DNA from: Prorocentrum cordatum
Taxonomy: Eukaryota
Assembly: GCA_963575745.1 (NCBI GenBank)
Contig: CAUYUJ010000081.1
Span: 434,001-498,000, forward strand
Direction of reading: 5' to 3'
Length of the DNA: 64,000 nucleotides
The notes under the pieces were generated by a model that was not told the DNA's origin, did not search any database, and saw only the letters and a program-made list of their open reading frames with translations. The position numbers and the translations under genes were made by a program. Positions 1-64,000 of the stretch are shown here, piece after piece. The first letter of the stretch is position 1; every line of letters starts with the position of its first letter.

Positions 1-899
1 CGTCATATTGCTCGCTGCGTGCAAGCCAACCGACCCTTTTTTCAATATACATATATATATATGTGTGTAAATGTATATGTATACGTATACATATCATGCA
101 CGTTGCCTCCACAGCTGGAGCATGCGCGGGCGCCCCGCGATCACTTTGCATTGGATGTTGGCAAGAACGGAGGGGGTGCTGGCATATTGCTTAAACGTGG
201 AACACGTGTAGCACCTGGCGCGCCTGGCTCGCTTGGGCCTCCAGGGTGCCTGGTGACCTTGGAACCCGTGGCGCACATGGCATGCGTGGCGCTCCTAAGC
301 AATATGATGACATTCCCTCGGGTGTTTGTTGGGAGGGCGGGTGGGAGTTAGCGAGACGGCTTGCGGGCGCAGGGGGGGCCCCATCACTGTTCCATATTAA
401 GATACACCCCCTCCCCCAGGCGACCGGGGGCCGACCAGGAGCCATGCGGACACCATGACCACCCGCCCCCAACCATCCCTGTCAACAAACAATACAAACC
501 ACGCTCTGCCTCCACATTTGGAGCATGCGCGGCCAACCCGATGCGCCCCCCCCCCGGCCATCCCTGTCAAAACACACGCAAAGTGCACATTGGGGCAAAG
601 TCTTGAGTCATATTCGCGAGGCCCGCGAACACTTTGTATTGTTTTTGGCATGGACGGCGGGGGTGCGAGCAGATCCCCTGTGCCGTGCGCAGGGCTACCA
701 TCCCTGACAAAAAATACAACATGCACCTCGCGGCTAAATCTGGATCGTGCGCGGCCATCCCACGATCACTGACACATTGTTTTTGACGATCACTGACACA
801 TTTGTTTTTGCTGTGCGCAGGCCCACCAGACACAACGACGGGCAGTGGTTTTCGACAAGGATGGCGGGGGCCGACATGTTTCCCGATGTGTGCTGTCAC

Positions 900-1110
900 G
901 TGCGCAGGCGCACCTGACGCACCCTGCACGTGCCCCGAACATGGCGCACCTGGCGCGGCTGGAGTGCGCGGCACACCTCGCGCACTCGGAGCACGTGGCG
1001 CATCTGGCGCACCAGGCGTGCCTGGCACGCTCGAGCCCCAGGGGTGCCTGGCGCGCGTGGCGCCCTTGGCACCCGTTGCGCAACTCGCCCAAGCGTCGCG
1101 CACCTGGGGT
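900..1110. repeat. Degenerate 9-bp minisatellite (GGCGCACCT-like)
   Basis: Repeated gcacctggc/ggcgcacct units read directly. Confidence 0.6.
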
Positions 1111-1259
1111 CGGCTTTGGTTCCCAGGAGCTGTCCATCCAAAAACGACCACTGAGCATGCTCAGGCTCGGGAAGGCGGGTGGGAGTGAGCTAGACGGCTT
1201 GCGGGCGGGTGGGTAGCTTGCCCCCTCCCCCTGCCCCCTCCCCTGAGTCTGGTCGGGGC

Positions 1260-1919
1260 GCCCCGCGATGGGTTATTAAAGTGCCCAAGATCGCCCCAGA
1301 TGGCTCCAAGAGGGCTTCAAAGAGTGCAAAAAGGGCCTCCAGTATGGCCCAAGATACTCGAACATGGCTCAAGATCGCCTCCGACATACCTCCAAGAAGC
1401 CTCCAGACGGCCCCGAGGTTTCAAGTGCCCCCCGAACCCTCCAAGGACCCCCCAAAAAAATGCCAACATCGCTCCGAAACAAAGGAAAATTGATCATGTG
1501 TTCCGTCTCGCCTTATCGCTTCCGATTGGCATCGGAGGCCCCAGAAAGGCCAAGTGCTCCAAGAACTGCTCCAAAAAGCCTCAAGACGACATGGTTGAGC
1601 CTCCAGGGGCTGATCATGTTGCCCCTCTCGTTGTGTGCCCCGGGGGCCCACATGGTCCCAAAAGGCATCCCAGAACCCACCCCAAAGAGCCCCAAGAGGG
1701 CCACTAGACCCCCCAAAAGGCCCCAAGAGGGTCCCAAAAGTGCCCCAAGTGTCTCTGCGAGGACCCCAAGAGAGACCCAAGATGGCTCCAAGAGACCTCC
1801 GAGAAAAAACTTCCAAGTCGGTTGTTGCACTGCATGCTTCTACATTCCCTGAACAAGACAACTCACCTGGCAATCTGCGCCTGGATGGGCTGGTGGGGAG
1901 ACGCGAAGCGTCAAGAATT
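1260..1919 (+). mobile_element. Non-autonomous element with CCAAG/GGCCC-rich body and terminal GCGAAGC hairpin (Helentron/HINE-like); 5' boundary approximate
   Basis: Ends in ctggatgggctggtgggga-gacgcgaagcgtc-aagaatt (hairpin 1900-1912). The same terminus is reconstructed at 4911-4930 + 5611-5629. Body resembles 4590-4830 and 37650-38230. Confidence 0.55.
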
Positions 1920-2203
1920 TCTATAGCCGCAGACGCGTGTCATAGTGGACCTGGAATTACAAAAAGGACCCCACCATCATGTTATGCGCAATCGTACAAG
2001 CAGGAGCTGCGCGGTACGACAGCCGAATCGCCGATCCGCGAAGACGCTAGCCTCAAATGTGCTTGCGGCAGGTTAGAAGCTGAAGGGGAACAAGGAGGAC
2101 GAGGAGGACAGGACAGGAGAGGACGGGGAAGGAGGGGAGGGCAGGGGAGGGGAGGGAGGGATCTAGCGAGGGAGGGGGTTGCCGCCGATGTGCCTTCGTC
2201 GGC

Positions 2204-2260
2204 CTGCGCGCACGACAGGAGGAGCCTGTGGTGTTCGGCGTCGGCGTACTTCACCATGAG
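2204..2260 (-). CDS. Candidate host micro-exon (LMVKYADAEHHRLLLSCAQ)
   Basis: Unique island between GGA-rich tracts, GC3-rich codons, gcag acceptor and CAG|gc donor. A plus-strand reading is also possible. Confidence 0.25.
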
Positions 2261-3000
2261 CTGCCACGGAGGCGCGAGGGGGGGAGGAAGTGCAGGGGGA
2301 GGGGAGAGGGGGGGGGGAAGAGAGGGCGAGGAGGAAGAGAGGGGGGGAGGGGAGGAGGCGGAGGAGGAGAGGAAGCAGGAGGAAGAGGAGAAGAGGAGGA
2401 GAGGGAGGGAAAAAAGAAGGAGGAAGGCGCTGAAAGCAAACTGGGCCCCCGCCCGCCCGGGAAGGGAAAACCGCTCGACGATTGAAACAGGAAAGCGCCT
2501 GAGGTAGATTATTGGAATCTGAAATTCGTAGTCGCCGTCGTCGCCGTCGTCTTACCCCTTCAGGGTGGGCGGCACTGGCCGTAAGGCCTTCGCAATAGGA
2601 AGGCGCCTCAGGTAGAGCGGAATCTGCAAATCCAGAGCATCTACGTTCAACACACGATGGGTATCGCTCCTCTGCGTGGGCCGCACGGGCCACACGAGCT
2701 GGCAGCGCGGGCTGCACGAGCCGCGCAGGCCGTGTGCGGCGGCAAGAGCTGCACGGGGGCCGCACCAGCACCAACTGCACGGGGGCCGCAAAGACCGCGT
2801 CAACTGCACGAGCCGCCGGCTGGTGTGACCTTCCATGAGACGTGGCGGCTCTGGTTGCAATCTTTGTCAGACTACGGCTTGCGTCGGAACGATACCGTGC
2901 AACATAGATCTCCGAACAGCGCGCTACACCTGTGAGGCGAACCCCCCGCGGGGGACCCTTGTGTGTACGTTATCCCTCTGCCAGGGTTTCTGCGGTGCAC

Positions 3001-3310
3001 GTTATCCCCAAGGTGGGGGATAGCGTGTAAGAGGCCGGCTGGAGGCGCCACATCGCACGCTACCTGTCAAATGCCAATCGTAGATCACGAGTGGTCCAAC
3101 TCAGGGCCTGGCTAAGGCCGGCTCGCGGACCATTCCGGGACGGGCTCAGGGACTGGCGACCCCACATCGGACAGTATCTTCGCAATGCCATACACACACA
3201 TACATATATATCTATATATATATATATATATACGCACGCATAGGTATCAGGTGGCCCAACTCGAGAACTGGCTCGGGGACAAGCTTCTGCCTCACGTCCA
3301 GGGGCGACGC
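3001..3310 (+). pseudogene. Decayed ORF remnant with a two-copy peptide repeat, interrupted by a (CA/TA)n expansion
   Basis: Translates WRRHIARYLSNANRRSRVVQLRAWL and later WRPHIGQYLRNAIH-[microsatellite]-RYQVAQLENWL. Confidence 0.35.
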
Positions 3311-3840
3311 TCGACCCTGGCCCTGCCGAGGCGTACCAGGCCGTTCCGAGCGCCCGCCTCCCTGCCGACCCTTCCCCGAGGCTGCCCGCCTGAAAATAAA
3401 GGGACGTCAGTGCAACGTGTGCAGGGCAATGTACGCGGCGCGAGGGAGCCTAGGATTCGACGAGTCGAGATTGGCCTCGCGCGCGCCCGCGCAAGGGCAC
3501 GGCGCCCAGGCAGAGAAGATGGCGGCCACCGACGACGACGGCGACGAAAACGCACGACGACGACGACGAGGACGGCAAACAGCACGACACCGGCGTCCGC
3601 GACGACAGACAAACACACGCAGCGACGCGGAACGCAGTGTGAGGGAGGGAGGGAGCAGGGGAGGAGCAGGAAGAGGAGGCAAGGCGACGCCGGCCGCCCA
3701 GGACACGCGCGCCTCCAGCCTGACCCAAGGGTCCCCCGCCCTGCACCCCTTCGGGCGCATGAGCACCGCGCGGAGGGACCAGGCTCCTGCGGAGCAAAGG
3801 GGGGAGGCTGGGGAGAGGAGGAGGGAGAGGGGAGGGGGGG

Positions 3841-3890
3841 CAAGCTAGGCGCGCAAGCGTCATGTCTGACGTCCTACCCCTTACCATTGC
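3841..3890 (+). repeat. Dispersed repeat terminus (CAAGCTAGG family), short copy
   Basis: caagctaggcgcgcaagcgtcatgtctgacgtcctacccc matches 5740, 27641 and the reverse complement at 11740-11774. Confidence 0.7.
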
Positions 3891-4059
3891 GTGGGTACCC
3901 TCCCTGTTCGCACAGTCGGATGTCGAACAACGCAGTGACCCCGAGAGAATACGCGATGCATGGCATAGCGCGGCATAGCATGGCAGCCAGAAGGAAGCCG
4001 GCAATGACACAGGATGGTAAATCCAAATGGGCGGTTTGGAAACAGGGAAGCGAAACGTG

Positions 4060-4255
4060 AGACCAAAGCTGAAGCAGGAGCACGATTTCAAGGACCGAAA
4101 CCGCGGAATTGAGACCAACGCTGCAGTAGGAGCACGATATGGGAAGACTGGAAGCGCAGAACCGAAACCAACGCTGCAGCAGGAACACGAATTGGAAGAA
4201 CCGTAACATGAAATGAAGTGAGCGCTGCAACGGGCACGTGATTTGGAAGGACTGG
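4060..4255. repeat. ~51-bp degenerate tandem repeat, about 4 copies
   Basis: Recurrent accaacgctgcagcaggagcacgat-like units. Confidence 0.55.
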
Positions 4256-4336
4256 GAACGGGTCAGTGGATCAACGTTGTAGCGGGAGCGCCGTCCTGAA
4301 AGGACTGAAAACGTTTGGGTTGGAAAAGCACATGTT

Positions 4337-5629
4337 AATCCCACCGGTTTTTTGGCGACACGTGGTCCAAGGAGGGTCTCTTTCCTCTTCCACAACCCGT
4401 CTTCCCTTCGGGGAGGGGAACCCTCCCCCTCCCCTCCCTGAGGTTTTTGGGAGGGGCCGCGAAGTGTCAGAGGGCCCTTTTTCTCGGCCCCTGGGAGGGC
4501 CCATATTTGACACCTCTCACGAGGATCGTGGCCCCCGAGGGGGCGACAAACATTTAGTCCCCCCCCCCTCTTTTCGCCGACCGCCTCCAAAAGGGCCCCA
4601 AGAGGCCCTCCCGGACTCCCGAGAGGCTCCCAAAAGGGCCCGAAGAGCGCCCCAAGAAACCTCAAGAGGCCTCCGAGAGGCACCCCAGAGGCCCCCGAGA
4701 GGCCCCCGAGCGGCCTCAGAAAGCACAAGATGACCTCCAAGATGGCTCAGATAGCCCAAGCTGGCTCAAGATGGCTCCCAAGATGCTCCAAGCGGCCCCA
4801 AGACCCCTCCAAAACGGCTCGAGATGGCCATGGAGTCTCCCAAGCCTTCCTCGCTGTTTGACTATGCGTGTCTCTTTCTCTCCCCCCGTCAACTCTCATG
4901 GGCATCGTTTCTGGATGGGCTGGTGGGGATTTTTGCTCGTGGGCGCGCAGGGGTGCCAGGCGCCGTCCAGAAACGCGGCAAACCAGCAATGGCCTAAATT
5001 CCGCACAAGAGCGCACAGGAGCGCAGTGGACCAGAAAGAGCCACTGGTCGAAGTGCAGCGCCAAAACGGCGAAGTTCATGAAGTCCGCGTACTCGAAGAC
5101 CGCCGTGACGTAGCCGACGAGAACGACGAACAGCGACATGCAGGCGCTCAACGGAGTGGGCTCCGGATCGCCAAGCGCCGACAAGGGCCAAGGCAGGGGC
5201 GTGGAAGCGGCGGAAGCGCCACCACGGGCGGGGGGACAGGGAGAAGGCAGCGCCAAGGCGGCCCAGAGGCAGCAGAGGCGGGGGACCAGCGGAAGAAGGC
5301 CGCACACCTGCGATGGAAGCGGCGAGGGCCAACGCCAGAGACAAAAGCCGACCCTGGGGAAGGCGACGTGGGGGAGAACCGGGTGTGCGTAAACCCCGGG
5401 CGGGCAGAGGCAGCGGGCTCAAGGCGAGCCGCAGGCCCAGGAGCCCTGGGGAACCCCGAAATGGGAGGGGCGAGCAGGCGAGCCTCGGGCGCGACCAGGG
5501 TGGCCGCGACGAAGGATGGCCCGCAGCCCTGCCTCCAGGGCCGGGGGGGGGTCCCACCGACCTCATGCGCAAGGCTGGGGCGGCGGGGGAAGATCGTGGC
5601 TGGTGGGGATACCCAAAGCGTCAAGAATT
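4337..5629 (+). mobile_element. Second copy of the hairpin-terminated non-autonomous family, interrupted near its 3' end
   Basis: Removing 4931-5610 restores ctggatgggctggtggggatacccaaagcgtcaagaatt, which differs at 3 positions from 1881-1919. Confidence 0.6.
4931..5597 (-). mobile_element. 5'-truncated retroposed insertion (LINE/SINE 3' end) with 13-bp TSD
   Basis: GGCTGGTGGGGAT is duplicated at 4918-4930 and 5598-5610. A short T run at 4930-4934 corresponds to an A tail on the minus strand. Confidence 0.7.
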
Positions 5630-5739
5630 GTCAACTCGGCGGCATCCTGTGTGCAAAAAACGATACGAGGAGGAGACCAGGACACCTCACCGGCGTCTTC
5701 GGGGGAGAGAGGAAAACAGTATTCATATCATGTAATTGT

Positions 5740-6140
5740 CAAGCTAGGTGCGCTCGCGCCAAAGCTGACACCCTACCCCCCCCCCACCCATCCCTTCCCT
5801 TGTCGCTGAGTCGGTTCTTGATCTGCGGGCGCGTGTCATAGCGGACCTGCAATTCCAAGAGGGATCCCGTCGTGTGGCGGATGAGCAGGAAGATGATCAG
5901 GAAGAAAAGGTGGAGGATGAGGAAGAAAGAGGACGAGGAGGAACAGCAACAGCAGGAGCTGTAGTGGAACGAGCGGGAGGAGCAGGAGGACCAGGGCAAG
6001 GCAGGGAAGGGAAATGAGGGGGGCGACAGTAATAAAAAACGGACTCGGATCCAGAAAATTTGCCCGCGCTCAGGCGAGAGCACCATTCTAAACGACGGGA
6101 GCAAAACGCCGATCCTGAAATGAGGCACACGCTGAAGGAG
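5740..6140 (+). mobile_element. Dispersed ~0.4-0.5 kb repeat (CAAGCTAGG family)
   Basis: Both the terminus and an internal segment (ggactcggatc...gaaatgaggcacacgctg) are homologous to the inverted copy at 11235-11774. Confidence 0.65.
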
Positions 6141-6389
6141 GAACACCGAGAACGATCGGATCTTAAAAAAAGCGGAGGGGGTCGACTACCCTCCAGACGG
6201 AATCGGGGAAGAAGGATAGTATTTAGAATTTGTGATTGTGACGAAAAGGGAAGGGGAAGGCGAAGGGGAAGGCGAGGGGAGAGGAGGGAAGGAGGGACGC
6301 TGGAGGAGGCAGGGAGGGGGCGAGGGGGCGGGGAGTGCGAGGAGGGATGAGGATCGAAGGGTAGGGAGGAGCAGCAGCACAAGCAGGTG

Positions 6390-6694
6390 AAGTGGCGCTC
6401 GCCTTCCTTGCTCCTGCGTCTGCTCCTAATGACCATGTCTGTGCCGATGTCTCTGCCACCGCTGCGCATGAAGACCATCCGCCTCCTCATCATCCTGCTC
6501 CGCCTCCTCAGCCTCCTCTTCCTCCGCCTTATCGTCATCATCGACATCATCATCAGCATCAAAAACATGATGGTGATGATGCTGAGCACCACCATCAGCA
6601 TCATCATCATCTCCAGCATCACCCTCATCGTCATCATTATCATCAGCAGCATTATCAGCATCAACATCATCATCAGCATCAGCATCATCATCAA

Positions 6695-6735
<41 letters not shown>

Positions 6736-7241
6736 GCAGCAGCATCACCAACACCATCAACATCGTCGCTATGATCATCATCAACAGTACCATCATCATC
6801 GCCGGAAATGGCGTCACCATGTTCAAAACCATCCGAACATGATCCAAATCGTCGCCGCCGTCGTCGAAACCCACGGTAGAATCAGAATGTACCACATCAT
6901 CCGCATCGTCATCATGGTCCCCAGTATCCGCATCGTCGTCATAACCCGCTTACTACTCAACAAACTCATCAACATGACCATCAACGTTACCAACCTCATC
7001 AGCGAGGTCGTTGCCGCCGTAAGCATCATCACCAGCATCATCAGCATCATCAGCATCAACATCAGCATCAGTATCATCAGCATCACCATCATCAACACCA
7101 CCAGCATCATCATCACCAGCATCTCCATCATCACCATGATGGTGATCATCATCATCATCGTCACGATCAGCATCATCAACATCATCATCACCATCACCAA
7201 CACCGTCACCATCATCGAAATCACCATCATTGCAGCCACGA

Positions 7242-7272
<31 letters not shown>

Positions 7273-7870
7273 CATCATCAGCATCATCAACATCATCAAT
7301 ATCATCATCAACACCACCAGCATCATGATTGTCACAATCACCATGACCATCAGCATCGTTATCATGGTCACCAGCATTATCATCACCGTCAGCATCATCA
7401 TCAGCAGCGGCATAATCAGCATCATCATCAGCACCATCGTCACCAGCATCATCAGCATTATCAGCATCACCATCATCATCATCAGCGGCCGCATCATCAT
7501 CATCAGCATCATCATCAACATCGACATCATCGTCATAGTCAGCATCATTAGCAGCATCATAATATGTATCAGCACCAACATCACCATCATCGTCGTCATC
7601 ATCATCAACATCATCTTCCCTGACCTCATACGGTCCTACAATTATTCATCCTACTCATCCTCACCCTCCCCCTCCTCGTCATCAGTATTATCATCATCAC
7701 CGCCAGGGTCATCATCATTAGCATCACCACCAACATCATCATCAGCATTACAATCATCATCATCATCACGATCACATGCATCATCAACAGCATCATCAAC
7801 AGCATAATCATCATCAGCGTCACGATCAGCATCAACATCATAAACATCATTAGCATCATCGATCAGCTTC
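6390..7870. repeat. Degenerate (CAT)n microsatellite
   Basis: Continuous catcat/cagcat triplets. Confidence 0.95.
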
Positions 7871-8269
7871 ATTCCTCATTATGCTTTTCTCTCCGCCCCC
7901 AAGCATGCCACCCTTCCCTGCCTTCATCACACCGCTACCACAGATGGCCTAACGTCTCCGTGTGCCTGCCACCTCTCACCTTCAACCTCCCCTTCCCCCT
8001 CATCCTCCCCCTCCTAAACAATTCAACAAGATAAATACAACTCTCTCTCCTCCCCTGGAGCTGCCCCGAAGATCTCCCGCCCCCTCAGCGTGCTCAACAT
8101 GTGTTTATTGTGTCTGTGTGTGTTTTAAGTCATCCGATTGCTCCCCATATCCTAAGATGGGGTTCTTGTTATTCCCCACATCCCAAGATGGGGTTATTGT
8201 TTTTACTTGGACGCCTCCTACTCCTCCTCCTTCTTCTTCTTCTTCTCCTTCTCCTCCCCTCTCCTCCTC

Positions 8270-8810
8270 ATACCAAGACTTACTCATAAACAAACTGATT
8301 CACACTCAGACTTACTCAGACACAGACTTACTCACACACAAAATTACTCATACTCAGACCTACTCATACTCAGACCTACTCCTACTCAGACTTACTCATG
8401 GTGAGACTCACGCACGCCCTGTTCGCGGCCGTTTTGTGGGGATGCCTCCAGCGGTTTGTTTGTTCCCCATATCCTAAATATGGGGTTCTTGCTCCCCATA
8501 TCCTAAGTATGGGGTTCTTGTCATTGGCGGACCGAGCCGGAGGAACAGAGAGAGAACAGAACACACCACTCCTCTCACTCAGACCCACTCACTCATCACT
8601 CAGACCCACTCATCACTCAGACCCACTCATCACTCAGACTCACTCATCACTCAGACTCACTCATCACTCGGACTCAGTCATGACTCAGACTCATCACTCA
8701 TCACTTAGACTCACTCATCACCCAGACTCACTCATCACTCAGACTCACTCATCACTCAGACTCACTCGTACTTGTACTCATACATTCACTACACTCACTC
8801 AGGTCCACTC
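8270..8810. repeat. (ACTCAG/ACTCATC)-type simple repeats
   Basis: Repeated tactcagac and cactcagactcactcat units. Confidence 0.8.
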
Positions 8811-8869
8811 ATCGGATGACTCACACACACTGATGTTGAGGATGTTTCAGGCGATTCTGTGGCTTCAGC

Positions 8870-11212
8870 ACTCCTAAGGGGAGCGGCGGGGGGGTGTTTC
8901 ATTCGGCCCCTTTCGCAGGATTTTGTGGGGATGTCTCGAGCGGTTTGCCTGTTTTCTGTCCCAATATCCTGCGCTTTCGGAGCAGATTTGGAGGATGTCT
9001 CGAGCGAGGCGCTCATTTTCACGTTCCTAAGGGGAGCGGCGCGGGGGTGTTTCACTCGGCCCCTTTCGCAGGATGTTGTGGGGATGTCTCGAGCGGTTTG
9101 CCTGTTTTCTGTGCCAACATCCTTCGCTTTCGGAGCAGATTTGGAGGATGTCTCGAGCGAGGCGCTCATTGTCACCCCCCAGGTGGGCCAGATTTTGAGG
9201 ATGTCTCGATCGGTTTGCTTGTTTTGGTGGCCAGGCTCGTGGGCGCAGATTCTTCTCAGGATGCCACAGGAGGCTCCAACAGGCTCCAGGAGGCCCCAGG
9301 AGACCACATGAGGTCCCAGGAGGCATCAGGAGGCCACAGAAAGACTCAAGAGGCCACAGGATGTCCCAAGAGGCTCCAGGAGGCCCCAGGAAGCTCCAGA
9401 AGGCCTCAGGAAACCACAGGAGGCCCCAGGAGGCAACAGGAAGCGCCTGGAGGCCTCGGAAGGCAACAGGAGGCCCCGAGAGGCCCCAGGAGCAGGAGGC
9501 CTCAGAAGGCAACAGGAGTGGCTCCAATCCCATGTGTTTTACGTATGCTCCTATCGATTGGGCCTCACCTGGAGCAAGATTATTTGATGTTATACGTATG
9601 TTTCTATATATTGTCCTTCTCCTGTGTACACAATCCTACATGTTTTACTTATGTTCCTATATGTTGGGCCTTCCCTGGGGCACGAGTCCATGGTGTTTTA
9701 TGCGGGTTCCTATAGATTGCCCTTCCCCTGTGGCTCTAATCCGCAATGTTTTATGTACGTCTGTTGCTATATATTGCGCCTCTCCTGGGGCACGAAACCT
9801 CCCTAGGATGTCCCACGAGGCCCCAAGAGGCTCCTGGAGACCCCAGGAAGCCCCAGTAGGTTTCAGGAGGCCCCAGGAGGCCCCAGGCTCATGCACAGAG
9901 ACGCGCTCGTACTACTGAGGCTCATTCACACTCCAATTCATTCGCAGTTAAATTTATGTCCAGACCGTCACAACTGAAGCCCGTTTATCTTCGAAAGCTC
10001 TTGCGCCTAGACATTCACGGCGGACAGGTCCATGCGAATAGATGCACATATTGGGAGCTCCACGCAGTGAATGATTTTCTGTCCCAACATCCTTGGCTAC
10101 CAGAGCAGATTGTGAGGATGTCTCAGGCGGGGCGCTGGTTTCAGCTCCCCCTGAGGGGAGCCGCCAGGGGCAGATTTGGAGGATGTCTCGAGCGAGGCGC
10201 TCATTATCACCCCCCTAAGGGGAGCCGCCAGGGGTTATCTCACGGTCCCGTTCGCGGACGTTGTGTGGGGATGTCTCGAGCGATTTGCCTCTTTTCTGTC
10301 CCAACATCCTTCGCTTTCGGAGCAGATTTGGAGGATGTCTCGAGCGAGGCGCTCATTTTCACCCCCCAGGTGGGCCAGGTTTTGAGGATGTCTCGATCGG
10401 TGGCCAGACTCGTGGACACAGATTCTCCTCAGGATGCCACAGGAGGCTCCAACAGGCTCCAGGAGGCCCCAGGAGACCACATGAGGTCCCAGGAGGCATC
10501 AGGAGGCCACAGAAAGACTCAAGAGGCCACAAGATGTCCCAAGAAGCTCGAGGAGGCCCCAGGAAGCTCCGGGAGGTCTCAGGAAGCCAAAGGAGGCCCC
10601 AGGAGGCAACAGGAAGCGCCAGGAGGCCTCGGAAGGCAACAGGAGGCCCCGAGAGGCTCCAGGAGCAGGAGGCCTCAGAAGGCAACAGGAGTGGCTCCAA
10701 TCCCATGTGTTTTACGTATGCCCCTATAGCACGAATCCTTGATGTTATACGTATGTTTGTCCTTCTCGTGTGTACTTATTTCCTATAGGGCCTCTCCTGG
10801 GGCACGAGTCCATGGTGTTTTACGTGTGTCCCCCCCTTCTCCTGTGGCTACAATCCGCAATGTTTGATGTACGTCTGTTGCTATAGATTGGGCCTCTCCT
10901 GGGGCAAGAATCCTCCCTAGGAGGTCCCACGAGGCCCCAGGAGGCCCCAAGAGGCTCCTGGAGGCCCCAGGAAGCCCCAGTAGGTTTCAGGAGGCCCCAG
11001 GAGGCCCCAGGAGGACCCAGGCTCATGCGCAGAGACGCGCTCGTACTACTGAGGCTCATTCATACTCCAATTAATTCGCAGTTAGATTCATGACCAAACC
11101 GTCACAACTGAAGCCCGTTTGTATTCGAAAGCTCTTTCGCCGAGACATTCACGGCGGACAGGTCCATGCGAATAGATGCACATATGGCGAATTCCATGCA
11201 GTGAATAATTTT
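8870..11212. repeat. Two diverged tandem copies of a ~1.15-kb composite unit with internal CAGGAGGCCC 10-mers
   Basis: atgccacaggaggctccaacagg occurs at 9261 and 10434. acgcgctcgtactactgaggctcattca occurs at 9901 and about 11036. Confidence 0.85.
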
Positions 11213-11234
11213 CCGTGTGTTGACATGATGATCC

Positions 11235-11774
11235 AGCTGCAGCGTGGGCTTCATTTTCGGAACGGCGCATTGAATGCGCGTTCGCCCCAGCGCGGGGCAC
11301 TTTTCTTGATCCGAGTCCTGCTTCATTGTGGTCCCCCTCCTCCGCCTTCCCGTGGTCCTTCTGTTCCTCCCACTCCTTCCACTCTATTTCCTGCTGCTGC
11401 TGTTCGTCTCGCCCCAGCGCGGACCACTTTTCTGAATCCGAGTCTTTCGTCATCGTTGTCGCCCCCCTTCTTTCCCCTCCTCCGCCGTCCCCTGGACTTC
11501 CTTTTCCTCCCGACCCTTCCGCTTCACTCGCTGCAGCTGCTGCTGTTCGTCCTCATCCAGTTCCTCCCACTGCTCCTCCCGCTCACCCGCCACCTCCTTC
11601 TCCTCCTGTGTACCCAGCTCCCCTTCTCCGATTGCGCATACGAGGAAATGGCATTTCTGTGGGAATTGCAAGTCGACTGCGACACGCGTCCGCGGATGAT
11701 GAAACATCCACGCTATGGAAAGGGATGGGAGGGCGGGATAGGATGTCAGATGAGGCACGAGCGCACCTAGATTG
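11235..11774 (-). mobile_element. Inverted copy of the CAAGCTAGG dispersed repeat
   Basis: Reverse complement aligns by eye to 5740-6140 and 27641-27752. Confidence 0.65.
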
Positions 11775-12819
11775 ACCCCCTCCCCCTCTGATCCTCCCAC
11801 CCCCGCCCCAACACCCCATTTTCCTCCTAATATGAGCCTTACCCTCCTACTTTCCAATCCTACTTGCCGTCGCCCCGGAGGGGTCCCCCTCCTTCTGGCG
11901 CGGACGGGATGTCGATGAACACGGAGCTACCCTTGTGGCGGGCGACGCGCGAGTCTGGCACCTCGCGGGGAGGGAGAGGGGGAGGCCGAATGGCAGGCGG
12001 GTCGGGTAAAAGCAAAGGCGCTGGGACGGTCATCGCGGAATAGGCATGCCACTTGAAACTCTGCGCGGACAACATAGGTGCACAAGGCCATTGCGCAGCC
12101 GCGCTCATGGGACATCATGGCCGAGGCGGAAGGGGGGGCGGGGACGGCGGGATACTGAGGGGGACCACGATCAAACCCAACATGCATCAACGACGCTGCA
12201 ACACACCCTCTGTTCCCGAGACAAGTCCTCTCGAGTCCTTTTCCAACATTCCTCTTCACGGGAGTCGCCCCCTTGAAAAAAGAAACCCGCATAGGCCCGC
12301 CAGGGAATGAGAAAAAAACAAAAAAGGAGGGAGAGGGGAGGGAGAGAGGGAGGTCGACGACCAGTGAGAGAAATACGGCTCTGCCTCGCTCTGGTCGGAG
12401 TCCCAGCCCTGGAAATTTAAACGAGCACCAGAAATCCAAAAACAGGGAAGAGTCCCAGCCCTGGAAAGGGAAGAGTCCAGCCCTGGAAAGGGCGCCCGTA
12501 GCCCGACCCTGGAGAAGGAAAACCACAACCCTGGAAGCCCCCGCCCGAAAAATAAAAAGGACGGCAAGTGGAGGAGGAGGAGGAAGAGGAGGAGGAATAC
12601 AGGAAGAGGAAACTCGTGCCCGGCACGGCGCATTACGCAGACGCTCGGCGCATCCCGCCGGCGCCGAGCGGCCAGTGCCCCGAGCGTTGAAAAGCCCGGC
12701 AAGAGCAGAACGAGGAAAAGGGAGGAGGAAAAGGAGGCGAAGGAGCGCGAGGAACAGTAGGCCCGTCGTCTTGGGTGGCAAAGGCAAACGGCGCCAAGCA
12801 CATGAATGTCTGCCGATTG

Positions 12820-14620
12820 CTCGAAAATCTCCAAACGAACCAAACATCACCGAATGAAGTCGAACACCGCGTGCACGCCATCTCTTGGCATACATCGCCA
12901 GACCTGGACCTGTGATTTTTGAAGGTTGCTGGTACGGTTCCGAATACACTAAAAATTACAAAATTAGGTCGGGCCACATGTGGGCGCCAGTGGTTGGCCG
13001 ACAACGACAGACATAAAGCGGTGATTGTTACCCGTTGCCTGGTAATTCCCAAGCAATCTAAAATCACCAAATGAGGTCGGATCACCTGTGCGCGCTATTG
13101 ATTTCTGCCATTTCCCCGGGCGACTCAAAACACTGCTAAAATCACCATAATTCGGGTGAGCCGTATTACGCATTGCGAGAGAGAGAGAGAGGGAGAGAAA
13201 CAAACAAACAAAAACTGAGAGACAGAGAGAAAGAGAAAGCGAGAGAAAAAGCGGGAGCGAGAGCGACGGAGAGAGAGAGAGAGGGAAAACGAGGAGTGAA
13301 CACATACGACGACGTGAAAGCGAGAGAAAGAGAGAGAAAGAGAGACAGGGTGCCGGAACACACATACGATATAATGTAATAAGGAGGACAATAAAAGAGA
13401 GCGATATTGAGAAACCGTGAGCAAAAAGGCGGGACACACAGGCAACACTATACGACAAGGAACAGCGTGGGATATAGAGACACAGAGAGAAAGGAAAACA
13501 TGATAGCGAACTGGACAGACTAAACCATAGTGAAATTGAACATGTAACATTTAAGTATGTACGTATGTATAGTAAGACAGGGATCAAGAAACAATGACAG
13601 AAAAATAACTACCACGAAGCGCGCGCACACACGAACTTGTTTAAGTCGACGGCGCAGAGGGGCGCCAAGCGTGGTCGGCAAGTGGAGGCGCCAACTGCGA
13701 ACGAACTTGATCGAACGCGCCACGATGAAAGAACCAGTCACGGCCATGCAGATCGGCGGCGAAGGACGAGAGGCGCTGCAAAGACAAAACGCAGCGGACT
13801 AAAACCCTGACGAACACAAGCTCGGCGCAGGCAGACTGACGCGCGAGCAACAGCCTGGTGCGAACTGGAACCTCAAAGCGACAGCAAAAAAATATCAACA
13901 ATCAAATTGCCAGACCAACCGACCTGATGGCGATGCATGCACGCAGAGAAACTGCGCCACCTCCGCCGGCCTTGCGGCGGACAAGTAACGGGATCGAGAA
14001 ACCGTGCGACAGGGGCACACGCACGCATGCACGCTCAAATTTGCAGACGCACCCGACGCAGCAGGCAGGCAAAAGGGAGGCAAGCATATGAAACCGACAT
14101 ATAGGTAAGGCGAAAGCGGAAGAGCAAAAAGGGAGACTCCCAAAAGAACTACCAAACAAAAAAAAAAAGATAAATCAGATGTCGGAAAATTCCCCGCGCG
14201 CCCCCGCCGCCGCACAAAGCCGATAAAATCGCCGAACTACGACAGAACGACCGGGAAAATCTGGCCCGAGCCCGCCTAGAAAACACGCGCACACATGCGC
14301 TGACGCACCCAGCACAGACAGAGAGGCAGGCAGGCAGAAGAGAGACAGGCAAACTAGATGGACAGACTGGCAAAACGAACACGGAGACGGGGAGTGCAAG
14401 AAAGAGAGGGAAAGAGAGAGAGAGAGAGGGAGACAGGGAGAAAGAGAGAGAGAGAGGGAGACATGGAGAAAGAGAGAGAGAGAGAAAGAGAAACAAAAAA
14501 AGGGAAACATAACAAAAGGATATGCCCTAATTCGGCGATTTCCCCACGCGCCCCCCCCCGACGAAATCTCCAAAACCAAGGCGGAAAGGCCCGTGGATTG
14601 AACGGGAGTGGCTGCGCGGG
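12820..14620. repeat. Low-complexity region with (GA)n tracts and recurrent AAAATCACCAAAT-like motifs
   Basis: GA runs at 13175-13350 and 14400-14490; aaaatcacc/aaaatcgcc motifs recur. Confidence 0.5.
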
Positions 14621-14849
14621 CACAAAGAGACACGAGATGCACATGGAGGGGCCCACGCCCCTTTTACGAAGGCGCCGGCGCGTCCGTCGCCGGCGCGCCG
14701 CGATTGCTCAAGGGCCCCTGCGAGCCGAGAAAGGCGGCGCGCAAGGGAGCGCAGAGAGAGGCGCGGGAGGAGGAGAGGCTGACGGGGGTCCGACAACCGC
14801 AGCTCCCACCTTTCTTGCAGCCGAAACGCCGCCTCGCCTCAGAAGATGA

Positions 14850-17800
14850 AATTGCTCCCTCAGTAGATGCTGTGGCCATTCCACGTCCTACGGAGCCTCA
14901 GCGACGCGCGGCTGGCGCAGCTCCACGAACACGCAGGACTTGAAGGCATCTCTAGGAGAGATCCTTGAAGGTATTGTCTGGCTCGGGGTCCACCATGAAA
15001 ACATCCGACTTCGCTGCGTCCGTGGCCAACCCCATATGGAACTCCGCGGCTCGATTCCGCGTTGATCGCGCGGCTTGCCAGTGCGATCCAAGGAACGATC
15101 TGCCGCGCTGAGCTTATTGGTCCACTGAGGAACCCACCTCTCGTCCTCGGGAACCAGCCTGACCTCGAGATCCGGGAAGTCGGAGTCCTCCATCGCTTCA
15201 CCTCAGTACGCGCGTACACTCGGAAACGCTGTCGCGGTGGCCACTGCCGCGAGGCGCATCCTGACCGTGCGATTCCAGACCCTGCACCATCCAAAGACTG
15301 GCTCCTTCGCCTGCAGCTTGCCCCAGATCCCCCTCATCGTCGCAGCGCGGATCCAGAGCACAGCGACGTAGACGCTGCCTTCGGTCTGGCACCGCTGCCT
15401 GTGGACATGCATCTTGGGATAGCCCGCGCGAAGGCGGCGATCCACCTGCAGCTCGAAGATGCAAGAGCACAGGTCTACGTCCGGGCCAACGACAGACGAC
15501 GCGCGCACCACGCAGCGGGCGCTGGAGGTGCGGAGAGATGCCCTTTCGCAGAGAACGCCGTAAACGTTTTCGCAGCTCGAAAGGCCCGGTTCCAACTCGA
15601 AGAATCCCGTCTTGCCCCAAATCGACGCCAACGCCCCCCAAGCACCGCGGTGGCCAGTCTCACTATGGGCCTCCTCCTTGCCGAGCCCCTCGTCGCGCCG
15701 CATCTCCCCAGCGCGTGTCGGCGCCAAGTCCATCATCCACCACTGTCCTTATGGATGCGCAATGGGGCCCGAGGACACGAGGGCCATCGACGAGTCCTGA
15801 GAACGCACGCGAGTAAAGCGGGCGCCTCGGTCCCAAATTGAGCCCCCAGAGCCAACGCGGCCAAAACAGTCATAATGAGAGGCGGTGTAGAGTAGGCGGT
15901 CTCGCCATTTCGCCCCTGTGACCCTGCTTGAACACCCTCTTGTTCTGCCTGGACAGCCTGTAGGCCTTCCTCCAGTGGAATGGATCTACTCTTCGTCAAG
16001 TCCAAGGAGTATCTCACCTTTCCGCGCTGGAGGTCGGTCCAGTCGTGGATCAGCGGCGCAGTGATCAATAATCGCCACAGCCTTCATGGCCTCGGAGACG
16101 GACCCACCCACTGGCGGAGGATTCTCAGAACCACTGAGGACCCCCACTGCGCCGTTCAACTCGTTGGGGTTCCCCAGTTCGCGCCCCACTTCTTCTCCAC
16201 CGCCTGCCTCCCCGAAAATCATGACCTGGCCCAAGATGTCCTCCATGGCCCCCATCGCCTTCTCTCGCCAGCCCCCCCCCCCCCCTCCCAACTGTCGACC
16301 ACCATATGTTGCTCCTCCGGGGGGCGGTGCCATAGGTTTCCACGGGTCTTCGGAAGTTCGTCGCAGTTCATGCCGGAGGCGATGGCCAGCGCTGCAGGTG
16401 CCCAGCGAGGCAGGTCTCTGAATGGCGTCGCGACGAAATCTGACGCTGGGCGAGGATCGGAGGGCTCGTTGAGCTGGGCGCCCGCGCACACGTGGAAGCA
16501 TGCGTAGAGGGCCTCGCAGTCACCAGTCGCGCCCCCTGTTTTCCGGTAGTCCTGCGCGATTTCGGACTCGAACGCGTTTCACGACTCGACCAGACTCAGA
16601 GCGATGCCGCGTGGCATTTGCGCCAACATCTGCAGCCAGGCAAAGAAAGTAGGCCGTCTCGGACACTGATGGTGCAATGCCATCATCTCCGACGTGGAGT
16701 CGTTGAAGGTCGCGCTGAAATTCGGAGCCTGAGCGATCGGCTGAGCGCGGTTCATTAATGCCAGGTAGTATATCACAACATCGGTAGGCCAGCATATGTT
16801 CCTTTCGAAATAGGATGGTTGATCTTTGGTCACCTGCGCCTGCTTCATCGCGCCCTGCTTCCGCTGCAGGACCCTTTCCTTCTCCCTTAATGATGCACTC
16901 CTGTGGTTGTTTACATGCTGGAAAGGTCCGATGGAGCTATGAGGTCGCCATCGGCGGCCCAGGCATGGAAGCGATCTCAGGCAGGAGATTGCGAACCTGA
17001 ACACCATGATATATTACTTCTCCACGAGGGCGACACTGCGGCCCTTTGCAGCCCGGGCGGCGCTGGGCAGACGCACCCGAAGATCTCGCGAGGCGGGATA
17101 ATGGTCGCGTCGCCAGAAATCTCCACCAAGTCGCCCAGATGGATGCGCAGTCCAGCTTCTTCGCTAAGCCCCCGACTTGCCGCGCGCCCGACAGCGCAAT
17201 CGACGTCCAAGTCTCGCTCGTGAGCAGCACTCAGGTCGGCACGATCGACCCGCCCTCCTGGCGCGGCCTCCGCACTCGAGCAACTCACCCTGGAGCTTCG
17301 ACGATGGGCCAGGACGTCGACCTCACTGCCAACGTCGGGAAACAAGAAATAGACACCGACGGCCCCGACGCACTTTGACCTCGGAGTGGTTTGTTCTCCT
17401 CGGCAAACTCTTTCGATCTCCTCGGCTGTCTCCTCGGCTGTCTCCCGGGCCGCGCGGTTAGCGAGGTAGACGTTGACGCGAGGGCGCTGCGCTCCGGTCT
17501 CAGGTCTCTTGAACCCTCTCGCCGCTGGAGCTTCGCCCTCTAGCATCACTGGAGTGGACTCCGGCCCTTCTTGTTATCCCTCTGTGCTTTGGCCAGAGCA
17601 TCAGCGATGAGCCCCCCCTCGACGCAGGCTTCGCAGGGCGCCTCGCAGTGCCATGGGGCGCTGTTGCCGTAGATGCGGCCACCTGGTGCTGCGCCAGGTT
17701 GTCCACCACGGGTCTCTACGTCCTCCACGATATCTTCTTCCTGTTCGTCGTCGCCCTCGTTCGAGCCCTCGCCCTCGTTCTCGACCTCCTCGAACTGCTC

Positions 17801-18829
17801 GGCCCGACGCTTGCCCTTCCTGATCTGCCGGCGCCTCCAGCGCCGATCCTTGTATAACGCGGTTGCCCCCCCTTCGGCGCGCCCACTGCGCCCCCCAAGT
17901 CCGCAACCATTCTGAAGTGGCCTCTCTTGTCGCTCAAGGCGCACTTGATCCTGTAGAGGCAATTCCGCAGCTGTCTCTTGAAGCGGCGGTTCCAGAAGGC
18001 CACGGCATGGAACCTGAAGGGGGACTGAGCGAGCTGGTTCATTCTGGAACGCTGGATGCGTTGCATCTCCGAACGCACCGCAAACTTGTGGCGGAAGGTC
18101 GTCAGCCCCTCAGAGTAGACTGCAAGGTTCGCAGGCTTCTAGGTTGAACGCCGTGTGCATCAGCCCCTCAAGTTGACGTCGAGCGCGTGCAAGTCCGTTC
18201 CCCGCCTCGACGAGCCGCTTGGTCAACATGATATGAATCGAGGCACCGTTGCGGTTTGACCCGTTGAATTTGGCGGCGCAGTGACCCACCTTGGGTATCC
18301 TGCATCCCGGTGAGCACCTGGTCCAGGAGAGCGGATGGCGCGCGTCGGTGGCCCTGCGCCGCTCGTCGCGCAGCTCTTCGTAGATTTCCACTGCCCCCGC
18401 GCCGCCCACGCCTGCGGGGTCCTGGAAGTCCGAATCGGGGCGAATCTCCCCCAGGGCACTCTGGAGGAATTCTCGGCTGCTCTCGCGCACCTCGCCTGCC
18501 CCTTGTTTTTCCTGGAGATCGTGGTGGAGAGGTGCGCAGAAGCGGCCTTCAGGGGGAGCCGTTGGCGCCGATCTGCGGGGGGCATCCCAGGGGTCGCCGG
18601 CCGATGCAGCCGCTGAACCACCTGACCGCGGCCCACCTTCTCGTCGTGGCCCTCGCAGTCGTAGAGCGCGTCGTCCATGATGTCGCCGTCGACGTCGGCG
18701 GGATCAGCCTGTCCTCCTCCAGAGACGGATCGGTCGTCGAGTAGATGCACCAGGGGCCCAGGTGCTGGGCCTGGCGGCATGGCCCCTTGGGCAGGGGGAA
18801 ACCCAGAAGGCGTGTCTTTCTCTTCGGCG
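14850..18829 (-). pseudogene. Long decayed coding-like region, probably transposon-derived, including a Nudix-box-like segment at about 17100-17400
   Basis: Unique sequence with fragmented minus-strand ORFs. VGVYFLFP..VLAHRRS..AAPGGRVD..RAASRGLSEEAGLRI resembles the Nudix signature (PGG...REUxEExGU). Confidence 0.4.
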
Positions 18830-20208
18830 ATGACGGGCGTCATGGCGGGGGGGGGGCGGGGGGGGCATGACGTGACGCCCCCCCCGCCGTGTGGCTCCGG
18901 CACCACAGCCGCGCCCGCGCGCACGACGCGACGAGCGACGAGCGACGACGACGACGACGCGAGCAGCATGTAAGTGACGATCTGCCCATTGCGCCCGTGT
19001 GCACCACAGCGCTCGCGTGCACCACACCGCGCGTGCACCACAACGCCTGTGTACACCGCAACGGCCGTGTGCAACGCACCGCCCGCGTATACCACAATAC
19101 TTGGGAGCACTACAGCGCCGGTGTACATACACCGCAGCAGCCATGTGCAACACAACGCCTGTGTACACCACAATGCTTGCGTGCACCGCAGCGCCTGTGC
19201 ACGCCACGGCGCTTGTCTACACCACAGCATCCGCGTGCAACGCAGCGGCGGTGTACACCACAGCGCCTGCGCGCATAGGACAGGTAGAAGGAGCATGTGC
19301 GTCAGGATCTGATGCGGACAACTACACGCCACGCCGGGGAAGCTCTGATAATCGAATGCGACGTTTTTCCCTCTCCCCTCCTCCTCCACCTCCTCCTCTT
19401 CCTCCTCCTCCTCCTCGTCCTCCTTTTCCTCCTTTTTACCCCCTGTCGTGCGGCTTGGCGGCGCAACGCACGTGCGCATCTCAGCGTGCACAGCAGAATG
19501 GTCGACTGAGTCGGGCCACTTGGTTCTAGGACGGCCAGTTTAGCTGGAGCCTCCTGGACGCAAATGGGAGCTAGGGTGATGCGGGCGGACTCGGGGGGAC
19601 TCGTGGATTCCAGCGGCGCTCCTTTGTCCATGAGGATTTGTTTTCCATTGTTTTTTCTGGAGTCCACACGCGCTCCATTTTGTCACAAAGATTCCTTCTG
19701 AACTTCTATACACAACAACGGCGCTATGTTGCACACGTTTGATGTGGTGCACACAGGCGCCGTGGCGTACACAGGCACTGCAATGCACGCACGCATTGTG
19801 ATGTACACGGTTGTTGTGTTGCGCACGGCTGATGTGGTGTACGGAGGCGCTGTGGTGTACACAGGATCTGCTGTGCCCGCAGGCACGGTGGCACAAACTG
19901 ACGCTGTGTTGCACGCGGCCGTTGTGGTGTACATCGGCGGTGTGGTGTACACAGGCGCTGTGGTGCACGCGGGCACTGTGATGTACACAGGCGTTGTAAT
20001 GAATATCGCCACCTACATGTTCATGCTACCCGTCCTCCGTCATCCTTAACCATTCCCAAACGCCGCCGGCGCGAAACGTGACGCCATCGACCCCCTCCCC
20101 CCCCAAATGATTGCCGTCATCGGCCCGGACTTACAAACAGGCTCCAGCAGCGTCCGCGCGCACGACGACGATAAGCGACGAGCGACGAACCAAGAGCGAC
20201 GACGACGA

Positions 20209-20270
<62 letters not shown>

Positions 20271-20412
20271 TGCGGACCAGACACCTATGCGGATTCCTAC
20301 GCGGACACCTACGCGGATCCCAATGCGCACGGCGGCAGTGCCCGGAGCGCACTGGGGGGGTGGGCGTTACGTCATAGGGGGGGGGGGGAGCGGGGGCCAT
20401 GACGCCCGTCAT
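18830..20412. mobile_element. Foldback/TIR element with inverted arrays of 18-bp repeats
   Basis: Perfect 17-bp inverted repeat: atgacgggcgtcatggc (18830-18846) and gccatgacgcccgtcat (20396-20412). The gtgtacaccacagcgcct array at about 18990-19270 is inverted relative to about 19725-20000. Confidence 0.6.
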
Positions 20413-20699
20413 GCCCCAAGCAATAAAGAAATGGCCTCCTAGCCACACAGCCAAACTCGCATGCTGTAAACAGCGGCACCATAACAACATGCCGACGCAT
20501 CCACTGCACGAGAAGGGCAATGCAAAACATCGCACACAGAAAGAGATGAGCCTGCAGCAGGCCGGGCAGGAAAGACGGAACGTCTCGGAGACGCACAAGG
20601 AAATAATGTTCGACGGGGGAATGTTCTTCGAAATTGTTCATTCTCGGGCTGCGTTTCCCGGCGGCCGATCGACATGCCCCCCTTCATGTCCATCTCCTC

Positions 20700-23680
20700 C
20701 TGCGCCCAAGAAATACACCATATAGCCGTCTGCATGAGTTGTACTAGGGGTTGCACGTTCCCCTTTTAACTTCGCCAAACCGCCCGCGGGGATCAGCTCG
20801 CAACTAGTTTCCCAATCGAGGCGAACTGTTCCCGATTCATGCAGTCGCGCAATGATTCCGCGTCGGTCGCGGCAATAGTGTCCAAGTCGGGATTCTGCCC
20901 CCTGACAGCCGCCACTCGGATTCCGCGGAGATCTTTGACAATTAAAAGGCCGCGAAATAAACCGCTCGGCCGCGGCCAAAGCCCAGGGCATAGCACCACC
21001 TCCGCCACCAAAGCAGAGCCCCCATCGCGCTCAGTCCCGTGGGAACGCCAAGAAATAATACTGGCATCAGCTTCCTTTCCCGCCAGGAAGTCTGTGTTGG
21101 CGGCGCCAATCGCACCGCCTGTCCGGGGGCGACCTTCCCCGCGCCCTTGAGGCTCATCCCTGGGTCGCACAGAGCAACCAGACGAAGGCGAAAGAAAGGC
21201 GTGGATTTGATGGCGATGGCGGCGCCAGCGCCGTTGAGGCGCCGCGGTGCAGCGTCTGCCTCGACGGCGCCTTTCACCTTGGAGTTAAGCAGAGTGCTGC
21301 CCAAAGAAGATGCACCCCCTGAGCCGTTGAGCATGCCCTCTCGGCACGCCGGATTGAATTTCCCACGCGGGCCGCGCGCGGCGGCGACATCCTCTGGCGC
21401 GGCGGGTAGTTCGGGGCGCTTGCCGCGCCCCCGCGGGGGACTGATAGGTCGAGCGCGTTCTGGTGGATGCCGCGCCATGGGGGCGGTGAAATCGAGATTC
21501 TGCGCCGTCGCAACGCGCGCCCGCCGCGCGTGGTGGCGCCCTCCACGAGCCTAGTCGATTCCCCGAATTTGAACCGCTCCCGTAGGCGAGAAACGGCATC
21601 GACAAATCGATCTCCACTACCGCCCCCCAACGGATCATCTGTTTCGACGACACCGACGCCCGAAAATTCCCCAGGGCGCCCATCAAGAGTCTCGCGCGAG
21701 CACGACGTAGGGTGCCAGAAGCTGGCGAGCGAAGCCAAGCTCTTTAAAGGCTGCCAGAAGACTTCTTCGCAAGCCTGCAGGGCTGGCAACGAGTCCATCA
21801 ACTTCTGCCAGTAGTTCAACCACCAGCAATTCGTCGGGGCCCTCGCCAGGAATGCCGCCCGAAGGGGGGCGAGGCAAGAAGAAATGGCCCCCGCTGGTTT
21901 CGGACTCCATGAGCGACAGCCGACATGACGTCGCCTGCCGAAGCTATTGCTCTGATAAAAGACAGACATTGCAGAATGAGAGGAGCGTGCCAACGCGGGG
22001 CGATTCAACGCGGCGGTGTCGGGGTCGTGAAATCCAGCACGACGTCGCATCAGAAACCTTTGGGACAACAGAATCATCGAGCTTGTTGTCGCGATCCGCC
22101 CCCAATTCCATCCTCAGCCCGCTTTTACCCGAAGAAAGACATCCTAAAGGCATTGGGGAAGACAGCTTCTGATTGACAGGCTGCGCGGGTGTTTCCCGGA
22201 TCGGGGGGTCTTGCGCGCCCCCCGCAAACCATTTACTTCCTAAACATTATGACTGCTGTCCACGCACTAGGTAACCAGCTCATCTGATAGGAAGGCACCA
22301 ACTATACACCAACACCGATCCTGGCCAGGATCGCCCTGGGCCCAGGATCGGTGCATACGCCCTCGTGCCTTGGGCAAGAAGGCATATACACAGTTCATGG
22401 GCCCAGGGTGATCCTGGGCCAGGATCGGTGTTGGTGTATAGTTGGTGCCCTCCGATCCGAGGAATCTGCGGAAGGAAAGTCCGGAGGCGCACTCGTTGTC
22501 GGCGCCGGCGGCGGCAGGCACGACGACGCAACTATAGCGGGCCAAGGCACGCCCGAGTCTCGGGCGGTGGCGCCGGAGGTGCCCCTCTGGCGCCCCCGCG
22601 GAGGAGGCAGGCTCTGAACGTGGTCGAACTTGTCGATCGTCGCTTTGGGGTGCGGCGCGTGCTGGTCCAAGCTCGCCACAACTCTCCGCCGTAGGTAGCA
22701 ATTTGGGTTGTTTTGGCAGCGGCGGCGACTGGAGCCGTCGGGAATGTCATCGGCCTCTTCCGCTTCAGGGTCGAGGAGAGGATCGTGCCCAAGGAACTTC
22801 GGGTTTCTTTCCGTGGTGAAGTCAAGGTAGCGACGAGCTCCACGAGTACACTCGAGATCAATCGTAAGGTCATGAAGGTAGCGACTGACGACATCGATGC
22901 CTCCACTCTCATCTTGGGTGGCATTACTTCGTTAGACGCACGCCTATGCCCCCCGCATGTTAGTCCAAGCCCCACCAACACTCGGTAAAATGATCACACC
23001 AGGTCCAAACCACTTTCCTGGGCCAACCCGTTGTTTTCTCCAAACAAACGCGAGCTGGACTTCCGTGAAAGTCGGCGGGATACGTGTCTTCCACGGAAGG
23101 CTCGGAGTAGTCGGGTCCGGTTGCCCATCGCAGTCTACGCTGTCATAGCAGCTCGGCGTAGCTTCCGCTCCGTGGAAATCCTGCGACTGATATTCGGGAT
23201 CTTTGGGATCCATCGGGGAGCAGTGTCGCTGATAGACGTTGCGTAAATCCGAAAACCCGTTGCATAAGTGAAAAACCACTTGAATTGTGGTAACGGTTCC
23301 GAACAATACAACTCCCCCATAGCATACCATTCGGCTGGGGTATCCGGAGCTACCCGATGAACGGCTAAACGGAGCTGTCGCTTCCATTTTTTCCCAGCAC
23401 GTCCCCTTCGACCGTTTTGCCGTGGTGAGCGGGCATTTTTTGCATGTAATCGGCAAACGTTCCCTGGAACTACGTTCCAGGATCAACACTGACAACCTCT
23501 GGCATGCCGAAAACTTGTGCCCATGTATGTACAACTGCCAGCCATACTACATCTGCTGATTTCCCTGTCCCCACATGTCCAACTAATTGGAAGGAGGTGC
23601 CCAAAAAATATGATGTTGATACAAAAATGCGGTGCATCATAGAGTGGGCACTGGACCTAGACCAAATGAATACCAACATG
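20700..23680 (-). mobile_element. Decayed Ty1/copia pol (integrase - RT - RNase H)
   Basis: Integrase-like KSADVVW..TWAQVFGMPEVVSVDPG and VWRKQRVGPGKWFGPG; RT-like GFHDPD and VETDDPLGGG..LRERFKFG; RNase H-like ISWRSH..SALVAE and TDAESLRD. Domains are in copia order, with many frameshifts and stops. Confidence 0.85.
22280..22463. mobile_element. Palindromic MITE inserted in the copia remnant
   Basis: ~65-bp imperfect TIRs: ggcaccaactatacaccaacaccgatcctgg and ccaggatcggtgttggtgtatagttggtgcc. No clear TSD. Confidence 0.8.
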
Positions 23681-24149
23681 GTGAAGAAGTCTCAGGCGAA
23701 ACCCGCCCAAAAAAAACGGGCCTCGGAGTGCGACAAGGAGAAATTGCTCAAAAGGAAAAGGAAAGGAGGAGGAGGAGGACGAGGGGGAGGAGGGAAGGGG
23801 AACGAGCAGGAAGCGTATGAGATGAAAGTGAAGAGGGGGAGGTGGGAGGAGGAATGATGGGACGGGAAGGGAGGAGCATCTGAAGGAGGCAGGGGCCGAA
23901 TAAAACGTTATGCTGTCCGTATGCCGACTCACCGCCACGGCCCCCAGACCTTCGACGACCCATTGTTTCGAGCCGCAGGCCCCAGAGCTCTCGCCCCTTC
24001 TCCCAAGCGTGGTTTTTCATACCCGATCGCGAACTTCGGCGACCCCGTGGCCCAAAATGGGCCCCTGGACGTCGAGAATGGTGGAGAAAACTTCTGCAGC
24101 AGTTGTTGATCGGCTCGGACCGCCATACGGGGGCGGGGGAAACAACAAA

Positions 24150-24600
24150 AAAATCAGCCCATCCAGCGTGTGAGTTTGGGGGGTGCTGGGGTGGCTCTGC
24201 CGGGGAAGGAGGGGGGGGGGGGCGGTGCCGCCCCCATTCATGTTTGGAAGGAGTTTGGGGGGTGCCGGGGTGGCACTGCCGTGGAATGAAGGCGGCTGCC
24301 CCCATACAGGTTTGGAGGGAGTTTGGGTGGTGCCGGGGTGGCTCTGCCGTGGAAGGGGGGGGCTGCCCCCATTCAGGTTTGGAGGGGAGCAGGGGCTGCC
24401 GCCGTTCAGGCTTGGATGGGGGAGGGGCATTTAAGTTTGGAGGGGGGGGCGCTGGGGGGGGCCCGGTTGGCTCTGCCGGGGAAGGACGGGGGGGGGCTCC
24501 CCCCATTCAGGTTTGGAGTGAGTTTGGGGGGTGCCAGATTGGATCTGCCAGGGAAAGGGGGGGGGGGCTGCCCCCATTCAGGTTTGGAGGGGGCGGGCAC
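24150..24600. repeat. G-rich minisatellite (GGCTGCCCCCATTCAGGTTTGGAG unit)
   Basis: About 6-7 degenerate copies. Confidence 0.8.
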
Positions 24601-24809
24601 GAAAACCACAATGCGAACAAGAGAAACGCAAGTAGGAGGGGAACAGAGAAAAGACAAAAAGCGCAAGAAACAGAAACGCCACCGAGGCCATTCCAATACC
24701 CTTGCTACTCGCCCGAACTCTCTGCAGGATTTCGAAACGAATCCAACCGTGGCGACGAGGGCCTTCCAGGGGGCCCCAAAATGCGACGGGCAGCGGTATC
24801 GGTACGCAC

Positions 24810-24884
24810 CTCTTCCTCCTCTGAAGGAGAGAGGGCGGGCATGGCGGAACACTTGAGCGACACGGTTCGCCACTTCAACAACGC
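24810..24884 (-). CDS. Candidate 75-bp host micro-exon
   Basis: atccag|G acceptor and GAG|gtgcgt donor; open reading through (ALLKWRTVSLKCSAMPALSPSEEEE). Confidence 0.25.
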
Positions 24885-26324
24885 CTGGATCAAGACTTGC
24901 CGCGCAAACACGTCAACGCAAGATCGACGACCAGCTCGCGGGCGCCCGCTGGGCGCTGAGAAATGGTGGGCGTTTGCGTTCGCATGCGCTCGGCGGGGGC
25001 CGCGCGCGGCGCCACGTAGGAGCTCCCGACGCTCGCCAGCCGCTGCTCTGGCTGCCGCATCGGCTGCCCTGCGCCGCCGAGCCAACCCTCCCCCCGAGGC
25101 GCGGCGCGTTGACGGAAGGAGGGAAGGTAGGGGAAAGAAGGGAAGAGGACGGAGGAGGAGAATGGGGAACGTCCTCCTCCTCCTCCTCCTCCTCCTCCTC
25201 CTCCTCCACCTCCGCCTCTTCCTCCTCTTCCTGTTCCTTTTCCTGTTCCTGTTCCTTTTCCTCCTCCTCCTCCTCCTCCTGTTCCTCCTCCTCCTCCTCC
25301 TCCTCCTCTTCCTCCCCCCCTCCTCCCCGTCCTCATCTTCATCCTCATCACCATCCTCATCCTCGTCCCCATCCTCATCCTCATCCTGCTCCTCCGGGGC
25401 ACAGCGCCCAGAACGGACGGAGTCCGTCCACTGCGGGCAGACCGTGTGGGCGGGCGGCGCTTCCCCATTGCAGTTAGGGTCATTACCGTTTGCACTACTT
25501 CCCCAGCCAATCGACGTACACACACACACACACACACACGCACACACACACACACGCACACACACACACGACACGAAGACAGGCGCGCAGAGTGCAACAA
25601 CCGCAAGGATCTAAGCCAACTTACCTTGAGCCGAGAGCCAGCTGCACTCGTGCTGACCATAAAAGAACGGGTAAAAGATTGCGCACGGCTTTGACGCTTG
25701 AAATCACCCCTAAAAAGACGAGCCAGCACATGATGGCTGTCTTTGCTCAGACGTGCTGGCTTGCACTCACACGCGAGATGCACTGGCCGCGCAGCGCGTG
25801 CACGCGAAAAGATGAACGTCACCGATCATGAAAGTCTCCACCGCATGATACTTGGACCTAAGATTATGAGCCGCTCCTGCGCGCCCACGAACCTTGAAGC
25901 AGTGCTTGGCGGAAGGGGTTTTCCGAGAACGGCCGAATTTCTTCGGCGCATCGCTAGCTGGCGGCGCACCGAACCCAAAAGCAATCGCATCGCCCGCTAA
26001 GGCGATTCAACGAGCAGCGCAGGGGGGCATTTTGCGCCGCGGGGACAGCAGCTTCAAACACAATGGGTACGATCGCAGCGCAGCGTCACGATTCTGGGCG
26101 GCAGCATCGGCAACTAATGCTTTCACGATTGCCTCCCCTCATCCACCATTCTCTGCGGAAGCGGCGACTTGGCCTTCCTCGGTTCGAGTGGACCCCCCCC
26201 CCACACGCACGCTGTCGTCAACCTCGTGCCAGACGCGGCGGCGCCACAAGCAGCCCCACGCTGCAGAGGGCGCCGCGGTGGCTGATGGCCCGTGAGAGTC
26301 ATGTCCCCCCACGCGAAGTCCGAG

Positions 26325-27192
26325 TCATGTCCCCCCACGCGAGAGGACGTTGTGGCGATTGCGAATCTCCTGGCTGGCATCGAGGCGGCATCGAAGATTC
26401 ATGGTCATATTGGTGCGCGGATCGGTCCACCAGATGTCGCCGTTCTTGAGGGAGTCGAGGACCGCGCTAGCGATGTCGACTGAGGCGAATGGAATGGTAT
26501 AGCGTATCTGCATGTTCCTGGCCGCGACGACTGCTCCTTGCTTTGGTGAGCAGGGGGAACTTGGAGCACAGCATCAGCATGAGTCTGAAGCACACGTGCA
26601 AGAACTCGTCGAGGAAAGCCACATATCCAGATCTTGCACTTGTCCGCGTCATCGTTGGGGGGGGCATCGGGCTTGGAGTATCGCCCACTGCACGTCGCTG
26701 CTGGCTACCACTTCCAGAGCTCGAGATGCTCGGGCTGTAGGTCGTACTGCGCGGTGAACGAATCGAGGTGGCGGCCGTCTCGCATACGGCGAGCCTGCTC
26801 TCGAGCTTGGAGAGGATGGAGGCTTCAACGGTTGCGGTGATTCTCTCACAAGTGCCATTCTGGATGCGAGCGATGTGCGTCTCCATGACCGAGAACGCGG
26901 CACCGTGAGCGGCGACCTGGCTCTTGAGGCTGGTGATGTCCGACTTCGTGGCGACGTTCGCGAGCGTGGCGTTCATGTTGTGCAGTATTGTCATGATGTC
27001 ACTCGAGGAGCCGCCAGCCTGGGATGTGACAGGAGTCGGTGGAGCAGGCGAGGCTGGTGTGGAGTTGATGGTCGGCACAGCCTCCTCCTTCGCATCAGCA
27101 GGGTCGTCGTTGAGGTCGGAAACAGCGTCGAAGCTTTCGTCGTCAGCCATGCCGCAGGGGACCTTGGGCGGGATCGGAGTGGCGTGGGACAT
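26325..27192 (-). pseudogene. LINE ORF1-like protein (coiled-coil + RRM-like), frameshifted and 3'-truncated
   Basis: Heptad region NVATKSDITSLKSQV..LESRLAVCE, then across frameshifts KIWICGFPRRVL and WWTDPRTNMTMNLRCRLDASQEIRNR. This resembles L1-type ORF1 architecture. Confidence 0.6.
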
Positions 27193-27259
27193 GAGGGTGC
27201 TTCTGGATGGATGCCGAAACAGGTGCCCCCCTGAGGGCCAGAGAAGTCTCGAAAAAGGC

Positions 27260-27281
27260 CTTGAGCAACAATGGTTGCGGA
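27260..27281 (-). other. Genomic DinoSL relic (full length)
   Basis: Minus strand TCCGCAACCATTGTTGCTCAAG matches DCCGTAGCCATTTTGGCTCAAG at 18/22, and lies 67 nt upstream of the ATG at 27192. Confidence 0.8.
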
Positions 27282-27640
27282 AGGAGGAGGAGAAGGAGGA
27301 AGAGGAGGAGGGATGGACGGAGGGAGGGAGGGAGGGAGGGAGGCAAGGAGAGGGGGAGGAAGCGGAGGAGGAGGAGGAGGAGAGGAGGAGGAGGAGAAGG
27401 AGCAGGGGAAGCAGGAGGAAGAGGAGCAGGGGGGAGGTGAAAGGAGGAGGAGAGGACTAAGGAGGCAGGAGGGCGCAGGCCCTCTCGCTCGACGAAGGCA
27501 CGGCGCAAGGCGTTGTCGGGTGAAGGGGGGGAGAGAGCGGGGGAGGGAGGGGAGGGAGGGAGTGAGGGGAGGGGGGGAGGGGAGGGAGGGGAGGGGAGGG
27601 GAGGGGAGGGAGGGGAGGGAGGGGAGGGAGGGGGTATAGA

Positions 27641-27752
27641 CAAGCTAGGTGCGCTCGCGTCATATCTGACGTCCTACCCCTCCCTCCCATCCCTTACCAT
27701 GGCGCTGATTTTCTCTATCCGCGGACGCGTGTCGTAGCGGACCTGTGGCTCC
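27641..27752 (+). repeat. CAAGCTAGG dispersed repeat terminus
   Basis: caagctaggtgcgctcgcgtcatatctgacgtcctacccc...cgcgtgtcgtagcggacctg matches 5740-5850. Confidence 0.75.
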
Positions 27753-28663
27753 GCGCGCGCGTGCGTAGTGGGTGGTGGTGCACGTGCGTGCGTGCGTGCG
27801 TGTGTGCGTGGGGGGAGGGAGGGGGTATAGAATATGGTTCGAACCAGATTCGCCGCAGAACTGACCGTCGCGAGCTTGGAGGCGCCTCCAGAAGACGGCC
27901 CGCCCAGCAAACGGATGTCGACATCAGCGGGGCTGACACGCGGTTTACATGGCGCGAGACATTCGCGGATTGAGCTCCCTAAAATTCAGCACTGACCCCA
28001 GCATAGCATCCTCTGGCAAGTATGCATCTGCGAAATATTACGTTCTGAAGGTTCTAACCACGTGCTGCGCAACGCAGTACCGACTAGAGAAGAGAAGGCA
28101 CGCCTCCGCCTCTCCATAGCCTCAATGGGGAGAGGTAGACGGAAAGACAGGGAGAAGGAGAAGGAGAAGGAAAAGGGGAAAGAAAAGGAGAAAGAGAAAG
28201 TGAAGGAGGAAGCGGGAGGCGGGAGGAAGCGGCAGCACAGGAGGAATGCGGTTAACCCCCCACGGCCGCCCCGCCGGTCCTGCAGCGGCCTGCGGGGCCC
28301 CCAGGCGCAGCAGGCCCGGCGAAGCGGCCGGCGTCGCCGCCGGCCTGCCCCTGGCCCTGCCCCTGGCCCTGGCGACCGTGGGCGCCTCCAGGGGGAGCGG
28401 GCCCCGTTTTCCTTCCTCGGCCTCTTCATCGGCCTCCTTCTCCTCCTCCTCCTCCTCCTCCTCCTCCTCCTCCTCCTCCTCCTCCTCCTCCTCCTCCTCC
28501 TCCGTTTGCTGGAAGCGGGGGACTTCGGCAAAGTCGTCATGGTTTTTTTTTCTGCCGATACGGACAAAAGAGTCCGAGAGAGAGGAGGGGAAGGAGGAAG
28601 GCCGCACCTCTAGCGGCGCGCCGCCCCTGCAATCGCGGCCGCGGCCGCCGCCGATGCGCCGCC

Positions 28664-31600
28664 CTAGTGGCGCCTGCGCCCCTTTCCCGCGCCTTCGCGG
28701 CCGAGGCGTCCTGCATTCCCCTCCCGGGCTGCAGCAGAGGTCCCAGGCCACAGCCCGCGCTCGAGACGAGCCAGGGTTTCGCGCCCCGCCTGTGTGATCG
28801 GGCCCCCAAGCCCGCGGCAGAGGCGGGCCAATCCCGCGAGCACTCCGCCCTCCCGCGCGGCGTGGGAACCGCAGCGGGCGCAGAACCATACGGACACCTG
28901 ACTGTGCGCCCGCAGGTCATGCGTCGGGTGCGCCAATCCAAGGCCGCGCCAACGGCGTGTTTGGTTAACGGTGCGGTTGGGAAACTGCTTTATTGTGGCA
29001 CCGAACTCACACAGAACAAGATGTGGGAAATCGTGAAACACCGCTTCCTAAATTTCGAATATGCGAATGCACCGAACGAGTACGACACAGCAAGTTGTAG
29101 GAAAACACGAACCACGCGTTCCGAACATTTGCTTGGTTTTTTCTACACCGCCGTTAGCTATCACACCGTTAGCGCGCACACGGCCAGTACAACTTGCGCC
29201 TGCGCTGCAGGGAACCGCGGCTCGGCCGCGAGGCCCTGCGCGGTTGCCGAGGCCGCGGCCAGAGCAGCGGGCGGGCCCGCGCAGGCCGTGCGCAACCACT
29301 TCGCACATGCAGCTCGCGCACCGCGCACCTCCGACCAGCAGCAACGGCAGCGCATCTGCAGTGCTCCAGGCCCCCGCGCTGTTCCTCTGACCATCTGGAC
29401 GTCGTGCCGCGTCCCGCGCAGAGCCTGCTCGAAGGGAGTCGGCTACGGGGCACGCTCGGCGGGCGCATGCCGCCGCCTCGGGTCGGCGCCTCCTGCCGTC
29501 TGCTGAACAGCGGCGAGCCAGGTGCGCGCGCGGCCTGTCCGTCATCGACATCCCGAAGCCTCCCTGAGGGCACGCTTCTGGGCGGCCTGCTCTGCGAGGC
29601 GGTCCGCCTCCCGGTTGAGGCGCGCGCAGATCATGTGGACGCCCTTCTCCGCGGCCTCGTCGTCCGCGAGGTGCGACTCGACCTCGTGGACGAGGAGCTC
29701 GCACGAGCGCTCGGCGACTACCCGCCCCAGCCGCTCCCAAAGGTCGCGGCGAGCGCGGCGGCGGCAAGCGCAGCGCTTGCCCAGCCCACGCTGCACGCGC
29801 GCCGAATCCAGGACATAGCGCAGCTCCCGCCGTGGAGCATCGCAGTCTTCGACGTACTCGACCATCGCCCGCAGCTCCGCGCGGTTGACCGCCTGTGGCT
29901 CGCTGCCTGGGACGCTGCCTCCGCGGCCCCGCATGGGCGCCTCTGGCCCAGCGACCCCGGGCCCCGGGCATTCGTGGACGCCCTCCGCGAGCACGACACG
30001 AGACCATCCCGCGCGTCGCAGCCGCCGGTCGCTGGAACGCCCCCCGCCCGAGCCGTCGCCGCCGCCCCGCCACGGCCGGCCGTCGCCGGCAATATAGGTC
30101 GGGCCCTCGACCCCATTGCCATGCTTCGGAGCCCCCATTGGTCGGCGGCGTCGCAGTCCAAGCAGCGGGAACGAGGCCGCGCAGCTAGAAGCATGACACC
30201 CCGCAGCATCTCGCAGCGCAGCTTCCTCAAGGTCAGCTGTCGCCGCACAGGCCTCGATGCCTTCCTTGCCGTCGTATTCCCTAAAATATGCCCGTCGGTG
30301 TCTGGATGCATCGCCGGTTGCAGCGGCGGCAACGGAGCTCTTTGGGATCGCCCTCAATCCAGGTGTCACCAAGGCGTGAGCGGGCCCAGTGCACCCCCGT
30401 TGCAATTGCCATCCGCGGCCCTCGCCACGGCGCAGCCTTTGCCCGGCGCGAGGCGGCGCAGCTCCCGGCGCAAGAGGTAGAGGTCGCAGCCGCCTCCGAG
30501 GCCTTCCCAGCGACGTGCGCGGAAGGCCGCGCCAAGCAGCGCCCCAGACCGACTGCCCCAGCGCCTCCAGAAACTCCGTCGGGCCCCGCGGCTCGCCCCC
30601 TGCAGCGCTTGCCGCACCGCAGCGCCGCCCCCCCGCGGCTCGTCCACGCGGCGGGGTCCGACTCGGAGCGCGCCCAGCCCAAGTCCAGCAGCGTTGCGAC
30701 TGCTGCCGAGATGGGCCCATCCACCGCCCTCCACTTTCTGTCTGGGCGCGCGCTCGACACGCGGCGCGCGACTTGTTGCCGGACTCGTCGCGGGCGGGAA
30801 AAAGTGTCAACGCGGCCCCTCGACTCCTCCAACAGGTCGCACCACTCGGCGAACAGCCCCCGCACTGCCAGGAAGGTTGGGCCCCGCGCCCCATGCCCCA
30901 GCGCCGGGAAGGCGCGGCGGCACCGGCCGCGCCGTGCGCCGCCGATGGACGCCGCTGCTGCGGGCCCCACGCGCGCTCTCGCAATCGGCGCCAATCCCGC
31001 GGCGGGGGCGCCGCATGAGGCCCGCGGCACGGGGGGCATCTGCGTCAGCAGCCGGGCCGCGCGGCCGAGGCGCGCGCGGCCAGCGCGAAATCCCTCATCC
31101 GCCCCCGGGCGCGCTGCACGCGCTTGCGGTGGCCAATGCGGCTTCCACGACGACAGCGGCACCCCTCGAGGCCGAGGTCCAGCCCGACGCTTTTGAGCCG
31201 CAGCTGCGCGCCGCGCCGGGCTCATCCTCCGGAAGGGCGGCCAGCTCCGCGCTGCCCAGCCAAGCTGCGCGCCTCTTCTCAGCCGCAGCAAGCCGCCTCG
31301 ACCGCTTGCCCCGGGGAGTCGCAGCCTTTGGCGGCCGCGGCGGGCGCGCCGATCGCCGGGGCGCGGGAAACACGCATGGGCATCTCCCATCAGGAAGCCG
31401 GCAGGGGATCGGAACCCACCTGCCCCGCGCGCCCGGAGGCCGCTGGGGCGGTGGATGCCAGGGCCGCCCACTACAGCACAGCCCAGCAAACCACCCTGAC
31501 GCTCTGCGTGCGCAACGTCAGGCAGCGCGAACACGCCGCCGATTGCCTCGAGCCACCCAAACTCGCCAGCTCCTCGGGCGACACGTTGAGATCCCCGAGC

Positions 31601-31850
31601 ACAACCCAGTCCACCCCGAGGCCACGCACGAAGGCTCCTGCGGCGGCCAACTTGGTCAGATTGGCGCCGCGAACGCCGGTGGACGGCCCCCAGGGCCCTG
31701 GGGTCCAGCTAGCATTGGCACGTCTGCCGACCTGCAGCCCCGCCGCCTGCTCCTCCTTGGCCGCGAAGTGCAAGAAGGCCTCAGTCTGCAAATGGCGCCG
31801 CGCACCGATCGCGACACCCCCAGATTGTCATCGCGAGGGGGAGGCACTCC
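28664..31850 (-). pseudogene. LINE ORF2 remnant: APE endonuclease fragment, post-RT region, RNase H, C-terminal Cys/His fingers; RT core absent
   Basis: WVVLGDLNVSPEEL (APE GDxN motif); DGSGG..SSDRRLRRAGW, QAVNRAEL, DLWERL, VESH and NREADRLA (RNase H); HPTH..WFCARCG..LARLC. Confidence 0.8.
28949..29172. mobile_element. 224-bp MITE with 4-bp CGCG TSD inside LINE ORF2
   Basis: Imperfect TIRs ccaacggcgtgtttggttaacgg and ccgttagctatcacaccgttag; CGCG at 28945-28948 and 29173-29176; AT-richer than flanks; removal restores the ORF2 frame. Confidence 0.8.
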
Positions 31851-32529
31851 TCGCCACCCGCGCACATCAAAGTCGCAAAACATATGGGCGACCTCTCCGA
31901 GCGGGGCCCGGGCCCCCAAGAGCGGCGCGACACCCGCCTGAAACGGCGGCCAGTCCAGCGCCGCACGCGCCGAGGGGCCCCAGCAGGATGCGCCGTTGCG
32001 CACGTATGTCTGGCGCGCGGCGGGCGCGGGACGAGGGGCGCCGGGCGGCCAGCCGCCCGCGGCCAGCGCGCGCAGCTGGCGCGAGGCTGCGGCCGCGGGG
32101 CCCTCGGGCGCCCAGCTGTCCTGGTCGCTGTCCGACTCCGCGAGCTCGCGGTGACTGCCGCCAATCGCGCCAGCGCCGCCGCCGGCGCGCGGCGCCGAGA
32201 CCGGCCCCCTCCTGCGCGAAGGCCCAATAAGACGACCAGCGCGCTGACCCCCCCCCCTCGCGACGAGAGGTGCGTCGCGCATTCGTCGCCCTCGCAGGGG
32301 TGCCATTTGGTGAGTGCGTCGCCAGCGCGGCGGGCGCCCATGGGTCGGATCGCACGCGCGTCGCCCGCTCCACGGCCGCTGAAAAGGCCTGTCGCCTTCG
32401 GGAAAAAGAATGTCGCCCACGCCACGGCCCTCTTGGCGAGAAGAAGGCGGCGGCTGGGCTACCTCGGCAGATCAGCAAATCCCTCAAACATTACAAATGC
32501 CGCGACGCTGCTGAACGCACCCCGGAGCT

Positions 32530-34440
32530 AGGCCAGCAGGCCCCCGCAGCCGCCGCCGCAGCCGCTGCGACCGTCGCCAGCGTCAAAACTACCACCGCCA
32601 TGATCACCACAGACGGACGCGACCGCAACCACATCCACCACGACGATTACAACCAACACCACTTACCGCCATTACCACCACCACGACCACCACGCTTCTC
32701 GCGACCACCACAACGACCGACACCAGCGCGATCACCGACGTGACCACCACCAGCCCGCCCACCACCAGCGGCGCGACCACCGCCAGCGCGACCCAGGCGA
32801 CGAACGCGACCACGACCATGATCACCAACATGAACATAACAGAAGCACCCGCCCACTCCGTCCCCCCCCCCTCTCCCCCCCAGCCCCCTGCCGGGCCGCC
32901 CGCGCCGCCGCGCCCGCCCCGCGCCCCTGCCCCCCCGCCCCCCCCCCTCCTTTTCCCCTCGCAATCTCCCTCTTCCACCGCCAGCGGCGGTGCCATTCGC
33001 GGAAGGCGGGGGCGCCGCTCGCGGCGACGCGCCGCGGCGGCGGAAGGGGGGCCGCAGGAGAGGAAGAAAATAAAGGACACGGGGCGGCAAAGGGAAAAAT
33101 GCGAGAGAGGAGGGAGGAGAGACAGACAGAGGGAGGCCGGGGGGAAGGAGGAGGAGAAAGGGGAGGAGAGAGGGAGACGAGGCAGGAGGGAGGACGAAGG
33201 GGGAGGAATGACGAAAGAGGAGGGACGACGAGGAAGGAAAATGGAAGGAACAGGGGCAAGCACCGCCCTTCCTGGCGCAATGGAAGACGCAGCCGCCGCC
33301 ACTCGTGAACAGCGCAAGCACGGCGGGCCGACGGCCGCTGCGCATTGCTGTTCGGGGAAATGCTTGGGGCGGGCAAAGTCGCGACTGCGTCGCGCATGCG
33401 TCGCGCGTGCGTCGCGCGTGCGTCGCGCGTGCGTCGCGCGTGCGTCGCGCGTGCGTCGCGCTTGCTTCGCGCGCGTGGCGCGTGCGCCGCGCGTGCGTCG
33501 CGCGGGTCCTTCGCGCGTCGTGCGCTGGCAGGGGCGCGTCGCGCGCGGGTCGGGGTGCGTCGCGCGCGCGTCGCGCGCGCGCGTCGCGCGTGCGTCGCGC
33601 GCGCGTCTCGCTCGAGCGTCGCTCGGGTCGTTCGCGCGTCGCGCGCAGGTCGCGCGCGAATCGCTCGTTGGGCGCCGCGGACTTCTGACGGCATGTGAAC
33701 TACACGGCCTGCCGGCGAAACAATCGAGGACGCGCGCGACAATCGTAGAAATAGCGAGACACGCACGTGACAACTACGAACGCGAGGAGACCAATAGACG
33801 ACGTGGAGACGCAGCGCGTACGGACTAATCCATTTCAAGCGCACGCCCCGTCAGAATTTGAACATCGTTTCGTCGCTGCAGCAATTTGGCGACGCCTCGC
33901 CCGCCGATGCGCCGGGGGGAAAAGGAGGAGGGAAGTGAGGCGAGGGAAGGGCGGGCGGACAATGGAACGGACGGGCGAGGAGGGGGCGCGCGGGGGCGGC
34001 GCAGCGGCGGCGGGAGCGATGGAAGGCAATCGAACGGGGGCGGCGGGGGCGAGGAGGGCGAGAAGGAAGTCCCAGGAGGGCGGGAGGACAACGGGGGGTG
34101 AGTAGGGAGGGGGACAGGACGGCAGCCTGACGCAAAAGAACTGATTACACATTTCGCAAACGGGACAAAACGCGCAGCGCGTTGGACGAGGGGAAAAGGA
34201 AGGAAGAGGGGGGGGTCAGAAGGATTGGCGCGAAACGACATGGGGGTGCGGGGCGCGATGCGACGGGGCGAAGTGGCGCCGCGTCGCGCGACGCGACGTC
34301 ACCCCCACCGTGGCGCGACACGCACAGCCCCCAATCAACGCGAGGCGTCTTCGTCCTCAGCAACGGTTGGCGCCCCCGAAAATGCGCACCAGCATATCCT
34401 CTTGCGCCGAATTGGAAACAGAACGCGTTGGTGGACCGTC
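32530..34440. repeat. Low-complexity secondary insertion between LINE ORF1 and ORF2, including a (GCGTCGCGCGT)n tract at about 33385-33660; boundaries approximate
   Basis: ACC-, GGA- and GCGTCGC-rich simple sequence unlike the LINE coding flanks. Confidence 0.5.
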
Positions 34441-34649
34441 GAACTAGAGTGCGCCGCGACCGCCAAAGTGGCCGCTGGTGCACCGGCGTCGGAAACCTAT
34501 CGCCAGAGAAAGTCCGAAGTCGCGCCACATGTCGCCCACGCACTCTGGGAGGTCGGGGTTCGGGACAGAGACGCAAACCAGGGCAGGCGCACAGGCGGGC
34601 CTTAACACCCTCCTGCTTCCTGCCCCCTGGGCCTGGGCAAGCCCAGGAT

Positions 34650-36024
34650 GGCACCCTTTATTCCTCGGAGCCCTTGGCAGCTGCCGCGCGGCAGCCCTCG
34701 GCTGGGGCGCTCGAAGCCTCGCGACCGCCAGCGCGCCGCACCTTGGCCGCGACGTCCTGCGCGGCGGCCGCGGCGGCCACCTCCGACGTTGCTCCTGCCA
34801 GCAGGCTTGCCAGCAGCCAGGGGGCGCTCCTCGGCCGCGTCGGCCATTTCCTGCCGTGGGCTGTCGGAGACGCGGGGCCAGGGCCCTGACGCTAAGCCTC
34901 TGCGCGCGGCTCGCCTTCGGCCGGCGCCTGAGACGGGCCCCCAAATGCCCGACGGGCTGCGGGGGGCCCGACCACTGACCGGCGAGGTCTGCGCCATCGT
35001 CAGACAGGTCGTCGTCTTCCACGGGGCGGCTCTCCGCCCGCCGCTCGCGCTGCGATTGCGGAGGCGGCTCCTGCATTTGGGCTCGGACCGCCCCCGTCTG
35101 CTTCACCATTTCGGCCCGCGCAAATTGGATGTTGCTCGCCTGCCACGGCCTCCAGGCTGCCGAACTGCAGGAGTAGGCCGGGGACTGGACTCTGCTTCAA
35201 GCGCTGCCACCTTGAGGCGCTCCTCAGCCTCGGCGGCCTCCCGCGCCTCAGCCTCGAGCTCGCGACGCTCCTCAGCCTCGTCGCGCCCGTCCTAGAGCCT
35301 GCAGTACTCCTCTTGCGCCTGATGGAGCCGCTCCTCGGACTCCTGGAGCGCCTGCTCCTTGTCCTCGAGCGCCTTGCGCGCTGCTGTGAGCTACCACCAG
35401 GCCATGCCCACTGCCGAGGCCTCGCGGCGCAGCGGCGCGGCCCGCGGAAGGCTGGGGGTCTTCGCGGCGGCAGCGGCCGCTCGCGCCCCCTCGAGCCCCT
35501 CTCGAATGCGCCTCAGCTGGCCCTCGACCTCCGCCGCGAAGGAGTCGGTGACCCCGAGGGGAGGGTGGTCTCGGAGGGCCTGCTGCACGCCCTGCGCCGC
35601 CTCGGCGACCAGGTCGCTCTCCTCGGAAGCGCGCCGTTTACCCTTGCCGGCGTCTGGGGCCGCACCAGGGGGAGCCGACTTGGCGCCGCCGTCGTTCCCT
35701 GCGCGGCCCCCCCCGCCTGGCTGGCCGCCGTGCGCAGAGGCCTGCTTGGCGGCCCGCGCCGCGGCTCCGCGCGCGCGCCGCCGCGTTGCGCGGCCCCGGG
35801 GCTGATCGACCCAGCCCTCGCTGTCCGCCTGCACCTGGGACGGGGGGCGGTTGCGCGCCATCCTGGCCCTTCGGCGGGGGCGGGAGCTCCGCGTGCGCCC
35901 AGGGCGGCTGCTTGCACGAGCAACCCATGCACTGGCCGCGCCACGCCCAGGTCCAAAGGCGGCACTGCTGGGCTGGGCACGTCCAGTGGGTGCACCGTCG
36001 TACCCGAGAGCTGTGGCGCGCCAT
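34650..36024 (-). pseudogene. LINE ORF1 remnant: N-terminal RanBP2-like Zn finger and coiled coil
   Basis: ATG at 36024 gives MARHSSRVRRCTHWTCPAQQCRLWTWAWRGQCMGC; downstream E/A/R-rich heptads with stops and frameshifts. 3' end approximate. Confidence 0.65.
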
Positions 36025-36059
36025 GTCCGGACCAGACCAGCGTGCGAGGGGCGGCGCCA

Positions 36060-36081
36060 CTTGAGCCAAAATGGAGATGGA
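36060..36081 (-). other. Genomic DinoSL relic (full length) at the LINE 5' end
   Basis: Minus strand TCCATCTCCATTTTGGCTCAAG is 19/22 identical to DinoSL, the last 15 nt are perfect, and it abuts the TSD exactly. Confidence 0.92.
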
Positions 36082-36849
36082 CAAAGTCGTCATGGTACAG
36101 CTGCAGGACATGACGGTGTCGGCGCTCGTGAAGGTCCTAACTCGTGTCCTTCATCGCGGGCTTCTGGAAGGCGGTTGCATCGGTTCCGACCAGCTGGGCG
36201 CTGGACGATTACGTCTTCGCGGGCATTTGCAAAGCGATCGCATCGGTGCCGAGCTGCGACGTGCTGCTCGTGGGCCTTGGGAAGGCGATGGCATCGGTGC
36301 CAACCAAGGTTTTCGCGTCCAGCGCCGTCCTGCAAGGTCATCGGGAGGAATACGGTGCTCTGCTTCTCGGAGCTCCGAGATTTTGATCGGCCCCAGCGAG
36401 GCCTTCGAGGGAGGCTGGACTGGAAGCGCCATCCCCTCCCTCCTGCTCGGCTTGGCCATCCAAGCCCAAATCGTGGGGAGTGGGGGCGTGGTTGTCTCTG
36501 GTGGCGTGGCGCCCCAGGCCTAGCCTCCCTCTCGCGGGACGCGAGGGACAAGCTCCACAATCCATTCCCAGTTCCTCCTCCAGCTCCTCGATCTCCCATC
36601 CCTCCTCGTCACACCTCCTCCTCCCCCTCCTCCGTTTGTCCCTCCTCCTCCTCCTCCTCCTCCTTCTCCTCTTTCTCCTCCTCCTCCTCCTCCTCCTCCT
36701 CCTCCTCCTCCTCCTCCTCCTCCTCCTCCTCCTCTTGCTGCTGCTGCTGTTGATCATCTTCCTTCCCTGGCAAAAGCCAGGTCCGGCTCTGTTGCATGAT
36801 GATCTGGAAAAGGCGCGCGATGCGCGGACACACACAAAAAGACATACAC

Positions 36850-37003
36850 ACACGTGTATAGATGTATATACACACATACATACATACGTACAGATGTGCA
36901 TGCATGCATGCATGCATGCATGCATACTTACCTACTTACCTACCTACCTACCTACCTACCTACCTACATGCATGCATACATACCTATCTACATTTATACC
37001 CAA

Positions 37004-37034
<31 letters not shown>

Positions 37035-37410
37035 CATACATACATACATACATACATGCATGCATGCATGCATGCATGCATGCATGCATGCATATATGCA
37101 TACATACATGCATACATACATGATACATACATACATGCATAAATACATGCATACATACATACATACATACATACATATACATACATACATACATACATAC
37201 ATACATACATACATACATACATGCATGCATGCATACATATATACATACATACATACATACATACATACATACATACGTACATGCATACATGCATGCATGC
37301 GTGCATGCATGCATGCATGAATGCATACATGCATACACGCATACATGCATACATGCATACATGCATACATGCATACATGCATACATGCATGCAGATACAA
37401 CTACATGTAT
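36850..37410. repeat. (TACA)n/(TGCA)n microsatellite
   Basis: Read directly. Confidence 0.95.
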
Positions 37411-37416
37411 AGGTAC

Positions 37417-38340
37417 ATCCGCCGGCCCCCTCTGGGGGCGCAAGGCTGCGAAGGTGTATGCGGTCTGCTGTCATGTTTTATGTGTTGTCATTTGTTGTTT
37501 GGCCTTTTGTCTCTCCAGTCCTGCTTCCTGCCTTCTGTTTACCGTCTGCTAGGGGGCCCCGCCACGCCAACAAACGGCCAACGGAGAGGGGTGAACCTTG
37601 AATACAGGCTGCTCCGGGCCACCCCAGGATTCTCATGGTGACGCCACCGCGCGGGCAGCACGGCCCGAGAGGCCTCCAAGATTCCCCGAAGCGGCTCCGA
37701 AGAGAGCCGCAGGAGCCCAAGACGGCCCAAGATGACCCCAAAATGTCTCACCATGGTCCCAAGACGGCCCAAGATGCTGCCAAGACGTCCCAAGAGGCCT
37801 CCAAGAGGCCTCCAAGAGGCCTCCCAAGAGGGCCCCACGAAGCAAAAATCAATGATTCTTCTAACGTTGTTGAAGGTTTTTGGCCTCGCTTTTTCGGCTT
37901 TCCGACGCTCCGAGACGTGACCAACAGATCCCCAAGATCGCCCCACAACGGCCCTGGAAGCTCCCATGACAGCCCACGAGGCCCCCCAAAAGGCCCCAAG
38001 ACGGTCGAAGAGGCGCCCCAAACGGCCCAAAAGCGCCCTATGACGGTCCCAGGAGAGACCCAAGAGGGAGTCCATGAACCGAAAACTCGGCCCCAGGAGG
38101 CACCAAGGTCCCAAGAGGCCCCAAGAGGCCCCCAAGAGGCCCCAAGGAGACCCCGAAGGAGACCCCCAAGAGACCCAGCATATGCCCCAAGAGGCTCCGA
38201 AACGGCTTCCAAGAAATTCCAACAATGACCCGCAGACGCTGCCGAGAAGCCTACCACGAGGAGCGCCCACGGCGCTATCCACGCAGCCGCACGCACTAGT
38301 AATAGGGGGGCCAGCGGCAAAGGGCGAAGCCCTTAAGATA
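37417..38340 (+). mobile_element. Helentron/HINE-like non-autonomous element
   Basis: 5' ccgccggccccc (37419-37430) is inverted to subterminal gggggccagcgg (38306-38317, 1 mismatch), followed by hairpin aagggc-gaa-gccctt (38320-38334). Flanks are TA-rich. Confidence 0.6.
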
Positions 38341-38705
38341 TACATATACGTACGCATACCGATAGGACCACCCTGCGGGTGACAAGGAGGTTGGGGGGGA
38401 GTGGGGAGGCGGTCGAGTTGTAATGGCTCGGAGTTCCTTGCTGGCTTCTTTAACTGTCCTATCTATCACTCGACCAGTATATCTAATTACCAATTCCGAA
38501 TACCCATATGTCTATACATGCATGTATATATGTATACATTTGTAGTTTGACATGTCTGTATATAAGTATATATATGTAGATCTGCATGTATCGATCTAAC
38601 CATCCCGTATATATATATATGCATATGTATATATGTATATATGTATACATATATATATATGAATATATATATATATATGTATACATATATATATATATAT
38701 ATATC

Positions 38706-41700
38706 CATCGGGGCAACCATAGGGCAAGCCATCGGGACAAGCATCGGGACAACCATCGGGACAACCGTCGGGACAACCATCGGGACAACTATCGGGACAA
38801 CCGTCGGGACAACCATCGGGACAAACATCGGGACAAACATCGGGACAACCATCGGGACAACCATCGGGGCAACATCATCGGCACAACATCATCGAGACAA
38901 CAATCGGGACAGCCATCGGGACAACCATCGGGACAACCACCGGAACAACCACCGGGACAACCATCGGGACAACCATCGGGACAACACCATCGGGACAACC
39001 ATCGGGACAACACCATCGGCACAACCCTCGGGACAACCATCGGGACAACCACCAGGACAACCAAGGTGAACCATCGGGACAACCATCGGGACAACCATCG
39101 GGACAACCATCAGGACAACCATCGGGACAACCATCGGGACAACCATCCGGACAACCATCGGGACAACCATCGGGACAACCATCAGGACAACCCTCGGGAC
39201 AACCATCGTGAAAACCGTCGGGACAACCATCCGGACATCCATCGAGACAACCATCGGGACAACCATCGGGACAACACCATCGGGACAACATCATCGGGAC
39301 AACCATCGGGACAACCATCGGGACAACCATCGGGACAACCATCGGGACAACCACCAGGACAACCACGGTGAACCATCGAGAAAACCATCGGGACAACCAT
39401 CGGGACAACCATCGGGACAACCATCAGGACAACCATCGGGACAACCATCGGGACAACCATCCGGACAACCATCGGAACAACCATCGGGACAACCATCGGG
39501 ACAGCCATCGGGACAACCATCGGGACGACCATCGGGACAACCATCGGGACAACCTTCGGGACAACCAGCGGGACACCAATCGGGACAACCCTCGGGACAA
39601 CCATCGGGACACCCATCGGGACAACCCTCGGGACAACCATCGGGGAAACCATCGGGACAACCATCGGGACAACCACGGGGACAACCATCGGGACAGCCAT
39701 CGGGACAACACCATCGGGGCAACACCATCGGGGCAACCATCGGAGCAACATCATCGGCACAACATCATCGAGACAACAATCGGGACAGCCATCGGGACAA
39801 CCATCGGGACAACCATCGAGACAACCATCGGGACAACCATCGGGACAACCATCGGGACAACCAGCGGGACACCAATCGGGACAACCCTCGGGACAACCAT
39901 CGGGACAACCGTCGGGACAACCATCGGGACAACCATCGGGACAACCATCGGGACAACCATCCGGACAGCCATCGGGGCAACCATCGGGACAACCATCGGG
40001 ACAACCATCGGGACAACCATCGGGGCACACATCGGGACAGCCATCGGGACAACCATCGGAACAACCATCGGGACAACCATCGGGACAACCATCGGGACAA
40101 CCATCGGGACGACCATCGGGACAACCATCGGGACAACCATCGGGACAACCATCGGGACACCCATCGGGAGAACCGTCGGGACACCCATCGGGGCAACCAT
40201 CGGGACATCCATCAGGACACCCATCGGGACAACCATCGGGACAACCATCGGGACAACCATCGGGACACCCATCAGGACAGCGATCGGGACAATCATCGGG
40301 ACAACCATCGGGACAACCGTCGGGGTAACCATCGGGACAACCACGGGGACAACCGTCGGCACAACCATCGGCACAACACCACTGGGGCAACACCATCAGG
40401 AACACCATCGGGACAACATCATCGAGACAACCATCGAGACAACCATCGGGACAACCATCGGGACAACCATCGGGACAACCATCGGGACAACCATCGGGAC
40501 AAACATCGGGACAAACATCGGGACAACCATCGGGACAACCATCGGGGCAACCATCGGGACAGCCATCCGGGCAACCATCGGGGCAAACATCGGGACAACC
40601 ATCGGGGACCATCGGGACCCATCGGGACAACCAACAACCATCGGGACAACCATCGGGACAACCATCGGGACAACCATCGGGATCAGGACAGCCATCGGGA
40701 CAATCATCGGGACAACCATCGGGACAACCATCGGGATAACCATCGGGACAACCACGGGACAACCATCGGCACAACCATCGGCACAACACCACGGGCAACA
40801 CCATCACACCATCGGGACAACATCATCGAGACAACCATCGAGACAACCATCGGGACAACCATCGGGACAACCATCGGGACAACCATCGGGACAACCATCG
40901 GGACATCGGGACCATCGGGACAACCATCGGGACAACCACAACCATCGGGACAACCATCGGGACATCGGGCCATCGGGGCAACCATCGGGACAACCATCAA
41001 CCATCGGGACAACCATCGGGACAACCATCGGGACACCCATCGGGACAACCATCGGGACAACCATCGGGACAACCATCGGGGCAACCATCGGGACAACCAT
41101 CGGGACCAACCATCGGGACAACCATCGGGCAACCATCGGGTCGGGGCAACCGTCGGGACAACCATCGGGACAACCAACGGGACATCCATCAGGACAACCA
41201 TCGGGACAACCATCGGGACTACCATCGGGACAACCATCGGGACAACCATCGGGACAACCATCGGGACAATCATCGGGACAACCATCGGGACAACCGTCGG
41301 GATAACCATCGGGACAACCACGGGGACAACCATCGGCACAACCATCTGGACAACACCACCGGGGCAACACCATCGGGACAACATCATCGAGACAATCATC
41401 GAGACAACCATCGGGAAAACCATCGGGGCAACCATCGGGGCAACAATCGGGACAAACATCGGGACAACCATCGGGACAACCATCGGGACAGCCATCGGGA
41501 CAATCTTCGGGACATCCATCAGGACAACCATCGGGACAGCAATCGGGACACCCATCGGGACAACCATCGGGACAACCATCGGGACAACCATCGGAACAAC
41601 CATCGGAACAACCATCGGGACAACCATCGGGACAACCATCGGAACAACCATCGGGACAACCATCGGGACAACCATCGGGACATCCATCAGGACAACCATC

Positions 41701-44700
41701 GGGACAACCATCAGGACAACCATCGCGACAACCATCGGGACAACCATCAGGACAGCCATCGGGACAACCATCGGGACAACCATCGGGACAACCATCGGGA
41801 CAGCCATCGGGACAACCATCGGGACGACCATCGGGACAACCATCGGGACAACACCACGGGGGCAACACCATCGGGACAACATCATCGGGACATCATCATC
41901 GGGACAACCATCGGGACAACAATCGGGACAACCATCGGGACAACCATCGGGACAATCATCGGGACAACCATCCGGAAAACCATCGGGACAACCATCGGGA
42001 CAGCCATCGGGGCAACCATAGGGACAACCATCGGGACAACGATCGGGACAACCATCGGGACAACATCGGGACGACCATCCGGACATCCATCGGGACAACC
42101 ATCGGGACAACCATCGGGACAACCATCGGGACACCCATCGGGACAACCATCGGGACACCCATCGGGGCAACCATCGGGACATCCATCGGGACAACCATCG
42201 GGACAACCATCGGGACAACCATCGGGACAACCATCGGGACAACCATCGGGACATCCATCAGGACAGCCATCGGGATAACCGTCGGGACAACCATCGGGAC
42301 AACCGTCGGGATAACCGTCGGGACAACCACGGGGACACCCATCGGCACAACCATCGGCACAACACCACCGGGGCAACATCATCGGGACAACATCATCGGG
42401 ACAACATCATCGAGACAACCATCGGGACAACCATCGGGACAACCATCGGGGCAACCATCGGGACTACCATCGGGACAACCATCGGGACAACCATCGGGAC
42501 AGCCCTCGGGGCAACCATCGGGGCAACCATCGGGACAACCATCGGGACAGCCATCGGGACACCCATCAGGACAACCATCGGGACAACCATCAGGACAACC
42601 ATCGGGACAACCATCGGGACAACCATCGGGACAACATCATCGGAACAACCATCGGGGCAACCATCGGCACAACCATCGGGACAATCTTCAGGACATCCAT
42701 CAGGACAACCATCGGGACAACCATCGGGACAACCATCGGGACAACCATCGGGACACACATCAGGACAACCATCGGGACAACCATCGGGACAACCATCGGG
42801 ACAACCATCGGGACACCCATCAGGACAGCCATCCGGACAATCATCGGCACAACCATCGGCACAACACCACCGGGGCAACACCATCGAGACAACATCATCG
42901 GGACAACATCATCGGGACAACCATCGGGACAACCATCGGGACAACCATCGGAACAACCATCGGAACAACCATCGGGACAACCATCGGGACACCCATCAGG
43001 ACAGCCATCGGGACAACCATCGGGACAACCATCGGGACAACCGTCGGGACAACCGTCGGGACAACCACGGGGACAACCATCGGCACAACCATCTGGACAA
43101 CACCACGGTGGGCAACACCATCGGGACAACATTATCGGGACAACATCATCGGGACAACCATCGGGACAACAATCGGGACAACCATCGGGACAACCATCGG
43201 GACAACCATCGGGACAACCATCCGGAAAACCATCGGGACAACCATCGGGACAGCCATCGGGGCAACCATCGGGGCAACCATCGGGACAACCATCGGGACA
43301 ACCATCGGGACACCCATCGGGACACCATCCGGACATCCATCGGGACAACCATCGGGACAACCATCGGGACAACCATCGGGACAACCATCGGGACAACCAT
43401 CGGGACACCCATCGGGGCAACCATCGGGACATCCATCGGGACAACCATCGGGACAACCATCGGGACAACCATCGGGACAACCATCGGGACAACCATCGGG
43501 ACACCCATCAGGACAGCCATCGGGATAACCGTCGGGACAACCATCGGGACAACCGTCGGGATAACCGTCGGGACAACCACGGGGACAACCATCGGCACAA
43601 CCATCGGCACAACACCACCGGGGCAACATCATCGGGACAACATCATCGGGACAACATCATCGAGACAACCATCGGGACAACCATCGGGACAACCATCGGG
43701 TCAATCATCGGGACTACCATCGGGACATCCATCAGGACAGCCATCGGGACAGCCCCTGGGGCAACCATCGGGGCAACCATCGGGGCAACCATCGGGACAA
43801 CCATCGGGACACCCATCAGGACAACCATCGGGACAACCATCAGGAACACAATCGGGACAACATCATCGGGACAACATCATCGGGACAACCATCGAGACAA
43901 CCATCGGGACAACCATCGGGACAACCATCGGGACAATCTTCGGGACATCCATCAGGACAACCATCGGGACAACCATCGGGACAACCATCGGGACAACCAT
44001 CGGGACACACATCAGGACAACCATCGGGACAACCATCGGGACAACCATCGGGACAACCATCGGGACACCCCTCAGGACAGCCATCCGGACAATCATCGGC
44101 ACAACCATCGGCACAAAACCACCGGGGCAACACCATCGAGACAACATCATCGGGACAACATCATCGGGACAACCATCGGGACAACCATCGGGACAACCAT
44201 CGGGACAACCATCGGAACAACCATCGGGACAACCATCGGGACACCCATCAGTACAGCCATCGGGACAACCATCGGGACAACCATCGGGACAACCGTCGGG
44301 ACAACCGTCGGGACAACCACGGGGACAACCATCGGCACAACCATCTGGAAAACACCACGGGGGCAACACAATCGGGACAACATCATCGGGACAACATCAT
44401 CGGGACAACCATCGGGACAACAATCGGGACAACCATCGGGACAGCCATCGGGACACCCATCAGGACAACCATCGGGACAACCATCGGGACACCCATCGAG
44501 ACAATCTTCGGGACATCCATCGGGACATCCATCGGGACAACCATCGGGACAACCATCGGGACAACCATCGGGACACCCATCGGGACAACCATGGGGACAC
44601 CCATCGGGGCAACCATCGGGACATCCATCGGGACATCCATCAGGACAACCATCGGGACAACCATCGGGACAACCATCGGGACGACCATCGGGACAACCAT

Positions 44701-47700
44701 CGGGACACCCATCAGGACAGCCATCGGGATAACCGTCGGGACAACCATCGGGACAACCGTCGGGATAACCGTCGGGACAACCACGGGGACAACCATGGGC
44801 ACAACCATCGGCACAACACCACCGGGGCAACGTCATCGGGACACCATCATCGGGACAACATCATCGAGACAACCATCGGGACAACCATCGGGACAACCAT
44901 CGGGGCAACCATCGGGACTACCATCGGGACAACCATCGGGACAACCATCGGGACAGCCATCGGGGCAACCATCGGGACAACCATCAGGACAACCATCGGG
45001 ACAGCCATCGGGACACCCATCAGGACAACCATCGGGACAACCATCAGGACAACCATCGGGACAACCATCGGGACAACCATCGGGACAACCATCGGGACAA
45101 CCATCGGGACAACCATCGGGACAACCATCGGGACAACCATCGGGACAACCATCGGGACAACCATCGGGACAACCATCGGGACAACATCGGGACAACCATC
45201 GGGACCATCGGGACCATCGGGACCCACACCCATCAGGACAGCATCCGGACAATCATCGGCACAACCATCGGCACAACACCACCGGGGCAACACCATCGAG
45301 ACAACATCATCGGGACAACATCATCGGGACAACCATCGGGACAACCATCGGGGCAACCATCGGGACACCCATCGGGACAACCATGGAGACACCCATCGGG
45401 GCAACCATCGGGACATCCATCGGGACATCCAGCAGGACAACCATCGGGAAAACCATCGGGACAACCATCGGGACGACCATCGGGACAACCATCGGGACAC
45501 CCATCAGGACAGCCATCGGGATAACCGTCGGGACAACCATCGGGACAACCGTCGGGATAACCGTCGGGACAACCGTCGGGACAACCACCGGCACAACCAT
45601 CGGCACAACACCACCGGGGCAACATCATCGGGACAACATCATCGGGACAACATCATCGAGACAACCATCGGGACAACCATCGGGACAACCATCGGGGCAA
45701 CCATCGGGACTACCATCGGGACAACCATCGGGACAACCATCGGGACAGCCCTCGGGGCAACCATCGGGCAACCATCGGGACAACCATCGGGACACCATCG
45801 GGACACCATCAGGACAACCATCGGGACAACCATCGGGACAACCATCAGGACAACCATCGGGACAACCATCGGGGCAACCATCGGGACAACCATCGGGACA
45901 ATCTTCGGGACATCCATCAGGACAACCATCGGGTCAACCATCGGGGTCCACCATCGGGACAACCATCGGGACACACATCAGGACAACCATCGGGACAACC
46001 ATCGGGACAACCATCGGGACAACCATCGGGACACCCATCAGGACAGCCATCCGGACAATCATCGGCACAACCATCGGCACAACACCACCGGGGCAACACC
46101 ATCGAGACAACATCATCGGGACAACATCATCGGGACAACCAACGGGACAACCATCGGGGCAACCATCGGGACAGCCCTCGGGACACCCATCAGGACAACC
46201 ATCGGGACAACCATCGGAAACAACCATCGGGACCACCATCGGTACACCCATCGGGACCGACACATCAGGACAACCATCGTGACAACCATCGGGACAACCA
46301 TCGGGAACAACCATCGGGACAAACCCCATCAGGACATGCCATCCGGACAATCATCGGCACAACCATCGGCACAACACCACCGTGGCAACACCATCGAGAC
46401 AACATCATCGGGACAACATCATCGGGACAACCATCGGGACAACCATCGGGGCAACCATCGGGACAGCCCTCGGGACACCCATCAGGACAACCATCGGGAC
46501 ACCCATCGGGACAACCATCGGGTCCACCATCGGGACAACCATCAGGACACACATCAGGACAACCATCGGGACAACCATCGGGACAACCATCGGGACAACC
46601 ATCGGGACACCCATCAGGACAGCCATCCGGACAATCATCGGCACAACCATCGGCACAACACCACCGGGTCAACACCATCGAGACAACATCATCGGGACAA
46701 CATCATCGGGACAACCATCGGGACAACCATCGGGGCAACCATCGGGACAGCCCTCGGGACACCTCAGGACAACCATCGGGACACCCATCGGGACAACCAT
46801 CGGTTCCACCATCCGGGAAACAATCGGGACACACATCAGGACAACCATCGGGACAACCATTCGGGACAACCATCGGGACAACAATCGGGACAACAATCAG
46901 GACAGACATTTCGGGACAATCATCGGCAAAAACCATCGCCACAAACACCACCGGGGCAACACCATTCGAGACAACATCATCGGGACAACATCATCGGACA
47001 ACCATCGGGGACACCATCGGGGCAACCACGGACAGCATCGGGACCCACCATCAAGACAACCCATCGGCACCCATCGGACAACCATCGGGTCCACCATCGG
47101 GACAACCATCGGGACACACATCAGGACAACCATCGGGACAACCATCGGGACAACCATCGGGACAACCATCGGGACACCCTTCAGGACAGCCATCCGGACA
47201 ATCATCGGCACAACCATCGGCACAACACCACCGGGGCAACACCATCGAGACAACATCATCGGGACAACATCATCGGGACAACCATCGGGACAACCATCGG
47301 GGCAACCATCGGGACAGCCACAGCCGCGGGACACCCACAGTCGCGCCGCCGGGACACCATCGGGACAACCATCGGGTCCACATCGGGACAACCATCGGGA
47401 CACACATCAGGACAACCATCGCGGGACACAACCATCGGGACAAACCATCGACAACCATCGGGACACCCATCAGGCAGCCATCGGGACATCAATCGGCACA
47501 ACCATCGGCACAACCCAACGGGGCAACACCATCGAGAAAACATCAACGGCGACAACATCATGGGACAACCATCGGGACAACCACGGCGGCAAACCATCGG
47601 GACACCCCTCGGGACACCCATCAGGACAACCATCGGGACACCCATCGGGACAACCATCGGGTCCACCATCGGGACAACCATCGGGACACACATCAGGACA

Positions 47701-48486
47701 ACCATCGGGACAACCATCGGGACAACCATCGGGACAACCATCGGGACACCCATCAGGACAGCCATCCGGACAATCATCGGCACAACCATCGGCACAACAC
47801 CACCGGGGCAACACCATCGAGACAACATCATCGGGACAACATCATCGGGACAACCATCGGGACAACCATCGGGGCAACCATCGGGACAACCATCGGGACA
47901 ACCATCAGGACAACCATCGGGACACCCATCGGGACAACCATCGGGTCCACCATCGGGACAACCATCGGGACACACATCAGGACAACCATCGGGACAACCA
48001 TCGGGACAACCATCGGGACAACCATCGGGACACCCATCGGGACACCCATCCGGACAATCATCGGCACAACCATCGGCACAACACCACCGGGGCAACACCA
48101 TCGAGACAACATCATCGGGACAACATCATCGGGACAACCATCGGGACAACCATCGGGGCAACCATCGGGACAGCCCTCGGGACACCCGCCATCAGACAAC
48201 CATCGGGACACCCATCGGGACAACCATCGGGGCAACCATCAGAACAACAATCGGGACAACCATCCCGAACAACCATCGGGACAACCATCGGGACAACCAT
48301 CGGGACAACCATCGGGACACCCATCGGGACAACCATCGGGACAACCATCGGGTCAACTATCGGGACAACCATTGAGGAACCATTGGGACAACCATCGGGA
48401 CAACCATCGGGACAACCATCGGGACAACCATCCGGACAATCATCGGGGCAACCATCGGGACAACCATCGGGAGAACTACCCGGACA
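38706..48486. repeat. 12-bp satellite (CCATCGGGACAA)n, ~9.8 kb, with higher-order structure
   Basis: Read directly; runs into the assembly gap. Confidence 0.98.
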
Positions 48487-48586
48487 NNNNNNNNNNNNNN
48501 NNNNNNNNNNNNNNNNNNNNNNNNNNNNNNNNNNNNNNNNNNNNNNNNNNNNNNNNNNNNNNNNNNNNNNNNNNNNNNNNNNNNNN
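48487..48586. other. Assembly gap (100 N)
   Basis: N run. Confidence 1.
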
Positions 48587-48619
48587 CTCCTCCTCCTCCT
48601 CCTCCTCCTCCTCCTCCTC

Positions 48620-50075
48620 ATCTCGTCTCTCAACGCACCCAGTACATTGGTGCCTTCTGGAACGCGTGCCGGGAGCCTTCTTGAAAGCATAGTAGCAGTC
48701 TCTGGAGCCTCTCCGGGCCTTCCTTTGGAGTCCTTTGGGGCCTTTGTTGGCCCGTCTGAGGGCCCATTTCGGCCGTTCCGGGTCCCTTTTGGCTCGTCGT
48801 GGGGAGCTCACTCAGCCCGTCTTGGGGCACTCCTGGGGCCCTCTCCGACCATGTAGGAATCCTCTGGTGGCCCCCTCGGGCTTCCTGGGGGCTCTCTTGG
48901 GCCGTCTTGTAGCTCTTCTGTGCCGCTTGAAGCTCTCTTCAGCCCATCTTGGAACCCTCTTTGGGGCCTCCGGGGCCGTCTGGGGCAATTTTGTTAACCT
49001 CTTGGGCCGTCGCGACCGCTGGTAGAACTGAAAAGCGCAGCTCCTAGAAATATACGTTTGTCCATCGGAAATGCTTGATTTTTGCCTTTGGAGGGCCTTC
49101 TCAGCGGCCTCTTGGACAGTCGTGGGGGGATCATTTTGGGCATTTTGTGGCCCGTCTGGGAGCCCATTTCGGCTGTCCCAAGCCCCTCTTGGCATGTCAT
49201 GGGCAGCTGAACCGTATTGGGGCCCTCGTCGAGCCCTCTCCGGTAAGGATCCTGAGGTGGCTCCCTCGGGCCCCCTTGGGACTCTCTCGGGCTGTTTGGG
49301 AGCTCTCTTCTCTTATGCTGCTCGACTCTCTCTTGAGGCTGTTTTGGAGACCTCTTGGGGGCCTCGTGGACCATGTGGCGCCGATTTGGGGAGCCTTTCG
49401 GGCCGACGTGGCCGCCTATGGAACATAAAAAACGAATGTCATAAAAACACACGTTGTCCTAAGAAAATGATAATTCTTTGCACCCCGGAGCCTTCTGAGC
49501 GGCCTCCTGGACCGTCTTCAGGGAGTCCTTGTAGGCCTTTCTTGAACCCTCTAGGAACCGAGTTCGACCGTTCGGGGTCCCTCTTCGCCCGTCAGGGGGA
49601 CCTGAGCCCGTCTTGGGGCCCTCGGGGGGCCCTCTCCAACCATGTAAGGATCCTCCAGTGGCCCCCTCGGGGGCTCTCTTGGGCCATGTTGGAGCTCTCC
49701 TGTGCTGCTTGAAGCTCTTTTCAGGACGTCTGGGGGCCCTCTTGGGGGGGCCGTCTGGGGCTCATTTTGTGAGCCTCTGGGGCTCATTTTGTGAGCCTCT
49801 GGGGCCGTCGCGGCCGCTGGTAGGACTGAGAAGCAAATAAATGCTTGTTGTTTGCCTTTTGAGGGCCTTCTCGGCTGCCTCTTGGCCCGTCTTGAGTGCT
49901 GTTGTGGCCGTCTAGGAACAATTGTGGGCTGTCTTCGAGCGCTCGTGGCCCGTCTGGAAGACATCTCAGTGCGCTCTTCAGCCACCTTCCAGACAACCTG
50001 GAGCGCTTCTTCTGAACCCTCTTGGAACCCTGCGAACCAAGAGGTCGCAGTTCTGGGCACTCCCCCGACCTGCTC
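48620..50075 (-). repeat. CCAAG/GGCCC-rich dispersed repeat in reverse orientation
   Basis: cttgggg/ggccct/gccgtcttg units, the reverse complement of the style seen at 1280-1800 and 37650-38230. Confidence 0.6.
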
Positions 50076-50780
50076 TTATACATATATATATATATGTATA
50101 TATGTAATATATACATACATATATATACACATATATATATAATATGTACAAAAAATAATGAATATATATATATATTCAATAATTATATGTATTTATATGC
50201 ATGTACATATACATACATACATACCTACCTACCTACCTACCTACACACATACATACATATACATACATACATACATACATACATACATACATACATGCAT
50301 GCGTGCATATATGTACACATACATACATACATACATACATACATACATACATACATACATACATACATACATGCATACACACATACACACATACATACAT
50401 ACATACATACATACATACATACGTACATACATACACACATACATACATACATACATATACATGCATACATGCATACATACAGACAGACAGGCAGGCAGTC
50501 AGGCAGACAGACAGACATACAAACATACATGCATACATACATACATGCATACATACATACACATAATTTTGCATATGTATCTGCAGATACATATACATAC
50601 ATATATAGATATTTACCTTCACATATACATGCACAAATACACATGCATGTACATGTACATACCATACAAGATGAATATACATAGGCATATACCTATCTGT
50701 ATATAAACTCGTACAGATGCGAACATATACACCACCACACACACACACACACAAACACGCACACACGCACACGCACACCC
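50076..50780. repeat. (TA)n/(TACA)n/(CA)n microsatellites
   Basis: Read directly. Confidence 0.95.
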
Positions 50781-50817
50781 ACCCGCGAGCGCCGCAGCCG
50801 CGACCAGGCCGCGTGAC

Positions 50818-50902
50818 CTCCTTGGAACGGCCTGGCCACCAGCCGAGCCAGTCGACGAGCCAGGCGACGTAGACCATGAGGGTCAAAGAGATCAGGGCCA
50901 CC
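50818..50902 (-). CDS. Candidate 85-bp host exon encoding a hydrophobic, transmembrane-like segment (VALISLTLMVYVAWLVDWLGWWPGRSKE)
   Basis: ctccccag|G acceptor and GAG|gt donor, GC3-rich codons, and the only unique island between two microsatellite fields. Confidence 0.5.
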
Positions 50903-50981
50903 CTGGGGAGTGAGCGCTGCGTCATCATCATCATTCTCCACAGATCATCGTCATAGCTCAATGTCACGATCCTCATCCTGC

Positions 50982-56640
<5,659 letters not shown>

Positions 56641-56799
56641 CATCACCACCACCGCTCTTCCTCCCCCTCCTTGGCTTTCTCTGTAACTTCCTCCTCCACC
56701 TCATCCACCTTCTCCACCTCGTCATCCTCCTTCTCGTCCTCCTCCTCCTCCTCCTTCTCCTGCTCCTCCTCTTCTTCCTCCTCCTGTCCCCGCTGGTCC

Positions 56800-58270
56800 T
56801 AACCAACCCCTCCCTCTCGCACCACATGACGCACCATTCGGGCTCCCTGGGCATTTCGCCTGATACTTTTTTCCCGCTGGCGACCGTGAAGCTTGGCATG
56901 CCCAACAATCACACGGACCGAAGGCGGGCCGCTTTCAAAAAGGTGTTTTCGCCTTGGTGCCGCGCACACTCGTCTCAAATCCCACCAGCTATGCGGACGT
57001 AAGTGGCTTAGAGACCTGATCCTTCCAACACCACTTATCTCTATTGGGGAAACAACCCGGCCAATCGTGGCGAGCCAACGTGCTGTGATAACAGCCCGAC
57101 GCCAGCGCAAGCCGAGGGGACAGGGAGTCCGCGCCAGATGCCAGAGCAACTCGGGTAGGTACAGACCCACCAGAAGCCGGCTTGCTTCGGGAGCTCACCC
57201 CCAGTTGTCGATCTCCTGGGAGCCGCAGATGACGCCCAGGACGTCGCTGTTGAGCAGACTTGCCTGACTCTCGGGCACCGCACAAGATGGGAGAGGCAAG
57301 CCCCAGATCGGCCGAAGGGACCGAAGGGATTCGAAGAGCCCCCAGCGCGCCAGCTGAAACCAAAACGGCCGCGGACGCAGGGCAGTGCTGGCTATGAGCC
57401 CAGACCCATGGGTGCACCATTTGCCACTTGCAGTTCAAAGAATGTCCACCTTCATGTGCCCTCCGACAGCGGAACTGAGCCCATCCTGGAGCGGCATGCC
57501 GATCTGAGGCAGCGAATGTGGAACCAGGGTGTGCTCAGGCAGTGGAAGACCTTCGTCTGTGATATGGCATTCCTCCCACCCCTTTTGCCCATGTTGTGGC
57601 GCCTGTTCCAGATATACTGCCGACTTGAAGATTGGGACGACTCGGAGAGCCAGCGGGGCGATACATCGTGTACAAACGGATCTAGGGTTGCTTCATCTCT
57701 TCCTGAAGCGACACGTCGCGGTTTTGTGCAATCGTCTGATGGTTTGATTTCTTTGCAAGCTAATTCCGGCCCTACTCCCAGAATACAGACTACCAGTAGA
57801 GCCTAGCGTTGGGCCATTTACCAGGACTTGGCAAATGTCCCTGCAACCCGCTTCTTCGTAAGTGATATTGGCGCACCTGTTCGCGAGGATAGTTCATGGG
57901 ACCCGCGCCTGGCCCGAGAAAGCCCAACACGCGTTAGCTTGGAGCCGCATCTTTGGAAGCAGACTGTATCGGGTGAACCGCCTCCTGCCTTTGAGCGGAC
58001 GCCTGCTCATGTGGGAGGTCGATAGGTGGGGGTCCAGAGCTGGAGGTGGAGGGTTGGATGGTAGTGGGTCAGGTGAAGCTGGGAGTCGAAAGGTGGAGAT
58101 CGTGAGCTGGAGGTGGAAGACTGGATGCTTCAGATGGTGGCGGTGCTGGGGACCCGTCGAGGGTACTGTCGGTGCGTCGCCAGAACACCGTGATACTGCA
58201 TCGTCGTATGCTGCAAGATATGGTGGCATACTGTCCCAAAACCTCTGTCGATGCAAAGACCAAAAAATGG
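56800..58270 (-). pseudogene. Decayed unique sequence, possibly a LINE 5' region or start of an endonuclease
   Basis: Fragmented frames; DVLGVICGSQEIDNW at about 57200-57245 weakly resembles the APE xQE motif. Confidence 0.2.
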
Positions 58271-58277
58271 TTCCCTA

Positions 58278-58830
58278 TCAGAAATCGCACTCGATGTTGT
58301 TCCAAGTCTGTGTTGCTGCCAAAGTCCATGTATCCTCGACGTGCATTGATCGATCTCCTGTGCGAGTCATTACAAGGCGCCTAACATCGTCGATCAATGT
58401 CGTTTTCGGGCGGCCTGGTCTCCGCTTCGTCTCATATATCGGGTCGTGATGTGGCGCCCACAGAATCACGTGTCGGATCCACTCTTGATTGCCAGCTGTT
58501 CCTAATTTCTGAACCCACTTCCACTTCCGCTTCCGCTGTTTCAGAATGGATGCCTAGTCCTTCATGCGTAGCCGCTCATTTGCAACCTCCGCGTCGTATG
58601 TGGCGCGTTTGATCCATTGCACCCAAGGTTCTACAGGTTCGTGGTCGGCGTCGTCATCGTGCAACGGTGGTGTGGGGGCCGTGGGATCCAAAGTCGTGCT
58701 GTCTCCTGTGATTGTGTCATCGTCGTCGTGTTGATGACTGCCGTCTGGTTGTCGTCGGCGTTGGTTTGGGTCGGATGAAGTGTTGGCTGGGTGTGTGTAG
58801 TTTCTGCTGCGCGTCAAGGTCACTGTCATG
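58278..58830 (-). mobile_element. 3' fragment of an RTE-like LINE ORF
   Basis: EPWVQWIKRATYDAE..RKWKWV..WIRHVILWAP..KRRPGRPKTTLIDD matches the RTE-type C-terminal W-x-P..R..GRP..DD pattern. Confidence 0.65.
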
Positions 58831-59469
58831 GACCGCCACGAAATGTGGAGTAGCAGGACAATGAGCTATCATCGGCGCGGCGCATGCTCGCTGAGAAGTC
58901 GTCTAGTTCCGGCCACTCGCGCAAACCACTTGCGCACCGTCCAGCGGGCGCGCGCGGGCCTCTATCAAAACATGATCGACCCACGAACCCGGAAAGGGAT
59001 ATGGACATGTGAAGCATGGAAATTGCTCAAGATACCCAATTTAGGCGACGGGCAATTCAATGTTAAAGGTAGCGATGGTGATGTACAGTGCCAAGGGCTG
59101 AACTGAGACGCGCCATGCCGCGTCGAAGTGTTGTGCTCTGTTGCATTGTGGATTAGATCGCCCGTGGCGTCAGAATCCCGATCGAGCTCATCTAGATCTT
59201 AAGCTCGAGCTGCCTGGACGCATGACTCTGATCTGGCCGCAATCGAAACGCGTAGGGCGCTCGACCAGCTCGAGCTCCAGATCCAAATCATTTCGGGTAC
59301 GGACCCAGAGCGCAGATCCCGCGTGAATTACAAGGGTTCAAACGCTCCCAGGACCAAGATTCAACGTAAATCACAAAAAAGGATCCACGCTTCCACGGCC
59401 ACGATCCCTTGAAAAAATGCACAGCTTCCGCGCTCCCAGTGACACAACCCCTCAAAGTACGCTGCGTCC

Positions 59470-60020
59470 GCGCTCCCAGGGGGCCACGAAACGCACTGGG
59501 TGGGGGGGGGCGCATGTGGGCGGTAGCCTTGGGACATTCGGTGGGGCTCCCTGTGGGACCGCGAAACGCTGCACTGGGTGGGGGGGACGCATGAGGGCGG
59601 TAGCACTGGGGCCGTCGGTGGAATTCCCATGGAGCCACGAAGTGCTGCACTGGGTGGAGGGGACGCGTGCGGGTGGTAGCACTGGGGTCGTCGGTGGAGC
59701 TCCCTATGGGGCCACGAAACATTGTACTGGGTTGGGAGGGGCGGTAGCACTGGGGCTGTCGGTGGAGCTCCTTGACGCCACGAAACGCTGTCCTGAGTGA
59801 AGTGGGCGCATGCGGGCGGTAGCACTGGGGCCGTTGGTGGAGCTCCCTACGGGGCCATGAAGCGCTGTACTGGGTGGGGGGACGCATGCGGGCGGTAGCA
59901 CTGAGGCCTTTGGTGGAGCTCCCCTTGGGGCCACGAAACGCTGTGATGGGTGGGGGACGCATGCGGGCTGTAGCACAGGGAATTCGATGGAGCTCCCTAT
60001 GGTGCCACAAAACATGTGAG
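59470..60020. repeat. ~70-75-bp minisatellite, about 7 copies
   Basis: Unit ggggccacgaaacgctgtactgggtgggggacgcatgcgggcggtagcactggggccgtcggtggagctccc. Confidence 0.9.
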
Positions 60021-60399
60021 AGGTGTGCCGACATGGTAGACTCATGCGGAGAGCAGAGGCAAGGATGGGAGGAGGAGGAGGAGGAGGAGGTCTAGAGGAG
60101 AGGAGGAGAGCAGAGGACTCGCGGGAACTGTTTCGTCAAACGAGGACCCAACACCATAGGATGGTTGCGATAATCTATAAATGTGGCCTCTCCAGGCCTT
60201 CGTAGGTGTCCTTTTGGGGCTCCTCTGAGTCCTCGGGGTGTTCTTTTGGTGTCCTTTCGTGGGTGTCATTGGAGCCCTCTTGGGTCGTTCTGGTGCCCTC
60301 TTGGGGCAATGTGGGGGGCTTGGGCCGTTTTGGAGCCCCCTCTGGGGCCCTCTGGGGCCCTCTTGGGGACCTCCTGTGGCCCACCTTGTAGAAGTTACC

Positions 60400-63000
60400 G
60401 TGAGTATTGTACAACTCGTCGTGAACTCCGACGTCAGCGTCTTGATGCTCGAGCTGGAAATGTCAGGCCTCGGGTACGACGATACACCCTATCGATGCGG
60501 AGCTGACGACCCTGAGCCAGAAGTTAAAGAAGGAACGCAGACGATACTATCGGAGACGACGTGATCGACTGGTTGCGGAGGCTAACTATATGTGGCGCCA
60601 ACGCAAAGCGGCGGAAGCAATGATACTTTCACGAGCGGCTTCGATGACCAGAATCGAACCAAAAAAGCGCGACTGTGCACTCGTACGCCCAGCACCTCTC
60701 TCACCGGAGCAATGGATGTCAGTGTGGCAGTTGTCGGGTCCCGAAGGAGGTATGGCAGTTCAGAGATGTGAATGGGAGCCCATACGTGCTGATAGAGACG
60801 GCCACTTCCAGTGGCTGCCAGACACCGAGCTTTTTAGGGCAGGTTGGAGCCGAGTATACGGCGATCCTATGGAGTCTCATCCGAGGGAAGAAGAGGAAGG
60901 CCGTGCCTGCGAACATGGCGCCGCTGGAGCTGTGGCACATGCTGTGTCTGCCAAAGCCCAGGCCTGCTCTGTTGCAGAAGCAAGGTCTGGGCAGCGACCC
61001 AACTCCGCCGAGCACGCAGCACTTTCAGTGCTATTTCAACGCAGGCTTGACAAAGATACGCATGCACGCGCAGACCCCCCAGTACTGGCACACGGGGGAG
61101 GCATGTGTTTTACGCAAATCGGCACTGCCAGGGCCCAAAAGACGTCGAGTTGTACACCTGTTGGCGGTCCCGGGAAAAGGCTACTTCGCAAAAAAGCTTG
61201 GAGCATCCCCGACGGTGATGGACTACGGGTTCGTGCAGGGCAGGAGGAGGGAGGAGGCGGTGTTGTGCTCGATGTGGATGAGCAGACGGCTTCGAGAAGG
61301 GGGCCTCACACACGCTGTTTGTCTGAAGGATCTCAGCAATGCAAAAAGCAGCACATCGCACGATACTTTTAAGGAGGTAGTTCAACTCTATTCAGAGGCT
61401 GAGGATGTTGTTTTGTGCCAGCAGCGCTTCACGGAGGCGCTTATCCTGTTTGATGCGGCCGACGGGCCGCTTCTTGTTCGCCCATCGCAAGGAGGCTGCA
61501 TGGGCGACCCATTCATTGTCGCCGCCTTCCTCGGAGGTTTCAAGTTTCCGATCCTGGGGTGGGGAAGGGAGCTGTTCGATTGGGATATTAGATCTAGGCT
61601 ATTGATTGGCGAATGGATGGATTGTAGAGTAGACACGCCCGTAAAAGAAATACGCCGACGACCTCAATCAGATAGTTATCGCAGACCCTGGGGGTTCACT
61701 ACCAACGTTCCTAGACAAGCTCAGGATGATCGACTCGTACTCAGACGATGCGTTAGCACGCTTTGGGTACGCCCAAAATCGATCAAAACAAGAGTTCCTC
61801 GTGCACTTCGCTCACCAAAGGATCCGCAATCGTTCGGCACTTCGAAAAAAAAGAACCTGGAGCGGATGGGCTTAGTGAGGCAGGAGGCTAGATATTTGGG
61901 ACCGTCCATAACCATGCGTGATTCCGCCCGTGCTGAAGTCGCCTGTCGCTGTCAAGCCGCTCGCGGTGGCTTTCGTTCCCTGGGAGGCCTTTGGAGCCTT
62001 ACTGACTTAGCTGCTCGCTGGCGTCGCTGTCTATGTATAGGAGTCGTTCAAAATGCTCTCCTGTCGGGCATTGAGTTTCACACTAGCGCCATGATGTCTT
62101 AGATTCCTGTCTCAGCCGACTGGGTCGAGCAGCGATGGGTGGCGAGGCCGCAAACTACGAAGGCGAACGTACCACTAGTTTGACCAACAAGGAGGTTTTA
62201 AAGTTTTGGAGAGCCCTTCCTTCCTCGCAAGAACTCCGATTGAGGAGGCTAGAAATGTACCAATCCTGGTGTAGACAGCCTGACCACCACTCGCAGCTTC
62301 CAGTGGCGCTGTTCGGCACGTGTACCTTCGACCCGAGGCCGCACTTGGCCCACGCGAAGCCAATGGAGTTTGCCTCCAAATATCTAATCCAGATGTCCGC
62401 AGACATGGAGGAAGCAGCAGAGCTTCCCACCTACGAGGCGATCCGTGACATCGCCGCCAACGTGTGCCTTTTTCTCAAATGCGGAGGCCATGGAAGAATG
62501 CTTGTGCTATTGGTACGGTAGAGCTTCGCAGCAAGCCTACGGAGTTTGCTATCCACTACTAGAGAGGAAGAGATCGCCGTTCCTCCTCTGACAGCACGAA
62601 AAGGAAAAGCAACAAAAAGGGATTGTGTATGCAGGCATAGCAAAAATGGGCAAGAAAGCGGGGCACGATTCTCATCACGGGGGGGCACTATCATTACACA
62701 TGAACGGGGCTCATCACATACGCAACGTGTTCTATGTCATAACTCCAAGCAACGAGTGCTTATGTTGCGAGCAAGTATTCTCATCTCAACAATCAGCGAC
62801 ACTACATCTGGAGCGTTCACTATTGCGTGTAATGTGCTTGCCAGAAGCAGAGCAGCACTGACCTTAAGCAAGCTAAGCCCTCTCAAAAGTTATCACTGTT
62901 TATGTTGCGAGTTCGAGGGTGGCACGTACGACGATGTATGCAGCCATCTAGTCTCGAGCCATCTCCCTGGACATATTGCTCCACCTGTGCAGCCGACCGC
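60400..63000 (+). mobile_element. 5'-truncated LINE ORF2: reverse transcriptase plus C2H2-type zinc fingers, frameshifted
   Basis: YGFVQGRRREEA, KDLSNA, QGGCMGDP, out-of-frame YADD (61651-61662), RYLG; then C..C..F...LSLHMNGAH, CLCCEQVF..TLHL and CLCCEF..SHLVSSH. Confidence 0.9.
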
Positions 63001-63014
63001 CGACCAGCATAGAG

Positions 63015-63631
63015 ATGCCCGAGGGGGCGATGGAGACATCGAAGGTTATCATGCAGCCAGTCGATGCCAGTCCGCTGGAGGAGAACCCACGATCGCGGGC
63101 ATGGAAAGAATCGCCTACGTTAAGTACCAGGTGGGCATCAGCAGCCCGAGCGTGGTTGCAGGCCTGGCCGCGGGCAAGCGCTACGACACCGAGAGCGAGG
63201 AGCTCAAGAAGAAAGCAGCAGCAGGCCAGCCGACCGACCACAAAGCGCGCGGGCCGCCTTTCCTCAGCATCTTCATGTCGGTATTCGGCTATGGGGCGAC
63301 GCGCACGGTTCCAGAGAACGGCAAGGATTCAGAGAAATCACTGGTCAAGGAGATGCCGCAATACATCCAGGGGAAGCTTGCGTCGGCGGAGATCAACGAT
63401 GTGGCGGCGTTAGCCGGGCACTTCCGTATCAAGGCTCACAAGAAGCACGACAATCAGAAGCAGCAGTGCACGGTGATGTGGCACTTCTTCCCGAAGCACC
63501 AGCACTGCGCCCTCGTCGACGGATGGATGCAGCAGCTGATCCAGGCCGGGGGAGGCGTCCGCCTGCACGGTCCAGCGCCTCGCGGCCCGCTCGAGCGGGC
63601 GATCAGCAAGTTCCTGGAAGATCACAAGTAG
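63015..63631 (+). CDS. Accessory ORF immediately downstream of the LINE RT/zinc-finger ORF, function unknown
   Basis: Codon-biased open frame from MERIAYVKY to GPAPRGPLERAISKFLEDHK-stop. The true start is uncertain (63015 with a frameshift, or 63101). Confidence 0.55.
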
Positions 63632-64000
63632 GAGATGAGTTGAGAAGGTTGCCGCCGTCCCTGCGCAACAGTGATCGCCTTGCCCCTTTGGTGGCGCAAG
63701 GCTTTGTTCCCCCTCGTCCGCCCTCCTGTCCTCGTAATCCTCCTGGCCAACGCATGCCCTGTCCCGATGCCTCGGAGTTGCATGAGGGATCGCAGTTTAG
63801 CATTCAAATCCCCAGACGTGCTCGAGGAGGCAAAGGGAGGAGTGGTCGTAGTGCGAAAGACAAGGGTTCTAGCTCTCGTTTCCCCGCGCCTGAGGCGGGC
63901 CACCCTTCCATGGGGTTGCGCGCCTCGAGGGTGTGCCTGCGGGGCCTGTGCAGCCGCGGGCTGAGAGTGGCCCACATCTCTGCAGTTTCAATCGTCGGCT

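What the first reader, a model, noticed from the sequence alone, without database searches (positions are those of the whole stretch)
28529..36095. LINE insertion that begins with a full-length spliced leader and is bounded by poly(A) and a 14-bp TSD
Seen: CAAAGTCGTCATGG is duplicated at 28529-28542 and 36082-36095. Directly inside the right copy is a 22-nt DinoSL (19/22 identical), and directly inside the left copy is A9 on the minus strand. Between them are ORF1 (ATG 35 nt after the SL) and APE/RNase H ORF2 remnants. Established: DinoSL is added to mRNAs by trans-splicing, and TSD plus poly(A) marks target-primed reverse transcription. Inference: the transposition intermediate was an SL-capped mRNA copied to its first base, so the element's 5' end is supplied by host trans-splicing rather than by an internal promoter.
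Basis: partly seen in the sequence, partly recalled or inferred. Interest (0 to 1): 0.88.

Follow-up and report, generated by a model that had tools for sequence, protein, structure and literature searches.

The report
Dinoflagellate LINE copy starting with spliced leader
A 7.5-kb dead copy of a dinoflagellate jumping gene (LINE) sits between perfect target-site duplications, starts with the host's spliced-leader tag and ends in a short poly(A), which shows it was copied from a trans-spliced messenger RNA.

Summary
CAAAGTCGTCATGG occurs exactly twice in the window (28529-42, 36082-95). Between the copies lies a 7,539-nt, GC-rich insert on the minus strand. It starts with a 22-nt DinoSL relic (19/22; nt 8-22 are 15/15) and ends in A9.

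It is LINE-derived. A profile of six long relatives maps in order onto APE, post-RT, RNase H and C-terminal Cys/His pieces. Profile positions 215-876, which hold the RT core, are missing (about 2 kb deleted). ORF1 and ORF2 are frameshifted, so the copy is dead and not autonomous.

The spliced leader lies inside the TSD, so it belonged to the inserted cDNA. This excludes insertion next to an existing SL.

Of 21 distantly related LINE loci from metagenomes, two carry clear DinoSL relics just upstream of ORF1. L013 is intact and has three stacked relics; L002 has two. A third locus (L011) is marginal.

This supports SL-trans-spliced LINE RNA as the template. Replacement of an internal promoter by the SL is still inferred. 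All three mismatches fall in SL nt 1-7 and are unexplained. No genome or reads could be used.

This is a new variant of the known DinoSL-retrocopy kind. Interest is moderate to high.

The parts
36082..36095 (.). Target-site duplication, copy at the element's 5' side (CAAAGTCGTCATGG on +)
   Evidence: Exact 14-mer; only 2 copies in the window; chance expectation 0.01
36060..36081 (-). DinoSL relic, 22 nt: TCCATCTCCATTTTGGCTCAAG. It is 19/22 overall; nt 8-22 are 15/15, and the mismatches are at nt 4, 6 and 7.
   Evidence: Only hit in the window at up to 3 mismatches, 0 of 100 shuffles. Gapped-scan score 32 against a background of 23 or less.
36025..36059 (-). 35-nt 5' UTR between the SL and the first ATG
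   Evidence: Read directly
34661..36024 (-). ORF1 remnant. It has an N-terminal W-x-C-x4-C...C-x2-C zinc-finger-like motif (about 35985) and then a coiled-coil-like region. There is a frameshift near 35870 and in-frame stops at 35391-35393 and 35292-35294.
   Evidence: Three-frame translation and motif grep. No Pfam hit. Related loci have the same ORF1 layout.
32100..34660 (-). Low-complexity spacer between ORF1 and the APE domain; no coding signal
   Evidence: The intact relative L013 also has about 2 kb between the ORF1 end and the APE domain, so a nested insertion is not needed to explain it.
31561..31824 (-). APE endonuclease remnant, N-terminal part (family profile 26-105)
   Evidence: hmmsearch 4.2e-8; Pfam Exo_endo_phos E 2.5e-4, below cut-off; tblastn with P0007, P0029, P0055
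31263..31367 (-). APE remnant, C-terminal part (profile 181-214); weak
   Evidence: hmmsearch E 0.016
31215..31263 (-). Deletion junction. Profile positions 215-876 (linker and RT core) are absent, a loss of about 2 kb.
   Evidence: Collinear profile map. The RT part of the profile (488-682) matches human LINE-1 ORF2p.
30314..31078 (-). Post-RT region of ORF2 (profile 925-1172). A degenerate CCHC knuckle follows at about 30284-30340 (judged by eye).
   Evidence: hmmsearch 1e-18; consensus of alignment A1; translation
29560..30090 (-). RNase H domain (profile 1253-1427). The D, E, D, D positions are present (DGS, NRAEL, LDS, NREAD).
   Evidence: hmmsearch 1.7e-31. phmmer found 90 relatives at E<=1e-3, and 16 of the 18 scanned carry Pfam RNase_H (14 of them above the cut-off of 25.8 bits). 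Pfam on the window piece gives E 0.013.
28712..29415 (-). ORF2 C-terminal region, including a Cys/His-rich domain (28712-28945, profile 1538-1609)
   Evidence: hmmsearch 1.5e-13 and 1.8e-3; tblastn, best P0051 at 60% identity
28552..28711 (-). 3' UTR
   Evidence: Lies between the end of the profile match and the A-run
28543..28551 (-). Poly(A) tail remnant, A9
   Evidence: Read directly
28529..28542 (.). Target-site duplication, copy at the element's 3' side

Best explanation
The stretch 28543-36081 (minus strand) is one retrotransposition event in a dinoflagellate nuclear genome. The template was a polyadenylated transcript of an APE-RT-RNase H LINE, and that transcript carried the 22-nt dinoflagellate spliced leader at its 5' end. 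It was reverse-transcribed at a staggered chromosomal break (target-primed reverse transcription) all the way to its first base. The product is SL + 35-nt UTR + ORF1 + ORF2 + A9, flanked by a 14-bp target-site duplication.

What is shown: the boundaries, the SL identity, the LINE identity, and the position of the SL inside the TSD.

What is inferred:
- The SL was added by trans-splicing to a LINE pre-mRNA, probably one made by read-through transcription.
- LINEs of this group habitually travel as SL-capped mRNAs. An SL relic then supplies the acceptor AG for the next round, which produces stacked relics.

This particular copy lacks the RT core and is frameshifted. Either a defective RNA was mobilised by the machinery of another copy, or the copy decayed after insertion.
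For: - The TSD is exact, has 2 copies only, and has a chance expectation of 0.01.
- The DinoSL relic directly abuts the TSD (0 of 100 shuffles). It scores 32 against a background of 23 or less in 1794 chunks.
- A9 abuts the other TSD copy.
- The insert is 68-73% GC against 54-63% in the flanks.
- LINE identity: phmmer with the RNase H piece found 90 relatives. Among the 18 scanned, RVT_1, zf-RVT and Exo_endo_phos are present.
- The profile of six long relatives maps in order onto the insert and nowhere else in the window.
- The same profile matches human LINE-1 ORF2p RT (E 5e-7) and RNase HI (E 7e-7) in the PDB.
- Independent loci: among 21 metagenome loci of the same profile family, L013 is an intact element with a 463-aa ORF1 and a 2175-aa ORF2. 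It has CCATTTTGGCTCAAG, CCATTTTGGCTCTAG and a third degenerate unit ending about 45 nt before the ORF1 ATG.
- L002 has TCCGTAGCC-GTTGGCTCA about 95 nt before its ORF1 ATG, preceded by TTGGCCAAAG.
- Both loci reach p<0.002 against 500 shuffles of their upstream regions.
- All six sites that score 26 or more lie on the LINE sense strand.
- Truncated relics stacked after an AG are the published signature of repeated trans-splicing and reintegration (passages in PMC3229502, and PMC7245778).
Against: - The RT core is deleted and the ORFs are broken. This copy therefore says little about how an autonomous element starts its transcript.
- All three SL mismatches lie in nt 1-7. By my arithmetic, 35/1540 = 0.023 if they were placed at random. 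The TSD is 14/14, so a freshly added canonical SL followed by ordinary decay fits poorly.
- Of 7 related loci with at least 120 nt upstream of ORF1, only 2 have a significant relic. One is marginal (L011, p about 0.02) and 4 are not significant (L006, L009, L010, L016).
- One SL-like site lies inside ORF2 of L006 and L011, so not every strong hit marks a 5' end.
- The related loci are only 25-32% identical in protein to the window copy, and their source organisms are unknown.
- For L013 and L002 neither a TSD nor a 3' end could be checked.
- The 14-mer could be tested only within 64 kb.
Confidence: 0.75

Rival explanations
1. The relic is inherited and was not newly added. A master copy already carried the mutated relic TCCATCT...CAAG as part of its 5' UTR. 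Its transcript started at the element's first base from an internal promoter, as in many LINEs, so the last round involved no trans-splicing.
For: The three mismatches cluster in nt 1-7 and remove the internal AG, while the TSD is 14/14. Song et al. 2017 propose that the TTTG inside relics may act as a promoter (passage).
Against: Nothing shows an internal promoter. Stacked truncated relics in L013 and L002 are what re-splicing predicts; faithful inheritance from a fixed start site does not predict them. A start exactly at relic nt 1 would be a coincidence unless selected.
Confidence: 0.15
2. Only a 15-nt truncated relic (nt 8-22) comes from an SL. The 7 nt before it are filler or untemplated bases added at the 5' junction, so the cDNA was not copied to the first base of an SL-capped RNA.
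For: nt 8-22 are 15/15 but nt 1-7 are only 4/7. By my arithmetic, 4 or more matches out of 7 arise about 7% of the time by chance. Extra bases at LINE 5' junctions are known from general L1 biology (recalled, not from a call).
Against: The TSD begins exactly 22 nt upstream of the SL's 3' end, and the first three bases are TCC as in the SL. A 5'-truncated cDNA of an SL+relic RNA would show the 3' end of the SL (GCTCAAG) before the relic, and it does not.
Confidence: 0.07
3. The LINE is site-specific and inserted next to or into a pre-existing SL relic or SL RNA gene, in the manner of SLACS, CZAR and NeSL-1. On this reading the SL belongs to the target and not to the insert.
For: In L006 the A-rich LINE tails are followed directly by SL-like strings. 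In L011 the relic candidate lies 12 nt after the tail of an upstream partial copy.
Against: In the window the SL lies inside the TSD. The TSD and the 3' flank contain no SL sequence. The element has an APE-type endonuclease, whereas the SL-gene-targeting LINEs use a restriction-like one (the properties of SLACS, CZAR and NeSL are recalled).
Confidence: 0.02
4. Assembly chimera or chance. The repeat pair and the SL-like string do not mark a real insertion.
For: No reads could be laid on the region, and the genome is repeat-rich.
Against: Three independent features (TSD, SL, A-run) coincide to the base. Each is far beyond chance. A collinear LINE body and a GC step lie exactly between them.
Confidence: 0.01

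Closest known systems
DinoSL-tagged retrogenes / 'recycled processed cDNAs' of dinoflagellates (Slamovits & Keeling 2008, as quoted in PMC3229502; Song et al. 2017, PMC5585692; PMC12014239)
   Same: There is a genome-encoded DinoSL relic at the 5' end of a retrocopied transcript. In relatives L013 and L002 the truncated relics are stacked after an AG.
   Different: The retrocopied transcript here is a LINE and not a cellular gene. The SL, the poly(A) and a 14-bp TSD are seen together at one locus, which ties the relic to target-primed reverse transcription. In the passages I read, the reverse-transcribing machinery was called unknown. [quoted passage not shown]
APE-type non-LTR retrotransposons with C-terminal RNase H; the nearest solved structure is human LINE-1 ORF2p (8c8j, 8uw3, 8sxt)
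   Same: The family has an ORF1, then an ORF2 with APE, RT, a CCHC knuckle and RNase H. It also has a poly(A) tail and a variable-length TSD. The family profile matches the L1 ORF2p RT at E 5e-7.
   Different: The family is very divergent. Almost all Pfam APE and RT matches in the family fall below the curated cut-offs (the only one above is RVT_1 in P0035, 31.9 against 29.6 bits). There is a long spacer or N-terminal extension before the APE domain, and an extra C-terminal Cys/His domain. The window copy has lost the RT core. The clade within LINEs was not determined.
L1Tc/ingi of trypanosomatids (Pr77 internal promoter plus HDV-like ribozyme; PMC1874656, PMC3185411, abstracts seen)
   Same: These are LINEs in an organism whose mRNAs are all SL-trans-spliced and whose transcription is largely read-through. 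They face the same problem of defining the element's 5' end.
   Different: According to those abstracts, L1Tc solves the problem with its own promoter and ribozyme and yields unspliced transcripts. The dinoflagellate copies instead carry the host SL itself.
SL-gene-targeting LINEs (SLACS, CZAR, CRE, NeSL-1)
   Same: A LINE is physically next to spliced-leader sequence.
   Different: Those elements insert into SL RNA genes with a restriction-like endonuclease, so the SL is target DNA (recalled knowledge). Here the SL is inside the TSD, the TSD is not SL sequence, and the endonuclease is APE-type.
SL exons merged to transposable elements in Schistosoma mansoni (PMC5832876, passages)
   Same: The authors found six genome-encoded SL exons merged to (retro)transposable elements. 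They suggested these are trans-spliced, retro-transcribed elements.
   Different: This is a different phylum and a different SL. The authors gave no boundaries (TSD or poly(A)) and cautioned that assembly chimeras were possible.

Membership tests
Non-LTR retrotransposon (LINE), APE type | Apurinic/apyrimidinic-like endonuclease domain at the ORF2 N-terminus | tested here: met
   Family profile 26-105 at 31561-31824, E 4e-8. Pfam Exo_endo_phos is only sub-threshold, at 21.3 against 24.5 bits.
Non-LTR retrotransposon (LINE), APE type | Reverse transcriptase domain | tested here: not met
   It is absent from this copy. Profile positions 215-876 are missing, with only about 48 nt between the flanking pieces, and there is no Pfam RVT hit. 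It is present in relatives: P0007 and P0035 have RVT_1, L013 has the HVDD motif, and the profile matches the L1 ORF2p RT. The copy is therefore LINE-derived but not an autonomous LINE.
Non-LTR retrotransposon (LINE), APE type | TPRT footprint: 3' poly(A) or A-rich tail, target-site duplication, no terminal repeats | tested here: met
   A9 and a 14-bp exact TSD. The repeat scan of the window listed no long terminal repeat pair at these ends.
Non-LTR retrotransposon (LINE), APE type | Multiple dispersed copies in the genome | not testable with these tools
   No genome is held. There is no second copy in the 64-kb window.
DinoSL-tagged retrocopy | DinoSL sequence encoded in DNA at the 5' end of the transcribed unit, in sense orientation | tested here: met
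   19/22, in sense, 35 nt before the ATG.
DinoSL-tagged retrocopy | The relic belongs to the inserted cDNA and not to the target | tested here: met
   The relic lies between the two TSD copies and directly abuts one of them.
DinoSL-tagged retrocopy | The source transcript is SL-trans-spliced in vivo | not testable with these tools
   No sequencing run was listed, so no reads were laid.
SL-gene-targeting site-specific LINE (SLACS/CZAR/NeSL type) | Insertion within SL RNA gene sequence, with SL sequence on both sides or forming the TSD | tested here: not met
   The TSD CAAAGTCGTCATGG and the 3' flank are not SL sequence.

The most novel reading that the evidence does not exclude
In dinoflagellates this LINE group has no promoter of its own. 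Read-through transcripts are cut out and capped by SL trans-splicing. The SL is copied back into DNA with each insertion, and the relic then serves as the built-in splice acceptor (and perhaps as a start signal) for the next generation. On this reading the stacked relics count generations, and these LINEs are the engine that makes the thousands of DinoSL-tagged retrogenes. The RT-less window copy, with its perfect TSD, would be a direct example of that machinery acting in trans.
Probability: 0.4. Interest if true: 0.75.

Novelty: new variant of a known kind. Interest (0 to 1): 0.6.

Why it matters
DinoSL relics have long been used to call retrogenes. In the papers I could read, however, the machinery behind them was still described as unknown or only presumed to be LINEs (PMC5585692; PMC12014239). 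One preprint also argued that retroposition and retrotransposition are separate processes.

A LINE-derived insert with the SL inside a TSD and a poly(A) at the other end links the relic directly to target-primed reverse transcription. It also shows that LINE RNAs themselves pass through the trans-splicing pathway.

If this is general, it offers a promoter-independent solution to the LINE 5'-end problem. That solution would differ from the promoter-plus-ribozyme solution of trypanosome L1Tc. It also gives a simple census test, SL against TSD, for dating and counting full-length insertions in very large dinoflagellate genomes.

Tried and rejected
- Whole-genome search: no genome is held.
- Sequencing runs: none was listed for 28000-36600, so no RNA holder was listed.
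- The search for homologous proteins found nothing with the 500-aa ORF or with the ORF behind the second relic. With the RNase H piece and lengths set to 'longer' it found 4 unnamed proteins, the best 48% identical.
- Cluster look-up of 10 relatives: all come from ENA or Logan, with no names.
- Viral-contig scans found no relatives (ORF1 N-terminus; P0007; alignment A1). The genome-contig scan found none.
- Pfam found nothing for ORF1 of the window or of 5 related loci. The zinc-finger reading is by eye only.
- The 10-mer TTGGCTCAAG at up to 1 mismatch is too common inside ORF2 to support relics in L010 and L016. Those candidates, and the one in L009, are not significant. I do not count them.
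- 5' UTR similarity between the window copy and 6 loci: none beyond chance (best p 0.045 for L016, the others 0.37 or more). I dropped the idea of a shared UTR motif.
- Nested insertion as the explanation for the spacer at 32100-34660: not needed, because intact L013 has a similar spacer.
- Pfam on 185 other window ORFs (137, 48) found no other transposon domains, only low-complexity hits in satellite arrays.
- Literature: 4 full-text searches and passages from 12 papers. I found no explicit description of a dinoflagellate LINE with a DinoSL inside a TSD. Supplements were not opened, and subscription papers, including Slamovits & Keeling 2008 itself, were not seen.

Full report
**The observation**

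The 14-mer CAAAGTCGTCATGG stands at 28529-28542 and at 36082-36095. These are the only two matches in the window even when one mismatch is allowed. The expectation from 100 shuffles is 0.01.

On the minus strand the sequence just inside the right copy reads TCCATCTCCATTTTGGCTCAAG (36081-36060). The DinoSL consensus DCCGTAGCCATTTTGGCTCAAG is printed in PMC8045281 and PMC7245778. Against it the window string is 19/22. It is the only site in the window within 3 mismatches, and 0 of 100 shuffles gave any.

Just inside the left copy lies T9 on the + strand (28543-28551), which is A9 on the element's strand. The first ATG follows the leader by 35 nt (36024). The 7,539 nt between the repeats are 68-73% GC, against 54-63% on either side.

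**What the insert is**

Pfam alone gives little:
- a sub-threshold Exo_endo_phos match (E 2.5e-4, 21.3 against 24.5 bits) at 31474-31827;
- a sub-threshold RNase_H match (E 0.013) at 29545-30132;
- no reverse transcriptase.

An exhaustive phmmer search with the 196-aa RNase H-like piece found 90 proteins at E<=1e-3 and 7 at E<=1e-10. I scanned 18 of them. Sixteen carry Pfam RNase_H, 14 of them above the curated cut-off. Two also have RVT_1, one has zf-RVT and one has Exo_endo_phos. One hit was a spurious Ig-repeat protein. All come from ENA or Logan assemblies and carry no names.

A profile of six long relatives (alignment A1, 1622 positions) matches human LINE-1 ORF2p RT (E 5e-7, profile 488-682). 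It also matches RNase HI (E 7e-7, profile 1314-1404) among solved structures. The family is therefore an APE-RT-RNase H non-LTR retrotransposon.

The profile maps onto the window only inside the insert, and in order:

| Window coordinates | Profile positions | Region | E-value |
|---|---|---|---|
| 31824-31561 | 26-105 | APE | 4e-8 |
| 31367-31263 | 181-214 | APE, C-terminal part | weak |
| 31215-31069 | 877-928 | | weak |
| 31078-30314 | 925-1172 | post-RT | 1e-18 |
| 30090-29560 | 1253-1427 | RNase H | 1.7e-31 |
| 29415-29242 | 1480-1528 | | |
| 28945-28712 | 1538-1609 | C-terminal Cys/His domain | 1.5e-13 |

Profile positions 215-876, which contain the RT core, have no counterpart. Only about 48 nt separate the flanking pieces. 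This copy has therefore lost roughly 2 kb, including the polymerase.

The pieces lie in different reading frames. ORF1 (36024 to about 34661) has a frameshift near 35870 and two in-frame stops. By eye, ORF1 begins with a W-x-C-x4-C...C-x2-C motif and continues as a coiled-coil-like region. Pfam does not recognise it.

The 2.5 kb of low-complexity sequence between ORF1 and the APE domain has a counterpart of about 2 kb in an intact relative (L013). I therefore do not invoke a nested insertion.

**Where the leader belongs**

The SL lies between the two TSD copies and touches one of them. The TSD and the 3' flank contain no SL sequence. The leader was therefore part of the inserted cDNA and not of the target.

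This excludes the SLACS/CZAR/NeSL type of explanation, in which a LINE inserts into SL genes. Combined with the A9 at the other end, it is the footprint of target-primed reverse transcription of a polyadenylated RNA whose 5' end was the spliced leader.

**Independent copies**

No genome is held for the window and no sequencing run was listed.

As a substitute I fetched 21 metagenome loci that encode relatives of the family profile. I scanned them, together with the window, for DinoSL on both strands. In a gapped scan of 1794 chunks the background ends at score 23. Only six distinct sites score 26 or more, and all are on the LINE sense strand:
- the window relic (score 32);
- a second window relic at 27280-27260 (score 26);
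- L013 779-795 (score 34);
- L002 12-29 (score 27);
- one site inside ORF2 that is shared by the near-identical L006 and L011 (score 27).

L013 is an intact element with a 463-aa ORF1 and a 2175-aa ORF2 carrying APE, RT, CCHC, RNase H and the Cys/His tail. It has CCATTTTGGCTCAAG, CCATTTTGGCTCTAG and a third degenerate unit in tandem. The array ends about 45 nt before the ORF1 ATG.

L002 starts with TTGGCCAAAG-C-TCCGTAGCC-GTTGGCTCA-G, about 95 nt before its ORF1 ATG. Both loci beat all 500 shuffles of their upstream regions.

Seven loci have at least 120 nt upstream of ORF1. Two of them are significant. L011 is marginal (p about 0.02), although its candidate lies 12 nt after the A-rich tail of an upstream partial copy, which is where an element boundary is expected. 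L006, L009, L010 and L016 are not significant.

The related loci are distant from the window copy, at 25-32% protein identity. Their organisms are unknown, and their 3' ends or TSDs could not be checked.

Truncated relics stacked after an AG are the published signature of repeated cycles of trans-splicing, reverse transcription and reintegration (passages in PMC3229502, and PMC7245778).

**Mechanism**

Shown:
- a LINE-derived RNA with a DinoSL at its 5' end and a poly(A) tail was inserted by a process that leaves a 14-bp TSD;
- related intact LINEs carry single or stacked DinoSL relics in front of ORF1.

Inferred:
- LINE pre-mRNAs are SL-trans-spliced like other dinoflagellate mRNAs;
- the SL-capped mRNA is the usual template;
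- each new copy brings an acceptor AG for the next round.

The claim that this replaces an internal promoter is plausible but untested.

The window copy cannot have made its own RT. Either a defective RNA was mobilised in trans, which would itself show the family's machinery acting on other SL-mRNAs, or the deletion came later.

**An unexplained detail**

All three mismatches to the SL lie in nt 1-7. If they were placed at random this would happen with probability 35/1540 = 0.023 (my arithmetic). They remove the internal AG. nt 8-22 are perfect and the TSD is 14/14.

Ordinary decay after insertion fits this poorly. Possible causes are:
- a variant SL. A non-canonical DinoSL has been reported in Polarella (passage);
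- misreading near the cap;
- filler bases at the junction;
- a relic inherited from a master copy that is transcribed from its first base.

The outermost unit of L013 is aberrant at the same place. Only genome-wide copies can decide between these.

**Comparison with what is known**

DinoSL relics in front of retrogenes are well established (PMC6050394 and PMC5585692 abstracts; PMC12014239 passages).
- Song et al. noted that the GO term 'RNA-dependent DNA replication' is enriched among relic-bearing genes, and called the reverse-transcribing agent unknown.
- In Schistosoma, six SL exons merged to transposable elements were reported, with a caution about assembly.
- Trypanosome L1Tc defines its 5' end with its own promoter and ribozyme (abstracts).

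In four full-text searches I found no description of a dinoflagellate LINE with the SL inside a TSD. Supplements and subscription papers were not seen. I therefore rate this a new variant of a known kind.

**Verdict**

- Confidence is 0.75 that this is a TPRT insertion of an SL-bearing LINE-derived RNA.
- The probability is about 0.4 that SL trans-splicing is the family's regular, promoter-independent way of making its 5' end.
- Interest is 0.6.

Noticed in passing
window 27260-27281 (-) and 26467-27192 (-): A second DinoSL relic, TCCGCAACCATTGTTGCTCAAG (18/22; gapped score 26 against a background of 23 or less). It lies 67 nt before the ATG of a 241-aa ORF that has a coiled-coil-like middle, and directly after a (CTC)n tract. 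The ORF has no homologue (0 of 721 candidates) and no Pfam hit. Its 3' end and TSD were not found.
   Followed up: partly
window 38500-48900 (+): A satellite of about 10 kb with a 12-nt period and strong AT skew (0.42-0.56). It is open in several frames for up to 2117 aa, and those frames give spurious PT-repeat and Gly-zipper Pfam hits.
   Followed up: partly
window 50800-56000: A low-GC (37-40%) repeat array with strongly negative GC skew (-0.55 to -0.65) and unit spacings of 9, 12 and 15 nt. It differs sharply from the 55-63% GC surroundings.
   Followed up: no
L006 6441-6474 and 7440-7455; L011 340-391: The A-rich 3' tails of LINE copies ((A)nTC-like) are followed at once by SL-like strings: TCGTAGGGTTGGCTCAAG then TTCTGGCCCAAG, and CAATTTTGGCTAC. 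In L011 the full-length element's relic candidate follows the tail of an upstream partial copy. This suggests that retrocopies land in LINE tails or form head-to-tail arrays.
   Followed up: partly
L006 4607-4626 and L011 4989-5008: An SL-like 20-mer, TCCGTGCGCATTGGCTCAAG (score 27), lies inside ORF2 in sense orientation. It is shared by these two near-identical elements. It is either chance or the trace of an old chimeric junction.
   Followed up: no
L010 1-230 and L015 5167-5241: The 5' flank of one element and the 3' flank of another (right after its A7 tail) are both (TAGTAC)n microsatellite. This hints at a target preference in that lineage.
   Followed up: no
window 28436-28505 and 27300-27450: Long (CTC)n/(GAG)n tracts lie within 25 nt of the LINE insertion site and next to the second relic.
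   Followed up: no
window 36060-36081; L013 774-781: In both the window copy and L013 the outermost SL unit is aberrant only in its first 7 or so nucleotides (TCCATCT; CTGCAAG), while the rest is perfect.
   Followed up: partly
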